64,000 bases of DNA from Pyrinomonadaceae bacterium (GTDB lineage: Bacteria; Acidobacteriota; Blastocatellia; Pyrinomonadales; Pyrinomonadaceae): positions 9,030 through 73,029 of the forward strand of contig JANNJZ010000418.1 of assembly GCA_031396065.1 (NCBI GenBank), given 5' to 3'. The notes below the pieces were generated by a model, which saw only the letters and a list, made by a program, of their open reading frames with translations, made no database searches and was not told the DNA's origin. The position numbers and the translations under genes were made by a program. Positions within the stretch are counted from its first letter, which is position 1, and the number at the start of each line of letters is the position of its first letter. Below, one piece after another: positions 1 through 64,000 of the stretch.

Positions 1-2863
1 ACGAACCGCCTCCTCCTATGTACACCACGCCTGCTGACGCAGTCGGTGGCGACGAAAACGCGTATGCTTCCGTAAGCTGCGTCGACCAGACCAGGGCGCC
101 TGACGCTGCATCGAAAGCGCGAAGCACTCCGTTGTAGTTCACGGCGAAGACCCGTCCAGCATCGTAGGCGGCGTTGGACCATGGATATGTTCCACTTAGA
201 TCGACTGGTCCCCACAACGTGGCGCCATTCGCCTCGTCGAGGGCATATAGTTTTGCTGCATAAGAAGGGTCGTAGTACGCGACCGTGACGAAGATCCTGC
301 CGTTGGCGATGAGCGGATAGGAGATCTGACCGCCCAGATCTCGAGACCACCGCTGCTCCAAAGGTGGAACAATCGTGTCGAATTGCGCCCCGCTATGGGT
401 GGCGTCGATTTGATAGGCCACTGCAGTCCCCGCAGTCGGCGGAGGGGTGGGCGTTGCCGTGGGGGTCGCTGTGCAGAAGCTGCTCGTCGACATTAACTGG
501 AATGTGTAACTCCCACCCAGTCCCGCCGTGCCGTTGACGGCGAAGACGACGACCGCAAAGCTGGTGTTGCCCGGGACGGTGAACTGGAACGACGTGATGA
601 GCGGTTCAGAGGTGCCACTACTGACGCCGGGGTCGCCCAGGTAACGAGATGGATTGGTGATATCAGTCGCGACAAACGGCGCCAGGAAAGCAGCGATTTG
701 GTAGTTCGCATCGGACTGAGAATTTTTGGTTAATGCCGCTGATACACAGACTGGTGAGGACGACGAGTTGGTGAAAGTATAAGCGTCGAATGGATACGAG
801 CCGGATTCGATATTCCCAGGGAAGGGATTCGTGCTGCAGGTACCCTGCCCCTCGGCTCGAAACAATCGCGTCGTCATCGTACCGGTGGTGGCAGGCGCCG
901 CCGGGCTGCCGAGGTTGGCTGTAAAACCGCAACTAGCATCGACTGGCGGTGTAGGAGTCGGCGTCGGTGACGTCAAATCGAATGTATAGACCGCGCCAGT
1001 GTTGGAGTTCTTACCCACAGCACCGACCACTACTGTGTCGCCATCGATTCCTACCGACGAACCAAATTGATCATGCGCCGCCAGATCACTCGCGGTGAGT
1101 TTCTGCACCTGTCCCCAGCCTTCAACGCCATTCTGATTGCGCTCGCAGATGTAGGCCGCACCACCAGTGGCGCGATTGATGGCCCAAGCTCCGACCACCA
1201 GCGTGTCGCCCTCGATCGCTACCGAAATACCGAATTCGTCAACTAACGCAGCATCATCCGCGGTCAGTTCCTTCACCTCGCCCCAGCTTTCAAGTCCATT
1301 CTGATTGCGCTCGAAAATATAGACCGCACCACTAGTGGCGCGGTTTCCATGAGTAGCTCCGACCGCCAGCGTGTCGCCATCGATCGCTACCGAGATACCG
1401 AATTGGTCGCCATATCCTGCCCCATCACTTGCGGTTAGTTTTTTCACCTGTCCCCAGTGCTCAGCTCCACCCTGATTGCGCTCAAAGATGTAGGCCGCGC
1501 CAGGGGCCCCGCCGAAAGCTCCGACCACGACTGTGTTACCGTTGATCGATACTGAGTAACCGAAATAGAAATAGTTTGCCACGACACCACTGGTCAGTTT
1601 CTGCACCTGTGCCCAGTTCTCAGCTCCACCCTGATTGCGCTCGAAGATGTAGGCCGCGCCAGTGACGGAGTTCTTAAGCCAGGCTCCGACCACTACTGTG
1701 TCGACATCGATCGCTACCGACCAACCGAATTGGTCATTCACTGCCGCATCAGTGGCGGTGAGTTTCTGCACCTGTCCCCAGTTCTCAGCTCCACCGTGAT
1801 TGCGCTCGAAGATATAGGCCGCGCCAGTCTTGGAGTTCTTGCCGTAAGCTCCGACCACTACTGTGTTGCCGTTGGTCGCTACCGAGTAACCGAATCGGTC
1901 ATCTGCCGCCGCTTCGCTCGCCGTTAGTTTCTTAGTCTGAGTGAAAAGTGGATCAATTCGGACCGGGTAAACTGCCTCAGTGTCATCTATCAAGAGCGAA
2001 ATCTGTTTCCTGTCAGCCTGGAAGCGGGTTTGTAATTGTCGGCCCAACGCATCGGTAGCCACCAGATGATCATAGCGCAGCCAATGCTGGCCATTGCCGC
2101 CGATCAGTTCTAACGCCTTTCCCGAATCCACCAGCGCCGGTCTGACATCACCCGTAACCGTCAGGCGCACTCGCAGTGGCGCTCCCTCATGCCTTTTCCC
2201 GGGCGGCGCCGTCAGGGTAAAGCCCTGCTCGAGGCCATCTTGACGGTTTTGATACCACTCGACGATCTCATCCGAATCGGCATGGTCAGTGTTATTGGAT
2301 CGTGTAGCGAGCCGTCGGTGAATCTCGATGCGATTGCCATCGACGCGCATCGTTCCCGCTCCGGCAGTCAACATTCGGCGACCATAACCGTAACTCCGCA
2401 GCCTTAACCGCGCCTGTAACGTCGTCGTCTGCTGATTGGTGAGTGACTGCAGAACTACGTCGCGTCCATTGAAACGGACCCTCAGGCTCTGAGCCGGATT
2501 TGTTGCTTCGTAGATGTCCGCCGCATTGTGCTTTAGTCGTCCTGATCGCAACGCACTCGATTTTTGGGCTGGCGGCTGCTGGTCGATCTGGTACTGTGCC
2601 GCCTCGATCTGATTCTGCAGTCGACCATAAAGGCCGTGCTCTTTCAGATAATCACTGGCTGGCTTGCCTTCCAGGCTGGGCAGCGGTTGGGTGGATTGCG
2701 CCTGTGGGGCTTTGACTGAACTATCCGAGGCCAGGCGTTTGGTCAGCTCTGGAACTTTGGTGGCTGGGCGGTTTGCCTGTGAGCCGTGCCGACTAATGAT
2801 TAATGGCAGCGCAAGGGCGACTAGAGCGAAGAGCGCCAGGGAAACGATTGTGCGAGAGCGCAT
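1..2863 (-). CDS. Secreted FG-GAP-repeat protein with a C-terminal PQQ/BamB-like beta-propeller region (3' end runs off the window)
   Basis: Absent from the ORF track because there is no stop inside the window. My own translation from the ATG at 2863 (GGAG about 8 nt upstream on the minus strand) gives MRSRTIVSLALFALVALALPLII, a signal-peptide-like start. It is followed by at least 6 repeats of the type DxFGxSVAIDGDTxVVGA...GAAYIFERNQGGAENWGQVQKLTA (FG-GAP-like), a PTPTPTPP linker, and then LYALDEANGATLWGP...VLRAFDAASGALVWS (PQQ-like). The frame stays open to position 2. Confidence 0.75.
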   Translation of the reverse strand, partial: MRSRTIVSLALFALVALALPLIISRHGSQANRPATKVPELTKRLASDSSVKAPQAQSTQPLPSLEGKPASDYLKEHGLYGRLQNQIEAAQYQIDQQPPAQKSSALRSGRLKHNAADIYEATNPAQSLRVRFNGRDVVLQSLTNQQTTTLQARLRLRSYGYGRRMLTAGAGTMRVDGNRIEIHRRLATRSNNTDHADSDEIVEWYQNRQDGLEQGFTLTAPPGKRHEGAPLRVRLTVTGDVRPALVDSGKALELIGGNGQHWLRYDHLVATDALGRQLQTRFQADRKQISLLIDDTEAVYPVRIDPLFTQTKKLTASEAAADDRFGYSVATNGNTVVVGAYGKNSKTGAAYIFERNHGGAENWGQVQKLTATDAAVNDQFGWSVAIDVDTVVVGAWLKNSVTGAAYIFERNQGGAENWAQVQKLTSGVVANYFYFGYSVSINGNTVVVGAFGGAPGAAYIFERNQGGAEHWGQVKKLTASDGAGYGDQFGISVAIDGDTLAVGATHGNRATSGAVYIFERNQNGLESWGEVKELTADDAALVDEFGISVAIEGDTLVVGAWAINRATGGAAYICERNQNGVEGWGQVQKLTASDLAAHDQFGSSVGIDGDTVVVGAVGKNSNTGAVYTFDLTSPTPTPTPPVDASCGFTANLGSPAAPATTGTMTTRLFRAEGQGTCSTNPFPGNIESGSYPFDAYTFTNSSSSPVCVSAALTKNSQSDANYQIAAFLAPFVATDITNPSRYLGDPGVSSGTSEPLITSFQFTVPGNTSFAVVVFAVNGTAGLGGSYTFQLMSTSSFCTATPTATPTPPPTAGTAVAYQIDATHSGAQFDTIVPPLEQRWSRDLGGQISYPLIANGRIFVTVAYYDPSYAAKLYALDEANGATLWGPVDLSGTYPWSNAAYDAGRVFAVNYNGVLRAFDAASGALVWSTQLTEAYAFSSPPTASAGVVYIGGGGS

Positions 2864-3075
2864 TCGACGGAATCTCCTTATTACAACGAATACGCAATCC
2901 GTCTTGTATCAAAGTTACAACTAAGAACACAGCATCAACTCCTCGTGCCCATGCCTACTTACTTCGTGCACGATGGTTAACGCTGCGACTCTCGTCCCGG
3001 GGGAACACTTTTTTACACGCTTCCGCGTCGAATATGGGGGAGGCTTCTTATCAAAGCAGGAGTCGGCCCTTCTAG

Positions 3076-4110
3076 TTGGAGGAATTTTTCGCGGCCGATA
3101 CTCGCAGATCGAGACTCTATGACCCGCAAATTGTAGCACGGCTCAGTCGGTTCGAGCCTGCTCGGGCAATAGGTGCGCGATCCTTTGGGAGCTCGGAATA
3201 CGTTGATGAGTTCGGTGATAAAACGATGACTCAGATTTCGCCTCGCATGGTTGAGAATTATCTGGTGGAATTGCTGCAAACCAAAACGCGGATTGACCGA
3301 CCCTATTCGCCGGTAACCGTGCGTCGGCATTACAACATGCTTAATCAACTCTTCAACATGGCAATTCGCGAGCGCATCACTAACGATAATCCGTGTCGTT
3401 CGGTGAGTCGCACCGTGCTGAAGAATTTACCCACATGGCAAAACCGTGATCGATGGCTGAACAAATACTCACCGGACGAAGAAGGACGGCTTTTTGTCGC
3501 GTTTGGAGAGCACGGCCAGCATGTAGCGGCCATTTGCCGCATCGTTTTGAACACTGGCATCAGGCCACCCAAGGAGGTATTGGCAATAAGGAAGGATCAC
3601 GTCAATCTTTCGGACGACCAGCGCTACTGCAAGGTCGAAAGAACGGACGTGTTGATTCCGCCTCGGGCGATCCTCGTGGCCAAGGGGAAGAATGGTCGGC
3701 CGCGAGCTTTGCCGCTCAATCGCACAGTACAAAGGGTCGTTGCGGTTCTCGCCACGGATTCGACGACGGAGGGTTGGTTATTTATTTGCGAACCGTGACG
3801 ATGAACCAATCAAAGCAATAAAGACCGGATTCACCAAGGCTTGTACTCTAGAGCCGGAATCGAAGACCTGCGGCCTTACGACCTCCGTCACACATTCGCC
3901 ACCCGGCTCTTGGAGCGAGGCGTGCACTCCTTCATCATTTCGGCACTGTTGGGGCATTCGACTCCGACGGCTGGATTTGGTGTCGGATCGCGAATTACTT
4001 CGGGCTACGCGCACGCTACCTGGGGTGCAATGCCGTGTCGAGGCCGTCCCGGGTCACCTCGTATTGCGCGTAATCGTTTTAAGACCGTAAACATTGACGA
4101 AGGCGGTTAG
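3076..4110 (+). pseudogene. Tyrosine recombinase (phage-type integrase), disrupted by two frameshifts and N-terminally short
   Basis: Frame 1 (3076-3798) reads ...VRRHYNMLNQLFNMAIRERITNDNPC...ICRIVLNTGIRPPKEVLAIRKDHVN... and ends GWLFICEP*. Frame 2 continues FANRDDEPIKAIKTGFTKAC. Frame 1 resumes near 3845 with SRAGIEDLRPYDLRHTFATRLLERGVHSFIISALLGHS...GYAH (the catalytic HxxR, H and Y region). The only start available is a TTG. Confidence 0.75.
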
Positions 4111-4187
4111 AGAAGTCACATTCACATGCATGAGTTGGATAAAGCACCCGCGCAGTCTGCCAAAAGTCTGCCAAAACTTTCGCCGCA
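4031..4187. repeat. Direct repeat copy 1 (integrase 3' end plus downstream); pairs with 15361-15506
   Basis: tgccgtgtcgaggccgtccc(-)gggtcacctcg ... gagaagtcac ... ataaagc...gtctgccaaaactttc(g)ccgca aligns with 15361-15506 in the same orientation, with substitutions and small indels. The first 14 nt are the reverse complement of a tRNA-Val anticodon stem-loop. Confidence 0.8.
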
Positions 4188-4264
4188 CCGATATGGCTCC
4201 AACGATCATCTGCTAAGAAGGCGGCAGGGAGGGTGCTATTATGACGGCCACGCAGCAGCAGCTA

Positions 4265-4350
4265 ATGACAAAAGCGATAGAAGCATCTACGAACATGGCA
4301 TCATCCGGCCTGTGAAACCGTTGGAGTTACCTGAAGGGTCTCGGCTTTGA
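4265..4350 (+). pseudogene. Frameshifted remnant of a small AF2212/DUF104-type antitoxin-like gene
   Basis: MTKAIEA in one frame, then IYEHGIIRPVKPLELPEGSRL in the next. The pattern IYENGxxxPxxPxxLPEG is typical of that family. No partner toxin gene is present. Confidence 0.35.
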
Positions 4351-4426
4351 CGTAATCGTAATGATGCACGAGAAACCTCGCACAAACCGGAACGCTGCCA
4401 GCATACGGAATTCTATACTTTCGCTG

Positions 4427-4879
4427 TCAGCTCGCGGTGACGCCTTCTGACAATCGGGCGTATTCAGCGTAGAGATCCTTGAGGTTGTTGTTCAACTCTG
4501 TAAAGATTTCAGGTCTGATGTTTTCAGGTGGAGTTTGATTCAGAACTTTCAGCAAAGCGGAAATTACTCGCGAAACCTCACCGGACATGCCAACTGACTT
4601 CGGGCCATTGTCGCGAATCAAACTCGCCAGCGGATCCAAAACCGCCAGGCGTCTGATGGCCTGACTATCAGGTTGTTCTAGTAGTGCTGCTGCGATTAGA
4701 TCTTCGCTCCACCCTTGGCTCGTCGCTGCGTTGACAATGTAGTTCATGAGGTCGGTATCAGGGACACAATCAAGAATTCTCTTGTCGAGGCGCGTCTTCA
4801 GCATCCTTTCAAGGCTTAGCTTATCAAACGCCTGCAGCATTGCTTCGGTAAGTTTGTTGGAATCGCTTGCGGCAGTCAT
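4427..4879 (-). CDS. Adaptor-domain (EAD-like) protein, 150 aa; last gene of the NTPase/protease operon
   Basis: The N-terminal ~80 aa (LKTRLDKRILD...IVNAATSQGWSEDLIAAALLEQPDS) is paralogous to the N-termini of the 353-aa and 371-aa ORFs. Its start overlaps the upstream stop (ATGA at 4876-4879). Confidence 0.8.
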   Translation of the reverse strand: MTAASDSNKLTEAMLQAFDKLSLERMLKTRLDKRILDCVPDTDLMNYIVNAATSQGWSEDLIAAALLEQPDSQAIRRLAVLDPLASLIRDNGPKSVGMSGEVSRVISALLKVLNQTPPENIRPEIFTELNNNLKDLYAEYARLSEGVTAS

Positions 4880-7230
4880 GGCATAACTCCAGTAGCTTGC
4901 AGGTTCAGGTCTTTCCTCAGCTCGATCAATGTCTCCGGTTGTGCATTAAGCTCTTGCACGGCTAGCGCAAGCGCCAGGTAGGTTTTACCAGTGATGCCCG
5001 CTGCTATGTTCTCCGTGTGATAAACAGAAAAGTGACTTTGCATTGTTACGAGGGCAGCAATTAGTGCCTCTCGTTCAGTAACCAATAAAGGACTATTAGC
5101 GGTTCGCTCTGCTCGTTGCCGCAAAACGTTTAAGGCGCTCATGGGTTGTTTCAGTACAATTAGGTCATTGGCACGCAGCCTGGCGTGAGTCTCCCAGTCT
5201 TCCAGTTCCGCCTCTTGCCAAACTGACTCGTCAACCTCCAAGCCAAGTTTGGCAGCCAGATATGCCTTGGCCTTCGGCGGCAACTCTTCTATGGCGCTCC
5301 CGAGATTTTGTTGCACAGCGTCCAGCCAGCGGCTTTCGAGAGTGGCGCGCTCGACTCCCAGCGAAAGGCGGTGGTAGATCTCCTCAGCGCGCGAGACGCC
5401 GTCTTCGAACGTCTGGTAATACTCCACAGCATTGTGATGAATCTGTTCCACCTTCTCGCGCTTGTCGTTGCGCAACGGCTCCAGCATCACTTTGCGCAAA
5501 TCTGTGCGGTGAATCAAAGCGTTGTCACCGGCTTGTGATACCAGTGCCACTTCCTTGCCCAGTTCCTCAAAGAGCTCTCTAGCTCGGTTGATGTCCGGAA
5601 CTTCGACCTCGCAGGGGCCTGCCAGTACCTTAAGGATTAACTCCGGAGTAATACGACGCAGTACCAAACCCGGATGGGCCAACTTAGCCACATCCGGTTC
5701 ATGTATGTGCTCAAGAATTCTTGTGAACAACTGGACCTGAATGGCGCCGTCGTCGAGTTTCTTCAAAAGTCGATCTTTGGTCTTTAGGTTCTTAATTCCT
5801 TTGGCTCCCGCTCCCTCGCGCCGCAAAAGTTCGACAGCCAACTTTAGCGTAAGCGGACTACCCCCCACCTGGGTTGCAACCAGCTTGGCGAGCTCGGGAT
5901 CCGTTATGCCATGCGACTCGAGAAAACCCTGAGCAATCTCCGCGTCAAACACCGAGATCTGAAGTCCTTCGGTTTTAAACCTTTTCGACTCTATTGGCGC
6001 CCGTCCGGACAATACCGCTCGCAGTGTCGGTATGCGCTTCTGCAACGACTCGAGAAACTCGAAGAGTTCATCAACGAAAGCACTACTCCGGTACTGCACT
6101 TCCTCAAACGTATCGAGAATAAGCAAGAGTGGTTTGTCCCCTAAGACCAGCCCCTTCGCCTCCTCCGCGAATTCGTCCAGAAACAAGTCGCGTTTATCGA
6201 CGCGTGCAGGTGCGTCCACGGTGCCGCCAGGTTGTCTTTTGCGCGCAGTCCGATTTTCGATTCGCTGGTTCCAGGAATCGCGTAAGTGTTTCAACGACTT
6301 AGCCGAGCTGGGAAACTGCACCTCCATTTGCCGGAGCGCTTCAATCAACAACGTAATTGGCTCTTCCGCAATCAGCGAAGGACGATCAAAATCCAGGTAT
6401 GCAAAGGGAAACCGGTTTGGGTCAGCGTCCTGATCCTGACTCGCCGGCTCGGCGAGATTCCCGGCTGGCAACATCAACATCACGTGATCAAGAATGAACT
6501 TAGCTAACAAAGTGGACTTTCCCACTCCGCCGGGCCCATGTAGCACCAGCGGGGGTTTGTCATTCCAACTGAAAATCTGGCGCAGGCCGCGGGTGACGAA
6601 ACTCGAAACGCTGGTTGCCTCCATCGCGCCAACGTATTCCGACAATTTATTGAGTTCCGTCGTGCGTCCTCTGAAATGATCGCCCACCAGGAAGCGAAAA
6701 GACGACAGCAAATTCTCGACTTCGATTCGCTGCAACACGAACTGCGGTTCCGGCACCCCAGTGATAATGCCATTCAACCACTCCGACACCTGCAGGGTTC
6801 GCAGCAGATCCTGATGGCTCTGTTTTTCTAACGGCTCCGCAGTTTGAAAGATGTACCCCTCAAGAGTCTTTTGTAAGGGATCCTGAGGACGATCGGAAAT
6901 ACTCAGCAAGACCTTCCTGATGTTATCAGCGCCCTCCAAACGCTCCAGTGCCTCTCGGCGCGCATCACTGCGAAGCATCCAGCGCGGACGCTGATTCTCA
7001 TCAAGAATTAACTGGCTGTCTGAATAAAGACTTTCGAGCGCAGTTTCCGGGCTAGCCTCCGCCCCATCGAATGGTTGGATTTTCTGCATCTCAAAGGAGG
7101 AGACAACTGAGGCGGCTTTAAGATAACTCCAGCGCACGTCAGACTCGTTGAGTTCAACACCCAGCAAGTCCTTCAGTTTCGAGGCAAGCAAATCGTTCGA
7201 ATAGCCTGAGGGAAAATCCGGATCCGACAT
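4876..7230 (-). CDS. STAND-type P-loop NTPase with a helical-repeat C-terminal half
   Basis: Walker A is PPLVLHGPGGVGKSTLLAKF (DNA ~6509-6541) and Walker B is KPLLLILDTFEEV. The C-terminus is ~350 aa and helical (TPR-like by eye). The product is 784 aa. Confidence 0.85.
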   Translation of the reverse strand: MSDPDFPSGYSNDLLASKLKDLLGVELNESDVRWSYLKAASVVSSFEMQKIQPFDGAEASPETALESLYSDSQLILDENQRPRWMLRSDARREALERLEGADNIRKVLLSISDRPQDPLQKTLEGYIFQTAEPLEKQSHQDLLRTLQVSEWLNGIITGVPEPQFVLQRIEVENLLSSFRFLVGDHFRGRTTELNKLSEYVGAMEATSVSSFVTRGLRQIFSWNDKPPLVLHGPGGVGKSTLLAKFILDHVMLMLPAGNLAEPASQDQDADPNRFPFAYLDFDRPSLIAEEPITLLIEALRQMEVQFPSSAKSLKHLRDSWNQRIENRTARKRQPGGTVDAPARVDKRDLFLDEFAEEAKGLVLGDKPLLLILDTFEEVQYRSSAFVDELFEFLESLQKRIPTLRAVLSGRAPIESKRFKTEGLQISVFDAEIAQGFLESHGITDPELAKLVATQVGGSPLTLKLAVELLRREGAGAKGIKNLKTKDRLLKKLDDGAIQVQLFTRILEHIHEPDVAKLAHPGLVLRRITPELILKVLAGPCEVEVPDINRARELFEELGKEVALVSQAGDNALIHRTDLRKVMLEPLRNDKREKVEQIHHNAVEYYQTFEDGVSRAEEIYHRLSLGVERATLESRWLDAVQQNLGSAIEELPPKAKAYLAAKLGLEVDESVWQEAELEDWETHARLRANDLIVLKQPMSALNVLRQRAERTANSPLLVTEREALIAALVTMQSHFSVYHTENIAAGITGKTYLALALAVQELNAQPETLIELRKDLNLQATGVMP

Positions 7231-7239
7231 AAGACTCTC

Positions 7240-8301
7240 CTAAACAAAAAGCAGTTTCGCTGTTTCGTTCACGGCTTTGCTGACCAGTCGTAGTCGCTCG
7301 ACTGTAATCTCGGGCTTGCCGGCGATCGCGCCATCAACCTCGGCCAGGATTATGTCAACTTTACCGGTCAAGTCTGTGGCGCTGTAATTTCGTTTGTGAT
7401 CTTTATTCAACTGCTCAAAGAAATCGATCAACTCATCGCGGCCGATTGGCTTGATCTCCTCTCGACTCACGTAGTCGCTGATCTGAAATGGCAACGTTTC
7501 CTGGTAGTTAAGCAGCACCACGCGACACTGCGGAACGTTGGTCTCAGCTTGAACTGCCAATTCGTCAATCCAATCTCGCGTTTCCGGGAGGAGAGTCTTT
7601 TCGCGAAAGCCGTCAAAGACGAACCAATAGGTTGTATCTCCGGGATTGACCACGCGAGCCAGTATCCAACTAACCAGACGCTGCACCCATCTCGCTTTCT
7701 GTTCATCCTGCTGCTGAGGAATCTTACTGGTATCCATTCCCATTTGCAGTCCGATCATTTCAGTAAGGTTGGGAGCTTCGAAAACAAACTTATCAAGGTT
7801 CATGTAGATAGTTTTGTTTCTCGGCGTCTTCTCGCTGAGAAAACTTATCAACTCGTTGGTGTAAGACTTGCCGCTAACCCGCTGGCCGGTAACCACGAGG
7901 ACGCGCGGGCCGTCCGGTGACCGCAGGTCTTTCAAGGCCTGACGCAAGTCTTTGCGATCGATGAAATATCTTCGCGCTCGCAACGTGTGCGCCATGACCA
8001 AGTCAACCAGAGTAGGTGGTCCTGGCGCCGGATCGAAATCCGGATGTTTTGCTACGAATGCCTTCAGGTTAACCCCGCTTGGATTCCGATCGATCGCATG
8101 GTAGACAAGATACGCAATCCATCCTTCCTCGATGCCTCGTTGCACGACGATTTCCACCACATCTGGATAGCCAATACCCTGTGGATTGATGATGTTTGCC
8201 AGTTTCTTATCGAGCTGGTTCAGCAGCAGACTAGTAAGAGTAGGAAGCGAGTAGTCATTGCTCAGCGCAAACAGGAAATCATTTCGTTGCTGCAAATCCA
8301 T
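7240..8301 (-). CDS. Adaptor (EAD-like) domain fused to a small P-loop NTPase
   Basis: The N-terminus reads LLLNQLDKKLANI...VVQRGIEEGWIAYLVYHAIDRNPSGVNLKAF. It is followed by Walker A VLVVTGQRVSGKSYT and a Walker B-like TYWFVFDGF. Confidence 0.8.
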   Translation of the reverse strand: MDLQQRNDFLFALSNDYSLPTLTSLLLNQLDKKLANIINPQGIGYPDVVEIVVQRGIEEGWIAYLVYHAIDRNPSGVNLKAFVAKHPDFDPAPGPPTLVDLVMAHTLRARRYFIDRKDLRQALKDLRSPDGPRVLVVTGQRVSGKSYTNELISFLSEKTPRNKTIYMNLDKFVFEAPNLTEMIGLQMGMDTSKIPQQQDEQKARWVQRLVSWILARVVNPGDTTYWFVFDGFREKTLLPETRDWIDELAVQAETNVPQCRVVLLNYQETLPFQISDYVSREEIKPIGRDELIDFFEQLNKDHKRNYSATDLTGKVDIILAEVDGAIAGKPEITVERLRLVSKAVNETAKLLFV

Positions 8302-8454
8302 ATTGACCTCCCGGGGGGCGGGTTAAGAATTATCAACCAATCAGTTTCTCGTCATTAGTCCAGGAACATGAACCGAATATGGCGGCCCGGCAGCCCCTTC
8401 AGCTCGCCGCGCTGGGTACTCGATTCGCGTTACGTCGTTCATGGCTCGCGCCAA

Positions 8455-9570
8455 CTAGTCGTCCGGATCAGCAAGTTTTGCCGCCACGTTTCGCTCCTGG
8501 AACAGCTTCATGATGGCGGTCATCGGAACGCCTTCGTTGTAGGTTGGCTTGTGGGCCGGATCAAAGTCGGGATCGCCGCTGTGATGCAGCGCAGCCAGTT
8601 CCCATTTAAAGGTAAAGCAAGGTGAACCCGAGGAACCTGACTCGGTATTAGTTTGGTAGCGCAAACGCGTTCCGTGGGTATTGGTGCTCATTACCCCATC
8701 AGTGTCCACCGCCAGTTTCATCGGCTGACCACGCGGGTGTTGCAAGATGCTCATGCCTGAACCCTCTGCCGGAATAAAGGGCATCTGCGGCAACGGAATA
8801 AAGCCACGCTTTTCGCCCGCCAAACTGTCCTTGTCCCCAACTGTGTCCTTTCCCGCCGGCGCCGCGAGCCGGATCAAAGCGTAATCCAAACGATCTGCGG
8901 GTGCTTCTTGATCCAACGGATAATTCTCGCTGGCATCAATCAGCCAATCAGTCGCCAGTGAATAAGTGACACCGTCGTTAAGAACGGCACCGCCACTGGT
9001 TCGTTTGTAATCGAACCGGCAGAGCACATTTTCCCGTTTAGCAAGATCGCCATCCGGCATCGTTTTAATTACGGGTTCCATGACGTGATAGTTAGTCATT
9101 ACCACGCTCGGTCCGCCAAACAGAAAGCCCGTACCGGTGATGCTCCTACCACGCTCGGTGCCATACTCGATACGGCATATTTGCGCTTCGAGTTTGCCCA
9201 ATTCCGTGCGCCAAACATTGACGTCCAACATTGGATTCTGCGGCGTGATCATCCGCTCTAGCTCCTGACGATCAACCGTCTTGTCGATGGAGCTAAGCCC
9301 AAACTGCTGAGAGAAAGCCAGGAGGTTGGCGTTACCAGGATTCACTTCGCGCGCTTTTAACACGAGCGCATCCCACCAACCCTCCATATTGGCTCTCTGG
9401 ATGACCGCCGAAACCGTCTCTTGGTAGGTTGCACCCATCGGAGCGAGGTTAAACACCTGCTTGTCAAGCCGATGCAGCAGCAATAATCCGAACGTTCCGG
9501 GAGCAAAAGCTGCGGTCAGAACGTCTGTCAATTTTCCGATTTGTGGCCCGTTGAGCTGCTTTGTCGCCAT
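8455..9570 (-). CDS. Adaptor (EAD-like) domain fused to a trypsin-like serine protease
   Basis: The N-terminus reads LLLHRLDKQVFNL...VIQRANMEGWWDALVLKAREVNPGNANLLAF. The protease triad context is VVMTNYHVM (His), DYALIRLA (Asp) and ESGSSGSPCF (Ser). Confidence 0.85.
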   Translation of the reverse strand: MATKQLNGPQIGKLTDVLTAAFAPGTFGLLLLHRLDKQVFNLAPMGATYQETVSAVIQRANMEGWWDALVLKAREVNPGNANLLAFSQQFGLSSIDKTVDRQELERMITPQNPMLDVNVWRTELGKLEAQICRIEYGTERGRSITGTGFLFGGPSVVMTNYHVMEPVIKTMPDGDLAKRENVLCRFDYKRTSGGAVLNDGVTYSLATDWLIDASENYPLDQEAPADRLDYALIRLAAPAGKDTVGDKDSLAGEKRGFIPLPQMPFIPAEGSGMSILQHPRGQPMKLAVDTDGVMSTNTHGTRLRYQTNTESGSSGSPCFTFKWELAALHHSGDPDFDPAHKPTYNEGVPMTAIMKLFQERNVAAKLADPDD

Positions 9571-9572
9571 GG

Positions 9573-10250
9573 TTACCCCTGTGGTTTCTTATATTGCGTC
9601 CCGATGAACTTTTTATCAGTCTCCGACAGATGGCGGTTCCAGCCAACTTCCATCTTTCCGTCGGTCAACTCCTTGGGTATGGGGTACAGCATGATCGATT
9701 CTTTGTCGAATTCTGAAAACTGCGACTGATCCAGTTCATACTTCCGAAAAAGATTTTGATCCACGCGCGCTTTGTTCCAGCCACGGTCGGCGTAGTACCG
9801 ATACACGGCATCCTTGTTCCAGGGAATGTTGCCGGCGGGGTTCTGATGTTCATGGATGCAACCTATCGCGTGACCAAACTCATGGACGATAACGCGAGCA
9901 AATTCCTCTTCATCCGAATCCTCGGTTAACCAACCATAGTTCATCGTCGCACTGCCAGGCGGAAAAAAGCCGAGGTTGAGAGCGTCGGTGCCCACGGCGG
10001 ACCAGGAAGTGTTATCCATCTTGAACGCCACGCGAACCTCAGCACCGGGATCGTCCACAAAATCAAAGAAAATGTTTGCGTGGGGTTCCCACATCCGAGC
10101 ATATTCTTTCACCTTCTCCTGCAGGAATGAGTCGCCCCCGAGAAAGTGTACCCGCAGGCGTTTTCCGTTACTCCACATATTAGTCATTGCCAGCTCTTCT
10201 CCAGAATCTGGCAGTATCACATCCATGCAAACTCTTGGTTCGTCGCTCAT
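9573..10250 (-). CDS. Astacin-like (M12A-type) zinc metalloprotease, no signal peptide seen
   Basis: VIVHEFGHAIGCIHEHQ (the HExxHxxGxxHE signature, DNA ~9845-9892) plus a Met-turn-like SIMLYP. It lies 2 bp upstream of the next gene. Confidence 0.8.
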   Translation of the reverse strand: MSDEPRVCMDVILPDSGEELAMTNMWSNGKRLRVHFLGGDSFLQEKVKEYARMWEPHANIFFDFVDDPGAEVRVAFKMDNTSWSAVGTDALNLGFFPPGSATMNYGWLTEDSDEEEFARVIVHEFGHAIGCIHEHQNPAGNIPWNKDAVYRYYADRGWNKARVDQNLFRKYELDQSQFSEFDKESIMLYPIPKELTDGKMEVGWNRHLSETDKKFIGTQYKKPQG

Positions 10251-10275
10251 TGGTTAGTCTCCTTCAGTTTGTCAA

Positions 10276-11211
10276 TTAAGATTCGTTCTTACTGTGAGGC
10301 CGATGAAGGCGCTCGACCGGCAACTTGTCCGCGTCGATCAAGTCAGTTGAGTCAGTCGTGGCCGGTCGGGTTTTTAGTTCACTCAGATTTCGCGGAGCCG
10401 GTATGTCAGCCATCGATTCGTCGTATAGGTCAAACCACGGCAGTCCGAATTCGGCATACGTTGCTGCGCTAACCGGAGTAGTCGGTGGCTCAAGATCACA
10501 GATAGCGCGATACTGTTCACTGTTGAGCAGGTAAACAGAAACGGTCTCATGATTTTGCTGGTCCCAGACAACGATACCGTAAGGGTCGCTGTATATCTTT
10601 TGCTTAATTCGACCTCCGGCGTCTAAGCCCATTTCAACCCAGGTATCAGACCCGTACTGAATTTCCGCTGGGGAAGCTGGTGGAGGTTCGTCCGGAAACT
10701 TCCCGCGTTTGGGCTCATAGACCACAAGCTGGAGGCCACCCGTTTCCTCCCTCCCGGTAATTTGACCTTCAACAGTTTTTAGCTCCCCGAGTGGCGTCGC
10801 AATGAATTGTCTAACGAAGTTCGCTCCGGCATTGATTCCGTCGAGCCATGGTTGATCTGGGCACACCAAATAGTCTTGCGGATCAGAGTTCAACCCTTCT
10901 TCCCAAACCGTTCCGGAAACAGCATTCACGCCGCCGACCGCTACTTTCACCGCATTGGGCTTCCAATCCTCTCCTCCAAAGCCGAGCCATATTGCCTCTC
11001 GTTGGTAAACGGGAAGAAAGAACGCTGCGTTGTGACGCCATTTCGCGGGAACTCTCTCAGCAAAATCGTCCACGCGGTGAACGTTGAAAGGCCCAAGCGA
11101 CGGCGGCAGCGGATAGTGCTGTCCGTCTTCGGGAATTCGCAGAGTTCGCTGAAGCGAAACCGAAAACCGGTCTCCAACGTAAATGCGCGTTCCATCGGTT
11201 CGGACCAACAT
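10276..11211 (-). CDS. Conserved protein of unknown function (311 aa)
   Basis: Long ORF in the operon. I moved the start from the TTG at 11229 to the ATG at 11211, which has GGAG 7 nt upstream. The sequence (SLQRTLRIPEDGQHYPLPPSLGPF...VKVAVGGVNAVSG...PWLDGI...RQFIATPLG) contains no motif I can assign. Confidence 0.7.
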   Translation of the reverse strand: MLVRTDGTRIYVGDRFSVSLQRTLRIPEDGQHYPLPPSLGPFNVHRVDDFAERVPAKWRHNAAFFLPVYQREAIWLGFGGEDWKPNAVKVAVGGVNAVSGTVWEEGLNSDPQDYLVCPDQPWLDGINAGANFVRQFIATPLGELKTVEGQITGREETGGLQLVVYEPKRGKFPDEPPPASPAEIQYGSDTWVEMGLDAGGRIKQKIYSDPYGIVVWDQQNHETVSVYLLNSEQYRAICDLEPPTTPVSAATYAEFGLPWFDLYDESMADIPAPRNLSELKTRPATTDSTDLIDADKLPVERLHRPHSKNES

Positions 11212-11624
11212 TGTTACTCCAGAAAGCAAGCGCCTAGAAACGCTAAATCAAGCCGCAGAGATTCGGGTCGAGTGAAGAGCACCTGGAGCCCTCGTACTAT
11301 CTGTTATGTATGACCTTATATCCGGAAGCGTTTCACGGCTGGAAGTTCCATGAAGAAGCGCTACCGCGCTTGTCAACGGAAACAGCGGTCCTTGGCAGTT
11401 TTCCAGCAAGTGCGAGGCGCAGGCTCGTGAAGAATCCTTAGAGAGACGGTGCGGACGATAAGTCGAATGACAACCAAAAGTCAACAGCTTCTCGTTACAA
11501 GGTGCAGAGCCTTGCGAGAGTTGGGGATTCAAATGACCCCGGCCTATTCGGCGCAGGCACGAGGTTCAATTTTTACCGTCGATCAGGGCGAGGAGTCAGG
11601 TGAGTTGTCAAACTCAAAAGCTAA

Positions 11625-14396
11625 TCAACTCTCACCAAGTAATTCTGCGACTGAGACGCGCCGAAAGCCGACCGGCGTTTCCTCGCCTGGCGAGGCCAAT
11701 CGCATCCCGCCCACCAACTCGTCCACTTCTTGAGTCGCGAGGGTGTTCCAGTCAAACAGAAATATTTTTTCAAAGTAGGCAGCAACTTCAGGATCCCGAA
11801 CCAACAAACTTGCATCGCGATTGAACAAACTACCCTGGTTAGTAAGATTGTGACTTCCAAGCAGCACTTCCTTTCCATCCACGATGATGCCCTTGGTGTG
11901 ACACCTCATTTGAACTCGAATGGCATCGGTGTCGAATCCGAAGTCTTTTAGCCGCTCAAGCAGCTTTTGCTGCGAAGGCCCATTGCTGGCGCCAAACTCT
12001 CTTGCATCCCGGAAGATAACCCGCACATCAACTCCAGACTGTTGCTTATCGCGGAGCAGGCCGAAGAACTCGACGAACTCATCGTTGTTGTTCTCTTCGT
12101 CAAGCAAGTTGAACGATTGGTTCTCAACGTAGATTTTCCGCGTACCTTTCCTCATTATCTTAAGCGCGTGGTCAATGAAAAGACGGCGACCATGCGAGTC
12201 ACGATCAGGCGTCAGCAACGGTTGAATCTCAAACTCTCGATCGCGAATCAAGGGATCGAAGTACTGTGCATGAGCTGCCTTCTCAAGCCCTTCCATGAAA
12301 GCGGCTTCCGGGACAAAGACATCAGGAAACACTGCTTCCAGGCCCTCTTCAAGAGGTACGCGCTCAGCTTCGCGAAAATCAAATTCAATGAACTTCTGGA
12401 ACATCGTGGCCAGCTTTCGGTTCGCAATGACCGCATGCCATTCGCGATTATGTTTTTTGAGGGGTCCGATCTGCGTTGAGTGGGTGCCAGCCGGATCGAT
12501 GTTCGCCTGGTTGGAATCTTTCCAATTTCCGCTGGACATCCACAACTCTTCACCGTCTCGCGAGGCGACCTTGATATGGTATGCAGATGGAATCAGTTTC
12601 CCTTTCCCAACCGAGGCCCAGGCGTGTTTGAACTTAGTTCCGATGCGGTGCTTCATGTCGTCAACGGCTTCCTGGGTTCCCTTTTTCTGGGTCACCATCC
12701 GCAGTGTCTTGTTGTTCCCCTGCATCGCTTGCGCGATAGCATCACTGATGTGATTCGGATCCCACTCGTACATCGTTGCAGTCAAATGCTCGTTAACGCG
12801 ACTAAGGAAGTCTCTTAGATTCGGAAACCCCGAGTCGGGACTAACGTGAAAGACTACTCTCATTTGCTCTTTAACGGGCTCGAGGAACACGTTGGTTGGT
12901 TCCCGATATTTGCCGGGACGCGCCGGCGCCTCAAGCACCGAGAGATCGACGCCCAGGGATTCGAGTTGGTCACGTAATGCCGACGTGCGCACATCAACTC
13001 CGACTCCCAGAATCTGAGGCGGAATCGCCGATTTACCTTCCGCAGAAAGCTCAGCAGTAGTTAACTTCTTTCGAGTCTCGATTACGACCACTCGCTCATC
13101 AGTGATCCAGCCTCGCTTAAATCGGTAACCAAGCCGGATCTCGATCACATTAGGATCGTTACCATAAGCTTCACGAGCTGCCTGAAGCGCCCTTTCGTGG
13201 GCATCTCCGCTCGTAACGGTTCCGCTTGGGCCCACCGTCGTAGTCGGCAAGGAAATGGGAGTTGCGGCGCCAACTTTCACCGTCACCTCAATCGGAATAT
13301 TCAATTGAAAAGTGTAGGAACTTGCTGTCGCGGGTAGCAGTGTTGGCGGCGAGGTCGGCAAGCTCGTACCAGGTTGATTTCCGGGGCCTACACTTACTTC
13401 GCCCTGTTGCACGCGTCGCAGTAGTTCGCGCACTTTTGGTGCTGGGACCGCAAAGTTAGCTTGCATAAACAGCCCGGAGAAGTGAAGGCCTACAGCTTTT
13501 CCCGATCCCAGATCGATAGCTGGAGAACCGGAATTGCCTCCTAGCGTCGAGCAATCATGCTGCAATTCGTCTTCGGAAACAGAGATGATCTGGCCTGGAG
13601 CGAGGCGTTTCTTGTCGTAAACATCGCCAAAGATTCTCAGCACCAGATCTTGATCGGGGACACGCGAGTCGCGAGCGGGGTAACCGATAGTGGCAACAAG
13701 CTCGTCACCACTGACGGCGTCAGCCAATTCAATTGGAAGCGGCAACGGCCTTCCGGTGACAGGTTTGCTCAATCGCAGAAAGGCTACGTCGGGCTCACTC
13801 GATGATGCGATAAAAAGTATGGAGTTGACCGCGTATTCAAGACTGTCCGCGCGTTGATCCTCCTCCAGAAAATCGACACGCGACGTCATCGCGCCATTCA
13901 CTCCCGCACGAAACGTAAATCCGTTCACGCCGCGCCGCCCGAACTCCTGCGCGACATGGCGGTTTGTGACGATGATGTCGTCAGCGACGAGCCAACCGGT
14001 TCCAAGCCAGGGGAAGTCCGGATGATTGGTTACTTCGACGCGGCCAATTGCTGGAATGACTCGATCCAAAATGGGCTTTGCCGTTTGAATTCGCGCTCTC
14101 CAGACTTCACTATCCGGGCCGAGAAACTCAGTGGTGGCCTGGTTGTCCCGAATGGTTAAGACTGGTCGTGCCAGAGGACGAACTATAGTTTCTAAAGTGA
14201 ACCGTTCTGTCAGTTCCGCTACACCTGGTTCACTCACAGAGGGCAATGCCGCAGCGACGCTAATCTCTTCGGCCAACGCGTCGACCGACTCCTGAGCGGG
14301 CAATTTTACCTTTTTCTGCAGCTCCTCATAGAGTGCGAGGTCCTGTTGTGCAAATTGCCGCATTACCTCATCAAGTTGTTGTTGATTGACTGGCAT
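11625..14396 (-). CDS. Trypsin-like serine protease fused to a two-HKD phospholipase-D-superfamily domain (923 aa)
   Basis: The protease shows IIVTNRHVAQEF (His), PDVAFLRL (Asp) and STLGGNSGSPAID (Ser, DNA ~13519-13550). HKD-1 is YHIKVASRD...SSGNW (DNA 12555-12578) and HKD-2 is CHTKGIIVDGKEVLLGSHNLT (DNA 11877-11900). Confidence 0.85.
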   Translation of the reverse strand: MPVNQQQLDEVMRQFAQQDLALYEELQKKVKLPAQESVDALAEEISVAAALPSVSEPGVAELTERFTLETIVRPLARPVLTIRDNQATTEFLGPDSEVWRARIQTAKPILDRVIPAIGRVEVTNHPDFPWLGTGWLVADDIIVTNRHVAQEFGRRGVNGFTFRAGVNGAMTSRVDFLEEDQRADSLEYAVNSILFIASSSEPDVAFLRLSKPVTGRPLPLPIELADAVSGDELVATIGYPARDSRVPDQDLVLRIFGDVYDKKRLAPGQIISVSEDELQHDCSTLGGNSGSPAIDLGSGKAVGLHFSGLFMQANFAVPAPKVRELLRRVQQGEVSVGPGNQPGTSLPTSPPTLLPATASSYTFQLNIPIEVTVKVGAATPISLPTTTVGPSGTVTSGDAHERALQAAREAYGNDPNVIEIRLGYRFKRGWITDERVVVIETRKKLTTAELSAEGKSAIPPQILGVGVDVRTSALRDQLESLGVDLSVLEAPARPGKYREPTNVFLEPVKEQMRVVFHVSPDSGFPNLRDFLSRVNEHLTATMYEWDPNHISDAIAQAMQGNNKTLRMVTQKKGTQEAVDDMKHRIGTKFKHAWASVGKGKLIPSAYHIKVASRDGEELWMSSGNWKDSNQANIDPAGTHSTQIGPLKKHNREWHAVIANRKLATMFQKFIEFDFREAERVPLEEGLEAVFPDVFVPEAAFMEGLEKAAHAQYFDPLIRDREFEIQPLLTPDRDSHGRRLFIDHALKIMRKGTRKIYVENQSFNLLDEENNNDEFVEFFGLLRDKQQSGVDVRVIFRDAREFGASNGPSQQKLLERLKDFGFDTDAIRVQMRCHTKGIIVDGKEVLLGSHNLTNQGSLFNRDASLLVRDPEVAAYFEKIFLFDWNTLATQEVDELVGGMRLASPGEETPVGFRRVSVAELLGES

Positions 14397-15087
14397 AATT
14401 TATCTCCTGAGTTGAGAGGGATTCAGCAAGGAATCTGATCCCGACGTAATCACTGGTCGGATTGCTTCAAGACGCTTTTCTTACTAACTGGCCGACGAAA
14501 ACGGCCGGGGTTCTCGGATCCACGAGTTTTCTCCTCGCTTGAACGGTCGCCGGCGCTTCTAGAACGAATCTTTGTCGCTGGGCTTCTGGAACGAGCCTTT
14601 AATGAACAGGTCTTTAATGTCTTATGACGAACCGCGGGTTTTCGTTTCAGTGTCTGGCTGCAAGGCAAGGACTATGCTGCCTCCACGCCAAGGTCCGGGC
14701 GGCAGATATCATCGATTGTTAAGTAATTCGAAGGAATTACAAACAAGCCTGCGAGTTTGGTAGGTAGCGACGGCAGTATTATTACGACCGTCGACTTGGA
14801 TCGAGGGACCCTTTTGAGATCTTCCGACTACGTGGCCAACAAATTCCGAGTTTGTTCTGCCACGAGAACCAACCATGAGATGGTCAGCGCGATCGCAAGG
14901 CACTCCCCCTCTCGGTAAGGTCTAACCGCTGCTTCTGAACGTAGGTACGAGAAGCCTCGCTTTCGTTGCTCCGGAATATCGTTAGCCAAGGCGAAAAGAG
15001 TGTGAGAAATGAGGGCGGAAAACGGGCAGTGGCTAAGTGGAGCGTTCTGGAGCAATGGAAAAGCGAGGTTATACAGCGTAACTTGTT

Positions 15088-15255
15088 GAGAATTCTCATC
15101 AGCCAACCAGGTTGCGAGAGCGGGTGATGCGAAAGTTCAAGTCAGCGGGACACGCGCAACGTTTCCCCTCGGCCGTCGGAGTCATTACCCCGCACTTCCG
15201 AGTGGGACGTCATCGGCACAGAGCTAATGGATATAGAGAGGTGATGACGACCTGA
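15088..15255 (+). mobile_element. C-terminal remnant of an IS6-family DDE transposase
   Basis: ENSHQPTRLRERVMRKFKSAGHAQRFPSAVGVITPHFRVGRHRHRANGYRE matches the NRAENSHQPTRRRERxMxRFKSxxxAQRFLSxH...F...RH tail of one IS6 subgroup. An in-frame stop lies immediately upstream and no N-terminal part is present. Confidence 0.6.
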
Positions 15256-15326
15256 TTTTGAGAGGCTGCCAAACTGTGTCATGAACGATGAAGGGGGACA
15301 AGAGTAACGAAATAACCCAATAAAAA

Positions 15327-15374
15327 TGGTAGGCGCGTGGGGACTTGAACCCCAGACCTCTGCCGTGTCGAGGC
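15327..15374 (-). pseudogene. tRNA-Val 3' fragment (anticodon loop to CCA)
   Basis: The reverse complement is GCCTCGACACGGCAGAGGTCTGGGGTTCAAGTCCCCACGCGCCTACCA. This covers the anticodon loop TCGACAC (GAC), the T arm TGGGG/TTCAAGT/CCCCA, the acceptor 3' strand and CCA. The sequence upstream of it cannot form a D arm or an acceptor 5' strand. Confidence 0.75.
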
Positions 15375-15506
15375 CGTCCCTGGGTCACCTCGGACAGCGC
15401 GCAATCTTTGCTCACGCGTTGAATATTAACCAAAGAGGCTTGAGAAGTCACTCAACACTGCACGGATTGAATAAAGCGTAAGCGTAGTCTGCCAAAACTT
15501 TCCGCA
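15361..15506. repeat. Direct repeat copy 2 (pairs with 4031-4187)
   Basis: See 4031-4187. Here the repeat abuts the tRNA-Val 3' fragment instead of an integrase body. Confidence 0.8.
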
Positions 15507-15530
15507 TGGGGAGACGGAGCTATTAGCCTT

Positions 15531-15854
15531 CTACGCAGGCATGCCGTGTTCGACCGTTTCAGCTCGTCGCACTTTGATCTTCACTTCGACTCGTGACCCG
15601 AGCCGGTTGATGATCGACATCAGGCGATCGACGGTGAACCGCCCAAGATCGGCGTTGCGGATGCGCGAGAAGTCCGCTGCCGCAATCCCAGTGCGGCCCT
15701 GCGCGCCGCGAACGCTAAGCCCGTCACGGTCGAGCGCTTTGATGATCTCGGCGGCCAGAATTGCCTTGAACTGATCGGCATCGGCATTCTTGTGTCCCAG
15801 GTCGCGAAAAACATTTCCGCTTCCCTTCACTACGTCCAGCTTTTCGCTTTTCAT
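15531..15854 (-). CDS. XRE-family HTH antitoxin (HigA-like)
   Basis: GSGNVFRDLG...QFKAILAAEIIKALDRDGLSVRGAQGRTGIAAADFSRIRNADLGRFTVDRLMSIINRLG fits the antitoxin that pairs with Gp49/HigB-type toxins. It overlaps the upstream toxin gene by 4 bp. Confidence 0.8.
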   Translation of the reverse strand: MKSEKLDVVKGSGNVFRDLGHKNADADQFKAILAAEIIKALDRDGLSVRGAQGRTGIAAADFSRIRNADLGRFTVDRLMSIINRLGSRVEVKIKVRRAETVEHGMPA

Positions 15855-16198
15855 CGCAACATCTCCTTCAGCCTTTTCATACGGTCCTTGACCAGATCGC
15901 TTTCAGCTTTGGGTGTCTTGATGCCCCGCGTAGATTTCTTCTGAAAGACATGGACAACCCAAATGTCTTCACCGAGCTGCACCGCATAGACCACGCGGAA
16001 CGCGTCACCGCGAAACGGTAAAGCAATCTCGAACACGCCCGAGCCTAAACCCCGCATCGGCTTCGCAATGTCGGCCTTACCGCCCTCTGCGGCAATCGTC
16101 AAGGCGGTAAGACAAGTTGACCGCACCCCATCTGGGAAAGTCTCGAATTCCCTGAGTGCCGCTTTGATCCACGAAACGGGCCGCGTGCGTCTGATCAT
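15851..16198 (-). CDS. Gp49/HigB-like (RelE/ParE superfamily) toxin
   Basis: WIKAALREFETFPDGVR...KPMRGLGSGVFEIALPFRGDAFRVVYAVQLGEDIWVVHVFQKKSTRGIKTPKAE is the typical DUF891/Gp49 pattern. The toxin-first gene order also fits. Confidence 0.8.
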   Translation of the reverse strand: MIRRTRPVSWIKAALREFETFPDGVRSTCLTALTIAAEGGKADIAKPMRGLGSGVFEIALPFRGDAFRVVYAVQLGEDIWVVHVFQKKSTRGIKTPKAESDLVKDRMKRLKEMLR

Positions 16199-16249
16199 TT
16201 GCCTCCCCGTTCATCGCTCCGCGATCTCGTCTCGGATCTTGCCCTGCCA

Positions 16250-16269
16250 TGTTGTCACATATGACAACA
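16250..16269. promoter_or_regulatory. Perfect 20-bp palindrome, probable TA operator
   Basis: TGTTGTCACATATGACAACA lies ~52 bp upstream of the toxin start codon (16198, minus strand). Confidence 0.5.
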
Positions 16270-16370
16270 CACGTCAATTGTGAGGGAAGTAGTCTTTTCT
16301 GCTAATTTGCGCTCGCGAGTCCGTCCCTCTCGGAGCGCGTCTAAGAGAGCTCCTTATAGAAGAGCGTAGG

Positions 16371-16976
16371 CTAAACAATGCTTGCCGCGGCCTCGTTGAC
16401 AGTCGAAAGATAGAGTCTTCGACGAGCACGGTCCAGGCGTTGATAAAGTGAACTGCGGTTAACTCGCAGTTGGCGGGCAGTTTCGGAATGGCTGCCCGTC
16501 TTTCCCCGCAACATGTCATAAAGATCCTGCATGGCATGGTCAAGAAAATCATCCAGGGAATCACCCTCGGTGTAGGCGCCGAATGGCCAGCGACCATTTG
16601 TGGAGCACAAGACAACGTGAGGATGGTTGTCGAGGGCGCGGCGAACCGCGTCTGCGTTAATGAGTGAGTCTCCCAAGGTGCCGACCACCAGTTTCTCTAC
16701 CACATGGCGAAGCTGACGAACATTGCCGGGCCAGTGGCAATCAAAGAGAGCATCAATGGCGTCATCTTCGATTCTCCGCGACACGGTCGATTTGATCTTC
16801 TGCTCTGTCTGATGTTGAAAATATTGCAGGAGCAATGGAATGTCTGAAATTCGATCTCGCAGAGGCGGTGTGTTGATGGCCAGCACCGCAATGCGATAAA
16901 AGAGATCTTCCCGGAATCGACTGAGCCGGATACCGAACCGGATTGCTGCAACGACTACCCGGTTACTTGGTCCCAC
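16371..16976 (-). pseudogene. 5'-truncated sigma54-dependent activator (C-terminal part of the AAA+ domain plus the Fis-type HTH only)
   Basis: FREDLFYRIAVLAINTPPLRDRISDIPLLLQYF, WPGNVRQLRHVVEKL and a C-terminal HTH (SHSETARQLRVNRSSLYQRL). The Walker A/B and GAFTGA regions are missing. Confidence 0.7.
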
Positions 16977-16991
16977 GTTTGGACCACGGTC

Positions 16992-17528
16992 TTGCAGGGG
17001 GAAGAAAGAATGGCGCGCAGCGCCTCTGGGCCAGCCTCGGTAACAAGAGTGCGCGGATTAACACTCGGCCTGTTTGGGTCATTTGGATTCATAACAATAT
17101 CCGCGGCCGGTAACAAAGTTGTCATTACTGAAGGCGCGCTAAAGGCAGAAACGTTCGTAAGGTTTGTACCCAAGGCTCGCGTAATCGCAACTACTGGGGT
17201 CAGCTGCTCACATTCAGAGATAATTGAAGCCGCAAGACCATACAACGCCTTAATAGCTTTCGACGCCGATCACAGAACCAATCCTGCCGTGTGTCGACAA
17301 CTCGCTAGACTCATCTTCCACCGTGCCGAAGACTCCCTCAAACATGGCCTTTCGACAACAACAAAGATTGTATTTTGGAAAGGGCCAAAAGGCATCGACG
17401 AAGCCGCACAGAAAAATATCCAATTCACCTCACTTACAATTCCCGAGTGGTACGCAACCCTTAAAGATCATTCGCTCGAAGAAGTACAGCGATTCTGGAA
17501 AGATATCGGCTTTCACCTCTTAACGTGA
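16992..17528 (+). CDS. Toprim (DUF3854-like) domain protein, probably an N-terminally truncated primase-like fragment
   Basis: KVVITEGALKAE (Toprim Glu), ALIAFDADHRTNPAV (DxD) and IVFWKGPKGIDEA match the DUF3854/Toprim pattern of conjugative-element primases. Confidence 0.55.
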   Translation: MQGEERMARSASGPASVTRVRGLTLGLFGSFGFITISAAGNKVVITEGALKAETFVRFVPKARVIATTGVSCSHSEIIEAARPYNALIAFDADHRTNPAVCRQLARLIFHRAEDSLKHGLSTTTKIVFWKGPKGIDEAAQKNIQFTSLTIPEWYATLKDHSLEEVQRFWKDIGFHLLT

Positions 17529-17667
17529 TGCAAATAAGAGGGCGTAATCTGCACCACTGCAAGCACGATTGCAGGTTAATCAGGCCGAACGTTTCATTGT
17601 TCACGGTGACTATGAGGTACCCGAAGCTGCCGTCGGATCATTTCGGCGTCGCGATTTCCGACCTGAG

Positions 17668-17850
17668 GATGGGGCTAAGATGGTGGCGGGACGTGTTGAT
17701 ACGAAGCCAGCCGAAGCGATCCCTTGACGACCGCGAGGCGCGTAAATACTGGCTCATATCGTTTCGTAAAACTAGGTAATACCGGTGGCATGGGACTTAA
17801 AATCCGTTGTCCGAAAGGGCGTGCGGGTTCGACTCCCGCCCTCGGCACCA
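17668..17850 (+). repeat. Direct repeat A: ~180-nt element ending in a tRNA-like anticodon arm, long variable arm, T arm, acceptor strand and CCA
   Basis: GGGACTTAAAATCCGTTGTCCGAAAGGGCGTGCGGGTTCGACTCCCGCCCTCGGCACCA resembles the 3' two-thirds of a type II tRNA-Leu(UAA). The upstream 120 nt (GGGGCTAAGATGGTGGCGGGACGTGTTGATACGAAGCC...) are not tRNA-like. No matching acceptor 5' strand or D arm lies at the correct distance. Confidence 0.6.
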
Positions 17851-18343
17851 TTACTAATCCCACTGTTAACGCGACTTCCACCAACTTAGCTGGCAGGATG
17901 TTCTCAGCGCCCAAGGACTGCAAATGGGCCGAGATGGTGACACTTCTAACCCTACTTTTTCTTGAACCTTACCCACCTGCAGGTAAATGGAAAGCTTGAT
18001 CCAGAAAACCCTTCGTTAAGTAATTTGACGAGACTCATACAAATGGAATATTGTGCGCAGAGCCGATCCGCATCATTGGCTGGCTCACGACCCGAAGTCC
18101 TCGGAACCCTTGAAACCAGCCGCGCACACCCATCACGATGTCGGGTCCTAGGAATCGGCGGAATACTGTAACAACGCTGGATCTTGTGGATCGCGGAACG
18201 TCAGACTGGATCCTTTTCGTTCCAAGACCCGGTCGCAGTCTGGCTCGAACACATGGTGACCGAACCCGACTGGCCTTTGCGTCCATCGTGCGCCCTAACG
18301 TGCGGTTAGCCCGCCTTACGACTCAGCAGGAAATGCCGACGCA

Positions 18344-19738
18344 GTGCGTAACGTTCTAATAATCAACGGAAACGGACTAGGTTCAGTTGCGTGCAACTGT
18401 GGCTCATTGGCTACATTGCTGCGCGGCGCCGAAGTTTTCGATGGCGTTCAGGAAACATCTGTCGAAAAACTCTGCTCAGTTGGTAATCTCGTGCCTGATC
18501 TCATACTGCATCGCTTCTTGCTGAGGGACTGGGCCGACCGCGGAAGGGAGATCTGCAAGACGACCTGGGCTTCGGCCAAGACGTTTGTTGTTTTGTGTGA
18601 CCAGGCTGTCCAGCGCAAGAAAGGTATCTCGTCAGCTCTAATTGATGTTGATGATTTTCTCTTCTGTCCGTATCAGGAGAATGAGCTGTTGCTTCGCCTC
18701 ACACGTCTTATCAAGGACTTACCTCAATCTGCTTCCGGCTCGGTCAATAAGGCCGCAAACCGTGCGCCAGACCGGGATCTGTTGATTGGTGATAGTCAGA
18801 GTTTTCTGCAAGCTCTTCGTAAGGTCAGTTTGATGGCACAGTCCAAAGCGCCCGTTGTCATTACGGGAGAGACAGGAAGCGGAAAGGAATTGTTGGCGCG
18901 GGCGATTCATTACCGGAGTGTCCGAAGTTCCAAGCCATTCATACCGGTTAATTGCGGCGCGCTGCCCGATGAATTATTCGAGAACGAACTCTTTGGCCAT
19001 CATAAAGGCGCCTATACCAACGCCTGGTCGGATGAAAAAGGACTAATCGCCGAGGCAGAACAAGGAACTCTCTTTCTCGACGAAGTGGACGCTTTATCTC
19101 CTGCGGCTCAAATCAAACTTCTGCGCTTTCTTCAAAGTGGCGAATACCGGCCACTCGGTTCCGCGCGAACTGTAGTCGCGGACGTTCGCATTATTGCCGC
19201 CACCAATGCGGACTTTAACTGGCTCGTCGAACAAAAGCTTTTTCGCGAAGACTTACATTATCGGCTCAACGTGCTGACTTTGTCTCTACCTGCCCTCCGT
19301 GACCGAGGCACTGATGTGGTTCAACTCGCCTCACACTTCTTATCGGTTTATGCCAGGGAATATAAACGCTTAACGCCGCGTCTGTCCGACACCTCCGCGC
19401 GAAAACTCTTGAATTATTCCTGGCCAGGAAATGTCCGCGAGCTAGAAGGAGTTATTCAGCGCGCGATCGTCTTACAACAATCGGAGGTGCTAGCGCCGGA
19501 AGATATTGAACTGCCCAAGTGCAAAGAAGAAGATGCCGGTGAGTCCGAGTTGTTTCGCCAGCAGAAATCTTTGGTCATTCGCCAATTCGAGCGGAAGTAC
19601 ATTGAGCGCTTACTCGCGATTCATGGCGGCAACATCTCAAAAGCGGCAAAAGCAGCCGGCAAGGATCGGCGTTCGTTTCAACGACTGGTCAGCAAGTACA
19701 CCTCGGATCGCAAGTGTCACCCAAGCGATTCGGAGTGA
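18344..19738 (+). CDS. Sigma54-dependent transcriptional activator (bEBP) with a degenerate receiver domain
   Basis: VVITGETGSGKELLARAIH (Walker A), GTLFLDEVD (Walker B), ELFGHHKGAYTNA (GAFTGA variant), FREDLHYRLNV, WPGNVRELE and a C-terminal Fis-type HTH. The start is a GTG. Confidence 0.85.
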   Translation: MRNVLIINGNGLGSVACNCGSLATLLRGAEVFDGVQETSVEKLCSVGNLVPDLILHRFLLRDWADRGREICKTTWASAKTFVVLCDQAVQRKKGISSALIDVDDFLFCPYQENELLLRLTRLIKDLPQSASGSVNKAANRAPDRDLLIGDSQSFLQALRKVSLMAQSKAPVVITGETGSGKELLARAIHYRSVRSSKPFIPVNCGALPDELFENELFGHHKGAYTNAWSDEKGLIAEAEQGTLFLDEVDALSPAAQIKLLRFLQSGEYRPLGSARTVVADVRIIAATNADFNWLVEQKLFREDLHYRLNVLTLSLPALRDRGTDVVQLASHFLSVYAREYKRLTPRLSDTSARKLLNYSWPGNVRELEGVIQRAIVLQQSEVLAPEDIELPKCKEEDAGESELFRQQKSLVIRQFERKYIERLLAIHGGNISKAAKAAGKDRRSFQRLVSKYTSDRKCHPSDSE

Positions 19739-19919
19739 GCCCCTTCCCCTGCAATGTTATGCGGGGACCGTCCCGCGTGCGCTGCGGTTAGGTTCCCGCA
19801 GCTTCGACCCCAAGCAAAATCTGCTTTTTCCTCACGCCGACTAACTTCTGATGCGGGAAGAACTCCGCACCCCGCCCTGCCTGGCCCGCAAAACCCGCGC
19901 ACTAACGCAATGCCGGTTC

Positions 19920-19935
19920 TGGTATCAGCCTTGCT
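19920..19935 (+). promoter_or_regulatory. Candidate sigma54 (-24/-12) promoter
   Basis: TGGTATCAGCCTTGCT compared with the consensus TGGCACGNNNNTTGCW: GG and GC are present at the correct 10-nt spacing. It lies ~45 bp upstream of the ATG at 19980 and directly downstream of the bEBP gene. Confidence 0.55.
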
Positions 19936-19979
19936 CCTGTCCTGGTTGAAGAGAATTCGCCGGCCACCCAGGAAAAGAA

Positions 19980-20243
19980 ATGGAGCGCGATGAGTTTGCT
20001 GTAAAAATTCTCAGCTATCTGGTTGCGCATCCGTTGGCAAAGGACTCGATCTCCGGGATTGAAAAGTGGTGGTTGGCCGGAAAAACACGGAATGAAGGAA
20101 GACAAAAGATTGAGGAGGCCCTGAACCTGCTTGTGTTGAGAGGTTGGTTAATTGGTCGCAGTTCACCCCAAAGTGAAACCTTCTATTCCCTTAACGAGGA
20201 CAGGGTACTGGAGATAAGAGATTTTCTGCACAAATCACGTTAA
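19980..20243 (+). CDS. Small (87 aa) protein, possibly winged-helix; first ORF of the eCIS transcription unit
   Basis: ORF with an ATG start. LNLLVLRGWLIGRSSPQSETFYSLN looks like a wHTH wing. This is weak evidence. Confidence 0.5.
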   Translation: MERDEFAVKILSYLVAHPLAKDSISGIEKWWLAGKTRNEGRQKIEEALNLLVLRGWLIGRSSPQSETFYSLNEDRVLEIRDFLHKSR

Positions 20244-20345
20244 CCGTTGAGAACACGCGTGGGCCACGCGGCGAGGAGCCAGCGCCAGTCTGGACTCTCC
20301 CGTCGCTCGGCGATTGAATTCAGCTGACTTGAAGGAGGAACGTCA

Positions 20346-22832
20346 ATGCCAGTGACGCCGCCGGTAAGTTATCCGGGTGTTTATGTTCAGGAGGTTCCCA
20401 GTGGGGTCCGCACCATCGTCGGTGTCAGCACTTCGATCGCCGTGTTCATCGGCACTTCGAGGAAGGGGCCGATCTACAAGCCGGTACATTGTTTGAATTA
20501 CAGCGCCTTCGTCGATCTCTTTGGAGATGATGCCAACGCCGGACAACTGTCACAGTATGTGCGGCTGTTTTTCCTGAACGGCGGAACTGACTGTTGGGTC
20601 ATGCGCATCGCTGCCGGCGCATCCGCTGCAACTGTAACGCTGCACGATGAGTCGGACGCGGGCACTCTGAGGCTGGACGCCAAGGATCTTGGCTTGGCGG
20701 GAGAGAATATTCGCGCGCTGATTACCTATTCAGGGTTGCAGCCGGAATCAACGTTCAATCTCGAGCTGTTTCGTTGGGAGGTGAATTCAACCGGCCAGCG
20801 CAGCCGTAAGGAAGGAGAGATATGGCGTGGTCTCTCCATGGATCCGACGTCACCCAATTACGCTCCTGGCTTCATTACGCAAAACTCGAAACTCGTCGAT
20901 GCCACTGATCTTAATGCTGTGCCGGCCGCTGCTGGTACTATTTTCGGGTTTTCTCTGTCGGGCCGCCCCGTGGAGGTTGGCGGAACCTTTCAAGCGCAAT
21001 GGCAGCCGATACTTGGTTCCACGGCAACCACCAACCGTTTCAAGATCAGCATCGGAGGTAGTCCCTATGTTGACGTGGATCTGTCAACCATCGTCGTGGG
21101 AAACAACGTAAATGCTTTGCTTGATTCTATTGGCGCCGCCATTCAGAACGCATTCGGGGCGATTGGTATTAGCAACATCATTCATTCGCCGACCGCCGGC
21201 GGCCCCGGGAATTTTGAAGTCCGTTTTCTTTCGACTGCCACGCAGACGCCCGGCAATGTCCGGCGGTTACGCATCGCGCGGGTTACTGACAACGGCGATG
21301 TCTTCATCCGTACGGGCACTACCGTAGGCGCCCAAAGGGACCTCGCAGTGCCTCTGATGCTCGGAACCGAGCAAGGCGGACTCGAGGTTTCCGGCTATGC
21401 GGAGCGCCGCCCGGCACCAACTGGAATTACACTCAATGTCCTCGATCCAGTGGTCGTCACAAGCTTAGCTGGCCTCGATCAAACAGAAGTAACCTCCGTG
21501 GCTCTGGAATCCGTCCAGAGCAGTGGCATTCCTGCGCTGCGCACGATCTCCCTGCAACCTCCGGGTTCGCCGAATGTCGTAACCGTGTCATCCCCGGCGC
21601 CACCGCCGCCACACTTGGTAAGCGAAGACGCTTCTACTGTTTCTGCCAACGGCGGTTCGGATGGTGTGCGGGAAAAGTTGGCTCTAATTGCAGAGGCGGT
21701 GAACAGGTTCACTCCGCCGGCCGGCGATACCTGGCGTTGGAAGGCCGAAGTCTGGGGTTACCGCCTCGCCTTGTTGCCGACAGAGGCGGCCGAAGACAAC
21801 TTCCTTTCGGCCGGTTTTGCCTTCACTACGACTCCTGCGCTGGCGGCCGGATCGTTCACCAACAACGTTCACTATTACAGCCTCGGCATGAGTGGCAGCT
21901 CGGTGGGATTTCAGACCAGCGCTGCCGGCCTTGCCTCTGATGGCACCCCGCCAGATCTGGCCGCCTATCGTTCGGCGTTCCCAATTCTCGACAAGGAAGT
22001 GGACCTGTTCAACCTCATGTCTCTCCCTCCGGACGCGGCGATCCCCATCGAGAGGGTTTACGGCGAGGCCAGCGTTTTCTGCCAGCAGCGCAGAGCGTTT
22101 CTGCTTATGGATCCGCCAACCGAGCCCGGCAGAACGTGGGATGACGCGCAAAAGGCGGCCACCGGGGTTGCCGCCTTACGAATTGGACTGGTCAAAGACT
22201 ACAGCGCTGTGTTCTATCCGCGCATTACCGTTGACGAGGCCGGGCTCAAGAAGAACATCGGACCTTCCGCCGCAATCGCCGGTCTTTGTGCTCGCACCGA
22301 TAGCACCCGCGGTGTCTGGAAAGCGCCGGCGGGGACTGAAGCGGATCTCCGTGGCATCGTGGGACTCGAGCAGCGGTTCTCAGACAGCGAAAACGGAATC
22401 TTGAATCCGCGCGCCGTAAATGTCTTGCGCACATTTCCCAGTGGCATTGTGAACTGGGGGGCGCGCACCAATTTCGGTGACGACAACACGCCGCACGATT
22501 ACAAGTACATTCCGATCCGGCGGTTGGCATTGTATATGGAAGAGAGCCTGTACCGGGGACTGAAGTGGGTCGTCTTTGAGCCAAACGACGAACCACTATG
22601 GGCCCAGATCCGTCTGAACGTCGGCGCCTTCATGCACAATCTTTTTCGTCAGGGAGCTTTTCAGGGACGCATGCCCAAAGAAGCTTACTTTGTAAAGTGC
22701 GATGCCGAAACCACGACGCAAAACGACCGCAACCTTGGCATTGTGAACATCTGGGTGGGGTTTGCCCCACTGAAGCCGGCCGAATTCGTGATCCTTTACC
22801 TGCAACAGATGGCCGGACAGATCGAAACCTAA
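20346..22832 (+). CDS. Contractile tail sheath protein (Cis2/Afp2-4-like), unusually long at 828 aa
   Basis: The N-terminus PGVYVQEVPSG...IAVFIGTSRKGP and the C-terminus NIWVGFAPLKPAEFVILYLQQ are hallmark sheath motifs. A strong RBS (GAAGGAGGA) precedes the gene. Confidence 0.9.
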   Translation: MPVTPPVSYPGVYVQEVPSGVRTIVGVSTSIAVFIGTSRKGPIYKPVHCLNYSAFVDLFGDDANAGQLSQYVRLFFLNGGTDCWVMRIAAGASAATVTLHDESDAGTLRLDAKDLGLAGENIRALITYSGLQPESTFNLELFRWEVNSTGQRSRKEGEIWRGLSMDPTSPNYAPGFITQNSKLVDATDLNAVPAAAGTIFGFSLSGRPVEVGGTFQAQWQPILGSTATTNRFKISIGGSPYVDVDLSTIVVGNNVNALLDSIGAAIQNAFGAIGISNIIHSPTAGGPGNFEVRFLSTATQTPGNVRRLRIARVTDNGDVFIRTGTTVGAQRDLAVPLMLGTEQGGLEVSGYAERRPAPTGITLNVLDPVVVTSLAGLDQTEVTSVALESVQSSGIPALRTISLQPPGSPNVVTVSSPAPPPPHLVSEDASTVSANGGSDGVREKLALIAEAVNRFTPPAGDTWRWKAEVWGYRLALLPTEAAEDNFLSAGFAFTTTPALAAGSFTNNVHYYSLGMSGSSVGFQTSAAGLASDGTPPDLAAYRSAFPILDKEVDLFNLMSLPPDAAIPIERVYGEASVFCQQRRAFLLMDPPTEPGRTWDDAQKAATGVAALRIGLVKDYSAVFYPRITVDEAGLKKNIGPSAAIAGLCARTDSTRGVWKAPAGTEADLRGIVGLEQRFSDSENGILNPRAVNVLRTFPSGIVNWGARTNFGDDNTPHDYKYIPIRRLALYMEESLYRGLKWVVFEPNDEPLWAQIRLNVGAFMHNLFRQGAFQGRMPKEAYFVKCDAETTTQNDRNLGIVNIWVGFAPLKPAEFVILYLQQMAGQIET

Positions 22833-22856
22833 ATCTACATTTGGAGCTGATTAACC

Positions 22857-23363
22857 ATGGCTGCACCTCAATTTCCCGTGAACACGGCCCGTTTCGATCC
22901 CTACAAGAACATGAAGTTTCGGATCAAGTGGGACGGACGATACGTTGCCGGCGTCAGCAAGATCAGTGCGCTGAAGCGCACGACTGAGCCGGTCACGCAT
23001 CGAGAAGGCGGAGATCCCAGCACGTCTCGAGTCTCGCCGAGCGTTTGGAAGTTCGACCCGATCACGCTCGAACGCGGAGTCACGCACGACCCCGAATTCG
23101 AGGCCTGGGCCAACTTGATCTACAACACGGATGGCGATGCGGCCATCTCTCTAAACCGCTTTCGAAAAGACATCATCATCGAGCTACTGAATGAACAGGG
23201 AGCAGTGGCCAAGGCCTACAAGGTTTATCGCTGCTGGGTCAGCGACTATCAGGCGTTACCGGAGCTCGATGCCAACGCCCACGTGGTGGCCATCGAGCAC
23301 ATGGTTTTGCAAAACGAGGGCTGGGAGCGCGATGTCGACGTGCCCGAGCCAACCCAGACATAG
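22857..23363 (+). CDS. Tail tube protein (Cis1/Afp1, T4 gp19-like family)
   Basis: FDPYKNMKFRIKWDGRYVAGVSKISALKRTTEPVTHREGGDPS...ITLERGVTHDPEFEAWAN is the classic eCIS tube pattern. Confidence 0.9.
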   Translation: MAAPQFPVNTARFDPYKNMKFRIKWDGRYVAGVSKISALKRTTEPVTHREGGDPSTSRVSPSVWKFDPITLERGVTHDPEFEAWANLIYNTDGDAAISLNRFRKDIIIELLNEQGAVAKAYKVYRCWVSDYQALPELDANAHVVAIEHMVLQNEGWERDVDVPEPTQT

Positions 23364-23387
23364 GCCTGAGGCGCGGAACGTATTCGC

Positions 23388-24170
23388 ATGATTGCTGAGC
23401 GCATTCCACTACGTTTCGCCGGAGCCGGTCGGGTCGCTTACCTCCGAGCGTTAACCGGACAGGATGAGTTCGCCGTCTCAGGAGTAGGCACCGATTGCGC
23501 GATCGATTTGCTGGAAACTCTGCTGGAAAAGCCTCCGGCCCTTGAGCCTGAGCCCATTCTCGCGACCGATCTCTTAGCCGCCGATCGTGATCGGATGCTG
23601 GCAGCAGTGTACGCTCGCGCTTTCGGCGATCGCATTGAAAGCACCTTGACGTGTGCGAGTTGCAGTCAACCCTTCGACCTTCATTTCTCGCTTCGAGCGC
23701 TCATCGAGTCGATTAACGAACGCACCGCCAAAGCGGAATGGAAAGCTGTCGGCAATGGAATTTTTGAAGGCCCCAAGGGTCTGCGGCTGCGGCTCCCAAC
23801 CGGGCAGGATGAACTCGCGGTGATTGGATTGCCGGTTGACGAGGGCGAGGAAATACTTTGGCAGCGTTGTTCGGCCGGTAGCAATTTGTCCTCGAGTCGC
23901 AACGAACTCGAAGACCTGCTCGAAGAGATTGCGCCGCTGCTGGATTTGGAATTGCTCGCTCGCTGCGTCGAATGCAACTTCATACATAAGATCGGATTCG
24001 ACATCCAAAGCTATCTGCTGAGCGCAATCGTTGCCGAGCGGCGGCGGTTGCTCTTTGAGATCAATTGTCTCGCCTCAGCCTATACATGGTCGCTCGATGA
24101 AATCCTGTCGCTGACGCGAAGCGATAGACGGCAACTGGTCCAGTTGATCGAGAACGAACACGTCGCGTAA
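23388..24170 (+). CDS. eCIS-associated hypothetical protein with two CxxC pairs
   Basis: Contains LTCASCSQPF and ARCVECNFIHK, and sits between the tube and cap genes. I recognise no family. Confidence 0.7.
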   Translation: MIAERIPLRFAGAGRVAYLRALTGQDEFAVSGVGTDCAIDLLETLLEKPPALEPEPILATDLLAADRDRMLAAVYARAFGDRIESTLTCASCSQPFDLHFSLRALIESINERTAKAEWKAVGNGIFEGPKGLRLRLPTGQDELAVIGLPVDEGEEILWQRCSAGSNLSSSRNELEDLLEEIAPLLDLELLARCVECNFIHKIGFDIQSYLLSAIVAERRRLLFEINCLASAYTWSLDEILSLTRSDRRQLVQLIENEHVA

Positions 24171-24185
24171 TGCGCGAAATCTACC

Positions 24186-25082
24186 ATGAAGAGTTATTTC
24201 ACCAGGCTGGCCGCCCGTGCCACAAGCTCGAAGATCGCGATCTTGCCACCGGCGAACATCGCTTCGGCTAACGATTCCTTCGCGCAATCTGTGCTCTCGG
24301 AGAATTCCTCAGCGCCATCAATCGCAAGAGTCAGTCGCGCGAAAAGCACGCCCAATGATTTGCCCTCCACGGAGCAAAGCAGGTTGGAAAAAACCGCGCA
24401 GGTTCGGTTGCCTTCAAACCGAGCGGAGCCAGATATCGGCCGGCTGCCATCTCCATCCCCGGCGATTGCCACGCAGATCCCAACAGTAATAGCGGACGAG
24501 CCTTCGGCCCTGACACGGCGAAAGAACCGGTCGGCGCCGGCGAGTAAGACGCCAGGGCCTACCGAGGTTAAGCCCGCAAAGATCATAACCCGCAGTAATT
24601 CAGCGAAAACATCCGACGAATCGGGCTTTCTGCCACCGGTTCAATCAGCGAACAAGAGCGGCGAAAATGGCGCCCATCCGCGGCGTGCCGAAGCTGAGCG
24701 AATTCCCGATCGTGAAGTCGATACTCAAACTGAAGAGACCAGGCTACTGACGAAGGCGGATGTCTTCATGGCCAAATTATTTGACCGTCAATCTGGGTCC
24801 GTGAACCCTCAGCACGTCGATACCGCTGATGAGCCGGAAAAAATAACGAGACCCTTAACCGAACCTGCCTCATTACCGAGCGGACACCCAATCAAGTCGA
24901 TCGAACGGAGTCCGAAACCTGAGCCTGATCCCCCTTCGGTGGTGATTGGAAGACTCACCGTGGAAGTAGTCCCTCCGGCGACGCCGCTTGCCGCAAGACA
25001 AGTAACTGGCGTCACGCGCATAACGCGGCGCGGTCCGAACACCGTTCCTTCCAGCCGGAGGTTTGGTTTTAGTCAATTCTGA
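24186..25082 (+). CDS. Low-complexity Pro/Ser/Ala-rich protein; candidate tail-length (tape-measure, Cis14-like) protein
   Basis: 298 aa, mostly disordered-looking, with an ordered-looking C-terminus PSVVIGRLTVEVVPPATP. The functional assignment rests on position and exclusion only. Confidence 0.6.
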   Translation: MKSYFTRLAARATSSKIAILPPANIASANDSFAQSVLSENSSAPSIARVSRAKSTPNDLPSTEQSRLEKTAQVRLPSNRAEPDIGRLPSPSPAIATQIPTVIADEPSALTRRKNRSAPASKTPGPTEVKPAKIITRSNSAKTSDESGFLPPVQSANKSGENGAHPRRAEAERIPDREVDTQTEETRLLTKADVFMAKLFDRQSGSVNPQHVDTADEPEKITRPLTEPASLPSGHPIKSIERSPKPEPDPPSVVIGRLTVEVVPPATPLAARQVTGVTRITRRGPNTVPSSRRFGFSQF

Positions 25083-25087
25083 TTCTA

Positions 25088-26392
25088 ATGCCGATCCTGG
25101 ATCTATCGTTAGTGACCACCACTTTCTTGCGGCTGCTGAGGGCGCGAGTGGATCCGCTGTGGGCGGAGTTTTTTCCGTCGCCGCCAACAATCAATTATTC
25201 CGGAGTCTCAAGCAGTAACTTGTCGGGCGATCAGGCGCTGGGATTTTTTCTTTATCACGTCAACGAGGACCCACACTTAAGAAACCAGCCACCATTCTTT
25301 AGTGATCAACCCCCGGTGCGTTTCACGCCCATGGGCCTGCAGCTTCATTACCAACTGGTAGCTCAGGCTACGGATCTCGGCGATCTCGAATTCGCTGCGC
25401 TCCGAACTCAACTGCTGTTTGGCCTGGCGTTGAAGACGCTGCATGACTATTCGATTCTGGATCGAAACACCGACATTAATGGGCCGGTGTTTCCACGCGC
25501 ATTAGAGAACACCGACAATGTTTTTCGCAGTACACTGCGAAACATTTCCCCAGCGGAAGCAGCTAGTTTCTGGACCGCGGGAGACCAGCCGGTGCGACTG
25601 GCTGCCTATTACGATGTGACCGCGACTCTGCTTCAGCCCGATCGTCCTCAGTTACGTGGCGGGCGCGTGCTGCGGTATGGCGTCCAGGTTTTCGTGAATG
25701 GCGCACCGCGGCTGGACACCAGTCGCAGCACAATTACCTTTCGATTGCCGGGCGAGACGAGCGATCGTTCTGCCGAGGTCGCGCCGGGTGAAGCGGCCGT
25801 CGGGGAAACTTTAGTTTTTGAAGGATCCGATCTAAGCGGAGACAACACGACCCTACTCATCAAGCAGGCAGGGTGGGATGAGCCGCAAGAGGTTGGGCTG
25901 GATTGGAACCTGGTTACAGGAATTGACTCCGTGCAGGCGCAGGTCCGCAGTGTGGCGGGGACCGAAGACGTCGTCCCCGGGGTTTATTCGGCTGCCGCGC
26001 GCGTCACCAGGAATCGTCAAATGCCTGATGGCAGCACGCGCGGTTTTGCTCACACGTCCAACGATGTTCCCTTCACCGTCACACCGCAGATTACTAATCC
26101 GGCATACAACGCCATCGCCGCGGCGGCTGGTCCGCGGAACATCGCAACTATTACCGGCGGCGTCTTCCGGCACGCGGAAGTCACTCCGGAAAACGTCAGA
26201 GTGATCGTGGGACCTGCGCCGGTACCAATCGAAACCACTGCGGCGCTCAGGCCGGGCCGTTTTGAAATTGTGGACGCAACCCAGCTTCGATTTCGATTTC
26301 CCATCGCCGGACTGTCATCCGGTCAGGTGTTGCCGTTGAGAATTATTGTGAACGGAGCGGAAAACTCCCCTCGGTGGGTGCGAGTGCCATGA
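25088..26392 (+). CDS. DUF4255 (Pvc16/Cis16-like) tail terminator/cap protein with a long C-terminal extension
   Basis: LDLSLVTTTFLRLLRARV...GDQALGFFLYHVNEDPHLRNQPP fits the N-terminal DUF4255 signature. Confidence 0.8.
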   Translation: MPILDLSLVTTTFLRLLRARVDPLWAEFFPSPPTINYSGVSSSNLSGDQALGFFLYHVNEDPHLRNQPPFFSDQPPVRFTPMGLQLHYQLVAQATDLGDLEFAALRTQLLFGLALKTLHDYSILDRNTDINGPVFPRALENTDNVFRSTLRNISPAEAASFWTAGDQPVRLAAYYDVTATLLQPDRPQLRGGRVLRYGVQVFVNGAPRLDTSRSTITFRLPGETSDRSAEVAPGEAAVGETLVFEGSDLSGDNTTLLIKQAGWDEPQEVGLDWNLVTGIDSVQAQVRSVAGTEDVVPGVYSAAARVTRNRQMPDGSTRGFAHTSNDVPFTVTPQITNPAYNAIAAAAGPRNIATITGGVFRHAEVTPENVRVIVGPAPVPIETTAALRPGRFEIVDATQLRFRFPIAGLSSGQVLPLRIIVNGAENSPRWVRVP

Positions 26393-34891: not shown

Positions 34892-37477
34892 ATGGCAGGC
34901 ATCGACCGCATCGAAACCTTGCGCCAGCGCGACGATATCGTCGGGCTGGACTTTGTTTTCGTCAGGGCCAATCAAACGACGCTTTTTGTTTTCTTTCATC
35001 CGTCGGCAAGCGCGACGGCGGACGCGATTCTGGGCCCGATTCAGCCAACTCAAATCAAGATCTACAGCCCATCAGGTGGTGAATCGCTGGCTAACGTTCT
35101 TCTGAATCCTGATCAGCCGCCGGCCTGGGTAACGCGCTCGAACCGAACGGTCTTGCGCGTTGATACGGCGCAGCCAGGCGATTTTTCCCGATACAGATTT
35201 CAGCTCAATCACGACCGAGTAGATCCCTATTTCCGAGAAGTTGATTTCAGTTTCAAAGCAAATTGCGAAAGCCAGCTTGACTGTGCGGAGCCGCCCCACG
35301 AGTGTCCGGCAGACGAGCTCGTTGATTATCCCGTCAACTACCAGGCTCGGGACTTCTGGAGTATTCGTCAGGCGCTGCTCGACTTTGCGTCAGAGCGCCA
35401 CCCCGATTGGAAGGACCGCCTCGAAGCTGATCTTGGGATGATGCTGGCCGAGGTGATGAGCGCGCTGGGAGACGAGTTCGCCTACTACCAGGATCGCATC
35501 TCGCGCGAAGCCTATTTTGATTCGGCGACCCAACGTCGGTCGTTGCGACGCCAGGCTCGAATGGTCGACTACGAATTGCACGATGGCAAGGGCGGCACTA
35601 CCTGGCTCGATTTCACGGTCGATAACTCGGCTCCAGTTCATGTCATTTCGGCCGGCACTCCAGTGTGGGCGCCGCCGCCTTCTGACTTACCCGGCGACAC
35701 GCCGGCAAAGCGACGTCCTCGTAGTCCCTCAATCTACGAAGTCGGGAATGGGATCGTGCAGGGACACAACGGTTTGACCGCGTCACTGGGCGTGGCGCAT
35801 GCCTACGAAAAAATCTATCGCAGCCCGGACTTCAATTTGCGCAACGGCGCCAATCGGATGCCGGCGTATCAATGGGACGAAAATGAGACTTGCCTGCCGG
35901 TCGGCTCGATATCCCTGCACGTCACCGGCCATCGGTTCGGAGCCCTACCACTCGAAGACTTCACTAATCCTGACGTTCCGGGCAAGTGGGTGGTGCTGCA
36001 AACGAATCCGAGAGACGCCGGCGTGCAGGCGCGAACCTGGCGGGTCCGACTGATTGAGGTGGACGACGAGGGAGCAACCTTAACCGATCCTCTCACTGGC
36101 ACCGACATCACCAAACTCGAGTGGGAAGCAGCGCAAGCTACGCCCTTTGAAATGGAACTTGAAACGCTGGTCGTTCGCGGCAACATCGTGCCCGCCACCG
36201 CCGGGCAGACACTCGAGGCATTCTTTCAGATCGAACCAATTCCCGATGCGACGACTCTACCGTCGCCGCCACCCGCCCCTCTGCCGGCCTCCAACGAATT
36301 TTTCAACGATAACTTCTCCGGGTACGCTATCGAAAGATCATCACTCCTCTTCACCCTGCCAGGTTCCGAGCAGCGCGACGTTGTTTCGCATGGTCCGGAC
36401 GCCAGGCACGCAGCGCCTGAAGTCCGTGTCTTGCGCGGAGATCGCGCCGCAAATGCGTGGCCCGATGAGTGGGAATGGAAACGATCGTTGATGGGCATAG
36501 GGTCTTCGCTACCGAGTGACACGCACTTCACGCTCGATGATGGTTCATGGCGCCGGGTCGCTTCCTACCGCCGCGTTGATGAGAACGGCACACCACAGCA
36601 GTTCTTCCATTTCGATTATGCCGGCGGCCGTGGCACAACCGTTCGTTTTGGAAACGGACAGTTCGGTCAGGTCCCCAATCGCGGCTCTGATTTTCGAGCA
36701 GTTTACCGGCTCGGAAGCGGGCGCGCAGACAATGTCGCGGCGGACTCTCTCTCGGAACTCGATACCGCCGCGTTTCCTTTTGCGACCGCAGTTACGAATC
36801 CATTTGGAGTCGAAGATGCGGTTGAGCCGGAAACACTCGACGAGGCGCGCCACTTCGCCCCCGATGCCTTTCGCGCCGAAACATTCCGGGCGGTGCGCGC
36901 CGAGGACTACATCGCCGCCGTTAACAAGCTGGATTGGGTACAACGCGCCGGCGCGCAATTCCGCTGGACGGGAAGCTGGTTGACTGTGTTTGCCACTCCG
37001 GACCCAAAAAAGAGTTTTGCGACCACCGCAGAGCAACGCCGGGACCTGGAGCGGCAGCTCGATCGATATCGCCTCGCGGGACGCGAAGCGCACGGTATGG
37101 CTCCCCGATTTGTTAATCTCGATCTCGAAATTCATGTCTGCGTTGCGCCGGCTTCATACATCGGCGAAGTCAAAAACGCCATCCTGAAAGCGCTGTTCGG
37201 CCGGCGCGGCATTCGACTGGAACCCGGCTTCTTTTCACCTGACAGATGGACTTTCGGAGACTCGCTCGAGCGAGCCCGGCTCGAAGCGGTCATTCAGAGC
37301 GTGCCGGGCGTGCGGGCGGTTGAGCAAATCTACATTCGACGCCGAGGGTGGTTTGCCCAACGACTCTTCAACGAACTGGTTTATCGCGTCGCCGCGAATG
37401 AAATCATTCGTGTCGAGAACAATTTCGAATTACCCGAGCGAGGCGCCGTTCGGCTTGAATTGGAGGGTGGTGCATGA
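34892..37477 (+). CDS. Baseplate J / gp6-like protein (Cis11)
   Basis: NYQARDFWSIRQALLDFASERHPDWKDRLEADLGMMLAEVMSALGDEFAYYQDRISREAYFDSATQRRSLRRQARMVDY is typical of baseplate J-like proteins. Confidence 0.8.
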   Translation: MAGIDRIETLRQRDDIVGLDFVFVRANQTTLFVFFHPSASATADAILGPIQPTQIKIYSPSGGESLANVLLNPDQPPAWVTRSNRTVLRVDTAQPGDFSRYRFQLNHDRVDPYFREVDFSFKANCESQLDCAEPPHECPADELVDYPVNYQARDFWSIRQALLDFASERHPDWKDRLEADLGMMLAEVMSALGDEFAYYQDRISREAYFDSATQRRSLRRQARMVDYELHDGKGGTTWLDFTVDNSAPVHVISAGTPVWAPPPSDLPGDTPAKRRPRSPSIYEVGNGIVQGHNGLTASLGVAHAYEKIYRSPDFNLRNGANRMPAYQWDENETCLPVGSISLHVTGHRFGALPLEDFTNPDVPGKWVVLQTNPRDAGVQARTWRVRLIEVDDEGATLTDPLTGTDITKLEWEAAQATPFEMELETLVVRGNIVPATAGQTLEAFFQIEPIPDATTLPSPPPAPLPASNEFFNDNFSGYAIERSSLLFTLPGSEQRDVVSHGPDARHAAPEVRVLRGDRAANAWPDEWEWKRSLMGIGSSLPSDTHFTLDDGSWRRVASYRRVDENGTPQQFFHFDYAGGRGTTVRFGNGQFGQVPNRGSDFRAVYRLGSGRADNVAADSLSELDTAAFPFATAVTNPFGVEDAVEPETLDEARHFAPDAFRAETFRAVRAEDYIAAVNKLDWVQRAGAQFRWTGSWLTVFATPDPKKSFATTAEQRRDLERQLDRYRLAGREAHGMAPRFVNLDLEIHVCVAPASYIGEVKNAILKALFGRRGIRLEPGFFSPDRWTFGDSLERARLEAVIQSVPGVRAVEQIYIRRRGWFAQRLFNELVYRVAANEIIRVENNFELPERGAVRLELEGGA

Positions 37478-39873
37478 ATTGTAAGTGCGACAAATTCCAA
37501 TTTCCTTTGCCCATGTCGATCGCGGCGGGATTGACGCGGCTGCTGCGCCAGACTGGGACGTTTCCCGATTTTCGCCGGGCCTTGCTCCACGCTGCCTCGG
37601 TTCCCCACGGGACGGCTCTGGAAGAAGATCCGGTGTGGTCGAAGCGTTACCTGTTGGAACGCGATCGCGACAGCTTGAAGAAGTCACTCGACGCCATCGG
37701 CCGTTGGCGCGGACGTCATCCCCAGGACTTTGGAATCATGCTGTTCGAGCTGTGGGCCTACGTCTGTGATCTGACTTCGTTTTACGACGAGGTAATCGCA
37801 AATGAAACTTACGTGCGGACCGCGAGCCGCCGGGATTCCCTCCGGAGACTGATCGCCCCGCTGGGATACATTCCGCGTCCCGCGGTCGCCGCCCTGGCAG
37901 AACTTGTCGGGTTTGCGGAGGGACGTCAAGTCGTCACGCTGCCCGTCGGAACTGCTTTTCGATCCGGCGCTTTCAAGGGAAATCCTCCGCAGGTATTCGA
38001 AGTTACTTCAGAAACCACGATTCATCCGCTGCTCAACGAATGGTCTTTGTTGCCGATCAGACAGCGATTCTTTTTGCCCCAGCCATTTCTCTTGTGCCGG
38101 CCGGGCACAGTGAACGTCAAAGTCAACGAACTCGTGGTCGTGTCAGTTGGCTCTGCACCGCAACTGCGACGCGTCACGCAGGTCACCGACTATGTCGGCC
38201 TGTCGGGTGAGAACTATGTTCGGGTGAGCGTAGATGATCCTTTGCGAATTCCCCTTGGCACGCTTTACAGCACAATTCGGTTGCTGAAGGCTTCCGCCAT
38301 CGCTTCGCCATGGATGTTGAGCGTCGCGTCTGAAACGTCCATCGACGGTAACAGCATCTATCTCGACTCGGTAAATCGGCAAATCCGAAGGGACGAACTT
38401 GTTATTTTGGACAGCGGGCGCCCATGGGTGCGGACTGTACTGCGCAACCTGGACGCCACCCGTACGGTGAGAGCTGAAGTACCAGCGCCGAGTGGCTCAA
38501 CCACAATCGCGCCCGTCCCCGCAGTCACCGCGATCGTTTCGAAGGTCACCTTCACAGAACCAATCCCTTCCGAGATTGTTGCTGCTGCGCCACAAATTAA
38601 TGTGCACTACGGCTTCGTGGACGCCGGAATCGTGGTCGCTGAAGCCATGGGTGTGATCAACCAGCATGATGTACTAAGCGTCCGCGCACCCATTGAATCA
38701 CCGCGCGATAGCTCTCCGCCGGGAAGTTTTCAACTCGAGGACAAAAATAATGTAGGCCTGGCCCGGCCGGGGACTCTTAACTTCGCGAGCGGAGCATTTA
38801 CGGTGCAGGGTAACCCATGGCCCGAAGGTCTGGTCACGCCAGTAAAGCTTTTCGGCAATGTGATTGCCGCATCTCGCGGAGAAACCGTGGTCGGCGAGAT
38901 GCTTGGTTCGGGCGATGGGACAATCGCCAATCAAAGCTTTATGCTGAAAAAGAGTCCGCTGACCTATCTTCCGGCGCCCTCAGCAACAACTCCATCCGGA
39001 CTTACGAGCTCGCTGAAGGTTTATGTTGACGGCCTGCAATGGACCGAGGTGCCTGGTTTCTATGGCCGTAACAGTCAGGACGAAGTCTATACCGTCAGGG
39101 AAAACGACAAGAACCAGAGCGTGGTGACTTTTGGCGATGGGGTCACCGGTCGACGTTTGAGCAGCGGCGCACAGGTAACGGCCGAATATCGCCACGGTGG
39201 CGGCGCGGCGATGCCTCCTGCTGGATCGATTACGCAGATCGCAAAACCTGTCAAAGGCCTAAAAAGCGTACGCAGTCCGGTAGCAGTCTACGGGGGAGCT
39301 GATGCCGAGCCAGGGAGCAGTTTGCAAAAGTTCGCTCCGCGATCGGCACTGTTGCTCGGCCGTGCGGTGTCGTTGGCGGATCTCGAGGCTGCGGCGGCGA
39401 GCTACTCCGGTGTGCGCGCGGTGGCCGCAGACTGGCGCTGGAGTTCGAGACTGCAACTTCCGGCCGCGCACGTTTGGTATCTAGCCGACGGAGATCTGAC
39501 GGAACTACTACTCAACCGGCTGAGAACTCTGACGCAGCCGGATACGATAGTTCAGGTCGAACCGGCTACGGCGTTCCATCGAATGCTCTTCATAGAAGTA
39601 ACTGTCGATCCGAAGCGTCTACAGGGCGACGTCCTTTCGGCGACGCGGCTGGCGCTGATGGACGCCGAATCCGGTCTACTGCCACCCGAACGTCTCGGCA
39701 TCGGCAAGCCTCTATTCCGCAGCCGGCTCTTTGAGTTCCTGGTGAATGTTCCCGGCGTTGACTCGGTAACCGGACTGAACGTCGATTATAGCCCGTTCTC
39801 TTCAGTCGGGATAAAGCCGCCCCCGGGGCGCTATTTCGAATTCGAACTCTTTTTGAATGGAAGGAGCGAATAA
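37474..39873 (+). CDS. Second baseplate J-like protein
   Basis: DFGIMLFELWAYVCDLTSFYDEVIANETYVRTASRRDSLRRLIAPLGY repeats the same motif class. There is an ATGA overlap with the upstream gene. Confidence 0.75.
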   Translation: MNCKCDKFQFPLPMSIAAGLTRLLRQTGTFPDFRRALLHAASVPHGTALEEDPVWSKRYLLERDRDSLKKSLDAIGRWRGRHPQDFGIMLFELWAYVCDLTSFYDEVIANETYVRTASRRDSLRRLIAPLGYIPRPAVAALAELVGFAEGRQVVTLPVGTAFRSGAFKGNPPQVFEVTSETTIHPLLNEWSLLPIRQRFFLPQPFLLCRPGTVNVKVNELVVVSVGSAPQLRRVTQVTDYVGLSGENYVRVSVDDPLRIPLGTLYSTIRLLKASAIASPWMLSVASETSIDGNSIYLDSVNRQIRRDELVILDSGRPWVRTVLRNLDATRTVRAEVPAPSGSTTIAPVPAVTAIVSKVTFTEPIPSEIVAAAPQINVHYGFVDAGIVVAEAMGVINQHDVLSVRAPIESPRDSSPPGSFQLEDKNNVGLARPGTLNFASGAFTVQGNPWPEGLVTPVKLFGNVIAASRGETVVGEMLGSGDGTIANQSFMLKKSPLTYLPAPSATTPSGLTSSLKVYVDGLQWTEVPGFYGRNSQDEVYTVRENDKNQSVVTFGDGVTGRRLSSGAQVTAEYRHGGGAAMPPAGSITQIAKPVKGLKSVRSPVAVYGGADAEPGSSLQKFAPRSALLLGRAVSLADLEAAAASYSGVRAVAADWRWSSRLQLPAAHVWYLADGDLTELLLNRLRTLTQPDTIVQVEPATAFHRMLFIEVTVDPKRLQGDVLSATRLALMDAESGLLPPERLGIGKPLFRSRLFEFLVNVPGVDSVTGLNVDYSPFSSVGIKPPPGRYFEFELFLNGRSE

Positions 39874-42290
39874 TGGCCGAACTAATTCACGATCATTTCG
39901 ACCGTTACTTCGCAGAGAAAATCTGGGCGCTAATTCCTGAGCATTATCGCGAACAGGATCTATTGGCAGAACCGCCGGGCGTGCTGCGCGGATTTGTCGA
40001 AGTGCTGGCGCAACAGGCAGCTACTTTGCGACGGAGCAATGATCTTCTCTGGGACGATCAGTTTATCGATCTTTGTTCAGAGTGGGCTATCCCTTATCTC
40101 GGTGAACTCGTCGCGACTCGTCCCGTGTCGGCGCTCAACCCGCGGGGACGCCGCGTAGATGTGGCTAAGACGATCTACTACCGTCGCAGCGCGGGCACAC
40201 CACGCATTCTTGAAGAACTCATCGCCGACATTACCGGTTGGGAAGGCAAAGTCGTCGAAGAATTTCAGCGGCTCGGCCGAATGCGTCATGGCCTGGATCC
40301 AAAGCCGCAGTCGCTGGCGGGCTCTTTGACCAGAACGCTGCCAGGTGGTTGGGCCGATTTACATAGCACTTATGGATCGTCACTAGCAGGCACTCCTTTT
40401 GACGAATTTCATTACACACCTGATGTCAGGCGCCCCCGAGGCCGCGACGGCCGATACAGCATCGCAAAACTCGGCTTCCACCTTTATAGTCTGATGTCGA
40501 CGAGGATTGACGACATTACCCCTCGGCCGGGTCCGTCCGCGGGAACCTTTATCTTCGATCCGTCGGGCCGCAACATTCCGTTGTTCATTCGCAGACATCG
40601 CCTGGATGATCGTCAGCGCTTGAGCGCGTCGCGGTGGCAGGACTGGATATCGGCGAAGGAATGGGAAGTGCCCTCCGAAATGCGCTGCCGCGTGCTTAAC
40701 CACGCCGAGTTTCAGATCACTGAGCAGGTGCTGGAGAGACTAAATCCGCTGCTCACCAACCCGCCCGTTTCACTCTCCGCTGCGGATGCGGACATCGTTC
40801 TCGGCTTTCTGCGCAGGTTCCGCGCACAACGAATATCCAACGAGCCGCGACTGTTCCAAATTTCTGAAGCGTTAGCGCCGGCGTTGCGCCCTGCTATCCG
40901 GAATCCCATTGTCTGGAATGAACTGCTTCGGTCCAGCCTGGTCGATGAATGCGGTAAACGAGCACTCCTGCCTAATGGTGTCTATCGCGGGAACACCAGC
41001 CCGACTTCCACTGAAGAGGACACGACGGACGCGTCCGTCGTGGTCAAAGTAGATCGCCCGGACTTGACTCGATTCGTTCCGGTCGCTCGGGAACTAGTCG
41101 TGGCAGGTGATTTGGATAATTGGACAACTAACATTGCCGGTGTCGCCAAGGATTGGATCATCGATCCCCGACGCGGCCGATTGATTTGGACCGGCGCGGG
41201 CGCCGCCCCGCAACCTCTCGTCTCGCATTACCAGGGATTCTCAGCGCGAATTGGTGCTGGAGGATACGATCGTGCAGCTACGCTGAGTGGCACGGTCACT
41301 CTCCCTGTCATCAGCGGCGGCGGGACTATCCAAACGACAGTTTCAGGCGGCGCCAACTTTTTCCGACCCGGCCCTTTTCCGCTGATGCCCGACTCTGTCG
41401 CGCAGATCACTGAAATTGCCGACTCAGCAACTTACTCACCAATCGCCAATCGCAATCAGATCACGCGGGCGGAGCTGCGCGCGGCCAATCGTAAGCGGCC
41501 TTATCTTCGTTTGACGCGTCACTGGAACTTAAACACGTCGGCAAATCGGGAATCAAAACTGACTCTCGACGGTCTATGGGTCGGCGCCGACGACCGTTTC
41601 TCGATTCGCCTGAGAGGTGATTTTGAGTTGGTTACACTGCGAAACATGACCGTCGACCCCGGCGGGACAGATGCAGCCGGCAATCCTATTCACCCGGTTA
41701 CCGTGAGTGTCCGAGGGAACGTTGAAAAGCTCGTGATCGAAAACTCGATCGTGGGCGGCATTCGCGTCAGGGGACGCGGCGAGCTTACCGAGCTTGAAAT
41801 TCGTGACTCGATTGTTGATGGCCAGCAATTGTTGAGGGCCGTTATTTCAGTTCCGGCGGGTCGCGTCACGTTGCGGCGAGTAACCGTCTTTGGGCGCCTC
41901 GTGGCGGAAGAGCTCAACGCATCCGAGGCGTTGATCACGGGATTCACCAGGGTGACAAACACCCAGAAGGGTTGCTTCCGCTTCAGCGCGGTACTCGAGC
42001 GAAGTGACCCGCTCGATCCGGCTTCTGCACACAGCCGCGTGCCACATCCTTACGAATCCTACTTCGTGAAAGACTTCAGCACGGTGTTTACCTCCAAAAT
42101 CTTCGGCCAGCCGGGATACTCACAACTTGCCGCCAGTGCGCCCGAGTTCCTGCTTCGCGGTGCTGAGAATGGATCCGAGATCGGAGCCTTCAGTGGTTTG
42201 GGGAATCCCATCAAGTTGGACAGCCTGCGGGCAAAAGTCGAGGAGTTTGCCCCGTTCGGCCTTTTGCCAGTGTATGTTTTCGAAAACTGA
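39873..42290 (+). CDS. Baseplate/tail protein, P2 gpI-like (Cis12)
   Basis: LRGFVEVLAQQAATLRRSNDLLWDDQFIDLCSEWAIPYLGELV is a gpI-like N-terminal motif. It overlaps the upstream stop by 1 nt. Confidence 0.7.
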   Translation: MAELIHDHFDRYFAEKIWALIPEHYREQDLLAEPPGVLRGFVEVLAQQAATLRRSNDLLWDDQFIDLCSEWAIPYLGELVATRPVSALNPRGRRVDVAKTIYYRRSAGTPRILEELIADITGWEGKVVEEFQRLGRMRHGLDPKPQSLAGSLTRTLPGGWADLHSTYGSSLAGTPFDEFHYTPDVRRPRGRDGRYSIAKLGFHLYSLMSTRIDDITPRPGPSAGTFIFDPSGRNIPLFIRRHRLDDRQRLSASRWQDWISAKEWEVPSEMRCRVLNHAEFQITEQVLERLNPLLTNPPVSLSAADADIVLGFLRRFRAQRISNEPRLFQISEALAPALRPAIRNPIVWNELLRSSLVDECGKRALLPNGVYRGNTSPTSTEEDTTDASVVVKVDRPDLTRFVPVARELVVAGDLDNWTTNIAGVAKDWIIDPRRGRLIWTGAGAAPQPLVSHYQGFSARIGAGGYDRAATLSGTVTLPVISGGGTIQTTVSGGANFFRPGPFPLMPDSVAQITEIADSATYSPIANRNQITRAELRAANRKRPYLRLTRHWNLNTSANRESKLTLDGLWVGADDRFSIRLRGDFELVTLRNMTVDPGGTDAAGNPIHPVTVSVRGNVEKLVIENSIVGGIRVRGRGELTELEIRDSIVDGQQLLRAVISVPAGRVTLRRVTVFGRLVAEELNASEALITGFTRVTNTQKGCFRFSAVLERSDPLDPASAHSRVPHPYESYFVKDFSTVFTSKIFGQPGYSQLAASAPEFLLRGAENGSEIGAFSGLGNPIKLDSLRAKVEEFAPFGLLPVYVFEN

Positions 42291-42302
42291 TTCGAGGTCC
42301 TT

Positions 42303-45300
42303 ATGCCTAACATCGACATTTCCCGCGACGCCACTGAGCCACGCAAACACTACGACCGGGTGCAGATGCAGCAGGGGCGGGTGCTCACTGATGACGACTT
42401 CAACGAAGCTGAACGGCTGGATGCGGAGGACGCGCGTCGAGTTCGCGTTGATGTGATCGGCCCGGCCGGAAGTCCGGACGATGGATTCAAACTAAAAGTG
42501 CCCGCCGGCGGTTCCCTGACCTTAAGCGCCGGTACCTTTTACGTTGGCGGCTTGCGCGTTGAGCTTGAAAGTGATGAAGCCTTCGCTCTGCAAAAAGACT
42601 GGCTGCAACAAGGTTCAGCTTTGGGCGAGACGCTTGCGCCGCCCGCGGGCGAACGCTTTGACTTTGTCTGGCTCGACGTCTGGCAGCAACCCGTCTCGGC
42701 AGTTGAAGACAAGGAATTGATCGAAGAGGCGCTGGGCGGCGCGGATACTTCCGCACGTATTCGCACCATGCGGCGCGCGAGAGTTTTGCCGGATGTGGGC
42801 AACGTCGACTGTGCCGCCGCATGGGCGCGATTGCTGACTTCCCTGAGTTCGGAGGGCACGATTCAGAGTGATTTCGAATTAGTGCCAAACTCGAGCTTGA
42901 TGATCGAACCGGACGGATCGACGGATGACAGTGATCTTTGCTCACCGTCTGTAAACGGCGGTTATCTGGGCGCCGAGAATCAGGCGATTCGAGTCCAAAT
43001 AATAGACTCCACTCATTTCACCTGGGGATTCGACAACGCTGCGCCGCTGTACCGCGTGAAACTTCTCGCCGACAGCGGGGGCGCATTGCGGCGACTCTAT
43101 ATGCTGACAGTTCCGAAGGATCAAGCCCACTATCCACTGGAAGGACAAGTTGTCGAGCTCTTGCCATGGTCCGCCCTGCTTTCAAACGGACAAAAAACCG
43201 CGGAGATGTCTGGCTTGCTGTCAACAGTGCGGGGCGGTTATAACCCGGATTCCCAGGAGCTGATCATCGATGCTGTTCCGGCAACGTTCGGCCGCCAATG
43301 GAACTCTCGCTCCGACCAGGCGACCATCAGCAATGAAACTCCGCCCGAGGATGAATACTTCTACATGCGTGTCTGGAACCGAGGCGGCGACACTACTTCG
43401 CCTGCGGCGTTGCCCTTCACCGCCGGTACCCCGGTGCCGCTAACCGGTAGTGGTTTACGTGTAACCTTCACGGGAACGAACTTCTCTCGTAACGATCATT
43501 GGATCATCGCGGTTAGGCCCGAAACACCCGATAGGTTTGTCCCCTGGGAATTCAGCACTGGCCGGCGGCCGCATGGTGTGCACCGTTGGATCGCACCGCT
43601 GGGAATCATTCGCTGGTCAGGCGGGACAGTAACGGTTAGGGACGACTGTCGGCCCACGTTTCTCCCGCTCACACGCCTTAAGGGTTGCTGCACCTACACC
43701 GTCGGCGACGGCAGTCACAGCTTTGGAAATTTCAGTTCAATCCAAGTTGCGCTGGCGGCGTTACCCCGTGAGGGAGGACAAATCTGCGTGCTGCCCGGGA
43801 GGTATCGGGAAAACGTTGTCGTTCAGGGAGTAAATATCAAGATCCACGGTTGCGGAAAACGAAGTCGGGTTGAAGCAGGCACGCCGGCCGGCGGCGCGGC
43901 GGCCCAGGCGGTCTTTACGATTCAAGCTTCCCAGAATATTGTCATCGAGAATCTCGCCGTGATCGCGGCGGCAGATGCTCCGGGTGTGTTAATCGAAAGG
44001 GCGGAAGTTAATTTCGACGTCCGGCTGTCCAATCTCTATGTTGAAGCCGCCAGGCGAAGCGGAATCGAAGTGAGGAACGCCTTCAACCTCACTATCGACA
44101 ACTGCGAAGTCATTATGGCCGATCAGTTCAGCGCCCATCCGGCCGTATTCGTGGCAGCTCTGAACGCTCTAATTGAGCGCAACACATTGTTGGCGCGAGC
44201 GGGTGATGCAACTGACGTCGAAGTAATCTTCGATGATGAGATGGGCACGTTGATAACCATTCCTGCGCCAGTCAATTCGGCGCGCGGTGGTTTGCAAATA
44301 GCCGGACTCAGTGGAGGCTTGCGCATCCGCGACAATCTGATTGCCGGAGGTATCGGCAATGGGATTACGCTCGGCAGTTTTCGCGAGATCGGAGGCGCCG
44401 GCGACGACCGGGACCGTGCCTGGATCATCGGGATTGAATCGGAATGCGAAGGTTGCGAACCCAGTGAGATTATCGTAGTAAATCCGGGCGGCGACGGCGG
44501 TGATGATGGTCCCCGATTCGTTTCGGCAGGTACTCTTTCCGACATTCTGATTCAACAAAATCGCATTTACGGAATGGGACTATGTGGCATCGGAGTGGCC
44601 GGTTTTTTTGATCTCTCTTCCACAGATGAGTTCATTAGTGTGTTAGGTCTCAAGATTCTTCAGAATGAAATAAAGTTTTGCCTCAGACACCCTCTCGCGG
44701 AAGTGCCACCGGATCTGATCGATGTTGCCGGCTTTGGAGGAATCAGTCTTGCGGATGTCGAAAACGTAGTTATCAACGATAACGACATTATCAGGAATGG
44801 GCGCTCAGGGAGCGGAGACCCAATTTGCGGAATCTTCATCCTGCACGGAGAAGGGATCGATATCAACCGCAATCGCATTCTCGACAATGGACCGCAGCGG
44901 GCCCTGGCGCTCGGTGGTACTGACTTCGGTAGTAGCAGCGCACCTCCGAAGGTCGGAAGGCGAGGCGGAATCAATATCGGATACGCGTTAGCGCCGACGT
45001 CGTCATTGTTTCTCGCAGGCGCGCGTTTCAGCGTGACGAATGGGATTCCGGCCGTTCGAATCCATGACAATATCGTCACGACTCCAATCGGCCAGGCACT
45101 CTCGCTCATGGCCCTTGGGGCCGTATCGGTGGAAGGAAATCAATTCACCAGTCGAGGTGTCGTGCACCAGTTTCTTTCACCGTCGTTCTTTGCGACCACG
45201 GTGTTCATTTTCAACCTCGGCATTACGAGCGAAATTCAAACCCTTCCGAAGTTCCTGCACCTGAGTGTTGGAGGAGCAGCCAGCGAAGCTCTTGGTTTTG

Positions 45301-46061
45301 ACACTTCAGATCTCTTTCCTTCGATACCGGATGACTTCCGAATCCTGAACCGGATTGCTGATGGCGATGTGATGTTCGTGGACAATCAAGTTACCCTCGA
45401 TTTACTTGACCCTAACGAACGTGGCATCACTTTTCCAAGCGACTCAATCTCCAGCTTGCTCAACGGACTGGAACTCTCATCAACCCTGATTGTTAGCCTG
45501 GACGACGTTGAATTCAACGGCAATCAATGCGAATGCCTGCTGTCAACTAACCAGGACGGAACCCGGGATTTTATCCTGACTAACGCAGCGCTCGTGGGGT
45601 TCTCGGTGCGGATGGCTGACAATCGCATGAAGGAAGGTATCGTCAATGCGCTTCTATCGGCTGTTACCTTCGGAGGACTGATGAACGCTACCACAAACAA
45701 TCAGGGCACTCATTGCTTCTTCGTGTACAGTCCTGTCTTCAAGCTGGATGCCCGGACATCGATGGGTTGGAGAACAGATGAGGGTAACCGGGTTTTGATC
45801 GCACCGTCCCTGCATAAGACTTGTTCAGTGGAGTGCCTGGATGCCAAGAGGTCGGTGCCCAGGGGTTCAGCATCTGCGAGTCCCCCGGCGGGCACGGGTC
45901 AAGTCCTTTCGAATCAGGGCAGTCTGGGCGTTCCGACTACGGCCACCACGACTTCCGACGACGGGACGTGCATAGTGAAGTGCGAGGCCGACGATCGCTG
46001 TCTCCGATTTGTGCTGGGTCACATGCGCAAAGGGTTTTTCAACATGACGCTAGGAGGATAG
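42303..46061 (+). CDS. Large right-handed beta-helix protein (1252 aa), candidate tail fibre / receptor-binding protein (Cis13 role)
   Basis: The N-terminus HYDRVQMQQGRVLTDDDFNEAERLD resembles what I recall as DUF6519 (unverified). The central region has pectate-lyase-like repeats: NIVIENLAVIAAADAPGVLIE...NLTIDNCEVIMAD...LRIRDNLIAGGIGNGITL. Confidence 0.7.
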   Translation: MPNIDISRDATEPRKHYDRVQMQQGRVLTDDDFNEAERLDAEDARRVRVDVIGPAGSPDDGFKLKVPAGGSLTLSAGTFYVGGLRVELESDEAFALQKDWLQQGSALGETLAPPAGERFDFVWLDVWQQPVSAVEDKELIEEALGGADTSARIRTMRRARVLPDVGNVDCAAAWARLLTSLSSEGTIQSDFELVPNSSLMIEPDGSTDDSDLCSPSVNGGYLGAENQAIRVQIIDSTHFTWGFDNAAPLYRVKLLADSGGALRRLYMLTVPKDQAHYPLEGQVVELLPWSALLSNGQKTAEMSGLLSTVRGGYNPDSQELIIDAVPATFGRQWNSRSDQATISNETPPEDEYFYMRVWNRGGDTTSPAALPFTAGTPVPLTGSGLRVTFTGTNFSRNDHWIIAVRPETPDRFVPWEFSTGRRPHGVHRWIAPLGIIRWSGGTVTVRDDCRPTFLPLTRLKGCCTYTVGDGSHSFGNFSSIQVALAALPREGGQICVLPGRYRENVVVQGVNIKIHGCGKRSRVEAGTPAGGAAAQAVFTIQASQNIVIENLAVIAAADAPGVLIERAEVNFDVRLSNLYVEAARRSGIEVRNAFNLTIDNCEVIMADQFSAHPAVFVAALNALIERNTLLARAGDATDVEVIFDDEMGTLITIPAPVNSARGGLQIAGLSGGLRIRDNLIAGGIGNGITLGSFREIGGAGDDRDRAWIIGIESECEGCEPSEIIVVNPGGDGGDDGPRFVSAGTLSDILIQQNRIYGMGLCGIGVAGFFDLSSTDEFISVLGLKILQNEIKFCLRHPLAEVPPDLIDVAGFGGISLADVENVVINDNDIIRNGRSGSGDPICGIFILHGEGIDINRNRILDNGPQRALALGGTDFGSSSAPPKVGRRGGINIGYALAPTSSLFLAGARFSVTNGIPAVRIHDNIVTTPIGQALSLMALGAVSVEGNQFTSRGVVHQFLSPSFFATTVFIFNLGITSEIQTLPKFLHLSVGGAASEALGFDTSDLFPSIPDDFRILNRIADGDVMFVDNQVTLDLLDPNERGITFPSDSISSLLNGLELSSTLIVSLDDVEFNGNQCECLLSTNQDGTRDFILTNAALVGFSVRMADNRMKEGIVNALLSAVTFGGLMNATTNNQGTHCFFVYSPVFKLDARTSMGWRTDEGNRVLIAPSLHKTCSVECLDAKRSVPRGSASASPPAGTGQVLSNQGSLGVPTTATTTSDDGTCIVKCEADDRCLRFVLGHMRKGFFNMTLGG

Positions 46062-46066
46062 ATGGA

Positions 46067-54608: not shown

Positions 54609-54772
54609 GTCTGATCGTTGCTCCTTTAGAAGACTGCTGACCGTTCAGGGCGTCCTGCGAACTTGACGACCCTGAAAACGGTTTGTTATAAATTTCGTTT
54701 CGACATTGCCGCTTTTCTCAATCCTATGAGCCCGGAGGCAATTATCAACGCTGGGGAGGTATCATTTAAATC

Positions 54773-54967
54773 ATGGCTAAACGTTGCGAAGTCTGCGGCA
54801 AAGGACCTCAATTCGGAAACAATGTTTCCCACGCAAATAACCGAACGCCGCGCCGGTTCAATCCAAATCTGCAATCGATCCGCGTGCAATTACCGCAAGG
54901 TGGCGCACAGCGGCGGAAAGTTTGTACGAGTTGCATTAAAGCCGGAAAAATTGTTAAGGCCGCCTAG
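54773..54967 (+). CDS. rpmB: 50S ribosomal protein L28
   Basis: [34 protein letters not shown] is the canonical L28 sequence. Confidence 0.95.
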
Positions 54968-54995
54968 TTCATTCAAACCTTGCTGAATTTAACGA

Positions 54996-55032
54996 CTGGT
55001 GCTCGGGGAGGTTCCCCAGGCGCCGGTTTTTT
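54996..55032 (+). terminator. Rho-independent terminator candidate after rpmB (convergent with ridA)
   Basis: GGGGA-GGT-TCCCC core hairpin with partial outer pairing, followed by GGTTTTTT. Confidence 0.5.
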
Positions 55033-55048
55033 CTGTGCCTTTTCCGTT

Positions 55049-55426
55049 CTACGCCAGCGCTATTGCTTCGATCTCGACGCGCGCATCACGCGGCAAACGG
55101 GCCGCTTCCACCGTCGCCCGGGCCGGTGGATCAGCATCGAAGAACTTCCCGTAAACTTCATTCATAGTCGCGAATTCCTGCATGTCGGCCAAAAACACAG
55201 TTGTCTTGACGACGCGATCCAGACCGCTGCCGGCAGCCTCAAGGACGGCGGCCAGGTTCTTTAGTACCTGTTCCGTCTGCTCCTTAATTCCGCCCTCCAC
55301 GAATTGTCCACTCGCGGGATCGATAGGAATTTGCCCTGAGGCGAACACCAGGCCATTTGCCTTAATGGCCTGAGAATAAGGCCCAATTGCGGCCGGAGCC
55401 TGGTCGGTTTGAATTATCTCCCTCAC
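55049..55426 (-). CDS. ridA: RidA/YjgF-family reactive-intermediate deaminase
   Basis: [28 protein letters not shown]...[20 protein letters not shown]...[23 protein letters not shown]. Confidence 0.9.
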
Positions 55427-55514
55427 AGTTGCGGGTGCCCCATTTTAGTCCAATAAACGAAAAACGCGATTCTATCAGAAACGAAGATGAAGGCCAAAGA
55501 GGCGAGGTGGGCCA

Positions 55515-57701
55515 CTAAACCGCTCCCTGCATTCGTTCAACATCCAGTACGCCCGGAACTCCCTTGATGGAATTGATCACCTTGTCGAGGTGCTTTACAT
55601 CAAACACTTCAACGGTGACTTCGATGATTCCCTTCTCATCGGGTGCTACAGAAGCGCGCGCATCCCGGATTCCGGTCTTCATATCCGAAATCGCACCAGT
55701 AATTCCAGCTATCATCCCGGTGCGGTTCTCAGTCGTCGCCAGCAGTTTCACCGCGTAGGCTGTCTTCTCGGGCCGGCCCGCCCATTCGACGTCCACAATG
55801 CGTTCCCGATTGATCATTAGCGAGGCGACGTTTTTGCAACGCTTCTCGTGAACTGCCACACCTTTACCGCGAGTTATGTAACCAACGATCTCCTCCCCAT
55901 GAAGAGGATTGCAGCAACGTGCCCGGATAACCATAAGATCGTCGACGCCTCGCACTACGATTGAATCATCGCCCAGCCGGATCATCCGTTTGACGGCTCG
56001 AACACCACTGCGGAGGCGCGACTCTTTCTGCTTATCGAGCTGCTCAAACTGCTCAGGTCCAAGATACTTCGCGATGACGTTCCGGGGAATCAGCTTTCCA
56101 TAACCAATTCCCGCCAGCAGATCTTCTGCCCGCCCGTAACCGTATTCCGAGGCAACCCGCTTCATCTCCTTATCGCCATCGCCGAAAAGCTTTTTGGTCG
56201 AAAGTTGAAACCGGGTAGCCTCTTTTTCAAATAGCTTTCTCCCGATGTCTATCGACTCCGCTCGCTGTTGCTCGGAAACCCAATGGCGAACCCGGTTCCT
56301 GGCCCTCGAGGTGACGATGTAGTTAAGCCAGTCGCGCGATGGGTGGGAACTCGGAGAAGTCAGAATCTCTACCACGTCGCCATTCTGTATTTGGCTGCGC
56401 AGGGGAACAATCCGGCTATTGATGCGGGCGCCGGTGCAGGTGTTTCCCACTTCCGAGTGGATCATGTAGGCAAAGTCTACCGGGGTAGCGCCTCTGGGAA
56501 GTTGAATGACCTTGCCCATCGGAGTAAAGGCATAGACGTCCTTCGGATACAGATCGAGCTTGAGCGAATCGAGAAAGTCGCGCGAGTCTTTGACTTCCTG
56601 AGTCCATTCCACGAGCGAACGCAACGCCTGGAAGGCATCATCATCATCGCGCGCGCCGCGTTTCCCTTCCTTGTATTTCCAATGTGCGGCAACACCTTCC
56701 TCGGCGATCTGGTGCATATCCAGAGTTCGAATCTGGACCTCAAACGATTGTCCGTCCAAACCAATCACCGAAGTATGAAGCGACTGATAGAGATTATCTC
56801 GCGGCGTGGCGATCCAGTCTTTTATGCGACCTGGGACCGGACGCCAGGTGTTATGAATCACGCCCAGAGCAGCATAGCAATGTCTTACCTCATTGGGCGT
56901 CACCACCCGGGCGGCTACTAAATCGTAGACCTGATCGAGATCGATCTTTTGTCGTTTCAGCTTTTTCCAAATAGAATAAAGCCGCTTCACCCTGCCTTCA
57001 ACCCGCACGAAAGGGACGCCGGCTTCCGTCATCTTTGCTTCGATTCGTTCAGTTACGCCGCCCAGGAAAGATTCATTCTCAGCGCGTCGTTTCTCCAGTT
57101 GTTCGGCTAGTTCGCGATAGTCTTCAGGGTGCATATGGCGAAAGGCCAGATCCTCCAGTTCGCCGCGGAGTTTACCCATACCCAGCCGGTGAGCGATCGG
57201 CGCGAAAATTTCCATCGTCTCTTCGGCAATCCGTTTTCGCTTTTCGGGGTTGAGATATTGAAGCGTGCGCATGTTGTGCAGACGATCAGCGAGCTTGATA
57301 AGAACGATGCGCACGTCGTCAACCATGGCCAGCAACATCTTCCGGACGTTCTCTGCCTGCTGCTCTTCGCGAGAGATGTTGCTGATCTGCGCGATCTTCG
57401 TGAGGCCGTTTACCAGATGGGCGATTTCCTCTCCGAAGTATTTACGGATGGTATCGAGATCTACGAGCGTGTCTTCTACGACGTCGTGGAGGAGACCGGT
57501 GGCCACCGAGACCTCGTCCAGCTTCATGTTGGCGAGAATGTTGGCCACCTCGAGCGGATGAACCAGATAAGATTCGCCAGACGCACGCTTCTGGCCCTTG
57601 TGCTCTCGCGCCGAAAAGAGATAAGCCCGACGCAGCAGATCGAGGTCTGCCTGCGGGTGATTAGCCGCCACCGTCTCGACAATTTCTTCGATGCGAATCA
57701 T
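55515..57701 (-). CDS. rel: Bifunctional (p)ppGpp synthetase/hydrolase (RelA/SpoT homologue)
   Basis: An HD hydrolase motif (HPLEVANILA...LHDVVEDT), a synthetase domain (YRSLHT-like YQSLHTSV), and TGS and ACT regions. 728 aa. Confidence 0.95.
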   Translation of the reverse strand: MIRIEEIVETVAANHPQADLDLLRRAYLFSAREHKGQKRASGESYLVHPLEVANILANMKLDEVSVATGLLHDVVEDTLVDLDTIRKYFGEEIAHLVNGLTKIAQISNISREEQQAENVRKMLLAMVDDVRIVLIKLADRLHNMRTLQYLNPEKRKRIAEETMEIFAPIAHRLGMGKLRGELEDLAFRHMHPEDYRELAEQLEKRRAENESFLGGVTERIEAKMTEAGVPFVRVEGRVKRLYSIWKKLKRQKIDLDQVYDLVAARVVTPNEVRHCYAALGVIHNTWRPVPGRIKDWIATPRDNLYQSLHTSVIGLDGQSFEVQIRTLDMHQIAEEGVAAHWKYKEGKRGARDDDDAFQALRSLVEWTQEVKDSRDFLDSLKLDLYPKDVYAFTPMGKVIQLPRGATPVDFAYMIHSEVGNTCTGARINSRIVPLRSQIQNGDVVEILTSPSSHPSRDWLNYIVTSRARNRVRHWVSEQQRAESIDIGRKLFEKEATRFQLSTKKLFGDGDKEMKRVASEYGYGRAEDLLAGIGYGKLIPRNVIAKYLGPEQFEQLDKQKESRLRSGVRAVKRMIRLGDDSIVVRGVDDLMVIRARCCNPLHGEEIVGYITRGKGVAVHEKRCKNVASLMINRERIVDVEWAGRPEKTAYAVKLLATTENRTGMIAGITGAISDMKTGIRDARASVAPDEKGIIEVTVEVFDVKHLDKVINSIKGVPGVLDVERMQGAV

Positions 57702-57831
57702 CTGAATTCGTTAACCTGCCAGTTCATGAGACGCCGCAGAGAACCGAAGTGTGATGCGAAGTATAACAAAAAGGTGATGCCCGACTCGAAGTCGAGCATC
57801 ACCTTGATCCGAGAATCGAATGAACGCGTGG

Positions 57832-58683
57832 CTACTTAGCGGGAGTGGCGGCTGCCTTGGCGGCCTCCTCTTTCTTCTTTTGATTTGCTTCGCTCAGCTC
57901 GTTAGTGCGCTTCTGGGCCACCTCTCGCTGCTTATCTAACTCAGTCTTCCTCGCTTGATCCCCTTCCATCTCAGCTAACTTTGATGCTTCCAGCAACAAG
58001 TTAGTCTTATAAGACCACGCGCCTTCGCTATTGGGATCGAGCTTAACGGCATTTTCCACTTCTTCAAGACCCCGTTTGACGCATTTCTGCGCGGTATCGA
58101 AATCTTTCTGGTCCTTTGGTTTCTTGTAGGAAACGACCGCGCGGTTCCCATCCTGAAGGGTGGTCGTCTTATTTGTAGGTAGTTCGGTAATCTTGAACGA
58201 ACAATCCCAGTCTTTGCTTGCCAAAACGATGTACGACTCAGCCCGCTTTTCCGGCGCTACACTCGAGTCGACCGCGCGAGCGGTAATCCAGGACTTTAGT
58301 TTATCTTCGTCCTTGAGAGCCCCGTAAAGATAGGCGATGGCTTTATAGGCCTCGTCATTTTTGGGGTCCTTCTCCAGGATGCGCTGATATGCCTGAATGG
58401 CTTCATTCGCTTTGGCCACGTTCTCCGCAGCTTGAACTCCCGGTCGATATTGAGCGTGAATTGTACGTGCTATGAAAGAAAGAGCGGTCTTGTTATCAGG
58501 GTCAAGTTCAAGGGCCCTTCTCGAATGCTGCTCTGCCACAGGAAACTGCCCTTCGCGATAAGCGCGGGCCGCCTCATTCAACTCATTCTTAGCCCGTATC
58601 CGGTTGACCATCCCACAACCAGACGACGTTGTAACAACGAGAATCGCCAACGCTATGGCGATTCTAGTTTGAGAGAGTTTCAT
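57832..58683 (-). CDS. TPR-repeat lipoprotein
   Basis: Lipobox TTSSGC and repeated TPR-like helices (AARAYREGQFPVAEQHSRRALELDPDN...). Confidence 0.75.
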   Translation of the reverse strand: MKLSQTRIAIALAILVVTTSSGCGMVNRIRAKNELNEAARAYREGQFPVAEQHSRRALELDPDNKTALSFIARTIHAQYRPGVQAAENVAKANEAIQAYQRILEKDPKNDEAYKAIAYLYGALKDEDKLKSWITARAVDSSVAPEKRAESYIVLASKDWDCSFKITELPTNKTTTLQDGNRAVVSYKKPKDQKDFDTAQKCVKRGLEEVENAVKLDPNSEGAWSYKTNLLLEASKLAEMEGDQARKTELDKQREVAQKRTNELSEANQKKKEEAAKAAATPAK

Positions 58684-58778
58684 TTATCGGTAGCTCCATT
58701 TTCAGTGATTGGGCCCAACACCTCGGGGGTTTAGAGCTGTGGCACCGCATCGGCGGCCAGACCTGGTTATAAGCAAAC

Positions 58779-59285
58779 TTACTGAGGTAAATCGTCGACC
58801 TGTAGTCCCACGGGGCTGGCGCCAGCGCCTTTGATAGCGTCTATTACCTTAACCACGTCACCATATTTTAGCGATCGCGGGGCCTTCACAAAGACGGTCT
58901 TCTCTAACCGGTCAGATTCTGGTAAATCAGTACGTGTTTCCATACCCGGCTTGTACGCCCGCTGATCTTTACGCTGCTGGAACAGTTGAGCCAGTCGCTG
59001 GCTCAAGGGCGCTGTATCATTCACCGATCCGATGTTGTCCGCGTTGAGTTTCAGTTGAAGATCACTGGCAATTGAAACGACTAAGGTTAATGGATTAGGC
59101 TTCAGCTGGCTCAGGTCTTCATTGGGATCTCTTTGGGTAGGGATATCTGCCTGGAAACGGCTCGGCTTCAGTGGAGTAATGACCATGAAAATGATCAGCA
59201 CCACCAGGAGTACATCGATCAAGGGTGTCACGTTGATATACGGAACCGCGTCCGACTTTTGATGCTTGACCTTTTCCATGAACAA
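58779..59285 (-). CDS. exbD: ExbD/TolR-family biopolymer transport protein
   Basis: YINVTPLIDVLLVVLIIFMV is the signature TM segment. Confidence 0.85.
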   Translation of the reverse strand: MFMEKVKHQKSDAVPYINVTPLIDVLLVVLIIFMVITPLKPSRFQADIPTQRDPNEDLSQLKPNPLTLVVSIASDLQLKLNADNIGSVNDTAPLSQRLAQLFQQRKDQRAYKPGMETRTDLPESDRLEKTVFVKAPRSLKYGDVVKVIDAIKGAGASPVGLQVDDLPQ

Positions 59286-59330
59286 ACTCCCCTTCCAAAA
59301 GAGACTTCAACCGCCCAACCGAACGCAGGA

Positions 59331-59786
59331 TTATGCAGGCTTAGCAGCCGCTCCGTCGCCCTTCTTCTTATCGGCGACTAAGCCGATCCTATCCACTCCC
59401 AACGCTCGCACCTCATTAATGACTGTGACCACGTCGCCGTAGCTCACACCGACACCGCTCTTGATGTAGACGATCTTATCTTCTTCCTTCTTAATGTTGT
59501 CTAACATCTTCTGGACCCTGTCTTTGAGCTGGTCCTTGCCTACTTTGGTCTTTCCCAGATAGTAATCACCATCAGCAGGAATCGAGATGACAACAGAAGT
59601 GTCTGCGGTGATCCGCGTATCTTCGTCAGGATTATTAAGATCTTTTGGCAGGCTCACCGTGATCCCGTGCTGCAACATCGGGGTTACTACCATGAAGATA
59701 ATCAGTAGCACCAACATGATGTCTACCATCGGGGTGACATTAATCTCCGAGTTTAGGCCGCCGCCTCCACCTGCTGACATTCCCAT
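59331..59786 (-). CDS. exbD: ExbD/TolR-family biopolymer transport protein
   Basis: EINVTPMVDIMLVLLIIFMV. I moved the start to the ATG at 59786, which has GGAGGAG 8 nt upstream. The track's start is 59828. Confidence 0.85.
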   Translation of the reverse strand: MGMSAGGGGGLNSEINVTPMVDIMLVLLIIFMVVTPMLQHGITVSLPKDLNNPDEDTRITADTSVVISIPADGDYYLGKTKVGKDQLKDRVQKMLDNIKKEEDKIVYIKSGVGVSYGDVVTVINEVRALGVDRIGLVADKKKGDGAAAKPA

Positions 59787-59885
59787 AGCTAATTCTCCTC
59801 CCTGCAAACCACCGCGGTGAACCGCCAAACGAGATCCACCGCCGCCAGATCCTTCTTGGCCACTCTCTTTGGATTTCGACCGGAG

Positions 59886-60665
59886 TTACGGTTTCAACTG
59901 TCTGGTCCGATTCTTAATGAAGTAGTCAACCAATTCTGACGCCGAATTGTCCATCTCCACGATGAAACCATCAACCTTCCCAGTAAAGTAATTGAACAAC
60001 CAGACGGCTGGTACCGCCACGAGCAATCCCAGCGCCGTAGTGAATAGCGCTTCAGAAATACCGCTAGCCACAGCGCCGATACCTGCCTGGCCCGCGTCGC
60101 CCATGGCGCGGAACGCGTTAATGATCCCGAACACCGTACCAAACAAGCCCACGAATGGCGCGGTCGACCCGATTGTCGCCAAACCCGACAAGCCTCGTTT
60201 GAACTCCGCTGTCTTGATGGCGATAGCTCGTTGGAGAGCACGCTTTGAAGCTTCGATCTCGTCGCCTGAAATCTCCGACGATCCCTCGTGGGCCCGAAAC
60301 TCCTGCAAGCCGCTGCTGACCACCATCGCGAGATGCGACTTGCGATGTTTGTCGCTGATGTTTATCGCTTCTTCGATGCGGTCGTTCTTGAGGGCTTGAG
60401 CAACACGTGGCGCAAACTCGCGCGACTGCTTCTTGGCTGCGGTATAGGTTAAGTAGCGCTCAACCATGATCGCAATTGAGTAAACCGACATGATCAGCAG
60501 GACCACAACAACGCCGATGGCGACGGCGCCCATGCTCTTAATCATCGTCATTAAAGAGAAGTGGTCCACCCCGGCTGCAGGGCTGGCCGCCGGAGCTGCT
60601 TCCTGCCACATGAAGACGATCAAGCCAAACGCTTTTGTTCCTAAAAGACTGGTTAGAATAGTCAC
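59886..60665 (-). CDS. exbB: MotA/TolQ/ExbB proton-channel protein
   Basis: Three TM segments and LATIGSTAPFVGLFGTVFGIINAF. Confidence 0.9.
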   Translation of the reverse strand: MTILTSLLGTKAFGLIVFMWQEAAPAASPAAGVDHFSLMTMIKSMGAVAIGVVVVLLIMSVYSIAIMVERYLTYTAAKKQSREFAPRVAQALKNDRIEEAINISDKHRKSHLAMVVSSGLQEFRAHEGSSEISGDEIEASKRALQRAIAIKTAEFKRGLSGLATIGSTAPFVGLFGTVFGIINAFRAMGDAGQAGIGAVASGISEALFTTALGLLVAVPAVWLFNYFTGKVDGFIVEMDNSASELVDYFIKNRTRQLKP

Positions 60666-60761
60666 GGTAAACCCTCCAAAAGGTTTTCTTACATTGATGA
60701 GCTCGCAGGTACCCGCAGAATGAGCCTACCAAAGGCCCGCACGGCGCGAAACCTCCGCAGT

Positions 60762-61553
60762 TTATTGAGCCACGAAATTGTACGTGATGACGCCCGTTAC
60801 CTTGACGGGCTGTCCCGATAACTTGGTTGGCGAAAACCTCGCCCCCCGAGCAGCCGCGGCAGCTACAGCCCGCAGTAACGGATGGCCTGACACCGCCACC
60901 GCCGAGATAACATTGCCATTCTCGTCAATGGTCACCTGCACGGTGACTGTTCCTGACGCGTGGGCTTGCCGGGCAATTGGCGGATACGCGGGTTTCGGAA
61001 GACTGATAGCCTTGCCGTTAAGCACGCCTCCGGATATGGGCGCCCTTGGCGGGGTGGGCTTGGGTGGGGGCGGAGGTGGCGGTTCCTCAGCGATGTTTAC
61101 ACTGGTTGGTCCGGCAACGAGTCCTGTGCCTGTGCCTGGCCCCGACGACATCGGAGCCGCTGCATTGGAATCGGAGCTACCGACAACGGTAGTGACACCA
61201 CGTCGCACCGGCGGAATATTGCTGGCCTTGGCAGAAATCTCTTTAGGGACAAGCTCAGTACGTGAAACATCCGCGATCAGTTCCTTGCGAACGTCGACGT
61301 TCTGTTCCACCTTCTGCGGCTTCACCTCTGCCGGCTTATCCGGCTCATTCTGCTGTGGCGGCACTGGGACCGGCGCCACCAGAGTAGTCAGCTCGAGATC
61401 CAGAGTGTCAAGGCTAGCCACCGTCCACACAATGCTGCCTATTATGAGTGCCAGGCCAATGACAGCGTAGATGGCCAAGGTACCCAGAAGAAACGAGCCT
61501 TTTCGCCCCAAGTCTTTCGAGTGCGAGCCTGACTCTACAAGGTTTTCAAACAT
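60762..61553 (-). CDS. tonB: TonB-family energy transducer
   Basis: An N-terminal TM anchor, a Pro-rich spacer (PPPPPPPKPTPP), and a C-terminal PAYPPIARQAHASGTVTVQVTIDENGNV. Confidence 0.85.
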   Translation of the reverse strand: MFENLVESGSHSKDLGRKGSFLLGTLAIYAVIGLALIIGSIVWTVASLDTLDLELTTLVAPVPVPPQQNEPDKPAEVKPQKVEQNVDVRKELIADVSRTELVPKEISAKASNIPPVRRGVTTVVGSSDSNAAAPMSSGPGTGTGLVAGPTSVNIAEEPPPPPPPKPTPPRAPISGGVLNGKAISLPKPAYPPIARQAHASGTVTVQVTIDENGNVISAVAVSGHPLLRAVAAAAARGARFSPTKLSGQPVKVTGVITYNFVAQ

Positions 61554-61934
61554 TTTTATCCTCCCTATTCCGGTGCCAAATGGATCAGGGGTCCGAGATA
61601 TTTTGAGACTTATTCTCTTCTTTTAATTGCCTCTCAAACGTCGAACGTCCGCCCGCCTGAGTCGTACATATAATGAAGGGGGAACCAGCAGCCGACTGAT
61701 CATGAGCTATCGATCAAATTGAAAAGCCACTGTGCGAGAGAAAAAAACTCGCCGGCCTTCTCAACAGACTGCCGCGCACCCAACCTTCGTTTTTCCACGC
61801 GGGTTCGACTCTTGAGTATTTAATTGGCCAGCAACGGCAGCAGTCTATGCCGCATCGCGCGGCAAAGTCAAGCGCAAATTCAAACACCGAGATGTAGAAA
61901 AGAAGTTATTAGCTAACCGAGCAACGAGGGTCTT

Positions 61935-63041
61935 TTAAGCGCTGCCGGCTCCGCGAGAACGCTTTGCAGCTGTGCCCGCTAAGGGCTTCCGTCCTGCTGC
62001 CGGGGCGACCCGCGAACCGCCTGCTGCGGGCCGGCTATTTGCCAATGAAGAATTCTTATCCGCCGCCGCGAGACGCTGCTCCCACCAAACCATGATAGGG
62101 CTGGCAATAGCGACGGATGAATAGGTACCGAAGATCACACCAATCAACAATGCCACTGAGAAACCGAACAGGACGTCACCACCAAAAAGGACCATGGCTA
62201 AGACTGACAGAAAGACCAGACCATTGGTGATGGCTGTTCGCGAAAGGGTTTGATTGATTGCGTCGTTAGTGATCCGGTAAAGCGACTCGCGACGATGCAA
62301 GCGACGGTTTTCTCGTATTCGATCAAATACGACGATCGTGTCATTAACCGAAAAGCCGACCAGGGTGAGCAGAGCGGCAATCACCGTCAGACTTATTTCC
62401 CATTGAAATATGGAAAAAAAACCAAGAGTTACCAGAACGTCGTGGAACACGGCGATCACCGCAGCGGCGCCATACGTCCACTCAAACCGGTAGGCCATAT
62501 AAACCAGGATGCCTACGAGAGCAGCCAGCGTTACAGCGATTGCCTTGTTGCGAAGTTGGGCTCCGGCCACCGCGCCCACGGCATCGGTGCCGATGATTTT
62601 GTAGGCGGCATTTGGATCATCTTTCAACTCGAGTAATGGCTGCGCCTCAGGTCCAAAAGTATTGAGGGCGTTCCGGGCAGTCGTTCGTCCGGCATCAACC
62701 TGCTCTTGCGACTCGGCACCTGCCGTCCCTTCAAGCGGAAGTCGTATCAGCACAGTGTCGGTTTTGTCGGTGACGGGCTGGATGACAGCGTTGGTCGACC
62801 CAATCTTAGCGAGCGCATCGCGGATAGCCTCCGCGGCCGGTCGCTGTTTGAATTGGGCGGTTACCACAGTGCCGCCTTTGAAATCTACGCCCAGGTTAAA
62901 GGCTTCGGTGCCGCCGGGATGCTTCCACTGACGAAATATTGCGGAGCCCAGACCAGCCAGCATCAGCAGCACCGAAATCGCAATAAACAAACGGCGCTTT
63001 CCCAACCAGTCAATATTAACGTGCTTAAAAACTTCTATCAT
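61935..63041 (-). CDS. secF: Protein translocase subunit SecF
   Basis: NIDWLGKRRLFIAISVLLMLAG...GVDFKGGT...FSVNDTIVVFDRIREN. Confidence 0.9.
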   Translation of the reverse strand: MIEVFKHVNIDWLGKRRLFIAISVLLMLAGLGSAIFRQWKHPGGTEAFNLGVDFKGGTVVTAQFKQRPAAEAIRDALAKIGSTNAVIQPVTDKTDTVLIRLPLEGTAGAESQEQVDAGRTTARNALNTFGPEAQPLLELKDDPNAAYKIIGTDAVGAVAGAQLRNKAIAVTLAALVGILVYMAYRFEWTYGAAAVIAVFHDVLVTLGFFSIFQWEISLTVIAALLTLVGFSVNDTIVVFDRIRENRRLHRRESLYRITNDAINQTLSRTAITNGLVFLSVLAMVLFGGDVLFGFSVALLIGVIFGTYSSVAIASPIMVWWEQRLAAADKNSSLANSRPAAGGSRVAPAAGRKPLAGTAAKRSRGAGSA

Positions 63042-63092
63042 ATTTTAGCCAATCGCAAAGTCGCGCTGATGAAGGTCGGCCCTTACGGTGCG

Positions 63093-64000
63093 CTATATGC
63101 TCAACCTCTCCATTTTTCGTTTGCGACTTAACTCCCAAATGAAAATCGTCCGCGAAACGTAAATCGCAGAGAATAGATTTATCAGCAGGCCCAGGACGAG
63201 AGTGACTGCAAAGCCACGCAATGGCCCCGTGCCGAAAACAAACAGGAACAACGACGAAATTATGGTGGTAACGTGCGTATCAATGATGGTTACAAAGGCG
63301 CGGGCAAACCCCTGTTCGATCGCCGATGGAATGGTCTTACCGCTTTTAAGTTCCTCACGGATGCGCTCAAATATGAGCACGTTCGAGTCGACCGCCATAC
63401 CTATAGTCAGAATGATACCCGCGATGCCGGGCAACGTCAGAGTAGCTCCAAAAACAATAAGCGCTGCGAGCATCAGAATCATGTTCAGAAGCAACGCCAC
63501 GACCGCGTTCACGCCGGCTCCGCGATAGTAAAAAAGCATGAAGGCTACGACCAGGATCAAGCCAACCACCGAAGCCCTTACCCCTGAGCGAATGGAATCC
63601 GCCCCAAGACTCGGACCAACAGTGCGTTCCTCCATGTATTCAACTGGCGCAGGCAACGCTCCTGATCTTAAAGTCAAAGCCAAATCTTCCGCAGACTGCT
63701 TGGTAAAGCGGCCAGAGATTTCCCCCTGATCGTCAATCCGAGACTTGATGTAAGCAATTGACTTCACCTCGTTCTGCAGAATCACGCCCATATACTCGTT
63801 AATATTCGCGCCAGTCCAAGCGCCAAACTTTTCGGCGCCCGTTGGCTTAAGTGCAAAAGAGATCTGGTAATCAGCAGCGCCACCGCGGCCCTGAACTGCC
63901 GACGCATTGCGCAATTCGCTGCCGGCCACGATTGCGGGAGTCTCGACCACCACCCATTTCTTCACCGGCTGATTCGGAGTAGCGGAGGTCTCGCCTGCTG
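63093..64000 (-). CDS. secD: Protein translocase subunit SecD (5' end outside the window)
   Basis: GPSLGADSIRSGV...AGIAGIILTIGMAVDSNVLIFERIREE. The frame stays open upstream of the track's GTG at 63965 up to the window edge. Confidence 0.9.
   Translation of the reverse strand, partial: AGETSATPNQPVKKWVVVETPAIVAGSELRNASAVQGRGGAADYQISFALKPTGAEKFGAWTGANINEYMGVILQNEVKSIAYIKSRIDDQGEISGRFTKQSAEDLALTLRSGALPAPVEYMEERTVGPSLGADSIRSGVRASVVGLILVVAFMLFYYRGAGVNAVVALLLNMILMLAALIVFGATLTLPGIAGIILTIGMAVDSNVLIFERIREELKSGKTIPSAIEQGFARAFVTIIDTHVTTIISSLFLFVFGTGPLRGFAVTLVLGLLINLFSAIYVSRTIFIWELSRKRKMERLSI

Follow-up and report, generated by a model that had tools for sequence, protein, structure and literature searches.

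CARD-NLR systems are anti-phage systems of bacteria, known from the gasdermin system of Lysobacter enzymogenes and from variants in Pedobacter and Azospirillum (Wein et al., PMC10312443, a preprint later published in Nature); DefenseFinder names them 'CARD_NLR' (per PMC13236601). They combine an adaptor-trypsin protease that also bears an ATPase domain with an NLR-like ATPase, which has an unannotated helical N-terminus and a C-terminal adaptor, and with an effector, either a gasdermin or a nuclease or phospholipase fused to trypsin. Gasdermin, phospholipase and endonuclease are interchangeable and often trypsin-fused. Experiments have demonstrated that the adaptor of the protease is essential and that loss of the C-terminal adaptor of the NLR is toxic (PMC10312443, PMC13236601). 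[quoted passage not shown] The principle of coupling through effector-associated domains (EADs), together with a trypsin-nuclease-EAD1-STAND system, had already been predicted computationally by Kaur, Burroughs, Iyer & Aravind in 2020 (PMC7159879), whose 'System 3' consists of trypsin peptidases and a NucA endonuclease, with EAD1 and STAND as optional components.

The window analysed here (the whole stretch of 64,000 nucleotides from a Pyrinomonadaceae bacterium) contains seven genes that bear comparison with these systems. The initial annotation of this DNA held that there was no characterised, named system of this kind; that claim has to be withdrawn, as CARD-NLR (PMC10312443) and LypABC (PMC13236601) have the same parts. 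The genes are:

11625-14396, minus strand: gene 1, 923 aa, trypsin and PLD (open reading frame, Pfam)
10276-11211, minus strand: gene 2, F311, 311 aa from an ATG (317 aa from a TTG at 11229)
9573-10250, minus strand: gene 3, 225 aa, Zn metalloprotease (Pfam, NCBIfam)
8455-9570, minus strand: gene 4, 371 aa, EAD1 and trypsin-like protease (Pfam)
7240-8301, minus strand: gene 5, 353 aa, EAD1 and P-loop NTPase (Pfam, motifs)
4876-7230, minus strand: gene 6, 784 aa, NLR-like STAND ATPase (Pfam, homologues)
4427-4879, minus strand: gene 7, 150 aa, EAD1 only, with a helical tail (Pfam)

All seven co-directional open reading frames are present at the coordinates first assigned to them, and their spacing from gene 7 to gene 2 is a 4-bp ATGA overlap (4876-4879) followed by gaps of 9, 153, 2 and 25 bp. 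The gap between genes 2 and 1 had been given as 395 bp, which is correct for the TTG start of gene 2 but becomes 413 bp with the ATG start, and the ATG is backed by all homologues in the alignment (P0021 is identical at 311 aa). For every one of the seven products Pfam agrees with the domains originally called, the three EAD1 domains included. The catalytic motifs of all the enzymes are intact and are kept in orthologues, and neither a signal peptide nor a transmembrane segment was found in any of the 7 products. The 413-bp gap contains a promoter-like match, so that gene 1 may be transcribed separately. This mosaic operon comprises Module A (F311 and the MMP-like metalloprotease), Module B (genes 4-7) and a slot occupied by gene 1. 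The two-module mosaic, the very large size of the conserved F311 family and the status of the trypsin-PLD protein as a variable, non-core member had all been missed initially.

Three products of Module B carry EAD1 (PF19955, Pfam): the 150-aa protein (7.7e-10), the 371-aa protein (3e-12) and the 353-aa protein (5.5e-4), the last of which is under the gathering score yet aligns with the other two EAD1 domains. The 371-aa protein combines EAD1 (residues 1-95) with Trypsin_2 (1.6e-11, Pfam), in which the His/Asp/Ser triad is conserved. As a whole it aligns to the C-terminus of a STAND fusion, P0164 (34% identity, 2e-51), and by tblastn it matches the proteases of three-gene operons on plasmids of Paracoccus, Caulobacter and Polaromonas. 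The 353-aa protein, a member of a small EAD1-NTPase family (20 matches), has a weak Pfam P-loop match with intact, conserved Walker A (GxxxxGK[ST]) and Walker B (hhhhD) motifs, and aligns both to the second P-loop of another STAND fusion, P0166 (6e-14), and to the C-terminal ATPase of a 601-aa, LypA-like Polaromonas protease (2e-5).

The 784-aa protein has the features by which the NLR-like STAND of CARD-NLR systems is recognised, namely an unannotated N-terminus (a helical domain over residues ~1-215, without a Pfam match), a NOD in which Walker A (GPGGVGKST, 232-240) and Walker B (LLILDTFEE, 369-373) are both conserved, and a helical, TPR-like C-terminal region; Pfam gives weak P-loop, NB-ARC and NACHT matches. 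Of its 276 homologues, many have TPR and are fused to effectors or to EAD1, and it shares 30% identity (5e-43) with the 984-aa ATPase encoded in the three-gene (protease-ATPase-endonuclease) operon of Polaromonas. Its C-terminus is without EAD1, so that the C-terminal NLR adaptor of CARD-NLR systems is not found in cis; instead, the adaptor is supplied by the 150-aa gene, which overlaps the STAND stop codon (ATGA). In P0157 (934 aa) the two are joined: a 784-like STAND (51% identity, colinear over 4-740) is followed by EAD1 (780-846), then by a tail which aligns with the 150-aa protein (1e-4). These alignments identify the 150-aa protein as the split-off counterpart of the C-terminal EAD1 in related STANDs; homologues of 147-151 aa occur in seven related loci (L001, L005, L095-L097, L101, L102).

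Homologous STANDs are fused to EAD1 in P0157, P0164, P0166 and P0168, and the C-terminal fusions between them cover all three EAD1 proteins of the operon: EAD1-tail, EAD1-trypsin and EAD1-NTPase. This is strong evidence for the wiring proposed in the initial annotation, in which a shared adaptor ties the STAND to the proteases and effectors. The pattern of EAD coupling, with the same EAD on the core NTPase and on the effectors of one operon, is present here as three EAD1 proteins, with the STAND fusions in homologues.

Judged by sequence, Module B is built like the CARD-NLR systems on which experiments have been done (the Lysobacter gasdermin system, Azospirillum-type operons and Caulobacter LypABC). 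Shared with CARD-NLR systems are an adaptor of ~90-100 aa, here putatively helical, N-terminal on a trypsin-like protease; a STAND ATPase with an unannotated helical N-terminus (150-200 aa there) and TPR-like repeats; a C-terminal NLR adaptor, fused in P0157 and detached in this operon; a swappable effector, often with a second trypsin; and several proteases per operon. In contrast to CARD-NLR systems, the adaptor-trypsin and the ATPase are here separate genes, each with its own EAD1, the small ATPase keeps Walker A and B, the NLR adaptor is encoded apart, as a 150-aa protein, trypsin is joined to a two-HKD PLD in the effector, and F311 and the MMP-like metalloprotease are present as two additional constant genes, undescribed for CARD-NLR. 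The adaptor is recognised here as Pfam EAD1, a candidate equivalent of the crystallised CARD-like domains: sequence comparison of the EAD1 profile and four related proteases with the CARD-like crystal structures 8SRZ and 8SS1 gave no match, and Pfam EAD1 was not detected in the N-termini of the Polaromonas, Caulobacter and Hymenobacter proteins. According to Kaur et al. (2021), nine of 12 EADs have structural parallels to the Death-like superfamily, and profile-profile links connect some EADs to Death-like domains.

Compared by domain description (PMC13236601), LypA (adaptor, trypsin and ATPase) corresponds to the 371-aa and 353-aa proteins together, and the boundaries of LypB (N-terminal domain 1-193, AAA+ 193-392, TPR 393-771) are similar to those of the 784-aa protein. 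LypABC differs in that the ATPase of LypA is without Walker motifs, in having three genes, which are outside any island and have a role in GTA release, and in that no F311 or metalloprotease has been reported for it. Like 'System 3' (PMC7159879), the operon has a trypsin-nuclease fusion, an EAD1-fused trypsin paralogue, further EAD1 proteins, a STAND and a cascade of proteolysis predicted to deploy a nuclease; unlike it, the operon has PLD instead of NucA, and 'System 3' is a mostly alphaproteobacterial, computational description in which the F311 family and the MMP-like peptidase are unmentioned. Membership of Avs/AVAST or bNACHT was rejected: against the family-specific STAND models the only matches were to Avs5 (E=0.011 in PADLOC, 0.086 in NCBIfam), both of them weak and on the P-loop of the 353-aa protein, and there was no PADLOC match for the 784-aa protein. 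PADLOC-DB 2.0.0 (2023) gave domain-level matches only, and no system-level match, for the seven genes.

Module A is constant in this clade and is also widespread on its own. The F311 family has more than 7,233 matches among 90%-identity clusters; after clustering at 50% identity, 4,705 clusters match at E<=1e-3 and 1,202 at E<=1e-30. No relatives were found in Pfam, NCBIfam or PADLOC, nor in the PDB by sequence, and an AF2 model (pLDDT 80.6, pTM 0.82) had no significant fold match in the PDB by Foldseek (best E 0.055, TM <=0.25); F311 does match giant-virus proteins in BFVD (5e-19). It is predicted to be a cytoplasmic, beta-rich protein, and its conservation (50-60% identity across phyla) is far above that of typical defence effectors. 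F311 is a new element of the operon, and no database or solved structure explains the family. Of 30 non-redundant F311 loci whose flanks extend 1.2 kb or more to either side, 20 have peptidases within 3 kb, and in 17 a homologue of the metalloprotease adjoins F311; the other 10 have no protease nearby. The peptidases near F311 include metallo-, serine (trypsin) and cysteine (caspase) enzymes.

In gasdermin systems (PMC10312443) and protease-activated pro-nucleases (Tuck et al. 2025, PMC12799240), a cytoplasmic effector is inactive until a neighbouring protease cuts it, and the partner proteases are of several catalytic classes, as around F311; moreover, a gasdermin fills the variable slot in one related locus, L094. 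Unlike the effectors of those systems, F311 resembles neither gasdermins nor MBL nucleases in sequence or fold and is far more conserved, and in L094 it accompanies, rather than replaces, the gasdermin. The possibility that F311 is itself a bacterial gasdermin was rejected, there being no match to a bGSDM or Gasdermin model (PADLOC, Pfam) and no PDB fold match.

The other member of Module A, the 225-aa protein, has weak Pfam matches to Astacin and Peptidase_M10, an HExxHxxGxxH motif which is invariant as HEFGHxxGCIHEH across 7 orthologues, and a match to NCBIfam AbsR1 (2.6e-28, profile positions 51-253). It can be classified as a cytoplasmic metzincin-type Zn metalloprotease of MMP-like subfamily 3 (the SCO6992/AbsR1 family) with a catalytic domain only. 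MMP-like subfamily 3 is a better term for it than the earlier one, astacin-like.

Gene 1 encodes a trypsin-like serine protease (~69-338; Trypsin_2, 1.7e-16 in Pfam), a linker and a two-HKD PLD (~520-923; PLDc_2 twice, 3.2e-21), the last of which matches the nuclease-type PLDs DrmC and DpdK (PADLOC, NCBIfam). A Trypsin+Endonuclease_NS protein near the related L095 operon has a trypsin module with 44% identity (2e-56) to that of the 923-aa protein, and trypsins which adjoin F311 genes elsewhere are 35-47% identical to the latter. The 923-aa protein corresponds to LypC (trypsin and endonuclease) of LypABC; it is a LypC-type trypsin-nuclease effector in which PLD replaces NucA. Gene 1 is missing in the closest relatives, L101 and L102. 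Its position is a variable effector slot, which contains an SH3-gasdermin in L094 (PADLOC bGSDM, 1.2e-40) and unrelated proteins of unknown type in L005/L096 and L101, and is empty in L097. The interchangeable death effector of CARD-NLR systems is represented by trypsin-PLD here, gasdermin in L094 and Trypsin-Endonuclease_NS near L095.

Taken together, the operon is probably a CARD-NLR-type system for regulated cell death (abortive-infection-type), acting in the cytoplasm, borne on a mobile islet and equipped with an expanded protease cascade. The gene order F311-metalloprotease-EAD1-trypsin-EAD1-NTPase-STAND(-EAD1) is shared, with tight junctions, by L001, L005, L012, L094-L097, L101 and L102, whose EAD1-NTPases are from ~89% down to 34% identical to that of the window. 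The alternative with the best standing, although we consider it unlikely, is that the F311-metalloprotease(-trypsin-PLD) module and the EAD1/STAND module are functionally uncoupled neighbours, i.e., two or three systems. Module B does occur without F311, in the form of three-gene operons carried by plasmids or found in MAGs (L092, L098, L099, L104), F311 occurs with the metalloprotease or with trypsin(-PLD) without any EAD1/STAND in dozens of loci, cyanobacteria included, and the gaps of 153 and 413 bp could house promoters. However, the order from F311 to the STAND recurs in 10 or more loci over an identity range of 34-92%, and 2-40 bp separate the metalloprotease and EAD1-trypsin genes; F311 and the metalloprotease lie upstream of EAD1-NTPase in all eight of the examined loci of that family whose contig extends upstream (L001, L005, L012, L095-L097, L101, L102); and a distant locus, L083, again joins a STAND (37% identity), a trypsin, F311 and the metalloprotease. 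This is a real, conserved bacterial operon. The earlier proposal of a conserved conflict/cell-death operon, with shared EAD1 adaptors linking an NLR-like STAND to proteases and effectors, is supported.

The operon occupies an islet of 11.3 kb, whose boundaries are marked by an integrase pseudogene, direct repeats of 150 bp and a degenerate tRNA-Val:

3076-4107, plus strand: tyrosine-integrase pseudogene (six-frame open stretches, Pfam)
4031-4181: left imperfect direct repeat, ~150 bp, overlapping the 3' end of the integrase pseudogene (repeat search, alignment)
15327-15404, minus strand: degenerate tRNA-Val(GAC) (ARAGORN, relaxed threshold only)
15361-15502: right direct repeat, overlapping the degenerate tRNA-Val(GAC) (repeat search, alignment)

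The SAM-like domain of the integrase (Phage_int_SAM_5, 3.1e-6) and its C-terminal catalytic domain (Phage_integrase, 1.7e-8) are in different frames (Pfam), the copies of the direct repeat (families D1-D4) are spaced ~11,330 bp apart, and the 3' half of the degenerate tRNA matches the genuine tRNA-Val (50057-50132) almost perfectly. The mobile-islet setting first described, with its integrase pseudogene, direct repeats and tRNA fragment, is thus upheld. A HigBA-like toxin-antitoxin pair adjoins the islet.

At 20346-47038, 6 kb from the operon, there is an eCIS operon, which is complete (sheath, tube, Pvc16, AAA, eCIS_core); a sigma-54 activator is encoded in the interval between islet and eCIS genes. 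Particles of eCIS are generally released by lysis. Possibly, then, the operon brings about regulated lysis for a purpose other than antiviral defence, such as eCIS particle release or kin or developmental cell death, and LypABC offers a parallel in being needed for GTA release, with a dispensable nuclease activity (PMC13236601). This appears somewhat less likely still than uncoupled neighbours: the operon has its own integrase/tRNA-bounded islet, it and the eCIS genes are on opposite strands with the toxin-antitoxin pair between them, and no eCIS genes occur within 10 kb in relatives L095-L097, L101 and L102. An ordinary role in metabolism or regulation for the proteases and PLD, like that of the SCO6992/AbsR1 'beta-glucuronidase' that stimulates antibiotic production, is very improbable, for although the 225-aa protein matches AbsR1 and SCO6992 had no protease activity in vitro and altered secondary metabolism (PMC9705864), the match is limited to the metalloprotease domain (99 bits vs a cut-off of 650), the Zn-binding motif is invariant, the neighbours are EAD1 adaptors, STAND, gasdermin and nucleases, no product has an export signal, and the context is a mobile islet.

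For a regulated-cell-death system of the CARD-NLR kind, we infer the biochemical steps, the trigger and the role of F311 as follows. The C-terminal helical repeats of the 784-aa STAND ATPase would sense the trigger, and the protein would oligomerise upon binding ATP. With the EAD1 domains acting as Death-domain-like adaptors, EAD1-trypsin and EAD1-NTPase, which together would amount to a LypA-type protein split in two, would be recruited to the STAND, probably at its helical N-terminus. As the detached STAND adaptor, the 150-aa EAD1-only protein would most likely keep the system off, like a CARD-only decoy. Once recruited, the trypsin would be activated and cleave the products of the upstream genes (the metalloprotease, F311 and trypsin-PLD) by limited proteolysis, thereby freeing the death effectors: PLD (as a nuclease or phospholipase) here, gasdermin or other proteins in relatives. 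Perhaps F311 is itself a constant protease-gated effector. The coupling logic of such a system was already known; what is new is F311, which together with the metalloprotease enlarges the CARD-NLR-type set.

The seven-gene operon is a mosaic of two modules: module A, which comprises the 311-aa protein (F311) and a 225-aa MMP-like metalloprotease, and module B, which comprises a 371-aa EAD1-trypsin, a 353-aa EAD1-NTPase, a 784-aa STAND protein and a 150-aa EAD1-only protein. Together these six genes form a core, upstream of which lies the gene for a 923-aa trypsin-PLD protein. All seven are co-directional ORFs on the minus strand at 4427-14396, exactly where the initial annotation had placed them. 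Of the junctions it had described, the 4-bp ATGA overlap at 4876-4879 and the gaps of 9, 153, 2 and 25 bp are as claimed; the last gap, before the 923-aa gene, is 395 bp only if F311 starts at the TTG at 11229, whereas the ATG at 11211, the start backed by all homologues, makes it 413 bp. Its domain calls were borne out by Pfam. The effector-associated adaptor domain EAD1 (PF19955) is present in the 150- and 371-aa proteins and, more weakly, in the 353-aa protein; Trypsin_2 is detected in both the 371- and 923-aa proteins; the 923-aa protein has two PLDc_2 modules bearing HxKxxxxD motifs; and there are P-loops in the 353- and 784-aa proteins. The 225-aa protein, with its HEFGHAIGCIH motif, is a metzincin; its reading as a “beta-glucuronidase”, after SCO6992, was rejected in view of an only partial match and an invariant Zn-protease motif. 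PADLOC (2023) and NCBIfam gave domain-level matches alone for the operon proteins (a DrmC/DpdK-type PLD, a protease HMM named “nacht”, and a weak Avs5/PDC-S01 P-loop) and no named system. The 784-aa STAND protein had no match in the PDB, and all seven products lack signal peptides and TM-like segments. Promoter and terminator scans gave counts no higher than the shuffled expectation and thus give no firm indication of transcription units.

The six-gene array recurs in other genomes. In L001, a locus from a Pyrinomonadaceae MAG, the order of the six downstream genes is identical and the products are 76-85% identical to those of the window; a contig search with a single STAND sequence as query returned one locus. 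The EAD1-NTPase family is small (20 clusters), and the array (F311, metalloprotease, EAD1-trypsin, EAD1-NTPase, STAND, EAD1-only) was kept in every examined locus of this family whose contig extended upstream. It is found in L005, L012, L095, L096, L097, L101 and L102, and L094 has the first five genes of the array, with the STAND homologue fused. Across the relatives carrying the array, the HExxHxxGxxH motif, the Ser-protease triad and the Walker A and B motifs of both NTPases are invariant or conservatively substituted.

The position upstream of the core is the part of the locus that varies, and the trypsin-PLD gene is missing from the closest relatives (84-87% identity). Its occupants are as follows.

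Occupants of the slot upstream of the six-gene core
Window: trypsin-PLD protein
L094: SH3-bacterial gasdermin fusion (PADLOC bGSDM, 1.2e-40)
L005 and L096: coiled-coil/hydrophobic protein, 375-404 aa
L101: unrelated protein of 379 aa
L097: empty

A hypervariable spot adjoining a conserved core, with a gasdermin in one of the relatives, is the hallmark of a death effector that can be exchanged. The clade shows a hot-swappable effector position, which is filled by a gasdermin, a trypsin-PLD protein or unknown proteins, depending on the relative.

The proposed wiring of module B through EAD1 is supported by natural fusions. The 784-aa STAND protein has 276 detectable homologues, many of which, at 40-51% identity, are longer and have C-terminal fusions. 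The homologue P0157 consists of a STAND region colinear with the 784-aa protein, followed by EAD1 and then by a tail that aligns to the 150-aa protein; P0164 and P0168 are STAND-EAD1-trypsin proteins, the former aligning with the entire 371-aa protein (34% identity, 2e-51); and P0166 is a STAND-EAD1-P-loop protein, which aligns to the 353-aa protein over its NTPase part (6e-14). All three EAD1 proteins of the operon therefore have counterparts elsewhere that are fused in cis to the same STAND family. The overlapping 784/150 gene pair is the P0157 type divided between two genes. Further STAND homologues bear FGE-sulfatase, patatin, TIR or SIR2 domains, which are the usual effector repertoire of conflict systems.

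EAD1 and the principle of EAD coupling were defined by Kaur et al. 2020 (PMC7159879), where a “System 3” of trypsin peptidases and a NucA nuclease, sometimes with EAD1 and STAND, was also predicted. Kaur et al. 2021 draw Death-like parallels for EADs in general terms only. The Lysobacter gasdermin operon, which encodes a gasdermin, trypsin 1, an adaptor-trypsin 2 and an NLR-like STAND protein, has been shown experimentally to act via a CARD-like adaptor, which is essential in that system (Wein et al., PMC10312443). That NLR-like protein carries an unannotated helical domain of ~150 aa at its N-terminus and a CARD-like domain at its C-terminus; deletion of the latter is toxic, and relatives of the system swap the gasdermin for phospholipase or endonuclease effectors [see PMC10312443]. 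In Caulobacter LypABC, which, according to the paper describing it, belongs to the kind that DefenseFinder names CARD-NLR, LypA is an adaptor-trypsin-ATPase, LypB has an N-terminal domain (bound by the LypA adaptor), AAA+ and TPR, and LypC is a trypsin-endonuclease [see PMC13236601]. Part by part, the 371- and 353-aa proteins of the window are the counterpart of a split LypA; the 784-aa protein, taken with the 150-aa protein, is that of LypB, or of the Lysobacter NLR after separation of the C-terminal adaptor; and the 923-aa protein is that of LypC with PLD in place of NucA. In sequence searches, the CARD-like crystal structures 8SRZ and 8SS1 were not reached from the 371-aa protein, from the EAD1 profile or from the Paracoccus, Caulobacter and Polaromonas proteases. 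Pfam EAD1 was detected in the Paracoccus protease, with no match in the Polaromonas, Caulobacter and Hymenobacter N-termini. The locus is best filed under the CARD-NLR / EAD-coupled kind. The logic proposed in the initial annotation, i.e., an NTPase recruiting proteases through a shared adaptor, stands, but its claim to novelty was overstated, as such systems had already been described. What marks the locus out within that kind is the provision of adaptors in trans, the adaptor-only protein, the PLD effector, and the constant insert of F311 and metalloprotease.

Both modules occur on their own. The EAD1-trypsin, EAD1-NTPase and STAND genes of module B form a three-gene cassette by themselves in L092 (from a MAG), and module B without module A is found on plasmids of Paracoccus (L099) and Caulobacter rhizosphaerae (L098). 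On the Polaromonas plasmid pPNAP01 (L104), module B is condensed into one operon encoding a 601-aa trypsin+ATPase protease, whose C-terminal ATPase aligns with the 353-aa NTPase of the window, a 984-aa ATPase (30% identity to the 784-aa STAND protein, 5e-43) and an Endonuclease_NS protein. In L092 (5811-14167), the cassette is flanked by the two BPD_transp_2 permease genes of an ABC-transporter cluster, which lie on the minus strand and encode 297 aa and 380 aa, and it appears to have been inserted into the transporter operon. Elsewhere, on the Nostoc sp. ATCC 53789 plasmid pNsp_j (L100, 1486-9510), an EAD1-trypsin homologue (38.7% identity) is part of a locus of the MoxR-vWA ternary type that encodes three EAD1 proteins; here the same adaptor-protease is connected to another core system, in line with the description by Kaur et al. 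In L095, the six-gene core is directly followed (14059-19160) by genes for another EAD1 protein, of 418 aa (EAD1, 5.5e-20), with a helical region that matches nothing known, and for an nSTAND1-WD40 protein of 1,266 aa; these make up a further EAD1-coupled STAND system in tandem with the first.

Module A, in the form of F311 with peptidases, is far commoner than module B. Of 30 metagenomic F311 loci, non-redundant and each with 1.2 kb or more of flanking sequence on both sides, 20 encode an MMP-like peptidase (17) and/or a trypsin (7) in the same direction within 3 kb. In the L006 clade, F311, trypsin and PLD are three separate genes; in Gloeothece the arrangement is PixA, trypsin, F311; in L024 a caspase-hydrolase protein adjoins F311; and L095 has a second F311 paralogue, paired divergently with a trypsin-Endonuclease_NS gene. 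The trypsin module of the 923-aa protein is a member of the F311-associated trypsin family, with 35-47% identity to those trypsins and 44% identity to that of the L095 trypsin-NucA protein.

The operon lies inside an 11.3-kb islet bounded by imperfect direct repeats of ~150 bp, at 4031-4181 and 15361-15502. A frame-shifted tyrosine integrase ends within the left repeat, and a degenerate tRNA-Val(GAC), the 3′ half of which matches the genuine tRNA-Val at 50057-50132, lies partly within the right one; the repeats, integrase pseudogene and tRNA fragment reported earlier were thus all found. The surrounding features are these.

Features flanking the islet
2-2908, minus strand: large FG-GAP / beta-propeller repeat protein, 969 aa or more, extending past the window start
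15531-15854, minus strand: HTH_37 antitoxin, forming a HigBA-like pair with the Gp49 toxin just beyond the right direct repeat
15851-16198, minus strand: Gp49/HigB-like toxin, overlapping the HTH_37 antitoxin
16371-16976, minus strand: truncated sigma-54 activator, AAA lid and HTH only
18344-19738, plus strand: intact sigma-54 enhancer-binding protein, upstream of the eCIS operon
20346-47038, plus strand: complete eCIS operon, beginning 6 kb from the seven-gene operon on the opposite strand

The sigma-54 activator fragment suggests past rearrangement or insertion in the region. As to the IS6 remnant reported earlier, the ORFs at 14828-15106, 16992-17528 and 17525-17779 gave no transposase match. 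A sub-threshold tRNA-Sec-like Rfam match at 17780-17847 on the plus strand (22.8 bits, E=0.32) is probably due to chance or another tRNA remnant. The eCIS operon encodes a tail sheath, a gp19-type tube, baseplate proteins, Pvc16_N, an AAA ATPase and an eCIS_core-domain protein, as well as a GPD hub and DUF6519/beta-helix proteins. In the closest relative (L101, 13767-22361), the operon adjoins Tc-toxin genes (SpvB/TcdB/RHS, ABC_toxin_N), not an eCIS; its neighbours are therefore toxin-delivery loci in both genomes.

The most interesting question that the operon raises is the role of F311. There are more than 7,233 F311 matches among 90%-identity clusters, and 4,705 clusters at 50% identity; identity across Acidobacteria, Cyanobacteria and Thermodesulfobacteriota is 50-60%, and 50 positions are invariant among 85 sequences. 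By sequence, F311 has no match in Pfam, NCBIfam, PADLOC or the PDB. An AF2 model built from 20 sequences was poor (pLDDT 54) and its Foldseek matches, being meaningless for that reason, were discarded. A second model, from 85 sequences (pLDDT 80.6, pTM 0.82), had no significant Foldseek neighbour in the PDB, and matches to TEAD/FetP-type beta-sandwiches were dismissed as noise (E>0.05, TM<0.25). In BFVD, the second model matched uncharacterised giant-virus proteins (E=5e-19, TMq 0.70) of Harvfovirus, Hyperionvirus (a Ubl-domain protein), Sylvanvirus, Pithovirus and Marseillevirus, with weaker matches in nudi-, asco- and iridoviruses. Thus, the family reaches viruses of eukaryotes. Longer family members are fused to TPR repeats, kinases, trypsin, FGE-sulfatase, ubiquitin/UBA or SH3 domains, and the ubiquitin/UBA and kinase fusions hint at eukaryotic members.

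In the F311 model, a charged, poorly conserved segment (~265-298) loops out and the last conserved strand (299-302) rejoins the fold. From this geometry and the recurrent neighbours of three protease classes, we infer, and propose, that F311 may be a protease-gated component. Its extreme conservation, and the co-occurrence of F311 and gasdermin in L094, where gasdermin is not replaced, argue against a simple gasdermin-like role. A bolder reading, which we consider rather unlikely, would make F311 an ancient, so far unrecognised, protease-gated component of regulated cell-death/immune pathways common to bacteria and giant viruses of eukaryotes, in which it would serve as executioner or else as an indispensable cofactor or substrate. 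On the same reading, F311 might also be the class of downstream lytic factor that the LypABC study could not find.

CARD-NLR systems are bacterial counterparts of inflammasomes, few of which have been studied so far. Here, one STAND family uses EAD1 both in cis, as fusions, and in trans, as three proteins of which one is adaptor-only, which provides a natural system to test how Death-like adaptors recruit, activate or inhibit. Throughout the clade, F311 and the MMP-like peptidase form a constant two-gene insert. If F311 is indeed protease-gated, the operon of the window would be a context in which to dissect its activation by an NLR-controlled three-protease cascade. Knowing what F311 does would give thousands of proteins an annotation, and might uncover a novel class of effectors or a further level of protease regulation.

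Follow-up and report, generated by a model that had tools for sequence, protein, structure and literature searches.

The genes described here lie in a row at 14396-4427 on the minus strand of the window, by which we mean the whole 64-kb stretch of DNA analysed. The features are as follows, with the domains of a protein listed beneath it.

4427..4879, minus strand: 150-aa stand-alone EAD1 protein (Pfam EAD1, 39.5 bits)
~4622-4858, minus strand: its EAD1 (residues ~8-86)
~4439-4615, minus strand: its conserved C-terminal tail (residues 89-147)
4876..7230, minus strand: 784-aa STAND/NLR-like ATPase (weak AAA_16, NB-ARC, NACHT and NPHP3_N matches, plus motifs)
7240..8301, minus strand: 353-aa protein, EAD1 plus small AAA+/STAND-type NTPase (Pfam EAD1, 20.8 bits; orthologues with PF19955)
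8032-8301, minus strand: its EAD1 (residues 1-90)
8455..9570, minus strand: 371-aa protein, EAD1 plus trypsin-like serine protease (Pfam EAD1, 47.3 bits; Trypsin_2, 45.6 bits)
9289-9570, minus strand: its EAD1 (residues 1-94)
9573..10250, minus strand: 225-aa astacin/matrixin-like zinc metallopeptidase (HEFGHAIGCIHEH), accessory (weak Pfam Astacin and Peptidase_M10)
10276..11229, minus strand: 317-aa protein of a large conserved family (2599 relatives); 311 aa if the ATG at 11211 is used
11625..14396, minus strand: 923-aa trypsin-like protease fused to a two-HKD PLD-type nuclease/phospholipase (Pfam Trypsin_2, PLDc_2)

The cassette is flanked by a broken integrase on one side and a toxin-antitoxin pair on the other, and a tail-sheath-like gene lies 6 kb from it. 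PADLOC (2023), run on the locus, recognised neither an EAD1 gene nor the STAND protein.

An all-helical N-terminal domain of ~90 residues is common to the 150-aa, 353-aa and 371-aa proteins (4427-9570, minus strand). The first-pass annotation had proposed such a domain on three chassis from peptide strings that are all present in minus-strand ORFs 4427-4879, 7240-8301 and 8455-9570, and had placed it at 4640-4879, 8032-8301 and 9286-9570, ranges that do cover it. The proposal holds: the similarity seen with Pfam and pairwise BLASTP goes far beyond chance. The profile matches identify the domain as Effector-associated domain 1 (EAD1; Pfam PF19955), a bacterial adaptor domain catalogued previously. 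The Pfam model matches residues 5-90 of the 371-aa protein (E=3e-12) and residues 8-79 of the 150-aa protein (E=7.7e-10). Its match to residues 4-86 of the 353-aa protein (E=5.5e-4) lies below the gathering score of 24.2 bits and spans 84 of the 90 profile positions; a PF19955 match is precomputed for most orthologues of this protein, one of which NCBI names 'effector-associated domain EAD1-containing protein'. In pairwise BLASTP, the 353-aa and 371-aa proteins align at E=2e-13 (40% identity) and the 150-aa and 371-aa proteins at E=2e-6. The 150-aa and 353-aa proteins reach E=0.31, and this pair is therefore linked through the EAD1 family alone.

With a 40-segment EAD1 profile, E values for the three copies ranged from 1e-21 to 5e-28; these are partly circular because the copies are themselves in the profile. 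The profile found no fourth copy in any window ORF of at least 50 aa. An earlier seed profile gave no match to the 784-aa, 923-aa, 317-aa or 225-aa proteins, and the first-pass annotation was thus also correct in stating that neither the STAND protein nor the 923-aa effector carries EAD1. EAD1s of the NTPase and trypsin classes are 29.8% identical within one locus and 24.0% identical between loci, and each of the three EAD1 classes is an old paralogue. The three segments are paralogous EAD1 copies.

AlphaFold2 predicts six helices for residues 1-100 of the 371-aa protein (pLDDT 91.1), and the same pattern recurs in an independent model of the 353-aa protein. In Foldseek, the top PDB matches of the EAD1 model were the bacterial death-like domain 8srz (TM 0.51/0.56), the CARD-CARD disk 5wvc and the CARD 9frr; no death-fold match in the PDB was significant (E 2.2 or worse; TM 0.51-0.56), and no sequence match was found between the EAD1 profile and solved CARD-like domains. 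EAD1 is likely a non-catalytic six-helix bundle, ~90 residues long and death-fold-like in shape, whose role is to couple proteins to one another.

The catalytic motifs of the 371-aa protease are TNYHV (His, 159) and GSSGSP (Ser, 312). The NTPase domain of the 353-aa protein (~113-353) has a Walker A motif, GQRVSGKS, at 139-146 and WFVFDG at 226-231; a HPDFDP motif just behind EAD1 is conserved in its family. The AlphaFold2 model of this protein (pLDDT 80.6, with the linker at 98-112 after EAD1 below 50) matches 2qen, ORC/Cdc6, the Dark apoptosome and CED-4 in Foldseek (E=2e-5 to 1e-3). The 784-aa STAND P-loop NTPase combines Walker A GPGGVGKS (K238) and Walker B LLILDT (D373) with C-terminal helical repeats. 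Its unannotated N-terminal domain (~1-215) is conserved in essentially all 119 homologues; a Pfam search of residues 1-202 gave no match, and hhalign of EAD1 against this domain returned 4% probability.

At least 402 STAND relatives occur in species-representative genomes. More distant single-chain relatives end in EAD1+tail, EAD1+trypsin or EAD1+NTPase, one for each EAD1 protein of the window, and we searched the 120 best STAND homologues for Rosetta-stone fusions of this kind. One, P0017, is STAND+EAD1+tail. A further 26 are STAND+EAD1+trypsin fusions whose match to the 371-aa protein extends past EAD1 (E down to 1e-67), in most cases over nearly the full length of that protein; it aligns end to end with the C-termini of P0024 (E=2e-51) and P0108 (E=1e-67). 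A C-terminal P-loop module like the 353-aa protein is found in 5-6 of the 120, exemplified by the second P-loop of P0026 (E=6e-14), and Pfam EAD1 is on record for three of these (P0026, P0036, P0046). In these fusions EAD1 connects all three chassis to a STAND. The domain can also be internal in STAND relatives, between the STAND repeats and trypsin or even within the NTPase domain, and the effectors borne by these relatives vary (TIR, SIR2, patatin, FGE-sulfatase).

The start of the 150-aa gene overlaps the STAND stop codon (ATGA; junction CCATGACTG), and its tail can be aligned to the C-terminal 62 residues of four fused relatives, P0017, P0020, P0022 and P0023. The gene is kept behind the STAND gene in L002, L004, L005 and L007, and this split form is conserved at STAND identities of 57-87% in L002, L004 and L005 and 76% in L007. 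A free-standing EAD1 gene is rare among related loci, and the split EAD1+tail form accounts for ~8 sequence clusters among 1.84 billion representatives. The fusion alignments identify the 150-aa protein as the C-terminal EAD1+tail of the STAND itself, detached as a separate, translationally coupled gene. How the STAND joins the complex, left open in the first-pass annotation, is therefore largely answered.

We surveyed 80 species-level genome loci with STAND relatives, in which the trypsin, small NTPase and STAND gene set is recurrent. A separate 353-like NTPase gene is present in 79 of the 80 and a 371-like trypsin in 73; the EAD1-tagged forms occur in 40 (trypsin) and 33 (NTPase). EAD1 is fused to the STAND in 16/80. 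In 28/80 loci the partners bear EAD1 tags and the STAND has none, either fused to it or encoded next to it. Docking in general can therefore not depend on pairing of a STAND EAD1 with a partner EAD1. The nearest relatives of the cassette are in Pyrinomonadaceae (Acidobacteriota), and the sister locus L006 and the P0023 contig keep the order EAD1-trypsin, EAD1-NTPase, STAND bearing its own EAD1.

The metallopeptidase is kept in L002, L004 and L007 and lies near 7/80 related STAND loci. The 317-aa protein had no match in Pfam, NCBIfam, PADLOC or PDB; elsewhere its family adjoins trypsin and PLD genes (contexts L087 and L089-L091). The 923-aa protein (TNRHV His at 144, GNSGSP Ser at 287, HIK at 607, HTK at 833) is the probable terminal effector. 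The trypsin domain of this protein shares 44% identity (E=2e-56) with a trypsin+NucA protein adjoining the sister cassette in L004, and an equivalent Trypsin_2+Endonuclease_NS gene adjoins the P0023 cassette. A 395-bp gap separates the gene from the rest of the row, and L002 and L005 lack it, so that it counts only as a probable member of the system.

EAD1 was defined as a homotypic coupling adaptor and likened to Death/CARD domains (Kaur et al., 2020, eLife, PMC7159879; 2021, eLife, PMC8195603). The window copies match the same curated profile, are likewise small, helical, non-catalytic and terminal, and likewise occur several to an operon on a trypsin protease and NTPases; the adaptor-coupling reading restates this published principle and is not new. 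By the rule of Kaur, Burroughs, Iyer & Aravind, one EAD copy is fused to a core component. The core STAND here departs from it, apparently because its copy split off with the C-terminal tail as the 150-aa gene. The mostly alphaproteobacterial 'NucA-trypsin' conflict system (System 3 of Kaur et al., 2020, PMC7159879) shares a trypsin-nuclease fusion, an EAD1-tagged second trypsin paralogue and further EAD1 proteins, and in some cases also a STAND NTPase. As in that system, a true Trypsin+Endonuclease_NS gene is present in L004 and on the P0023 contig, whereas the nuclease here is a two-HKD PLD domain rather than NucA. The 'NucA-trypsin' STAND has an N-terminal death-like domain plus trypsin, unlike the different, unannotated N-terminal domain of the window STAND.

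By architecture, the row parallels the experimentally studied CARD-NLR anti-phage systems (the Lysobacter enzymogenes gasdermin system and the Pedobacter and Azospirillum variants), where defence requires the CARD-like domains of the trypsin proteases and the C-terminal CARD-like domain of the NLR has an autoinhibitory role (Wein et al., 2023). Common elements are a trypsin-like protease with an N-terminal death-fold-like domain of ~90 residues, a STAND/NLR-like ATPase that starts with an unannotated helical domain and ends in repeats (to which the 784-aa protein is likened by architecture), and nuclease or phospholipase effectors, often trypsin-fused. In contrast, EAD1 has no detectable sequence similarity to solved CARD-like domains, only a weak fold match; the window system has no gasdermin, includes an extra EAD1-tagged small AAA+ NTPase and has the NLR C-terminal adaptor as a separate gene. 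LypABC of Caulobacter crescentus, required for the lysis that releases gene transfer agents (Banks et al., 2026), offers a further likeness of architecture. The 784-aa protein (K238, D373) has its architectural counterpart in LypB, whose 771 aa comprise an N-terminal domain, an Orc1-like AAA+ domain with K230 and D335, and TPR-like repeats. The 923-aa protein likewise resembles LypC (trypsin+endonuclease), and LypA (CARD, trypsin, ATPase-like domain) is built from the kinds of module seen in the 371-aa and 353-aa proteins. LypA holds protease and ATPase-like domain in one chain with one CARD, whereas the window has two proteins, each with its own EAD1, an intact Walker A in the 353-aa NTPase, unlike LypA's ATPase-like domain, and a free adaptor-only protein that LypABC lacks. 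With the Apaf-1/caspase-9 and CED-4/CED-3 apoptosomes the row shares a STAND ATPase scaffold and a helical adaptor on a protease, and the 353-aa model aligns with Dark and CED-4; the protease here is trypsin-fold rather than caspase-fold, the sensor's adaptor is C-terminal or detached, and the adaptors resemble EAD1 weakly in fold, with no further evidence of common descent. A small adaptor-only protein recalls CARD-only regulators (ICEBERG, phage pCARD), which modulate recruitment.

The row is best read as an EAD1-coupled STAND/trypsin conflict system with split genes, of the class that Kaur et al. named 'NucA-trypsin', a reading to which we give, together with the coupling role of EAD1, a probability of roughly 0.7. 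From the observed domain homology, family identity, fusion/fission relations and conserved gene order, we infer the interactions and their sequence. The 784-aa STAND would sense an invader signal via its repeats and oligomerise on ATP, and the EAD1s of the 371-aa protease and 353-aa NTPase would dock onto the assembled STAND at its N-terminal domain, its own EAD1 or both, the STAND's own EAD1 and C-terminal tail being, in this lineage, the putatively detached, translationally coupled 150-aa protein. Clustering would activate the protease and switch on downstream killers, namely the 923-aa trypsin-PLD and perhaps the 317-aa protein and the metallopeptidase, resulting in abortive infection or cell lysis. 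The homotypic, death-fold/CARD-like coupling proposed earlier gains support from the EAD principle, the Rosetta-stone fusions and the top, non-significant, death-fold matches; its purely homotypic part is not established.

Several alternatives bear on this reading. Chance or compositional likeness of helical N-termini, with no common origin, could draw on the non-significant 150-aa/353-aa pair (E=0.31), but this candidate was refuted by the curated Pfam matches (E=3e-12 and 7.7e-10), the 353-aa/371-aa alignment (E=2e-13) and the class-wise EAD1 comparison; the same helix pattern in independent models of two copies and the retention of EAD1 across dozens of loci leave it a negligible probability. 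Docking could instead be heterotypic only, with each EAD1 binding the STAND N-terminal domain and the 150-aa protein acting as a competing host-encoded decoy, CARD-only-like. Two-hybrid assays detect binding of the LypA CARD to the LypB N-terminal domain, whose removal abolishes function, EAD1 partners occur without a STAND EAD1 in the 28 loci noted above, and the STAND N-terminal domain is nearly universally conserved; moreover, the Lysobacter system becomes toxic when its NLR loses the C-terminal CARD-like domain, and it is inhibited by a CARD-only protein from a phage. Fused EAD1 on 16/80 STAND relatives, the LypA CARD self-interaction predicted by AlphaFold3 and the greater likeness of same-locus than cross-locus copies, as expected for domains in mutual contact, argue the other way. 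We regard this alternative as possible but doubtful; it overlaps the best explanation and does not exclude it.

The remaining alternatives concern what the domain or the cassette is for. That the cassette drives regulated lysis or programmed death on behalf of a mobile element or of development, rather than acting against phage, is suggested by LypABC, its closest studied architectural analogue, and by the flanking integrase remnant, toxin-antitoxin pair and tail-sheath-like gene, yet we consider it unlikely given the phage protection conferred by the related systems of Lysobacter and Pedobacter, the enrichment of such operons beside defence genes and the variable effectors of STAND relatives, which are typical of defence. 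More improbable still is EAD1 as a removable pro-domain or protease-recognition tag, whereby trypsin would cut the linker to release and activate the chassis with no scaffold. The low-confidence linker and conserved HPDFDP motif behind EAD1 in the 353-aa protein, and the proteolytic cascades proposed for such systems by Kaur et al. (PMC7159879), fit this idea, but EAD1 is well folded in the model and conserved as three old paralogue classes, internal copies cannot serve as pro-peptides, and no cleavage site was identified.

What is new in the EAD1-coupled reading are the single-chain STAND fusions matching each EAD1 protein of the window, the identification of the 150-aa protein as a probable detached part of the STAND, the recurrent gene set, the top though non-significant death-fold matches of the EAD1 model, and the architectural parallel with the CARD-NLR and LypABC systems. 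The cassette would thus represent a modest gene-fission twist on a known class of protease-plus-sensor immune systems.

Seven genes lie in a tight row on the minus strand, running from 14396 to 4427 in the open reading frame map of the window.

Genes of the minus-strand row and their predicted products
11625-14396, minus strand: 923 aa, trypsin protease and a PLD domain with two HKD motifs (PLDc_2), from Pfam and motifs
10276-11229, minus strand: 317 aa, no library match
9573-10250, minus strand: 225 aa, astacin-like zinc metallopeptidase, HEFGHAIGCIHEH
8455-9570, minus strand: 371 aa, EAD1 and a trypsin-fold serine protease with His motif TNYHV and Ser motif GSSGSP
7240-8301, minus strand: 353 aa, EAD1, flexible linker and compact AAA+/STAND-type NTPase with Walker A GQRVSGKS
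4876-7230, minus strand: 784 aa, STAND ATPase with Walker A GPGGVGKS (K238) and Walker B LLILDT (D373)
4427-4879, minus strand: 150 aa, stand-alone EAD1 and conserved C-terminal tail

The first-pass annotation had proposed that one N-terminal domain is reused on three chassis. The peptide strings on which this rested were located in the 150-, 353- and 371-aa products, within the proposed DNA ranges, and the shared domain was borne out by BLASTP and by Pfam matches to effector-associated domain 1 (EAD1, PF19955; gathering score 24.2 bits). Residues 5-90 of the 371-aa protein match this family at 47.3 bits (E=3e-12) and residues 8-79 of the 150-aa protein at 39.5 bits (E=7.7e-10). Residues 4-86 of the 353-aa protein scored 20.8 bits (E=5.5e-4), under the gathering score, over 84 of the 90 profile positions. 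BLASTP aligned the 353- and 371-aa proteins at 40% identity (E=2e-13), and the 150-aa protein matched the 371-aa protein at E=2e-6 and the 353-aa protein at E=0.31. Among the 20 relatives listed for the 353-aa protein (19 full length, 42-92% identity), 16 have a precomputed PF19955 match, and one is named 'effector-associated domain EAD1-containing protein' by NCBI. The domain is small, all-alpha and devoid of catalytic motifs. A profile of 40 EAD1 segments found exactly three copies in the whole 64-kb window; they fall within 5.1 kb and are all N-terminal, one on a trypsin, one on an AAA+/STAND-type NTPase and one alone.

The STAND ATPase (the 784-aa NLR-like protein) and the 923-aa effector had been described as not visibly carrying this domain, and profile searches agreed: the EAD1 seed profile found no copy in the 784-, 923-, 317- or 225-aa proteins. 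A hidden EAD1 in the 784- or 923-aa protein was rejected after Pfam searches of N-terminal pieces to E=10 and a local EAD1 profile returned nothing. We likewise rejected EAD1 as the STAND N-terminal domain, given a 4% probability in an hhalign comparison with 119 aligned STAND N-termini. The N-terminal ~215 residues of the 784-aa protein gave no Pfam match (first 202 residues searched), and its C-terminal half is helical. PDB sequence searches with the 353-, 317- and 784-aa proteins and with a profile of the 353-aa family yielded nothing usable, and no PADLOC (2023) model matched the EAD1 genes or the STAND.

AlphaFold2, using a 40-sequence alignment, modelled residues 1-100 of the 371-aa protein with a pLDDT of 91.1 and a pTM of 0.82. 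This EAD1 model has six helices (8-21, 24-35, a short 39-42, 49-63, 66-76 and 81-89), and the same pattern recurs at the N-terminus of the AlphaFold2 model of the 353-aa protein (pLDDT 80.6). When the EAD1 model was compared with the PDB by Foldseek, the four best matches were all death-fold and none was significant (E=2.2-3.8, TM 0.51-0.56, rmsd 3.6-4.4 Å). They comprise 8srz, a bacterial death-like domain of Lysobacter enzymogenes (TM 0.51/0.56, rmsd 3.6 Å over 85 columns, E=2.2), 5wvc (the Apaf-1/caspase-9 CARD disk) and two chains of 9frr (CARD). Searched against PDB sequences, the 40-segment profile returned no death-fold chain and linked EAD1 to no solved structure. A sequence link to the CARD-like 8SRZ/8SS1, sought in the PDB with this profile, the 371-aa protein and an alphaproteobacterial EAD1-trypsin, was discarded. 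The N-terminal segments had no Death, CARD, PYD or DED match in Pfam at E of 0.1 or better, and their one match besides EAD1 was marginal (TetR_C_4 on the 353-aa protein, E=0.081). The viral structure library BFVD, in which we sought EAD1-like phage proteins, gave nothing significant; a viral MAVS-like CARD was among its weak matches. Death-like domains have been reported to show structural parallels to helical EADs, with profile-profile matches among some (Kaur et al., 2021, PMC8195603), and a death fold is plausible for EAD1.

The best PDB matches of the 353-aa model were the archaeal Walker ATPase 2qen, ORC/Cdc6, the Dark apoptosome protein and CED-4 (E=2e-5 to 1e-3). A low-confidence linker separates EAD1 from the NTPase across the 353-aa family, with pLDDT below 50 at residues 98-112, and a KHPDFDPAxGPP motif at residues ~86-112 (window 7960-8045, minus strand) is kept across the family. 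A hinge or a protease cleavage site may lie here.

Comparison with STAND relatives points to an origin for the 150-aa gene. A search with the 784-aa protein gave 276 relatives, and fusions were counted in the 120 best homologues. The closest sixteen matches, the window protein among them, share its short form (56-100% identity, 773-792 aa). At four related loci (L002, L004, L005 and L007), EAD1-NTPase and EAD1-trypsin genes precede the STAND, and a 147-149-aa EAD1 gene follows it and overlaps its stop codon. EAD1 is absent from the window STAND itself and present on the homologues P0017, P0020, P0022 and P0023. P0017 (934 aa, 51% identical) joins STAND, EAD1 (780-846) and tail in one chain. 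All four homologues end in a stretch that aligns with the final 60 residues of the 150-aa protein (…GEVSRVISALLKVL…LKDLYAEYARLS), including the three (P0020, P0022 and P0023) in which EAD1 lies inside the NTPase domain (residues ~315-415) and the tail remains C-terminal. Gene order is preserved at the P0017 (L006) and P0023 loci, with EAD1-trypsin first, EAD1-NTPase second and the EAD1-bearing STAND last. Because its tail and EAD1 match these single-chain relatives, we infer that the 150-aa gene is a fission product of the STAND, namely its own C-terminal EAD1 and tail, detached in one lineage. Its start codon lies over the STAND stop (ATGA), which suggests translational coupling of the two genes. 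Full-length proteins of the 150-aa type form about eight clusters only in an exhaustive search of 1.84 billion representatives.

The inserted EAD1 lies between Walker A and Walker B, an arrangement also seen in P0112 (418-511), and the window STAND has a low-complexity loop at the corresponding place. In P0022 and P0023 the insert ends in YPEFNPER, resembling the HPDFDP motif that follows EAD1 in the 353-aa family.

Other relatives fuse the STAND to the remaining parts. Chains of STAND, repeats, EAD1 and Trypsin_2 account for 26 of the 120 homologues (P0024, P0028 and P0035 among them). Similarity of their C-termini to the 371-aa protein reaches past EAD1 and in most of them covers almost the full 371-aa chain (E=2e-51 for P0024, E=1e-67 for P0108). 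In P0026, P0036 and P0046 the STAND is joined to EAD1 and to a second P-loop module, which resembles the 353-aa protein (E=6e-14). Further STAND relatives have FGE-sulfatase, patatin, TIR or SIR2 in place of the EAD1 modules. At one locus (L011 7833-12662), a stop-to-stop frame of 1610 residues contains STAND, EAD1, trypsin and a 353-like NTPase; it is an all-in-one counterpart of four window genes, with the trypsin-then-NTPase order of Caulobacter LypA.

Scanning one genome per species, we obtained at least 402 loci with a STAND relative and profiled the best 80. These come from Acidobacteriota, Myxococcota, Actinomycetota, Bacteroidota, Chloroflexota and Proteobacteria, and their source organisms include no LypABC host or Lysobacter. 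The closest locus of this species-level scan is from Pyrinomonadaceae (76% identity).

Gene arrangements at the best 80 STAND loci
Separate 353-like NTPase gene, usually directly upstream of the STAND: 79/80
Separate 371-like trypsin gene: 73/80
EAD1-trypsin gene: 40/80
EAD1-NTPase gene: 33/80
STAND with fused C-terminal EAD1: 16/80, 14 of them also with trypsin
EAD1-tagged partners with no EAD1 on or adjoining the STAND: 28/80
Free EAD1+tail gene: 1/80

By sequence, the EAD1 copies form old paralogue classes. For 42 of 47 trypsin, 22 of 35 NTPase, 12 of 19 STAND-fused and all 5 small copies, the nearest copy at a different locus is of the same class; NTPase and trypsin EAD1s are 29.8% identical within a locus versus 24.0% between loci. 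This somewhat greater likeness within a locus would be an indirect sign of homotypic contact between the copies. Some related loci hold further EAD1 proteins. Right after the sister cassette of L004, positions 12984-18085 encode a 418-aa EAD1 protein and a 1266-aa nSTAND1 + WD40 protein, which would be a second EAD1-coupled STAND system beside the first. An ORF at L033 3683-4609 consists of little besides three EAD1 copies, and the 150-aa query matches three to eight stretches in each of P0268, P0270 and P0283 (295-551 aa). Such apparent tandem-EAD1 proteins could be multivalent adaptor hubs.

The idea that one adaptor domain is reused across chassis, by a logic like that of death folds and CARDs, agrees with the published EAD principle, in which a core component and effectors each bear EAD copies and are coupled through homotypic contacts, and in which the Death/CARD analogy is explicit (Kaur et al., 2020, PMC7159879). 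The locus is a new, split-gene case of a kind of system already described, its adaptor concept being present in Pfam and in two eLife papers. In the 'NucA-trypsin' system, a trypsin-nuclease protein is accompanied by a trypsin paralogue that bears EAD1, by other EAD1 proteins and in some cases by a STAND (Kaur et al., 2020, PMC7159879). The window row fits that description save for the nuclease, which is PLDc_2 with no Endonuclease_NS. A Trypsin+Endonuclease_NS gene lies beside the sister cassette at L004 and beside that of the P0023 contig, and the trypsin domain of the 923-aa protein is 44% identical to that of the L004 protein. Given this trypsin identity and the PLDc_2 in place of Endonuclease_NS, the row is a nuclease-swapped variant.

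Experimentally studied CARD systems offer a second comparison. The Lysobacter gasdermin and Pedobacter systems need the CARD-like N-terminus of their trypsin-like proteases, and the partner NLR-like ATPase has a helical, unannotated N-terminal domain and a CARD-like domain at its C-terminus, loss of which is toxic unless the protease CARD is mutated too (Wein et al., 2023). The wider operon family comprises a CARD-protease, an ATPase with repeats and trypsin-fused effectors, and a phage CARD-only protein inhibits the Lysobacter gasdermin system (Wein et al., 2023). The window STAND resembles these ATPases in its intact Walker A and B motifs, unannotated N-terminal domain and C-terminal repeats. 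In Caulobacter, LypA consists of a CARD, a trypsin and a divergent ATPase domain, the 771-aa LypB of an N-terminal domain, an Orc1-like AAA+ module and TPR-like repeats, and LypC of a trypsin and an endonuclease; in two-hybrid assays the LypA CARD bound the LypB N-terminal domain (Banks et al., 2026). The 371-, 353-, 784- and 923-aa proteins reproduce the LypABC modules, and the 784-aa protein parallels LypB in architecture and length. The bioinformatic EAD1 family is tied to experimentally studied bacterial CARD-like domains only by architecture and a weak fold match, and on this basis the window cassette may be assigned, by analogy, to the CARD-NLR family.

The cassette is bordered by the following genes.

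Genes flanking the cassette
3076-4110, plus strand: tyrosine integrase, broken across frames, on one flank
15531-16198, minus strand: Gp49/HigB-like toxin and HTH_37 antitoxin, on the other flank
16371-16976, minus strand: truncated sigma-54 activator, lid and HTH parts only, on the same flank as the toxin-antitoxin pair

The broken integrase, toxin-antitoxin pair and activator fragment suggest insertion of a mobile or defence island. An integrase also adjoins the cassette in L005, and G+C content is 52.7% in the cassette versus 55.2% in the window. Promoter and terminator scans of 4000-15500 gave counts at chance level and no operon boundaries. An intact sigma-54 activator (18344-19738) lies farther out. 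The 828-aa product of the gene just past it (20346-22832, plus strand) has phage tail sheath domains, and a contractile injection system or tailocin cluster may begin there.

The 317-aa protein, which matched nothing in Pfam, NCBIfam, PADLOC or the PDB, has 2599 relatives; the best 120 are ~307-344 aa long and 51-85% identical, with cyanobacteria and Thermodesulfobacteriota among their sources. Elsewhere (e.g. L087 6001-6966 and L089 6001-6969), homologues adjoin genes for PLD and trypsin-like proteases, and neither EAD1 nor a STAND lies nearby. Since the family is widespread without EAD1 or STAND, we rejected its membership of the EAD1 system; a tie to the trypsin/PLD module is more likely, and the 317-aa protein may form such a module with the 923-aa trypsin-PLD protein. 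An astacin-like metallopeptidase stands beside 7 of the 80 related STAND cassettes (including L017, L023, L036, L075 and L084), and the 225-aa protein matches NCBIfam 'AbsR1' partially, at 99 bits, far under the 650-bit cut-off.

Taken together, we propose that the STAND would oligomerise upon sensing a trigger, and that the trypsin protease and the small NTPase would then join it through their EAD1 domains. The protease, activated by proximity, would in turn switch on the trypsin-PLD protein, and the 317-aa and metallopeptidase products may be further targets. Within this scheme the free EAD1+tail protein may be the detachable docking arm of the STAND or, following the Lysobacter precedent, a brake. 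The 28 of 80 loci whose STAND has no EAD1 argue that the mechanism involves, at least in part, docking on the N-terminal domain of the STAND, and such docking would match the LypA-LypB interaction. Tentatively, and with more doubt than confidence, the 150-aa protein can be pictured as a fission-born host 'adaptor-only' safety catch acting in trans, its tail on the STAND and its EAD1 occupying the EAD1 of the protease and NTPase until firing, with a stoichiometry set by coupling that tunes the death threshold. It would then be a bacterial counterpart of CARD-only proteins such as ICEBERG and phage pCARD.

What is new here is the fission/fusion map that accounts for STAND wiring, the near-universal 353-like NTPase partner and, as a candidate regulator, the rare adaptor-only protein. 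The locus is a naturally dissected NLR-like system, in which sensor, adaptor, protease and second NTPase are separate small proteins; relatives fuse the same parts into chains of 1100 to 1600 residues. The split parts would be convenient for biochemistry on EAD1 pairing, on binding by the sensor N-terminus and on whether the adaptor-only protein is a bridge or a brake.

Follow-up and report, generated by a model that had tools for sequence, protein, structure and literature searches.

LypC of the Caulobacter crescentus CARD-NLR-like system LypABC is built as a trypsin-like protease (residues 1-335), a linker and an endonuclease; its protease serine is essential, and its nuclease residues are dispensable for the phenotype (Banks et al. 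2026, PMC13236601). Killing is therefore not necessarily the work of the fused enzyme. In "System 3" of Kaur, Burroughs, Iyer and Aravind (2020, PMC7159879), several trypsin-like peptidases occur with a NucA endonuclease, sometimes accompanied by EAD1 and a STAND NTPase, and, for Hachiman, AVAST and Lamassu, Tuck et al. (2025, PMC12799240) described trypsin-activated "gated" MBL pro-nucleases in which the protease is switched on by oligomerisation. Protease-controlled executioners, which include the gasdermin systems, trypsin- or caspase-activated pro-nucleases and LypABC, are an emerging common design in bacterial immunity. The protein analysed here is a PLD-carrying relative of the protease-nuclease executioners of NLR-like immune systems, adjoining such a sensor system in the window (the whole stretch of DNA analysed, 64,000 nt). 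With a probability of about 0.6, we regard this protein, P0001, as a LypC-type protease-effector fusion that serves as the PLD executioner of a CARD/EAD-adaptor, NLR-like (STAND) protease-cascade conflict system. From sequence comparison, the NucA endonuclease appears to be replaced in P0001 by a NAL1_N-like domain and a two-HKD PLD phosphodiesterase.

The ORF that the earlier note had placed here proved genuine, with exact coordinates and a length of 923 aa; it is encoded on the minus strand, and the plus strand is riddled with stops over the same interval (Table 1). The ATG is preceded directly by an in-frame TAA at 14400-14402. P0001 has a polar, acidic N-terminus, and mean hydropathy did not exceed 1.09 in any 19-residue stretch; by these simple measures the earlier statement that no signal peptide is visible was borne out, and P0001 looks cytoplasmic. 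No EAD or CARD was recognisable in P0001. The end of the variable N-terminal segment at E69 may be a propeptide junction.

Table 1. Features of P0001 and of the adjoining same-strand genes; positions are counted from the first letter of the window.
Feature	Residues	Position	Strand	Remarks
P0001, whole ORF	1-923	11625..14396	-	Trypsin-like protease, NAL1_N-like domain and two-HKD PLD; stop codon 11625-11627
Shine-Dalgarno AGGAG		14404..14408	-	7 nt upstream of ATG (14394-14396); read from sequence
N-terminal helical segment	1-31	14304..14396	-	D19, L22, E25 and K29 conserved; common to NucA-fused sister proteins
Variable segment, predicted disordered	33-76	14169..14300	-	Ends in invariant E69 (codon 14190-14192), then I71
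S1 (V8/HtrA-like) serine protease domain	77-332	13401..14168	-	Pfam, PDB matches, model, conservation
Linker, predicted disordered	333-395	13212..13400	-	AlphaFold2 model, conservation
Middle alpha/beta domain	396-486	12939..13211	-	Resembles rice NAL1 protease, N-terminal ATP-binding/oligomerisation region
Two-lobed PLD-superfamily domain	505-890	11727..12884	-	Pfam PLDc_2, AlphaFold2 model, Foldseek
Conserved C-terminal tail	891-923	11628..11726	-	P908, G910 and R913 conserved
Spacer from PLD gene to next same-strand gene		11212..11624	-	No RNA family match, no excess structure, no gene remnant
311-aa protein, no known family		10276..11211	-	Homologue in the Bradyrhizobium operon L050, which ends in a trypsin-trypsin-PLD gene, E = 9e-69
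Astacin/matrixin-like metallopeptidase, 225 aa		9573..10250	-	L023, L050, L063 and L065 have homologues upstream of the family member
EAD1 adaptor and trypsin-like protease, 371 aa		8455..9570	-	Pfam EAD1 3e-12; full-length homologue in L035
EAD1 (weak match) and P-loop ATPase-like protein, 353 aa		7240..8301	-	Homologue adjoins family member in L057
STAND/NLR-like NTPase, 784 aa		4876..7230	-	AAA_22, AAA_16, NB-ARC and NACHT, all below Pfam gathering scores
EAD1-only protein, 150 aa		4427..4879	-	Final gene of same-strand cluster

All of the protease and HKD motifs quoted in the earlier note were found in the translation. The protease matched Pfam Trypsin_2 over residues 132-304 (1.7e-16), and its PDB matches were V8/glutamyl endopeptidases and HtrA. 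Its catalytic triad consists of H147 (TNRHV; 13956-13958), D203 (DVAFLRL; 13788-13790) and S289 (GGNSGSP; 13530-13532), with the His-Asp-Ser order and the GxSGxP surroundings of the serine that mark the S1 chymotrypsin fold. In 60 full-length family members with identities down to about 30%, on which all of our conservation counts were made, the three residues were invariant (60/60).

The region following the protease, previously described as a linker of about 230 aa of unknown fold, resolved into three parts: about 60 aa of disordered linker, a folded domain of some 90 aa, and the beginning of the PLD fold. The linker holds a conserved strand motif, TYTFQLNIPIEVTVKVG, at residues 361-377 (13266-13316), in which P368 was present in 58/60 members, and the variable stretch after it (about residues 378-395) is the point at which PLD and NucA effectors are exchanged among the relatives. 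When residues 396-486 were modelled alone, a confident fold was obtained (pLDDT >90). Foldseek aligned this domain with the N-terminal region of NAL1; the alignments span about 75-90 columns, with 17-22% identity, probabilities of up to 0.99 and weak E-values of only about 0.02-0.1. Pfam NAL1_N gave weak matches to the corresponding domain of two relatives. In NAL1, the matched region builds the trimer or hexamer that is required for protease activity; the NAL1_N-like domain of P0001 differs in position, sitting after the protease and before the PLD.

The C-terminal half carries both hallmarks of the two-HKD PLD superfamily, namely, paired HxK(x)4D motifs with G-x-x-N and a bilobed fold. The first motif (HIKVASRD...SSGNW) comprises H607, K609, D614 and N624, with H607-D614 at 12555-12578, and the second (HTKGIIVD...GSHNLT) comprises H833, K835, D840 and N850, with H833-D840 at 11877-11900. 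The H, K and N of both motifs were invariant in 60/60 members, as was D840, and D614 was kept in 57/60. Pfam PLDc_2 matched in two stretches (3.2e-21), and AlphaFold2 predicted the fold at residues 505-890 mostly with pLDDT 75-95; the domain is acidic, with a median pI of 5.9. The C-terminal tail belongs to the PLD module, because it also occurs in proteins that lack the protease. Judged from the conserved residues, both enzyme halves look active and under selection together.

Foldseek retrieved 7e0m, vaccinia F13, human PLD1-4 and Streptomyces PLD at E = 1e-13 to 1e-15. The Serratia plymuthica enzyme SpPLD (7e0m), a true phospholipase D, also gave the PLD half its best sequence match in the PDB (1.1e-05) and, like the other single-chain two-HKD PLDs, shares the bilobed fold (E = 3.5e-15; target TM 0.6-0.7); these enzymes differ from P0001 in lacking a protease and are just 12-15% identical to it. 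PLD3 and PLD4 are ssDNA exonucleases, and other single-chain two-HKD PLDs act on lipid. With structural neighbours of both classes, the Foldseek comparison that the earlier note had proposed for telling a nuclease from a lipid enzyme did not separate the two. The expectation that this half is not of the housekeeping cardiolipin or phosphatidylserine synthase type held, since no NCBIfam or Pfam model of these synthases matched P0001 at E <= 0.01. The sole named NCBIfam/PADLOC families to match were defense PLDs (DrmC of DISARM, DpdK and MkoC), weakly and through the second HKD lobe (PADLOC DrmC, 8.3e-13; NCBIfam DrmC, 1.3e-08; DpdK, 2.8e-06); these proteins differ in being a single short PLD domain without a protease. 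Equivalog status was excluded for both DrmC (34.7 bits versus a cut-off of 133) and DpdK (27 versus 100). A nuclease reading of the PLD is suggested mainly by its exchange with NucA and by the weak DrmC/DpdK similarity.

The protease-PLD fusion is not a one-off but forms a large family that had been annotated before, with at least 662 full-length homologues of P0001 distributed patchily over many phyla. Approximately 170 matching stretches were found in 185,579 species genomes, spread over unrelated phyla, and the gene tree was discordant with taxonomy. Residues 3-407 of P0001, which take in the N-terminal helix, the protease and the linker strand, aligned at 42% identity (E = 3e-92) with a trypsin-Endonuclease_NS protein, that is, with a protein of LypC architecture and not with LypC itself; no Caulobacter entry occurred among the 120 listed trypsin-NucA homologues. 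The family patterns recovered six trypsin-Endonuclease_NS proteins, and, in a tree of the protease domain, both PLD clades fell into a single group with the NucA-fused proteins (SH-aLRT 92). An exhaustive search with residues 1-335 returned 727 cluster representatives at E <= 1e-30. Among the domains of 64 of these, a length-biased sample, were Endonuclease_NS (26), PLDc_2 (8), Lipase_3, TIR_2, caspase, subtilase, calcineurin-like phosphoesterase, M48 peptidase and AAA/STAND. As far as these domain assignments indicate, one protease module with many effectors is the variable-effector pattern of conflict systems. The modules are also separable, as proteins made of only the middle domain and the PLD occur without the protease (L039, L040 and L043).

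In the window, the P0001 gene heads a same-strand cluster that contains genes for an EAD1-trypsin, an EAD1-ATPase, a STAND NTPase, an EAD1-only protein and a metallopeptidase. The surrounding islet also carries an integrase fragment, a tRNA-Val fragment with a repeat and a HigBA-like pair. The 395-bp gap reported downstream of P0001 is correct up to the TTG of the longest ORF but becomes 413 bp when measured to the likelier ATG at 11211. The suggestion that this gap holds an internal promoter or an RNA found no signal above chance: Rfam gave no match, the folding energy equaled that of shuffled sequences (z = 0.21), and promoter- and terminator-like sites occurred at chance frequency only.

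Under our preferred reading, P0001 would be produced as an inactive cytoplasmic pro-form. A trigger (phage or another invader) would cause the neighboring STAND NTPase to oligomerise and to recruit the EAD1-tagged trypsin, and the EAD1-ATPase, via EAD1-EAD1 contacts. A proteolytic relay involving the protease of P0001 itself would follow, with cuts after E69 and/or in the linker (335-395) that oligomerisation via the NAL1_N-like domain would help, and the freed PLD would then hydrolyse phosphodiester bonds of nucleic acid or of membrane phospholipid so that the cell is stopped or killed.

To place this arrangement among the relatives, we analysed the neighbors of 87 loci and took a census of partner genes (further trypsins, EAD/CARD-tagged protease and STAND/NLR-like NTPase) at 37 clade-A and 37 clade-B loci. 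Partners were found at 20/37 clade-B loci and at 5/37 clade-A loci (25/74 in total). The remaining 32/37 clade-A loci had none, including that of the closest relative (89% identical), whose flanks are unrelated, and many family loci lie amid ordinary metabolic genes. Thus, the adjacency in the window could be defense-island clustering, and, with the gene solo in most close relatives, the module must also work autonomously or with unlinked partners. The earlier note had named core-genome contexts without the neighboring genes as evidence against its reading; the neighbors are indeed missing beside most close relatives, but the distribution is patchy and not of the core-genome type.

The first alternative, which we consider rather unlikely, is that P0001 is a self-contained one-protein system and that the adjacent EAD1/STAND genes are a separate system sharing the defense islet. 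The trigger would then be sensed via the N-terminal region or the NAL1_N-like domain, followed by oligomerisation, self-cleavage and release of the PLD. The partnerless clade-A loci favor this alternative, as do the absence of an EAD domain from P0001, the separability of the modules and the resemblance of the middle domain to a region that drives the oligomerisation needed for NAL1 protease activity. It is also favored by the spacer of about 400 bp, which sets the P0001 gene apart from the cluster and counts against the preferred reading. Against it, homologues of the partner genes of the window flank family members in other phyla, and they include the 311-aa protein and the metallopeptidase as well as the EAD1-trypsin, the ATPase and the STAND NTPase. 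Homologues of the STAND NTPase adjoin family members at seven loci (L044, L057, L058, L060, L069, L071 and L080), and those neighboring NTPases are 958-1145 aa long. In L035, moreover, the clade-A trypsin-PLD gene runs into the start of an EAD1-trypsin gene, and an EAD1-nSTAND1 gene with ankyrin repeats comes next. Further gene orders favor the preferred reading: L044 and L058 have the order trypsin-PLD, trypsin, trypsin, STAND; L057 has an EAD5-trypsin, a NACHT-like NTPase and an ATPase; and L050 has the 311-aa homologue, a metallopeptidase, a caspase and a trypsin-trypsin-PLD.

A further proposal, tentative and somewhat more doubtful, is that the solo trypsin-PLD proteins are complete one-polypeptide immune devices without an NTPase sensor. 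The NAL1_N-like domain and the strand at 361-377 would oligomerise on a trigger, possibly in a nucleotide-dependent manner, and switch on the V8-like protease, which would cut at Glu69 and in the linker to release a NAL1_N-PLD fragment that destroys DNA or membrane. Flavobacterium encodes a fragment of this type as a separate protein. If this proposal is true, the window would have caught such a device being plugged into an EAD1/STAND sensor.

We regard it as highly improbable that P0001 is a toxin exported or injected into other cells, for example, as the cargo of a contractile injection or secretion system, with a PLD that would attack the phospholipids of target membranes. In favor of this, 7e0m, the solved enzyme nearest in sequence, is a genuine phospholipase D, and P0001 has a disordered N-terminal stretch, as reported for eCIS cargo in the PROCIS preprint. 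However, neither a signal peptide nor a hydrophobic segment was found, the putative eCIS block lies on the opposite strand with a toxin-antitoxin pair and gene fragments in between, and the same protease module bears TIR, NucA and caspase domains, as is characteristic of suicide effectors that act inside the cell. An eCIS cargo was ruled against by the absence of DUF4157 or another cargo marker in Pfam and of eCIS linkage, no injection- or secretion-system family recurring beside family members across the 87 loci. Equally remote is a housekeeping role in membrane phospholipid turnover or in DNA-protein crosslink repair, in which the protease would trim the protein and the PLD would remove the phosphodiester adduct (two steps done separately in eukaryotes by the trypsin-like FAM111A and the PLD-superfamily TDP1): the metabolic surroundings of many loci and the strict joint conservation of both sets of active-site residues would suit it, but the roughly 170 scattered, taxonomy-discordant stretches and the unmatched synthase models rule against a cardiolipin or phosphatidylserine synthase, the motifs are HKD and not HKN as in TDP1, and NucA, TIR, lipase and caspase domains can all take the effector slot.

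Returning to the preferred reading of P0001 as a PLD executioner, the trypsin-PLD family would be a large branch of the protease-controlled executioner design, distinguished by another chemistry and by the additional NAL1-like domain. Its members come in solo, split (middle domain and PLD only) and sensor-wired forms and thus provide a natural series in which to ask what switches the protease on, whether the real effector is the protease or the enzyme fused to it, and in what way effectors are exchanged on a protease carrier that stays constant. The window is one of only two loci of the P0001 clade (37 examined) with physical linkage to an EAD1/STAND sensor, and this rare linkage makes it a convenient construct for reconstitution.

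Compared with LypC (PMC13236601), P0001 has the same plan of an N-terminal trypsin-like peptidase (aa 1-335 in LypC; catalytic serine S296 in LypC and S289 in P0001), a flexible linker and a C-terminal phosphodiester-cleaving enzyme. The partners are also comparable: the Lyp system has a CARD-trypsin(-ATPase) protein alongside a repeat-bearing NLR-like ATPase, and the window has an EAD1-trypsin, an EAD1-ATPase and a STAND NTPase. The proteins differ in length (662 versus 923 aa) and in the C-terminal part, which is a NucA endonuclease in LypC and a NAL1_N-like domain with a two-HKD PLD in P0001, and LypA/LypB-like neighbors are lacking beside most close relatives of P0001. P0001 shares the homologous N-terminal helix, trypsin domain and linker strand of the LypC/NucA-trypsin fusions, and the operon partners lie on the same strand in the window but are missing from most of its clade. 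Pfam Endonuclease_NS did not match P0001, whose C-terminus is NAL1_N-like plus PLDc_2; thus, we treat it as a variant of these fusions and not as a strict member. "System 3" (PMC7159879) resembles the present locus in its trypsin-nuclease-type effector fusion, its extra trypsin paralogues in the operon, one of them with EAD1, its optional STAND NTPase and its proposed proteolytic cascade. It differs in that the text of PMC7159879 does not mention PLD or HKD (0 occurrences), and the PLD version would represent a replacement of the effector domain. With regard to the CARD-NLR-like defense operons of Wein et al. (2023, PMC10312443), L035 has exactly the same layout with a trypsin-PLD as the effector, whereas the cluster in the window is split into more genes and includes a metallopeptidase, and its EAD1 did not match 8SRZ or 8SS1, two solved CARD-like domains, in sequence. 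The pro-nucleases of Tuck et al. (PMC12799240) follow the same logic, in which an oligomerisation-triggered trypsin-like protease unmasks a DNA-degrading enzyme, but there the MBL-fold nuclease is a separate protein, while in P0001 the PLD is fused to the protease. Overall, the earlier idea that the protease activates or releases the PLD fits, by analogy, with LypC, with the NucA-trypsin systems of Kaur et al. and with these pro-nucleases.

The open frame reported in the earlier note was confirmed as 923 codons, and all of the protease and PLD motifs quoted for it were found in the translation; the sole factual correction concerned the strand. The plus strand of the interval is closed by many stops, while the single open frame, designated P0001, lies on the reverse strand and begins at an ATG directly preceded by an in-frame TAA, with AGGAG 7 nt upstream. 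Because homologues align from residue 1, this start is secure. Pfam recognized Trypsin_2 at residues 132 to 304 (1.7e-16) and PLDc_2 in two stretches (3.2e-21). The positions invariant in an alignment of 51 homologues included the triad (H147, D203, and S289) as well as H607, K609, D614, and N624 and H833, K835, D840, and N850. The triad and the H, K, and N of both HKD motifs were present in all 60 of 60 full-length proteins from genomic loci, down to approximately 30% identity. P0001 is a real and well-conserved feature. In line with the proposed lack of a signal peptide, it has no hydrophobic segment, and its N terminus is acidic and polar.

Six loci found by family peptide patterns encoded proteins of 578 to 709 aa, the shortest of which (578 aa) was cut by a contig end, with Endonuclease_NS at the C terminus. 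Their first approximately 375 to 410 residues were 41 to 50% identical to P0001, and one of these trypsin-Endonuclease_NS (NucA-fused) proteins aligned to P0001 residues 3 to 407 with 42% identity (E = 3e-92). The alignment takes in the N-terminal helix, the E-T-I-V...R-P-V-L segment, and the linker strand, and the point at which PLD and NucA are exchanged lies in a variable stretch after residue 377. The NucA-fused proteins, P0001's own PLD clade (clade A), and a more distant PLD clade about 30 to 33% identical to P0001 (clade B) formed one group in the protease-domain tree (SH-aLRT 92). An exhaustive HMMER search with residues 1 to 335 returned 3,250 cluster representatives, of which 727 reached E <= 1e-30. 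Among 64 multidomain representatives, deliberately enriched for odd lengths, the protease module was fused to Endonuclease_NS in 26 and to PLDc_2 in 8; several carried AAA/STAND ATPase domains, and Lipase_3, TIR_2, caspase, subtilase, calcineurin-like phosphoesterase, and M48 peptidase occurred once each. Exchange of death-type effectors on an unchanging protease carrier is the hallmark of conflict systems. Proteins of approximately 531 aa from Flavobacterium and relatives consist of the middle domain and PLD without the protease, and their start corresponds to P0001 residue ~402; no protease gene was detected near them at any of the three loci (L039, L040, and L043). They represent natural "pre-cut" versions. 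The proposal that P0001 may be a protease-controlled PLD effector is reasonable and now has a precedent among relatives.

An AlphaFold2 model of P0001 was built on 51 sequences (mean pLDDT 73; pTM 0.68), and its layout therefore divides what had been described as a linker of ~230 aa of unknown fold. Approximately 60 disordered residues of it stood, whereas the remainder is a folded domain followed by the beginning of the PLD fold. Residues 361 to 377 (TYTFQLNIPIEVTVKVG) are conserved within the linker. Modelled alone, the middle domain reached a pLDDT of >90, and Foldseek matched it best to numerous chains of NAL1, a protease from rice (probability up to 0.99; E of ~0.02 to 0.1; 17 to 22% identity over 75 to 90 columns). 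Two relatives of the domain matched Pfam NAL1_N weakly, and a PHROGs search gave weak matches only, including one PHROG annotated "protease" that covers P0001 residues 403 to 471. NAL1 assembles into a trimer and hexamer through its N-terminal strand and ATP-binding domain, in the absence of which its protease has no activity (PMC12012508). Because the likeness to NAL1 is modest, we regard the middle domain as a putative "oligomerisation domain." It also matches the N-terminal domain of a 343-aa protein encoded 6 kb away from trypsin-PLD in P0001's closest relative (locus L004); this bacterial NAL1-like protease combines a NAL1_N-like N-terminal domain with a weak Trypsin_2 match.

For the substrate of the PLD half, the structural comparison of nucleases with cardiolipin-synthase-type enzymes suggested in the earlier note was run, and it did not separate the two. 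Foldseek returned single-chain two-HKD enzymes acting on lipid and on nucleic acid, namely Serratia PLD 7e0m, vaccinia F13, human PLD1/2, PLD3/4 (ssDNA exonucleases), and Streptomyces PLD. A profile comparison with PDB sequences ranked 7e0m (1.1e-05), a biochemically studied phospholipase D (PMC8004604), ahead of MitoPLD/Zucchini (0.005) and Nuc (0.036). With the NCBIfam and PADLOC models, the defence PLDs DrmC, DpdK, and MkoC were matched below threshold only, and cardiolipin and phosphatidylserine synthase models were not matched at all. The charge of the PLD domain is acidic, and a nuclease or lipase call by fold was dropped, as Foldseek gave both classes. The presence of NucA at the same position in sister proteins is the strongest hint of a nucleic-acid substrate, and we consider nucleic acid and lipid to have roughly even odds.

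In the window, a same-strand run beginning ~400 bp past P0001 encodes a 311-aa protein without a known family, an astacin/matrixin-like metallopeptidase, and an EAD1-trypsin, followed by an EAD1-ATPase, a 784-aa STAND-like NTPase, and an EAD1-only protein; the six genes are separated by spacers of -4 to 153 bp. These neighbours are not constant companions: by exact protein look-up they were absent from all eight homologue contexts, including that of an 89%-identical relative. All-against-all ORF clustering of 87 loci gave no universal neighbour of the family, and the search for a conserved partner gene of clade A in the same clustering yielded none. Same-strand genes upstream of clade A members were mutually unrelated (a 774-aa protein in Pyrinomonadaceae, a PFL-like enzyme, a Dyp peroxidase, and an AraC/DJ-1 regulator). 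Homologues of the window STAND NTPase adjoined family members at L044, L057, L058, L060, L069, L071, and L080. The metallopeptidase had homologues at L023, L050, L063, and L065, the 311-aa protein at L050, and the EAD1-trypsin at L035. The operon at L050 ties the 311-aa orphan and the metallopeptidase to the trypsin-PLD family. At least one such partner was found at 20 of 37 clade B loci and 5 of 37 clade A loci. Because partner homologues recur in these layouts and in this census, the adjacency of P0001 and the EAD1/STAND cluster is probably functional, with P0001's own clade mostly solo.

Other gene arrangements were observed at single groups of loci. A ~400-aa domain without a known family has a gene of its own directly before trypsin-PLD at L023 and is fused to the trypsin-PLD N terminus at L063 and L065 (E = 3e-41), with the metallopeptidase upstream in all three; this is a gene-fusion link of trypsin-PLD to a partner without a known family. 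Trypsin-PLD is directly preceded by a Dyp-type peroxidase gene in one Flavobacterium and one Mesorhizobium, and the two peroxidases are very similar (E = 1.8e-202). This points to transfer of the two genes between phyla as one block; a functional link is not evident. The Pyrinomonadaceae relatives nearest to the window encode a 756- to 774-aa protein without a Pfam match 26 to 74 bp upstream on the same strand, and it is absent from the window.

Coordinates and layouts of features in the window, in P0001, and at loci with family members (locus coordinates are internal to each locus)
Feature	Sequence	Position	Strand	Basis or remark
FG-GAP repeat/beta-propeller protein	Window	2-2863	-	FG-GAP_2, 1.7e-91
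Phage-integrase fragment	Window	3076-3798	+
138-nt direct repeat (75%)	Window	4031-4166; 15361-15497
Gap	Window	11230-11624		11212-11624 from likelier ATG
P0001	Window	11625-14396	-	923 aa
tRNA-Val copy	Window	15327-15374	-	48 nt, 94%
HTH_37 antitoxin-like (HigA-like), overlapping toxin gene	Window	15531-15854	-	3.1e-19
Gp49/HigB-like toxin	Window	15851-16198	-	PF05973, 2.9e-17
Truncated sigma-54 activator, 201 aa	Window	16371-16976	-	Matches only C-terminal third of sigma-54-dependent activators
Full-length sigma-54 activator	Window	18344-19738	+	NorR/NifA/AtoC-like, about 1e-86
tRNA-Val(GAC)	Window	50057-50132
Helices	P0001	5-31		AlphaFold2
Low-confidence segment	P0001	33-76		AlphaFold2
Protease	P0001	77-332		AlphaFold2
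Low-confidence linker	P0001	335-396		AlphaFold2
Compact alpha/beta (middle) domain	P0001	396-486		AlphaFold2
PLD domain	P0001	about 505-890		AlphaFold2
Conserved tail	P0001	891-923		AlphaFold2
NAL1-like protein	L004	2958-3989	-
756- to 774-aa protein	L004	7622-9946
756- to 774-aa protein	L010	5657-7927
756- to 774-aa protein	L018	5690-7975
Dyp-type peroxidase	L020	6572-7855
Dyp-type peroxidase	L031	6700-7995
~400-aa domain, separate gene	L023 (Chitinophagaceae MAG)	6423-7976
~400-aa domain fused to trypsin-PLD	L063 (Vicinamibacterales MAG)	6366-10685
~400-aa domain fused to trypsin-PLD	L065 (Burkholderiales MAG)	6327-10715
Trypsin-PLD overlapping EAD1-trypsin, then EAD1-nSTAND1 with ankyrin repeats	L035 (Acidobacteriaceae, clade A)			Pfam
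Protease-less middle domain and PLD	L039	7971-9566
Protease-less middle domain and PLD	L040	7968-9563
Protease-less middle domain and PLD	L043	3149-4736
Trypsin-PLD, trypsin, trypsin, STAND	L044, L058			Pfam
Four-gene same-strand operon: 311-aa homologue, metallopeptidase, caspase (Peptidase_C14), 1,799-aa trypsin-trypsin-PLD	L050 (Bradyrhizobium sp. LMTR 3)	2297-10748		Pfam
EAD5-trypsin, NACHT-like NTPase, ATPase; divergent from trypsin-PLD	L057			Pfam

The 395-bp gap between the P0001 gene and the next same-strand gene had been proposed to hold an RNA or a promoter, and Rfam, folding, sigma-70, and terminator checks gave no signal above chance. Rfam showed no match in the gap even at E <= 1 and, at the gathering score, nothing in the whole window except tRNA-Val. 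In folding energy, the gap did not differ from shuffled sequence (z = 0.21). Scans for sigma-70 sites, with one weak sigma-70-like site, and for terminators gave counts at chance, and no gene remnant turned up when the gap was compared by blastx with all neighbour proteins. An internal promoter may still be present. On the other side, upstream of the P0001 gene, approximately 1.1 kb contains no convincing ORF. The window also holds an inverted copy of the 3' half of the tRNA-Val(GAC) gene, a direct repeat that brackets ~11.3 kb with the PLD gene and the EAD1/STAND cluster, and an integrase fragment beside the first repeat copy; these elements look like decayed attachment sites. The toxin and antitoxin-like genes are an ordinary toxin-antitoxin pair at the islet edge. 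Thus, the P0001 gene and the EAD1/STAND cluster share an islet of ~11 kb, which looks mobile. Just outside it, the large FG-GAP protein runs off the window start; the full-length sigma-54 activator lies just upstream of a long plus-strand gene block from 20346.

Trypsin-PLD proteins form a common and already annotated family, with at least 662 homologues in a word-indexed protein search with P0001. Nearly all of the 120 matches listed were full length with the same two Pfam domains, and their sole annotations were "phospholipase D-like domain-containing protein" or "V8-like endopeptidase"; they came from Pyrinomonadaceae, Thermoanaerobaculia, Larkinella, Erythrobacter, Novosphingobium, Phycisphaerae, and others. 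When one genome from each of 185,579 species was scanned by pattern, 170 stretches were confirmed, a lower bound that includes the NucA-fused sisters. These were found in Acidobacteriota, Bacteroidota, Alpha- and Betaproteobacteria, Myxococcota, Planctomycetota, Chloroflexota, Gemmatimonadota, Nitrospirota, and Melainabacteria. Phyla were freely intermixed in the protease-domain tree, where P0001 lay nearest to Pyrinomonadaceae MAGs and then to Larkinella and Dyadobacter. The trypsin-PLD gene is accessory and moves horizontally. The window itself derives from a freshwater-sediment metagenome, and its sequence was contained in four DNA runs of that metagenome only and in 0 RNA runs.

With regard to known systems, "System 3" was defined by Kaur et al. 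(2020; PMC7159879), and neither that paper nor its 2021 sequel mentions PLD. A reading of P0001 as eCIS cargo was set aside, as the one paper joining "effector-associated domain," "trypsin," and "PLD" proved irrelevant. CARD-like domains on trypsin proteases were shown by Wein et al. (2023; PMC10312443) to be essential for gasdermin-type and phospholipase/endonuclease-type defence; the window EAD1 had no sequence link to solved bacterial CARD-like domains. LypC of the LypABC system consists of a trypsin (residues 1 to 335), a linker, and an endonuclease (354 to 662), and its S296A mutation abolishes lysis while the nuclease residues are dispensable (Banks et al. 2026; PMC13236601). The Caulobacter LypC was not among the 120 trypsin-NucA homologues listed. 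Tuck et al. (2025; PMC12799240) found that oligomerisation-switched trypsin-like proteases activate gated MBL pro-nucleases and predicted further proteolytically activated enzyme classes. P0001 shares the carrier module and partners with the NucA-trypsin family but is not a strict member of it, because it lacks the NucA domain. Overall, P0001 fits the protease-controlled effector kind, with a new effector.
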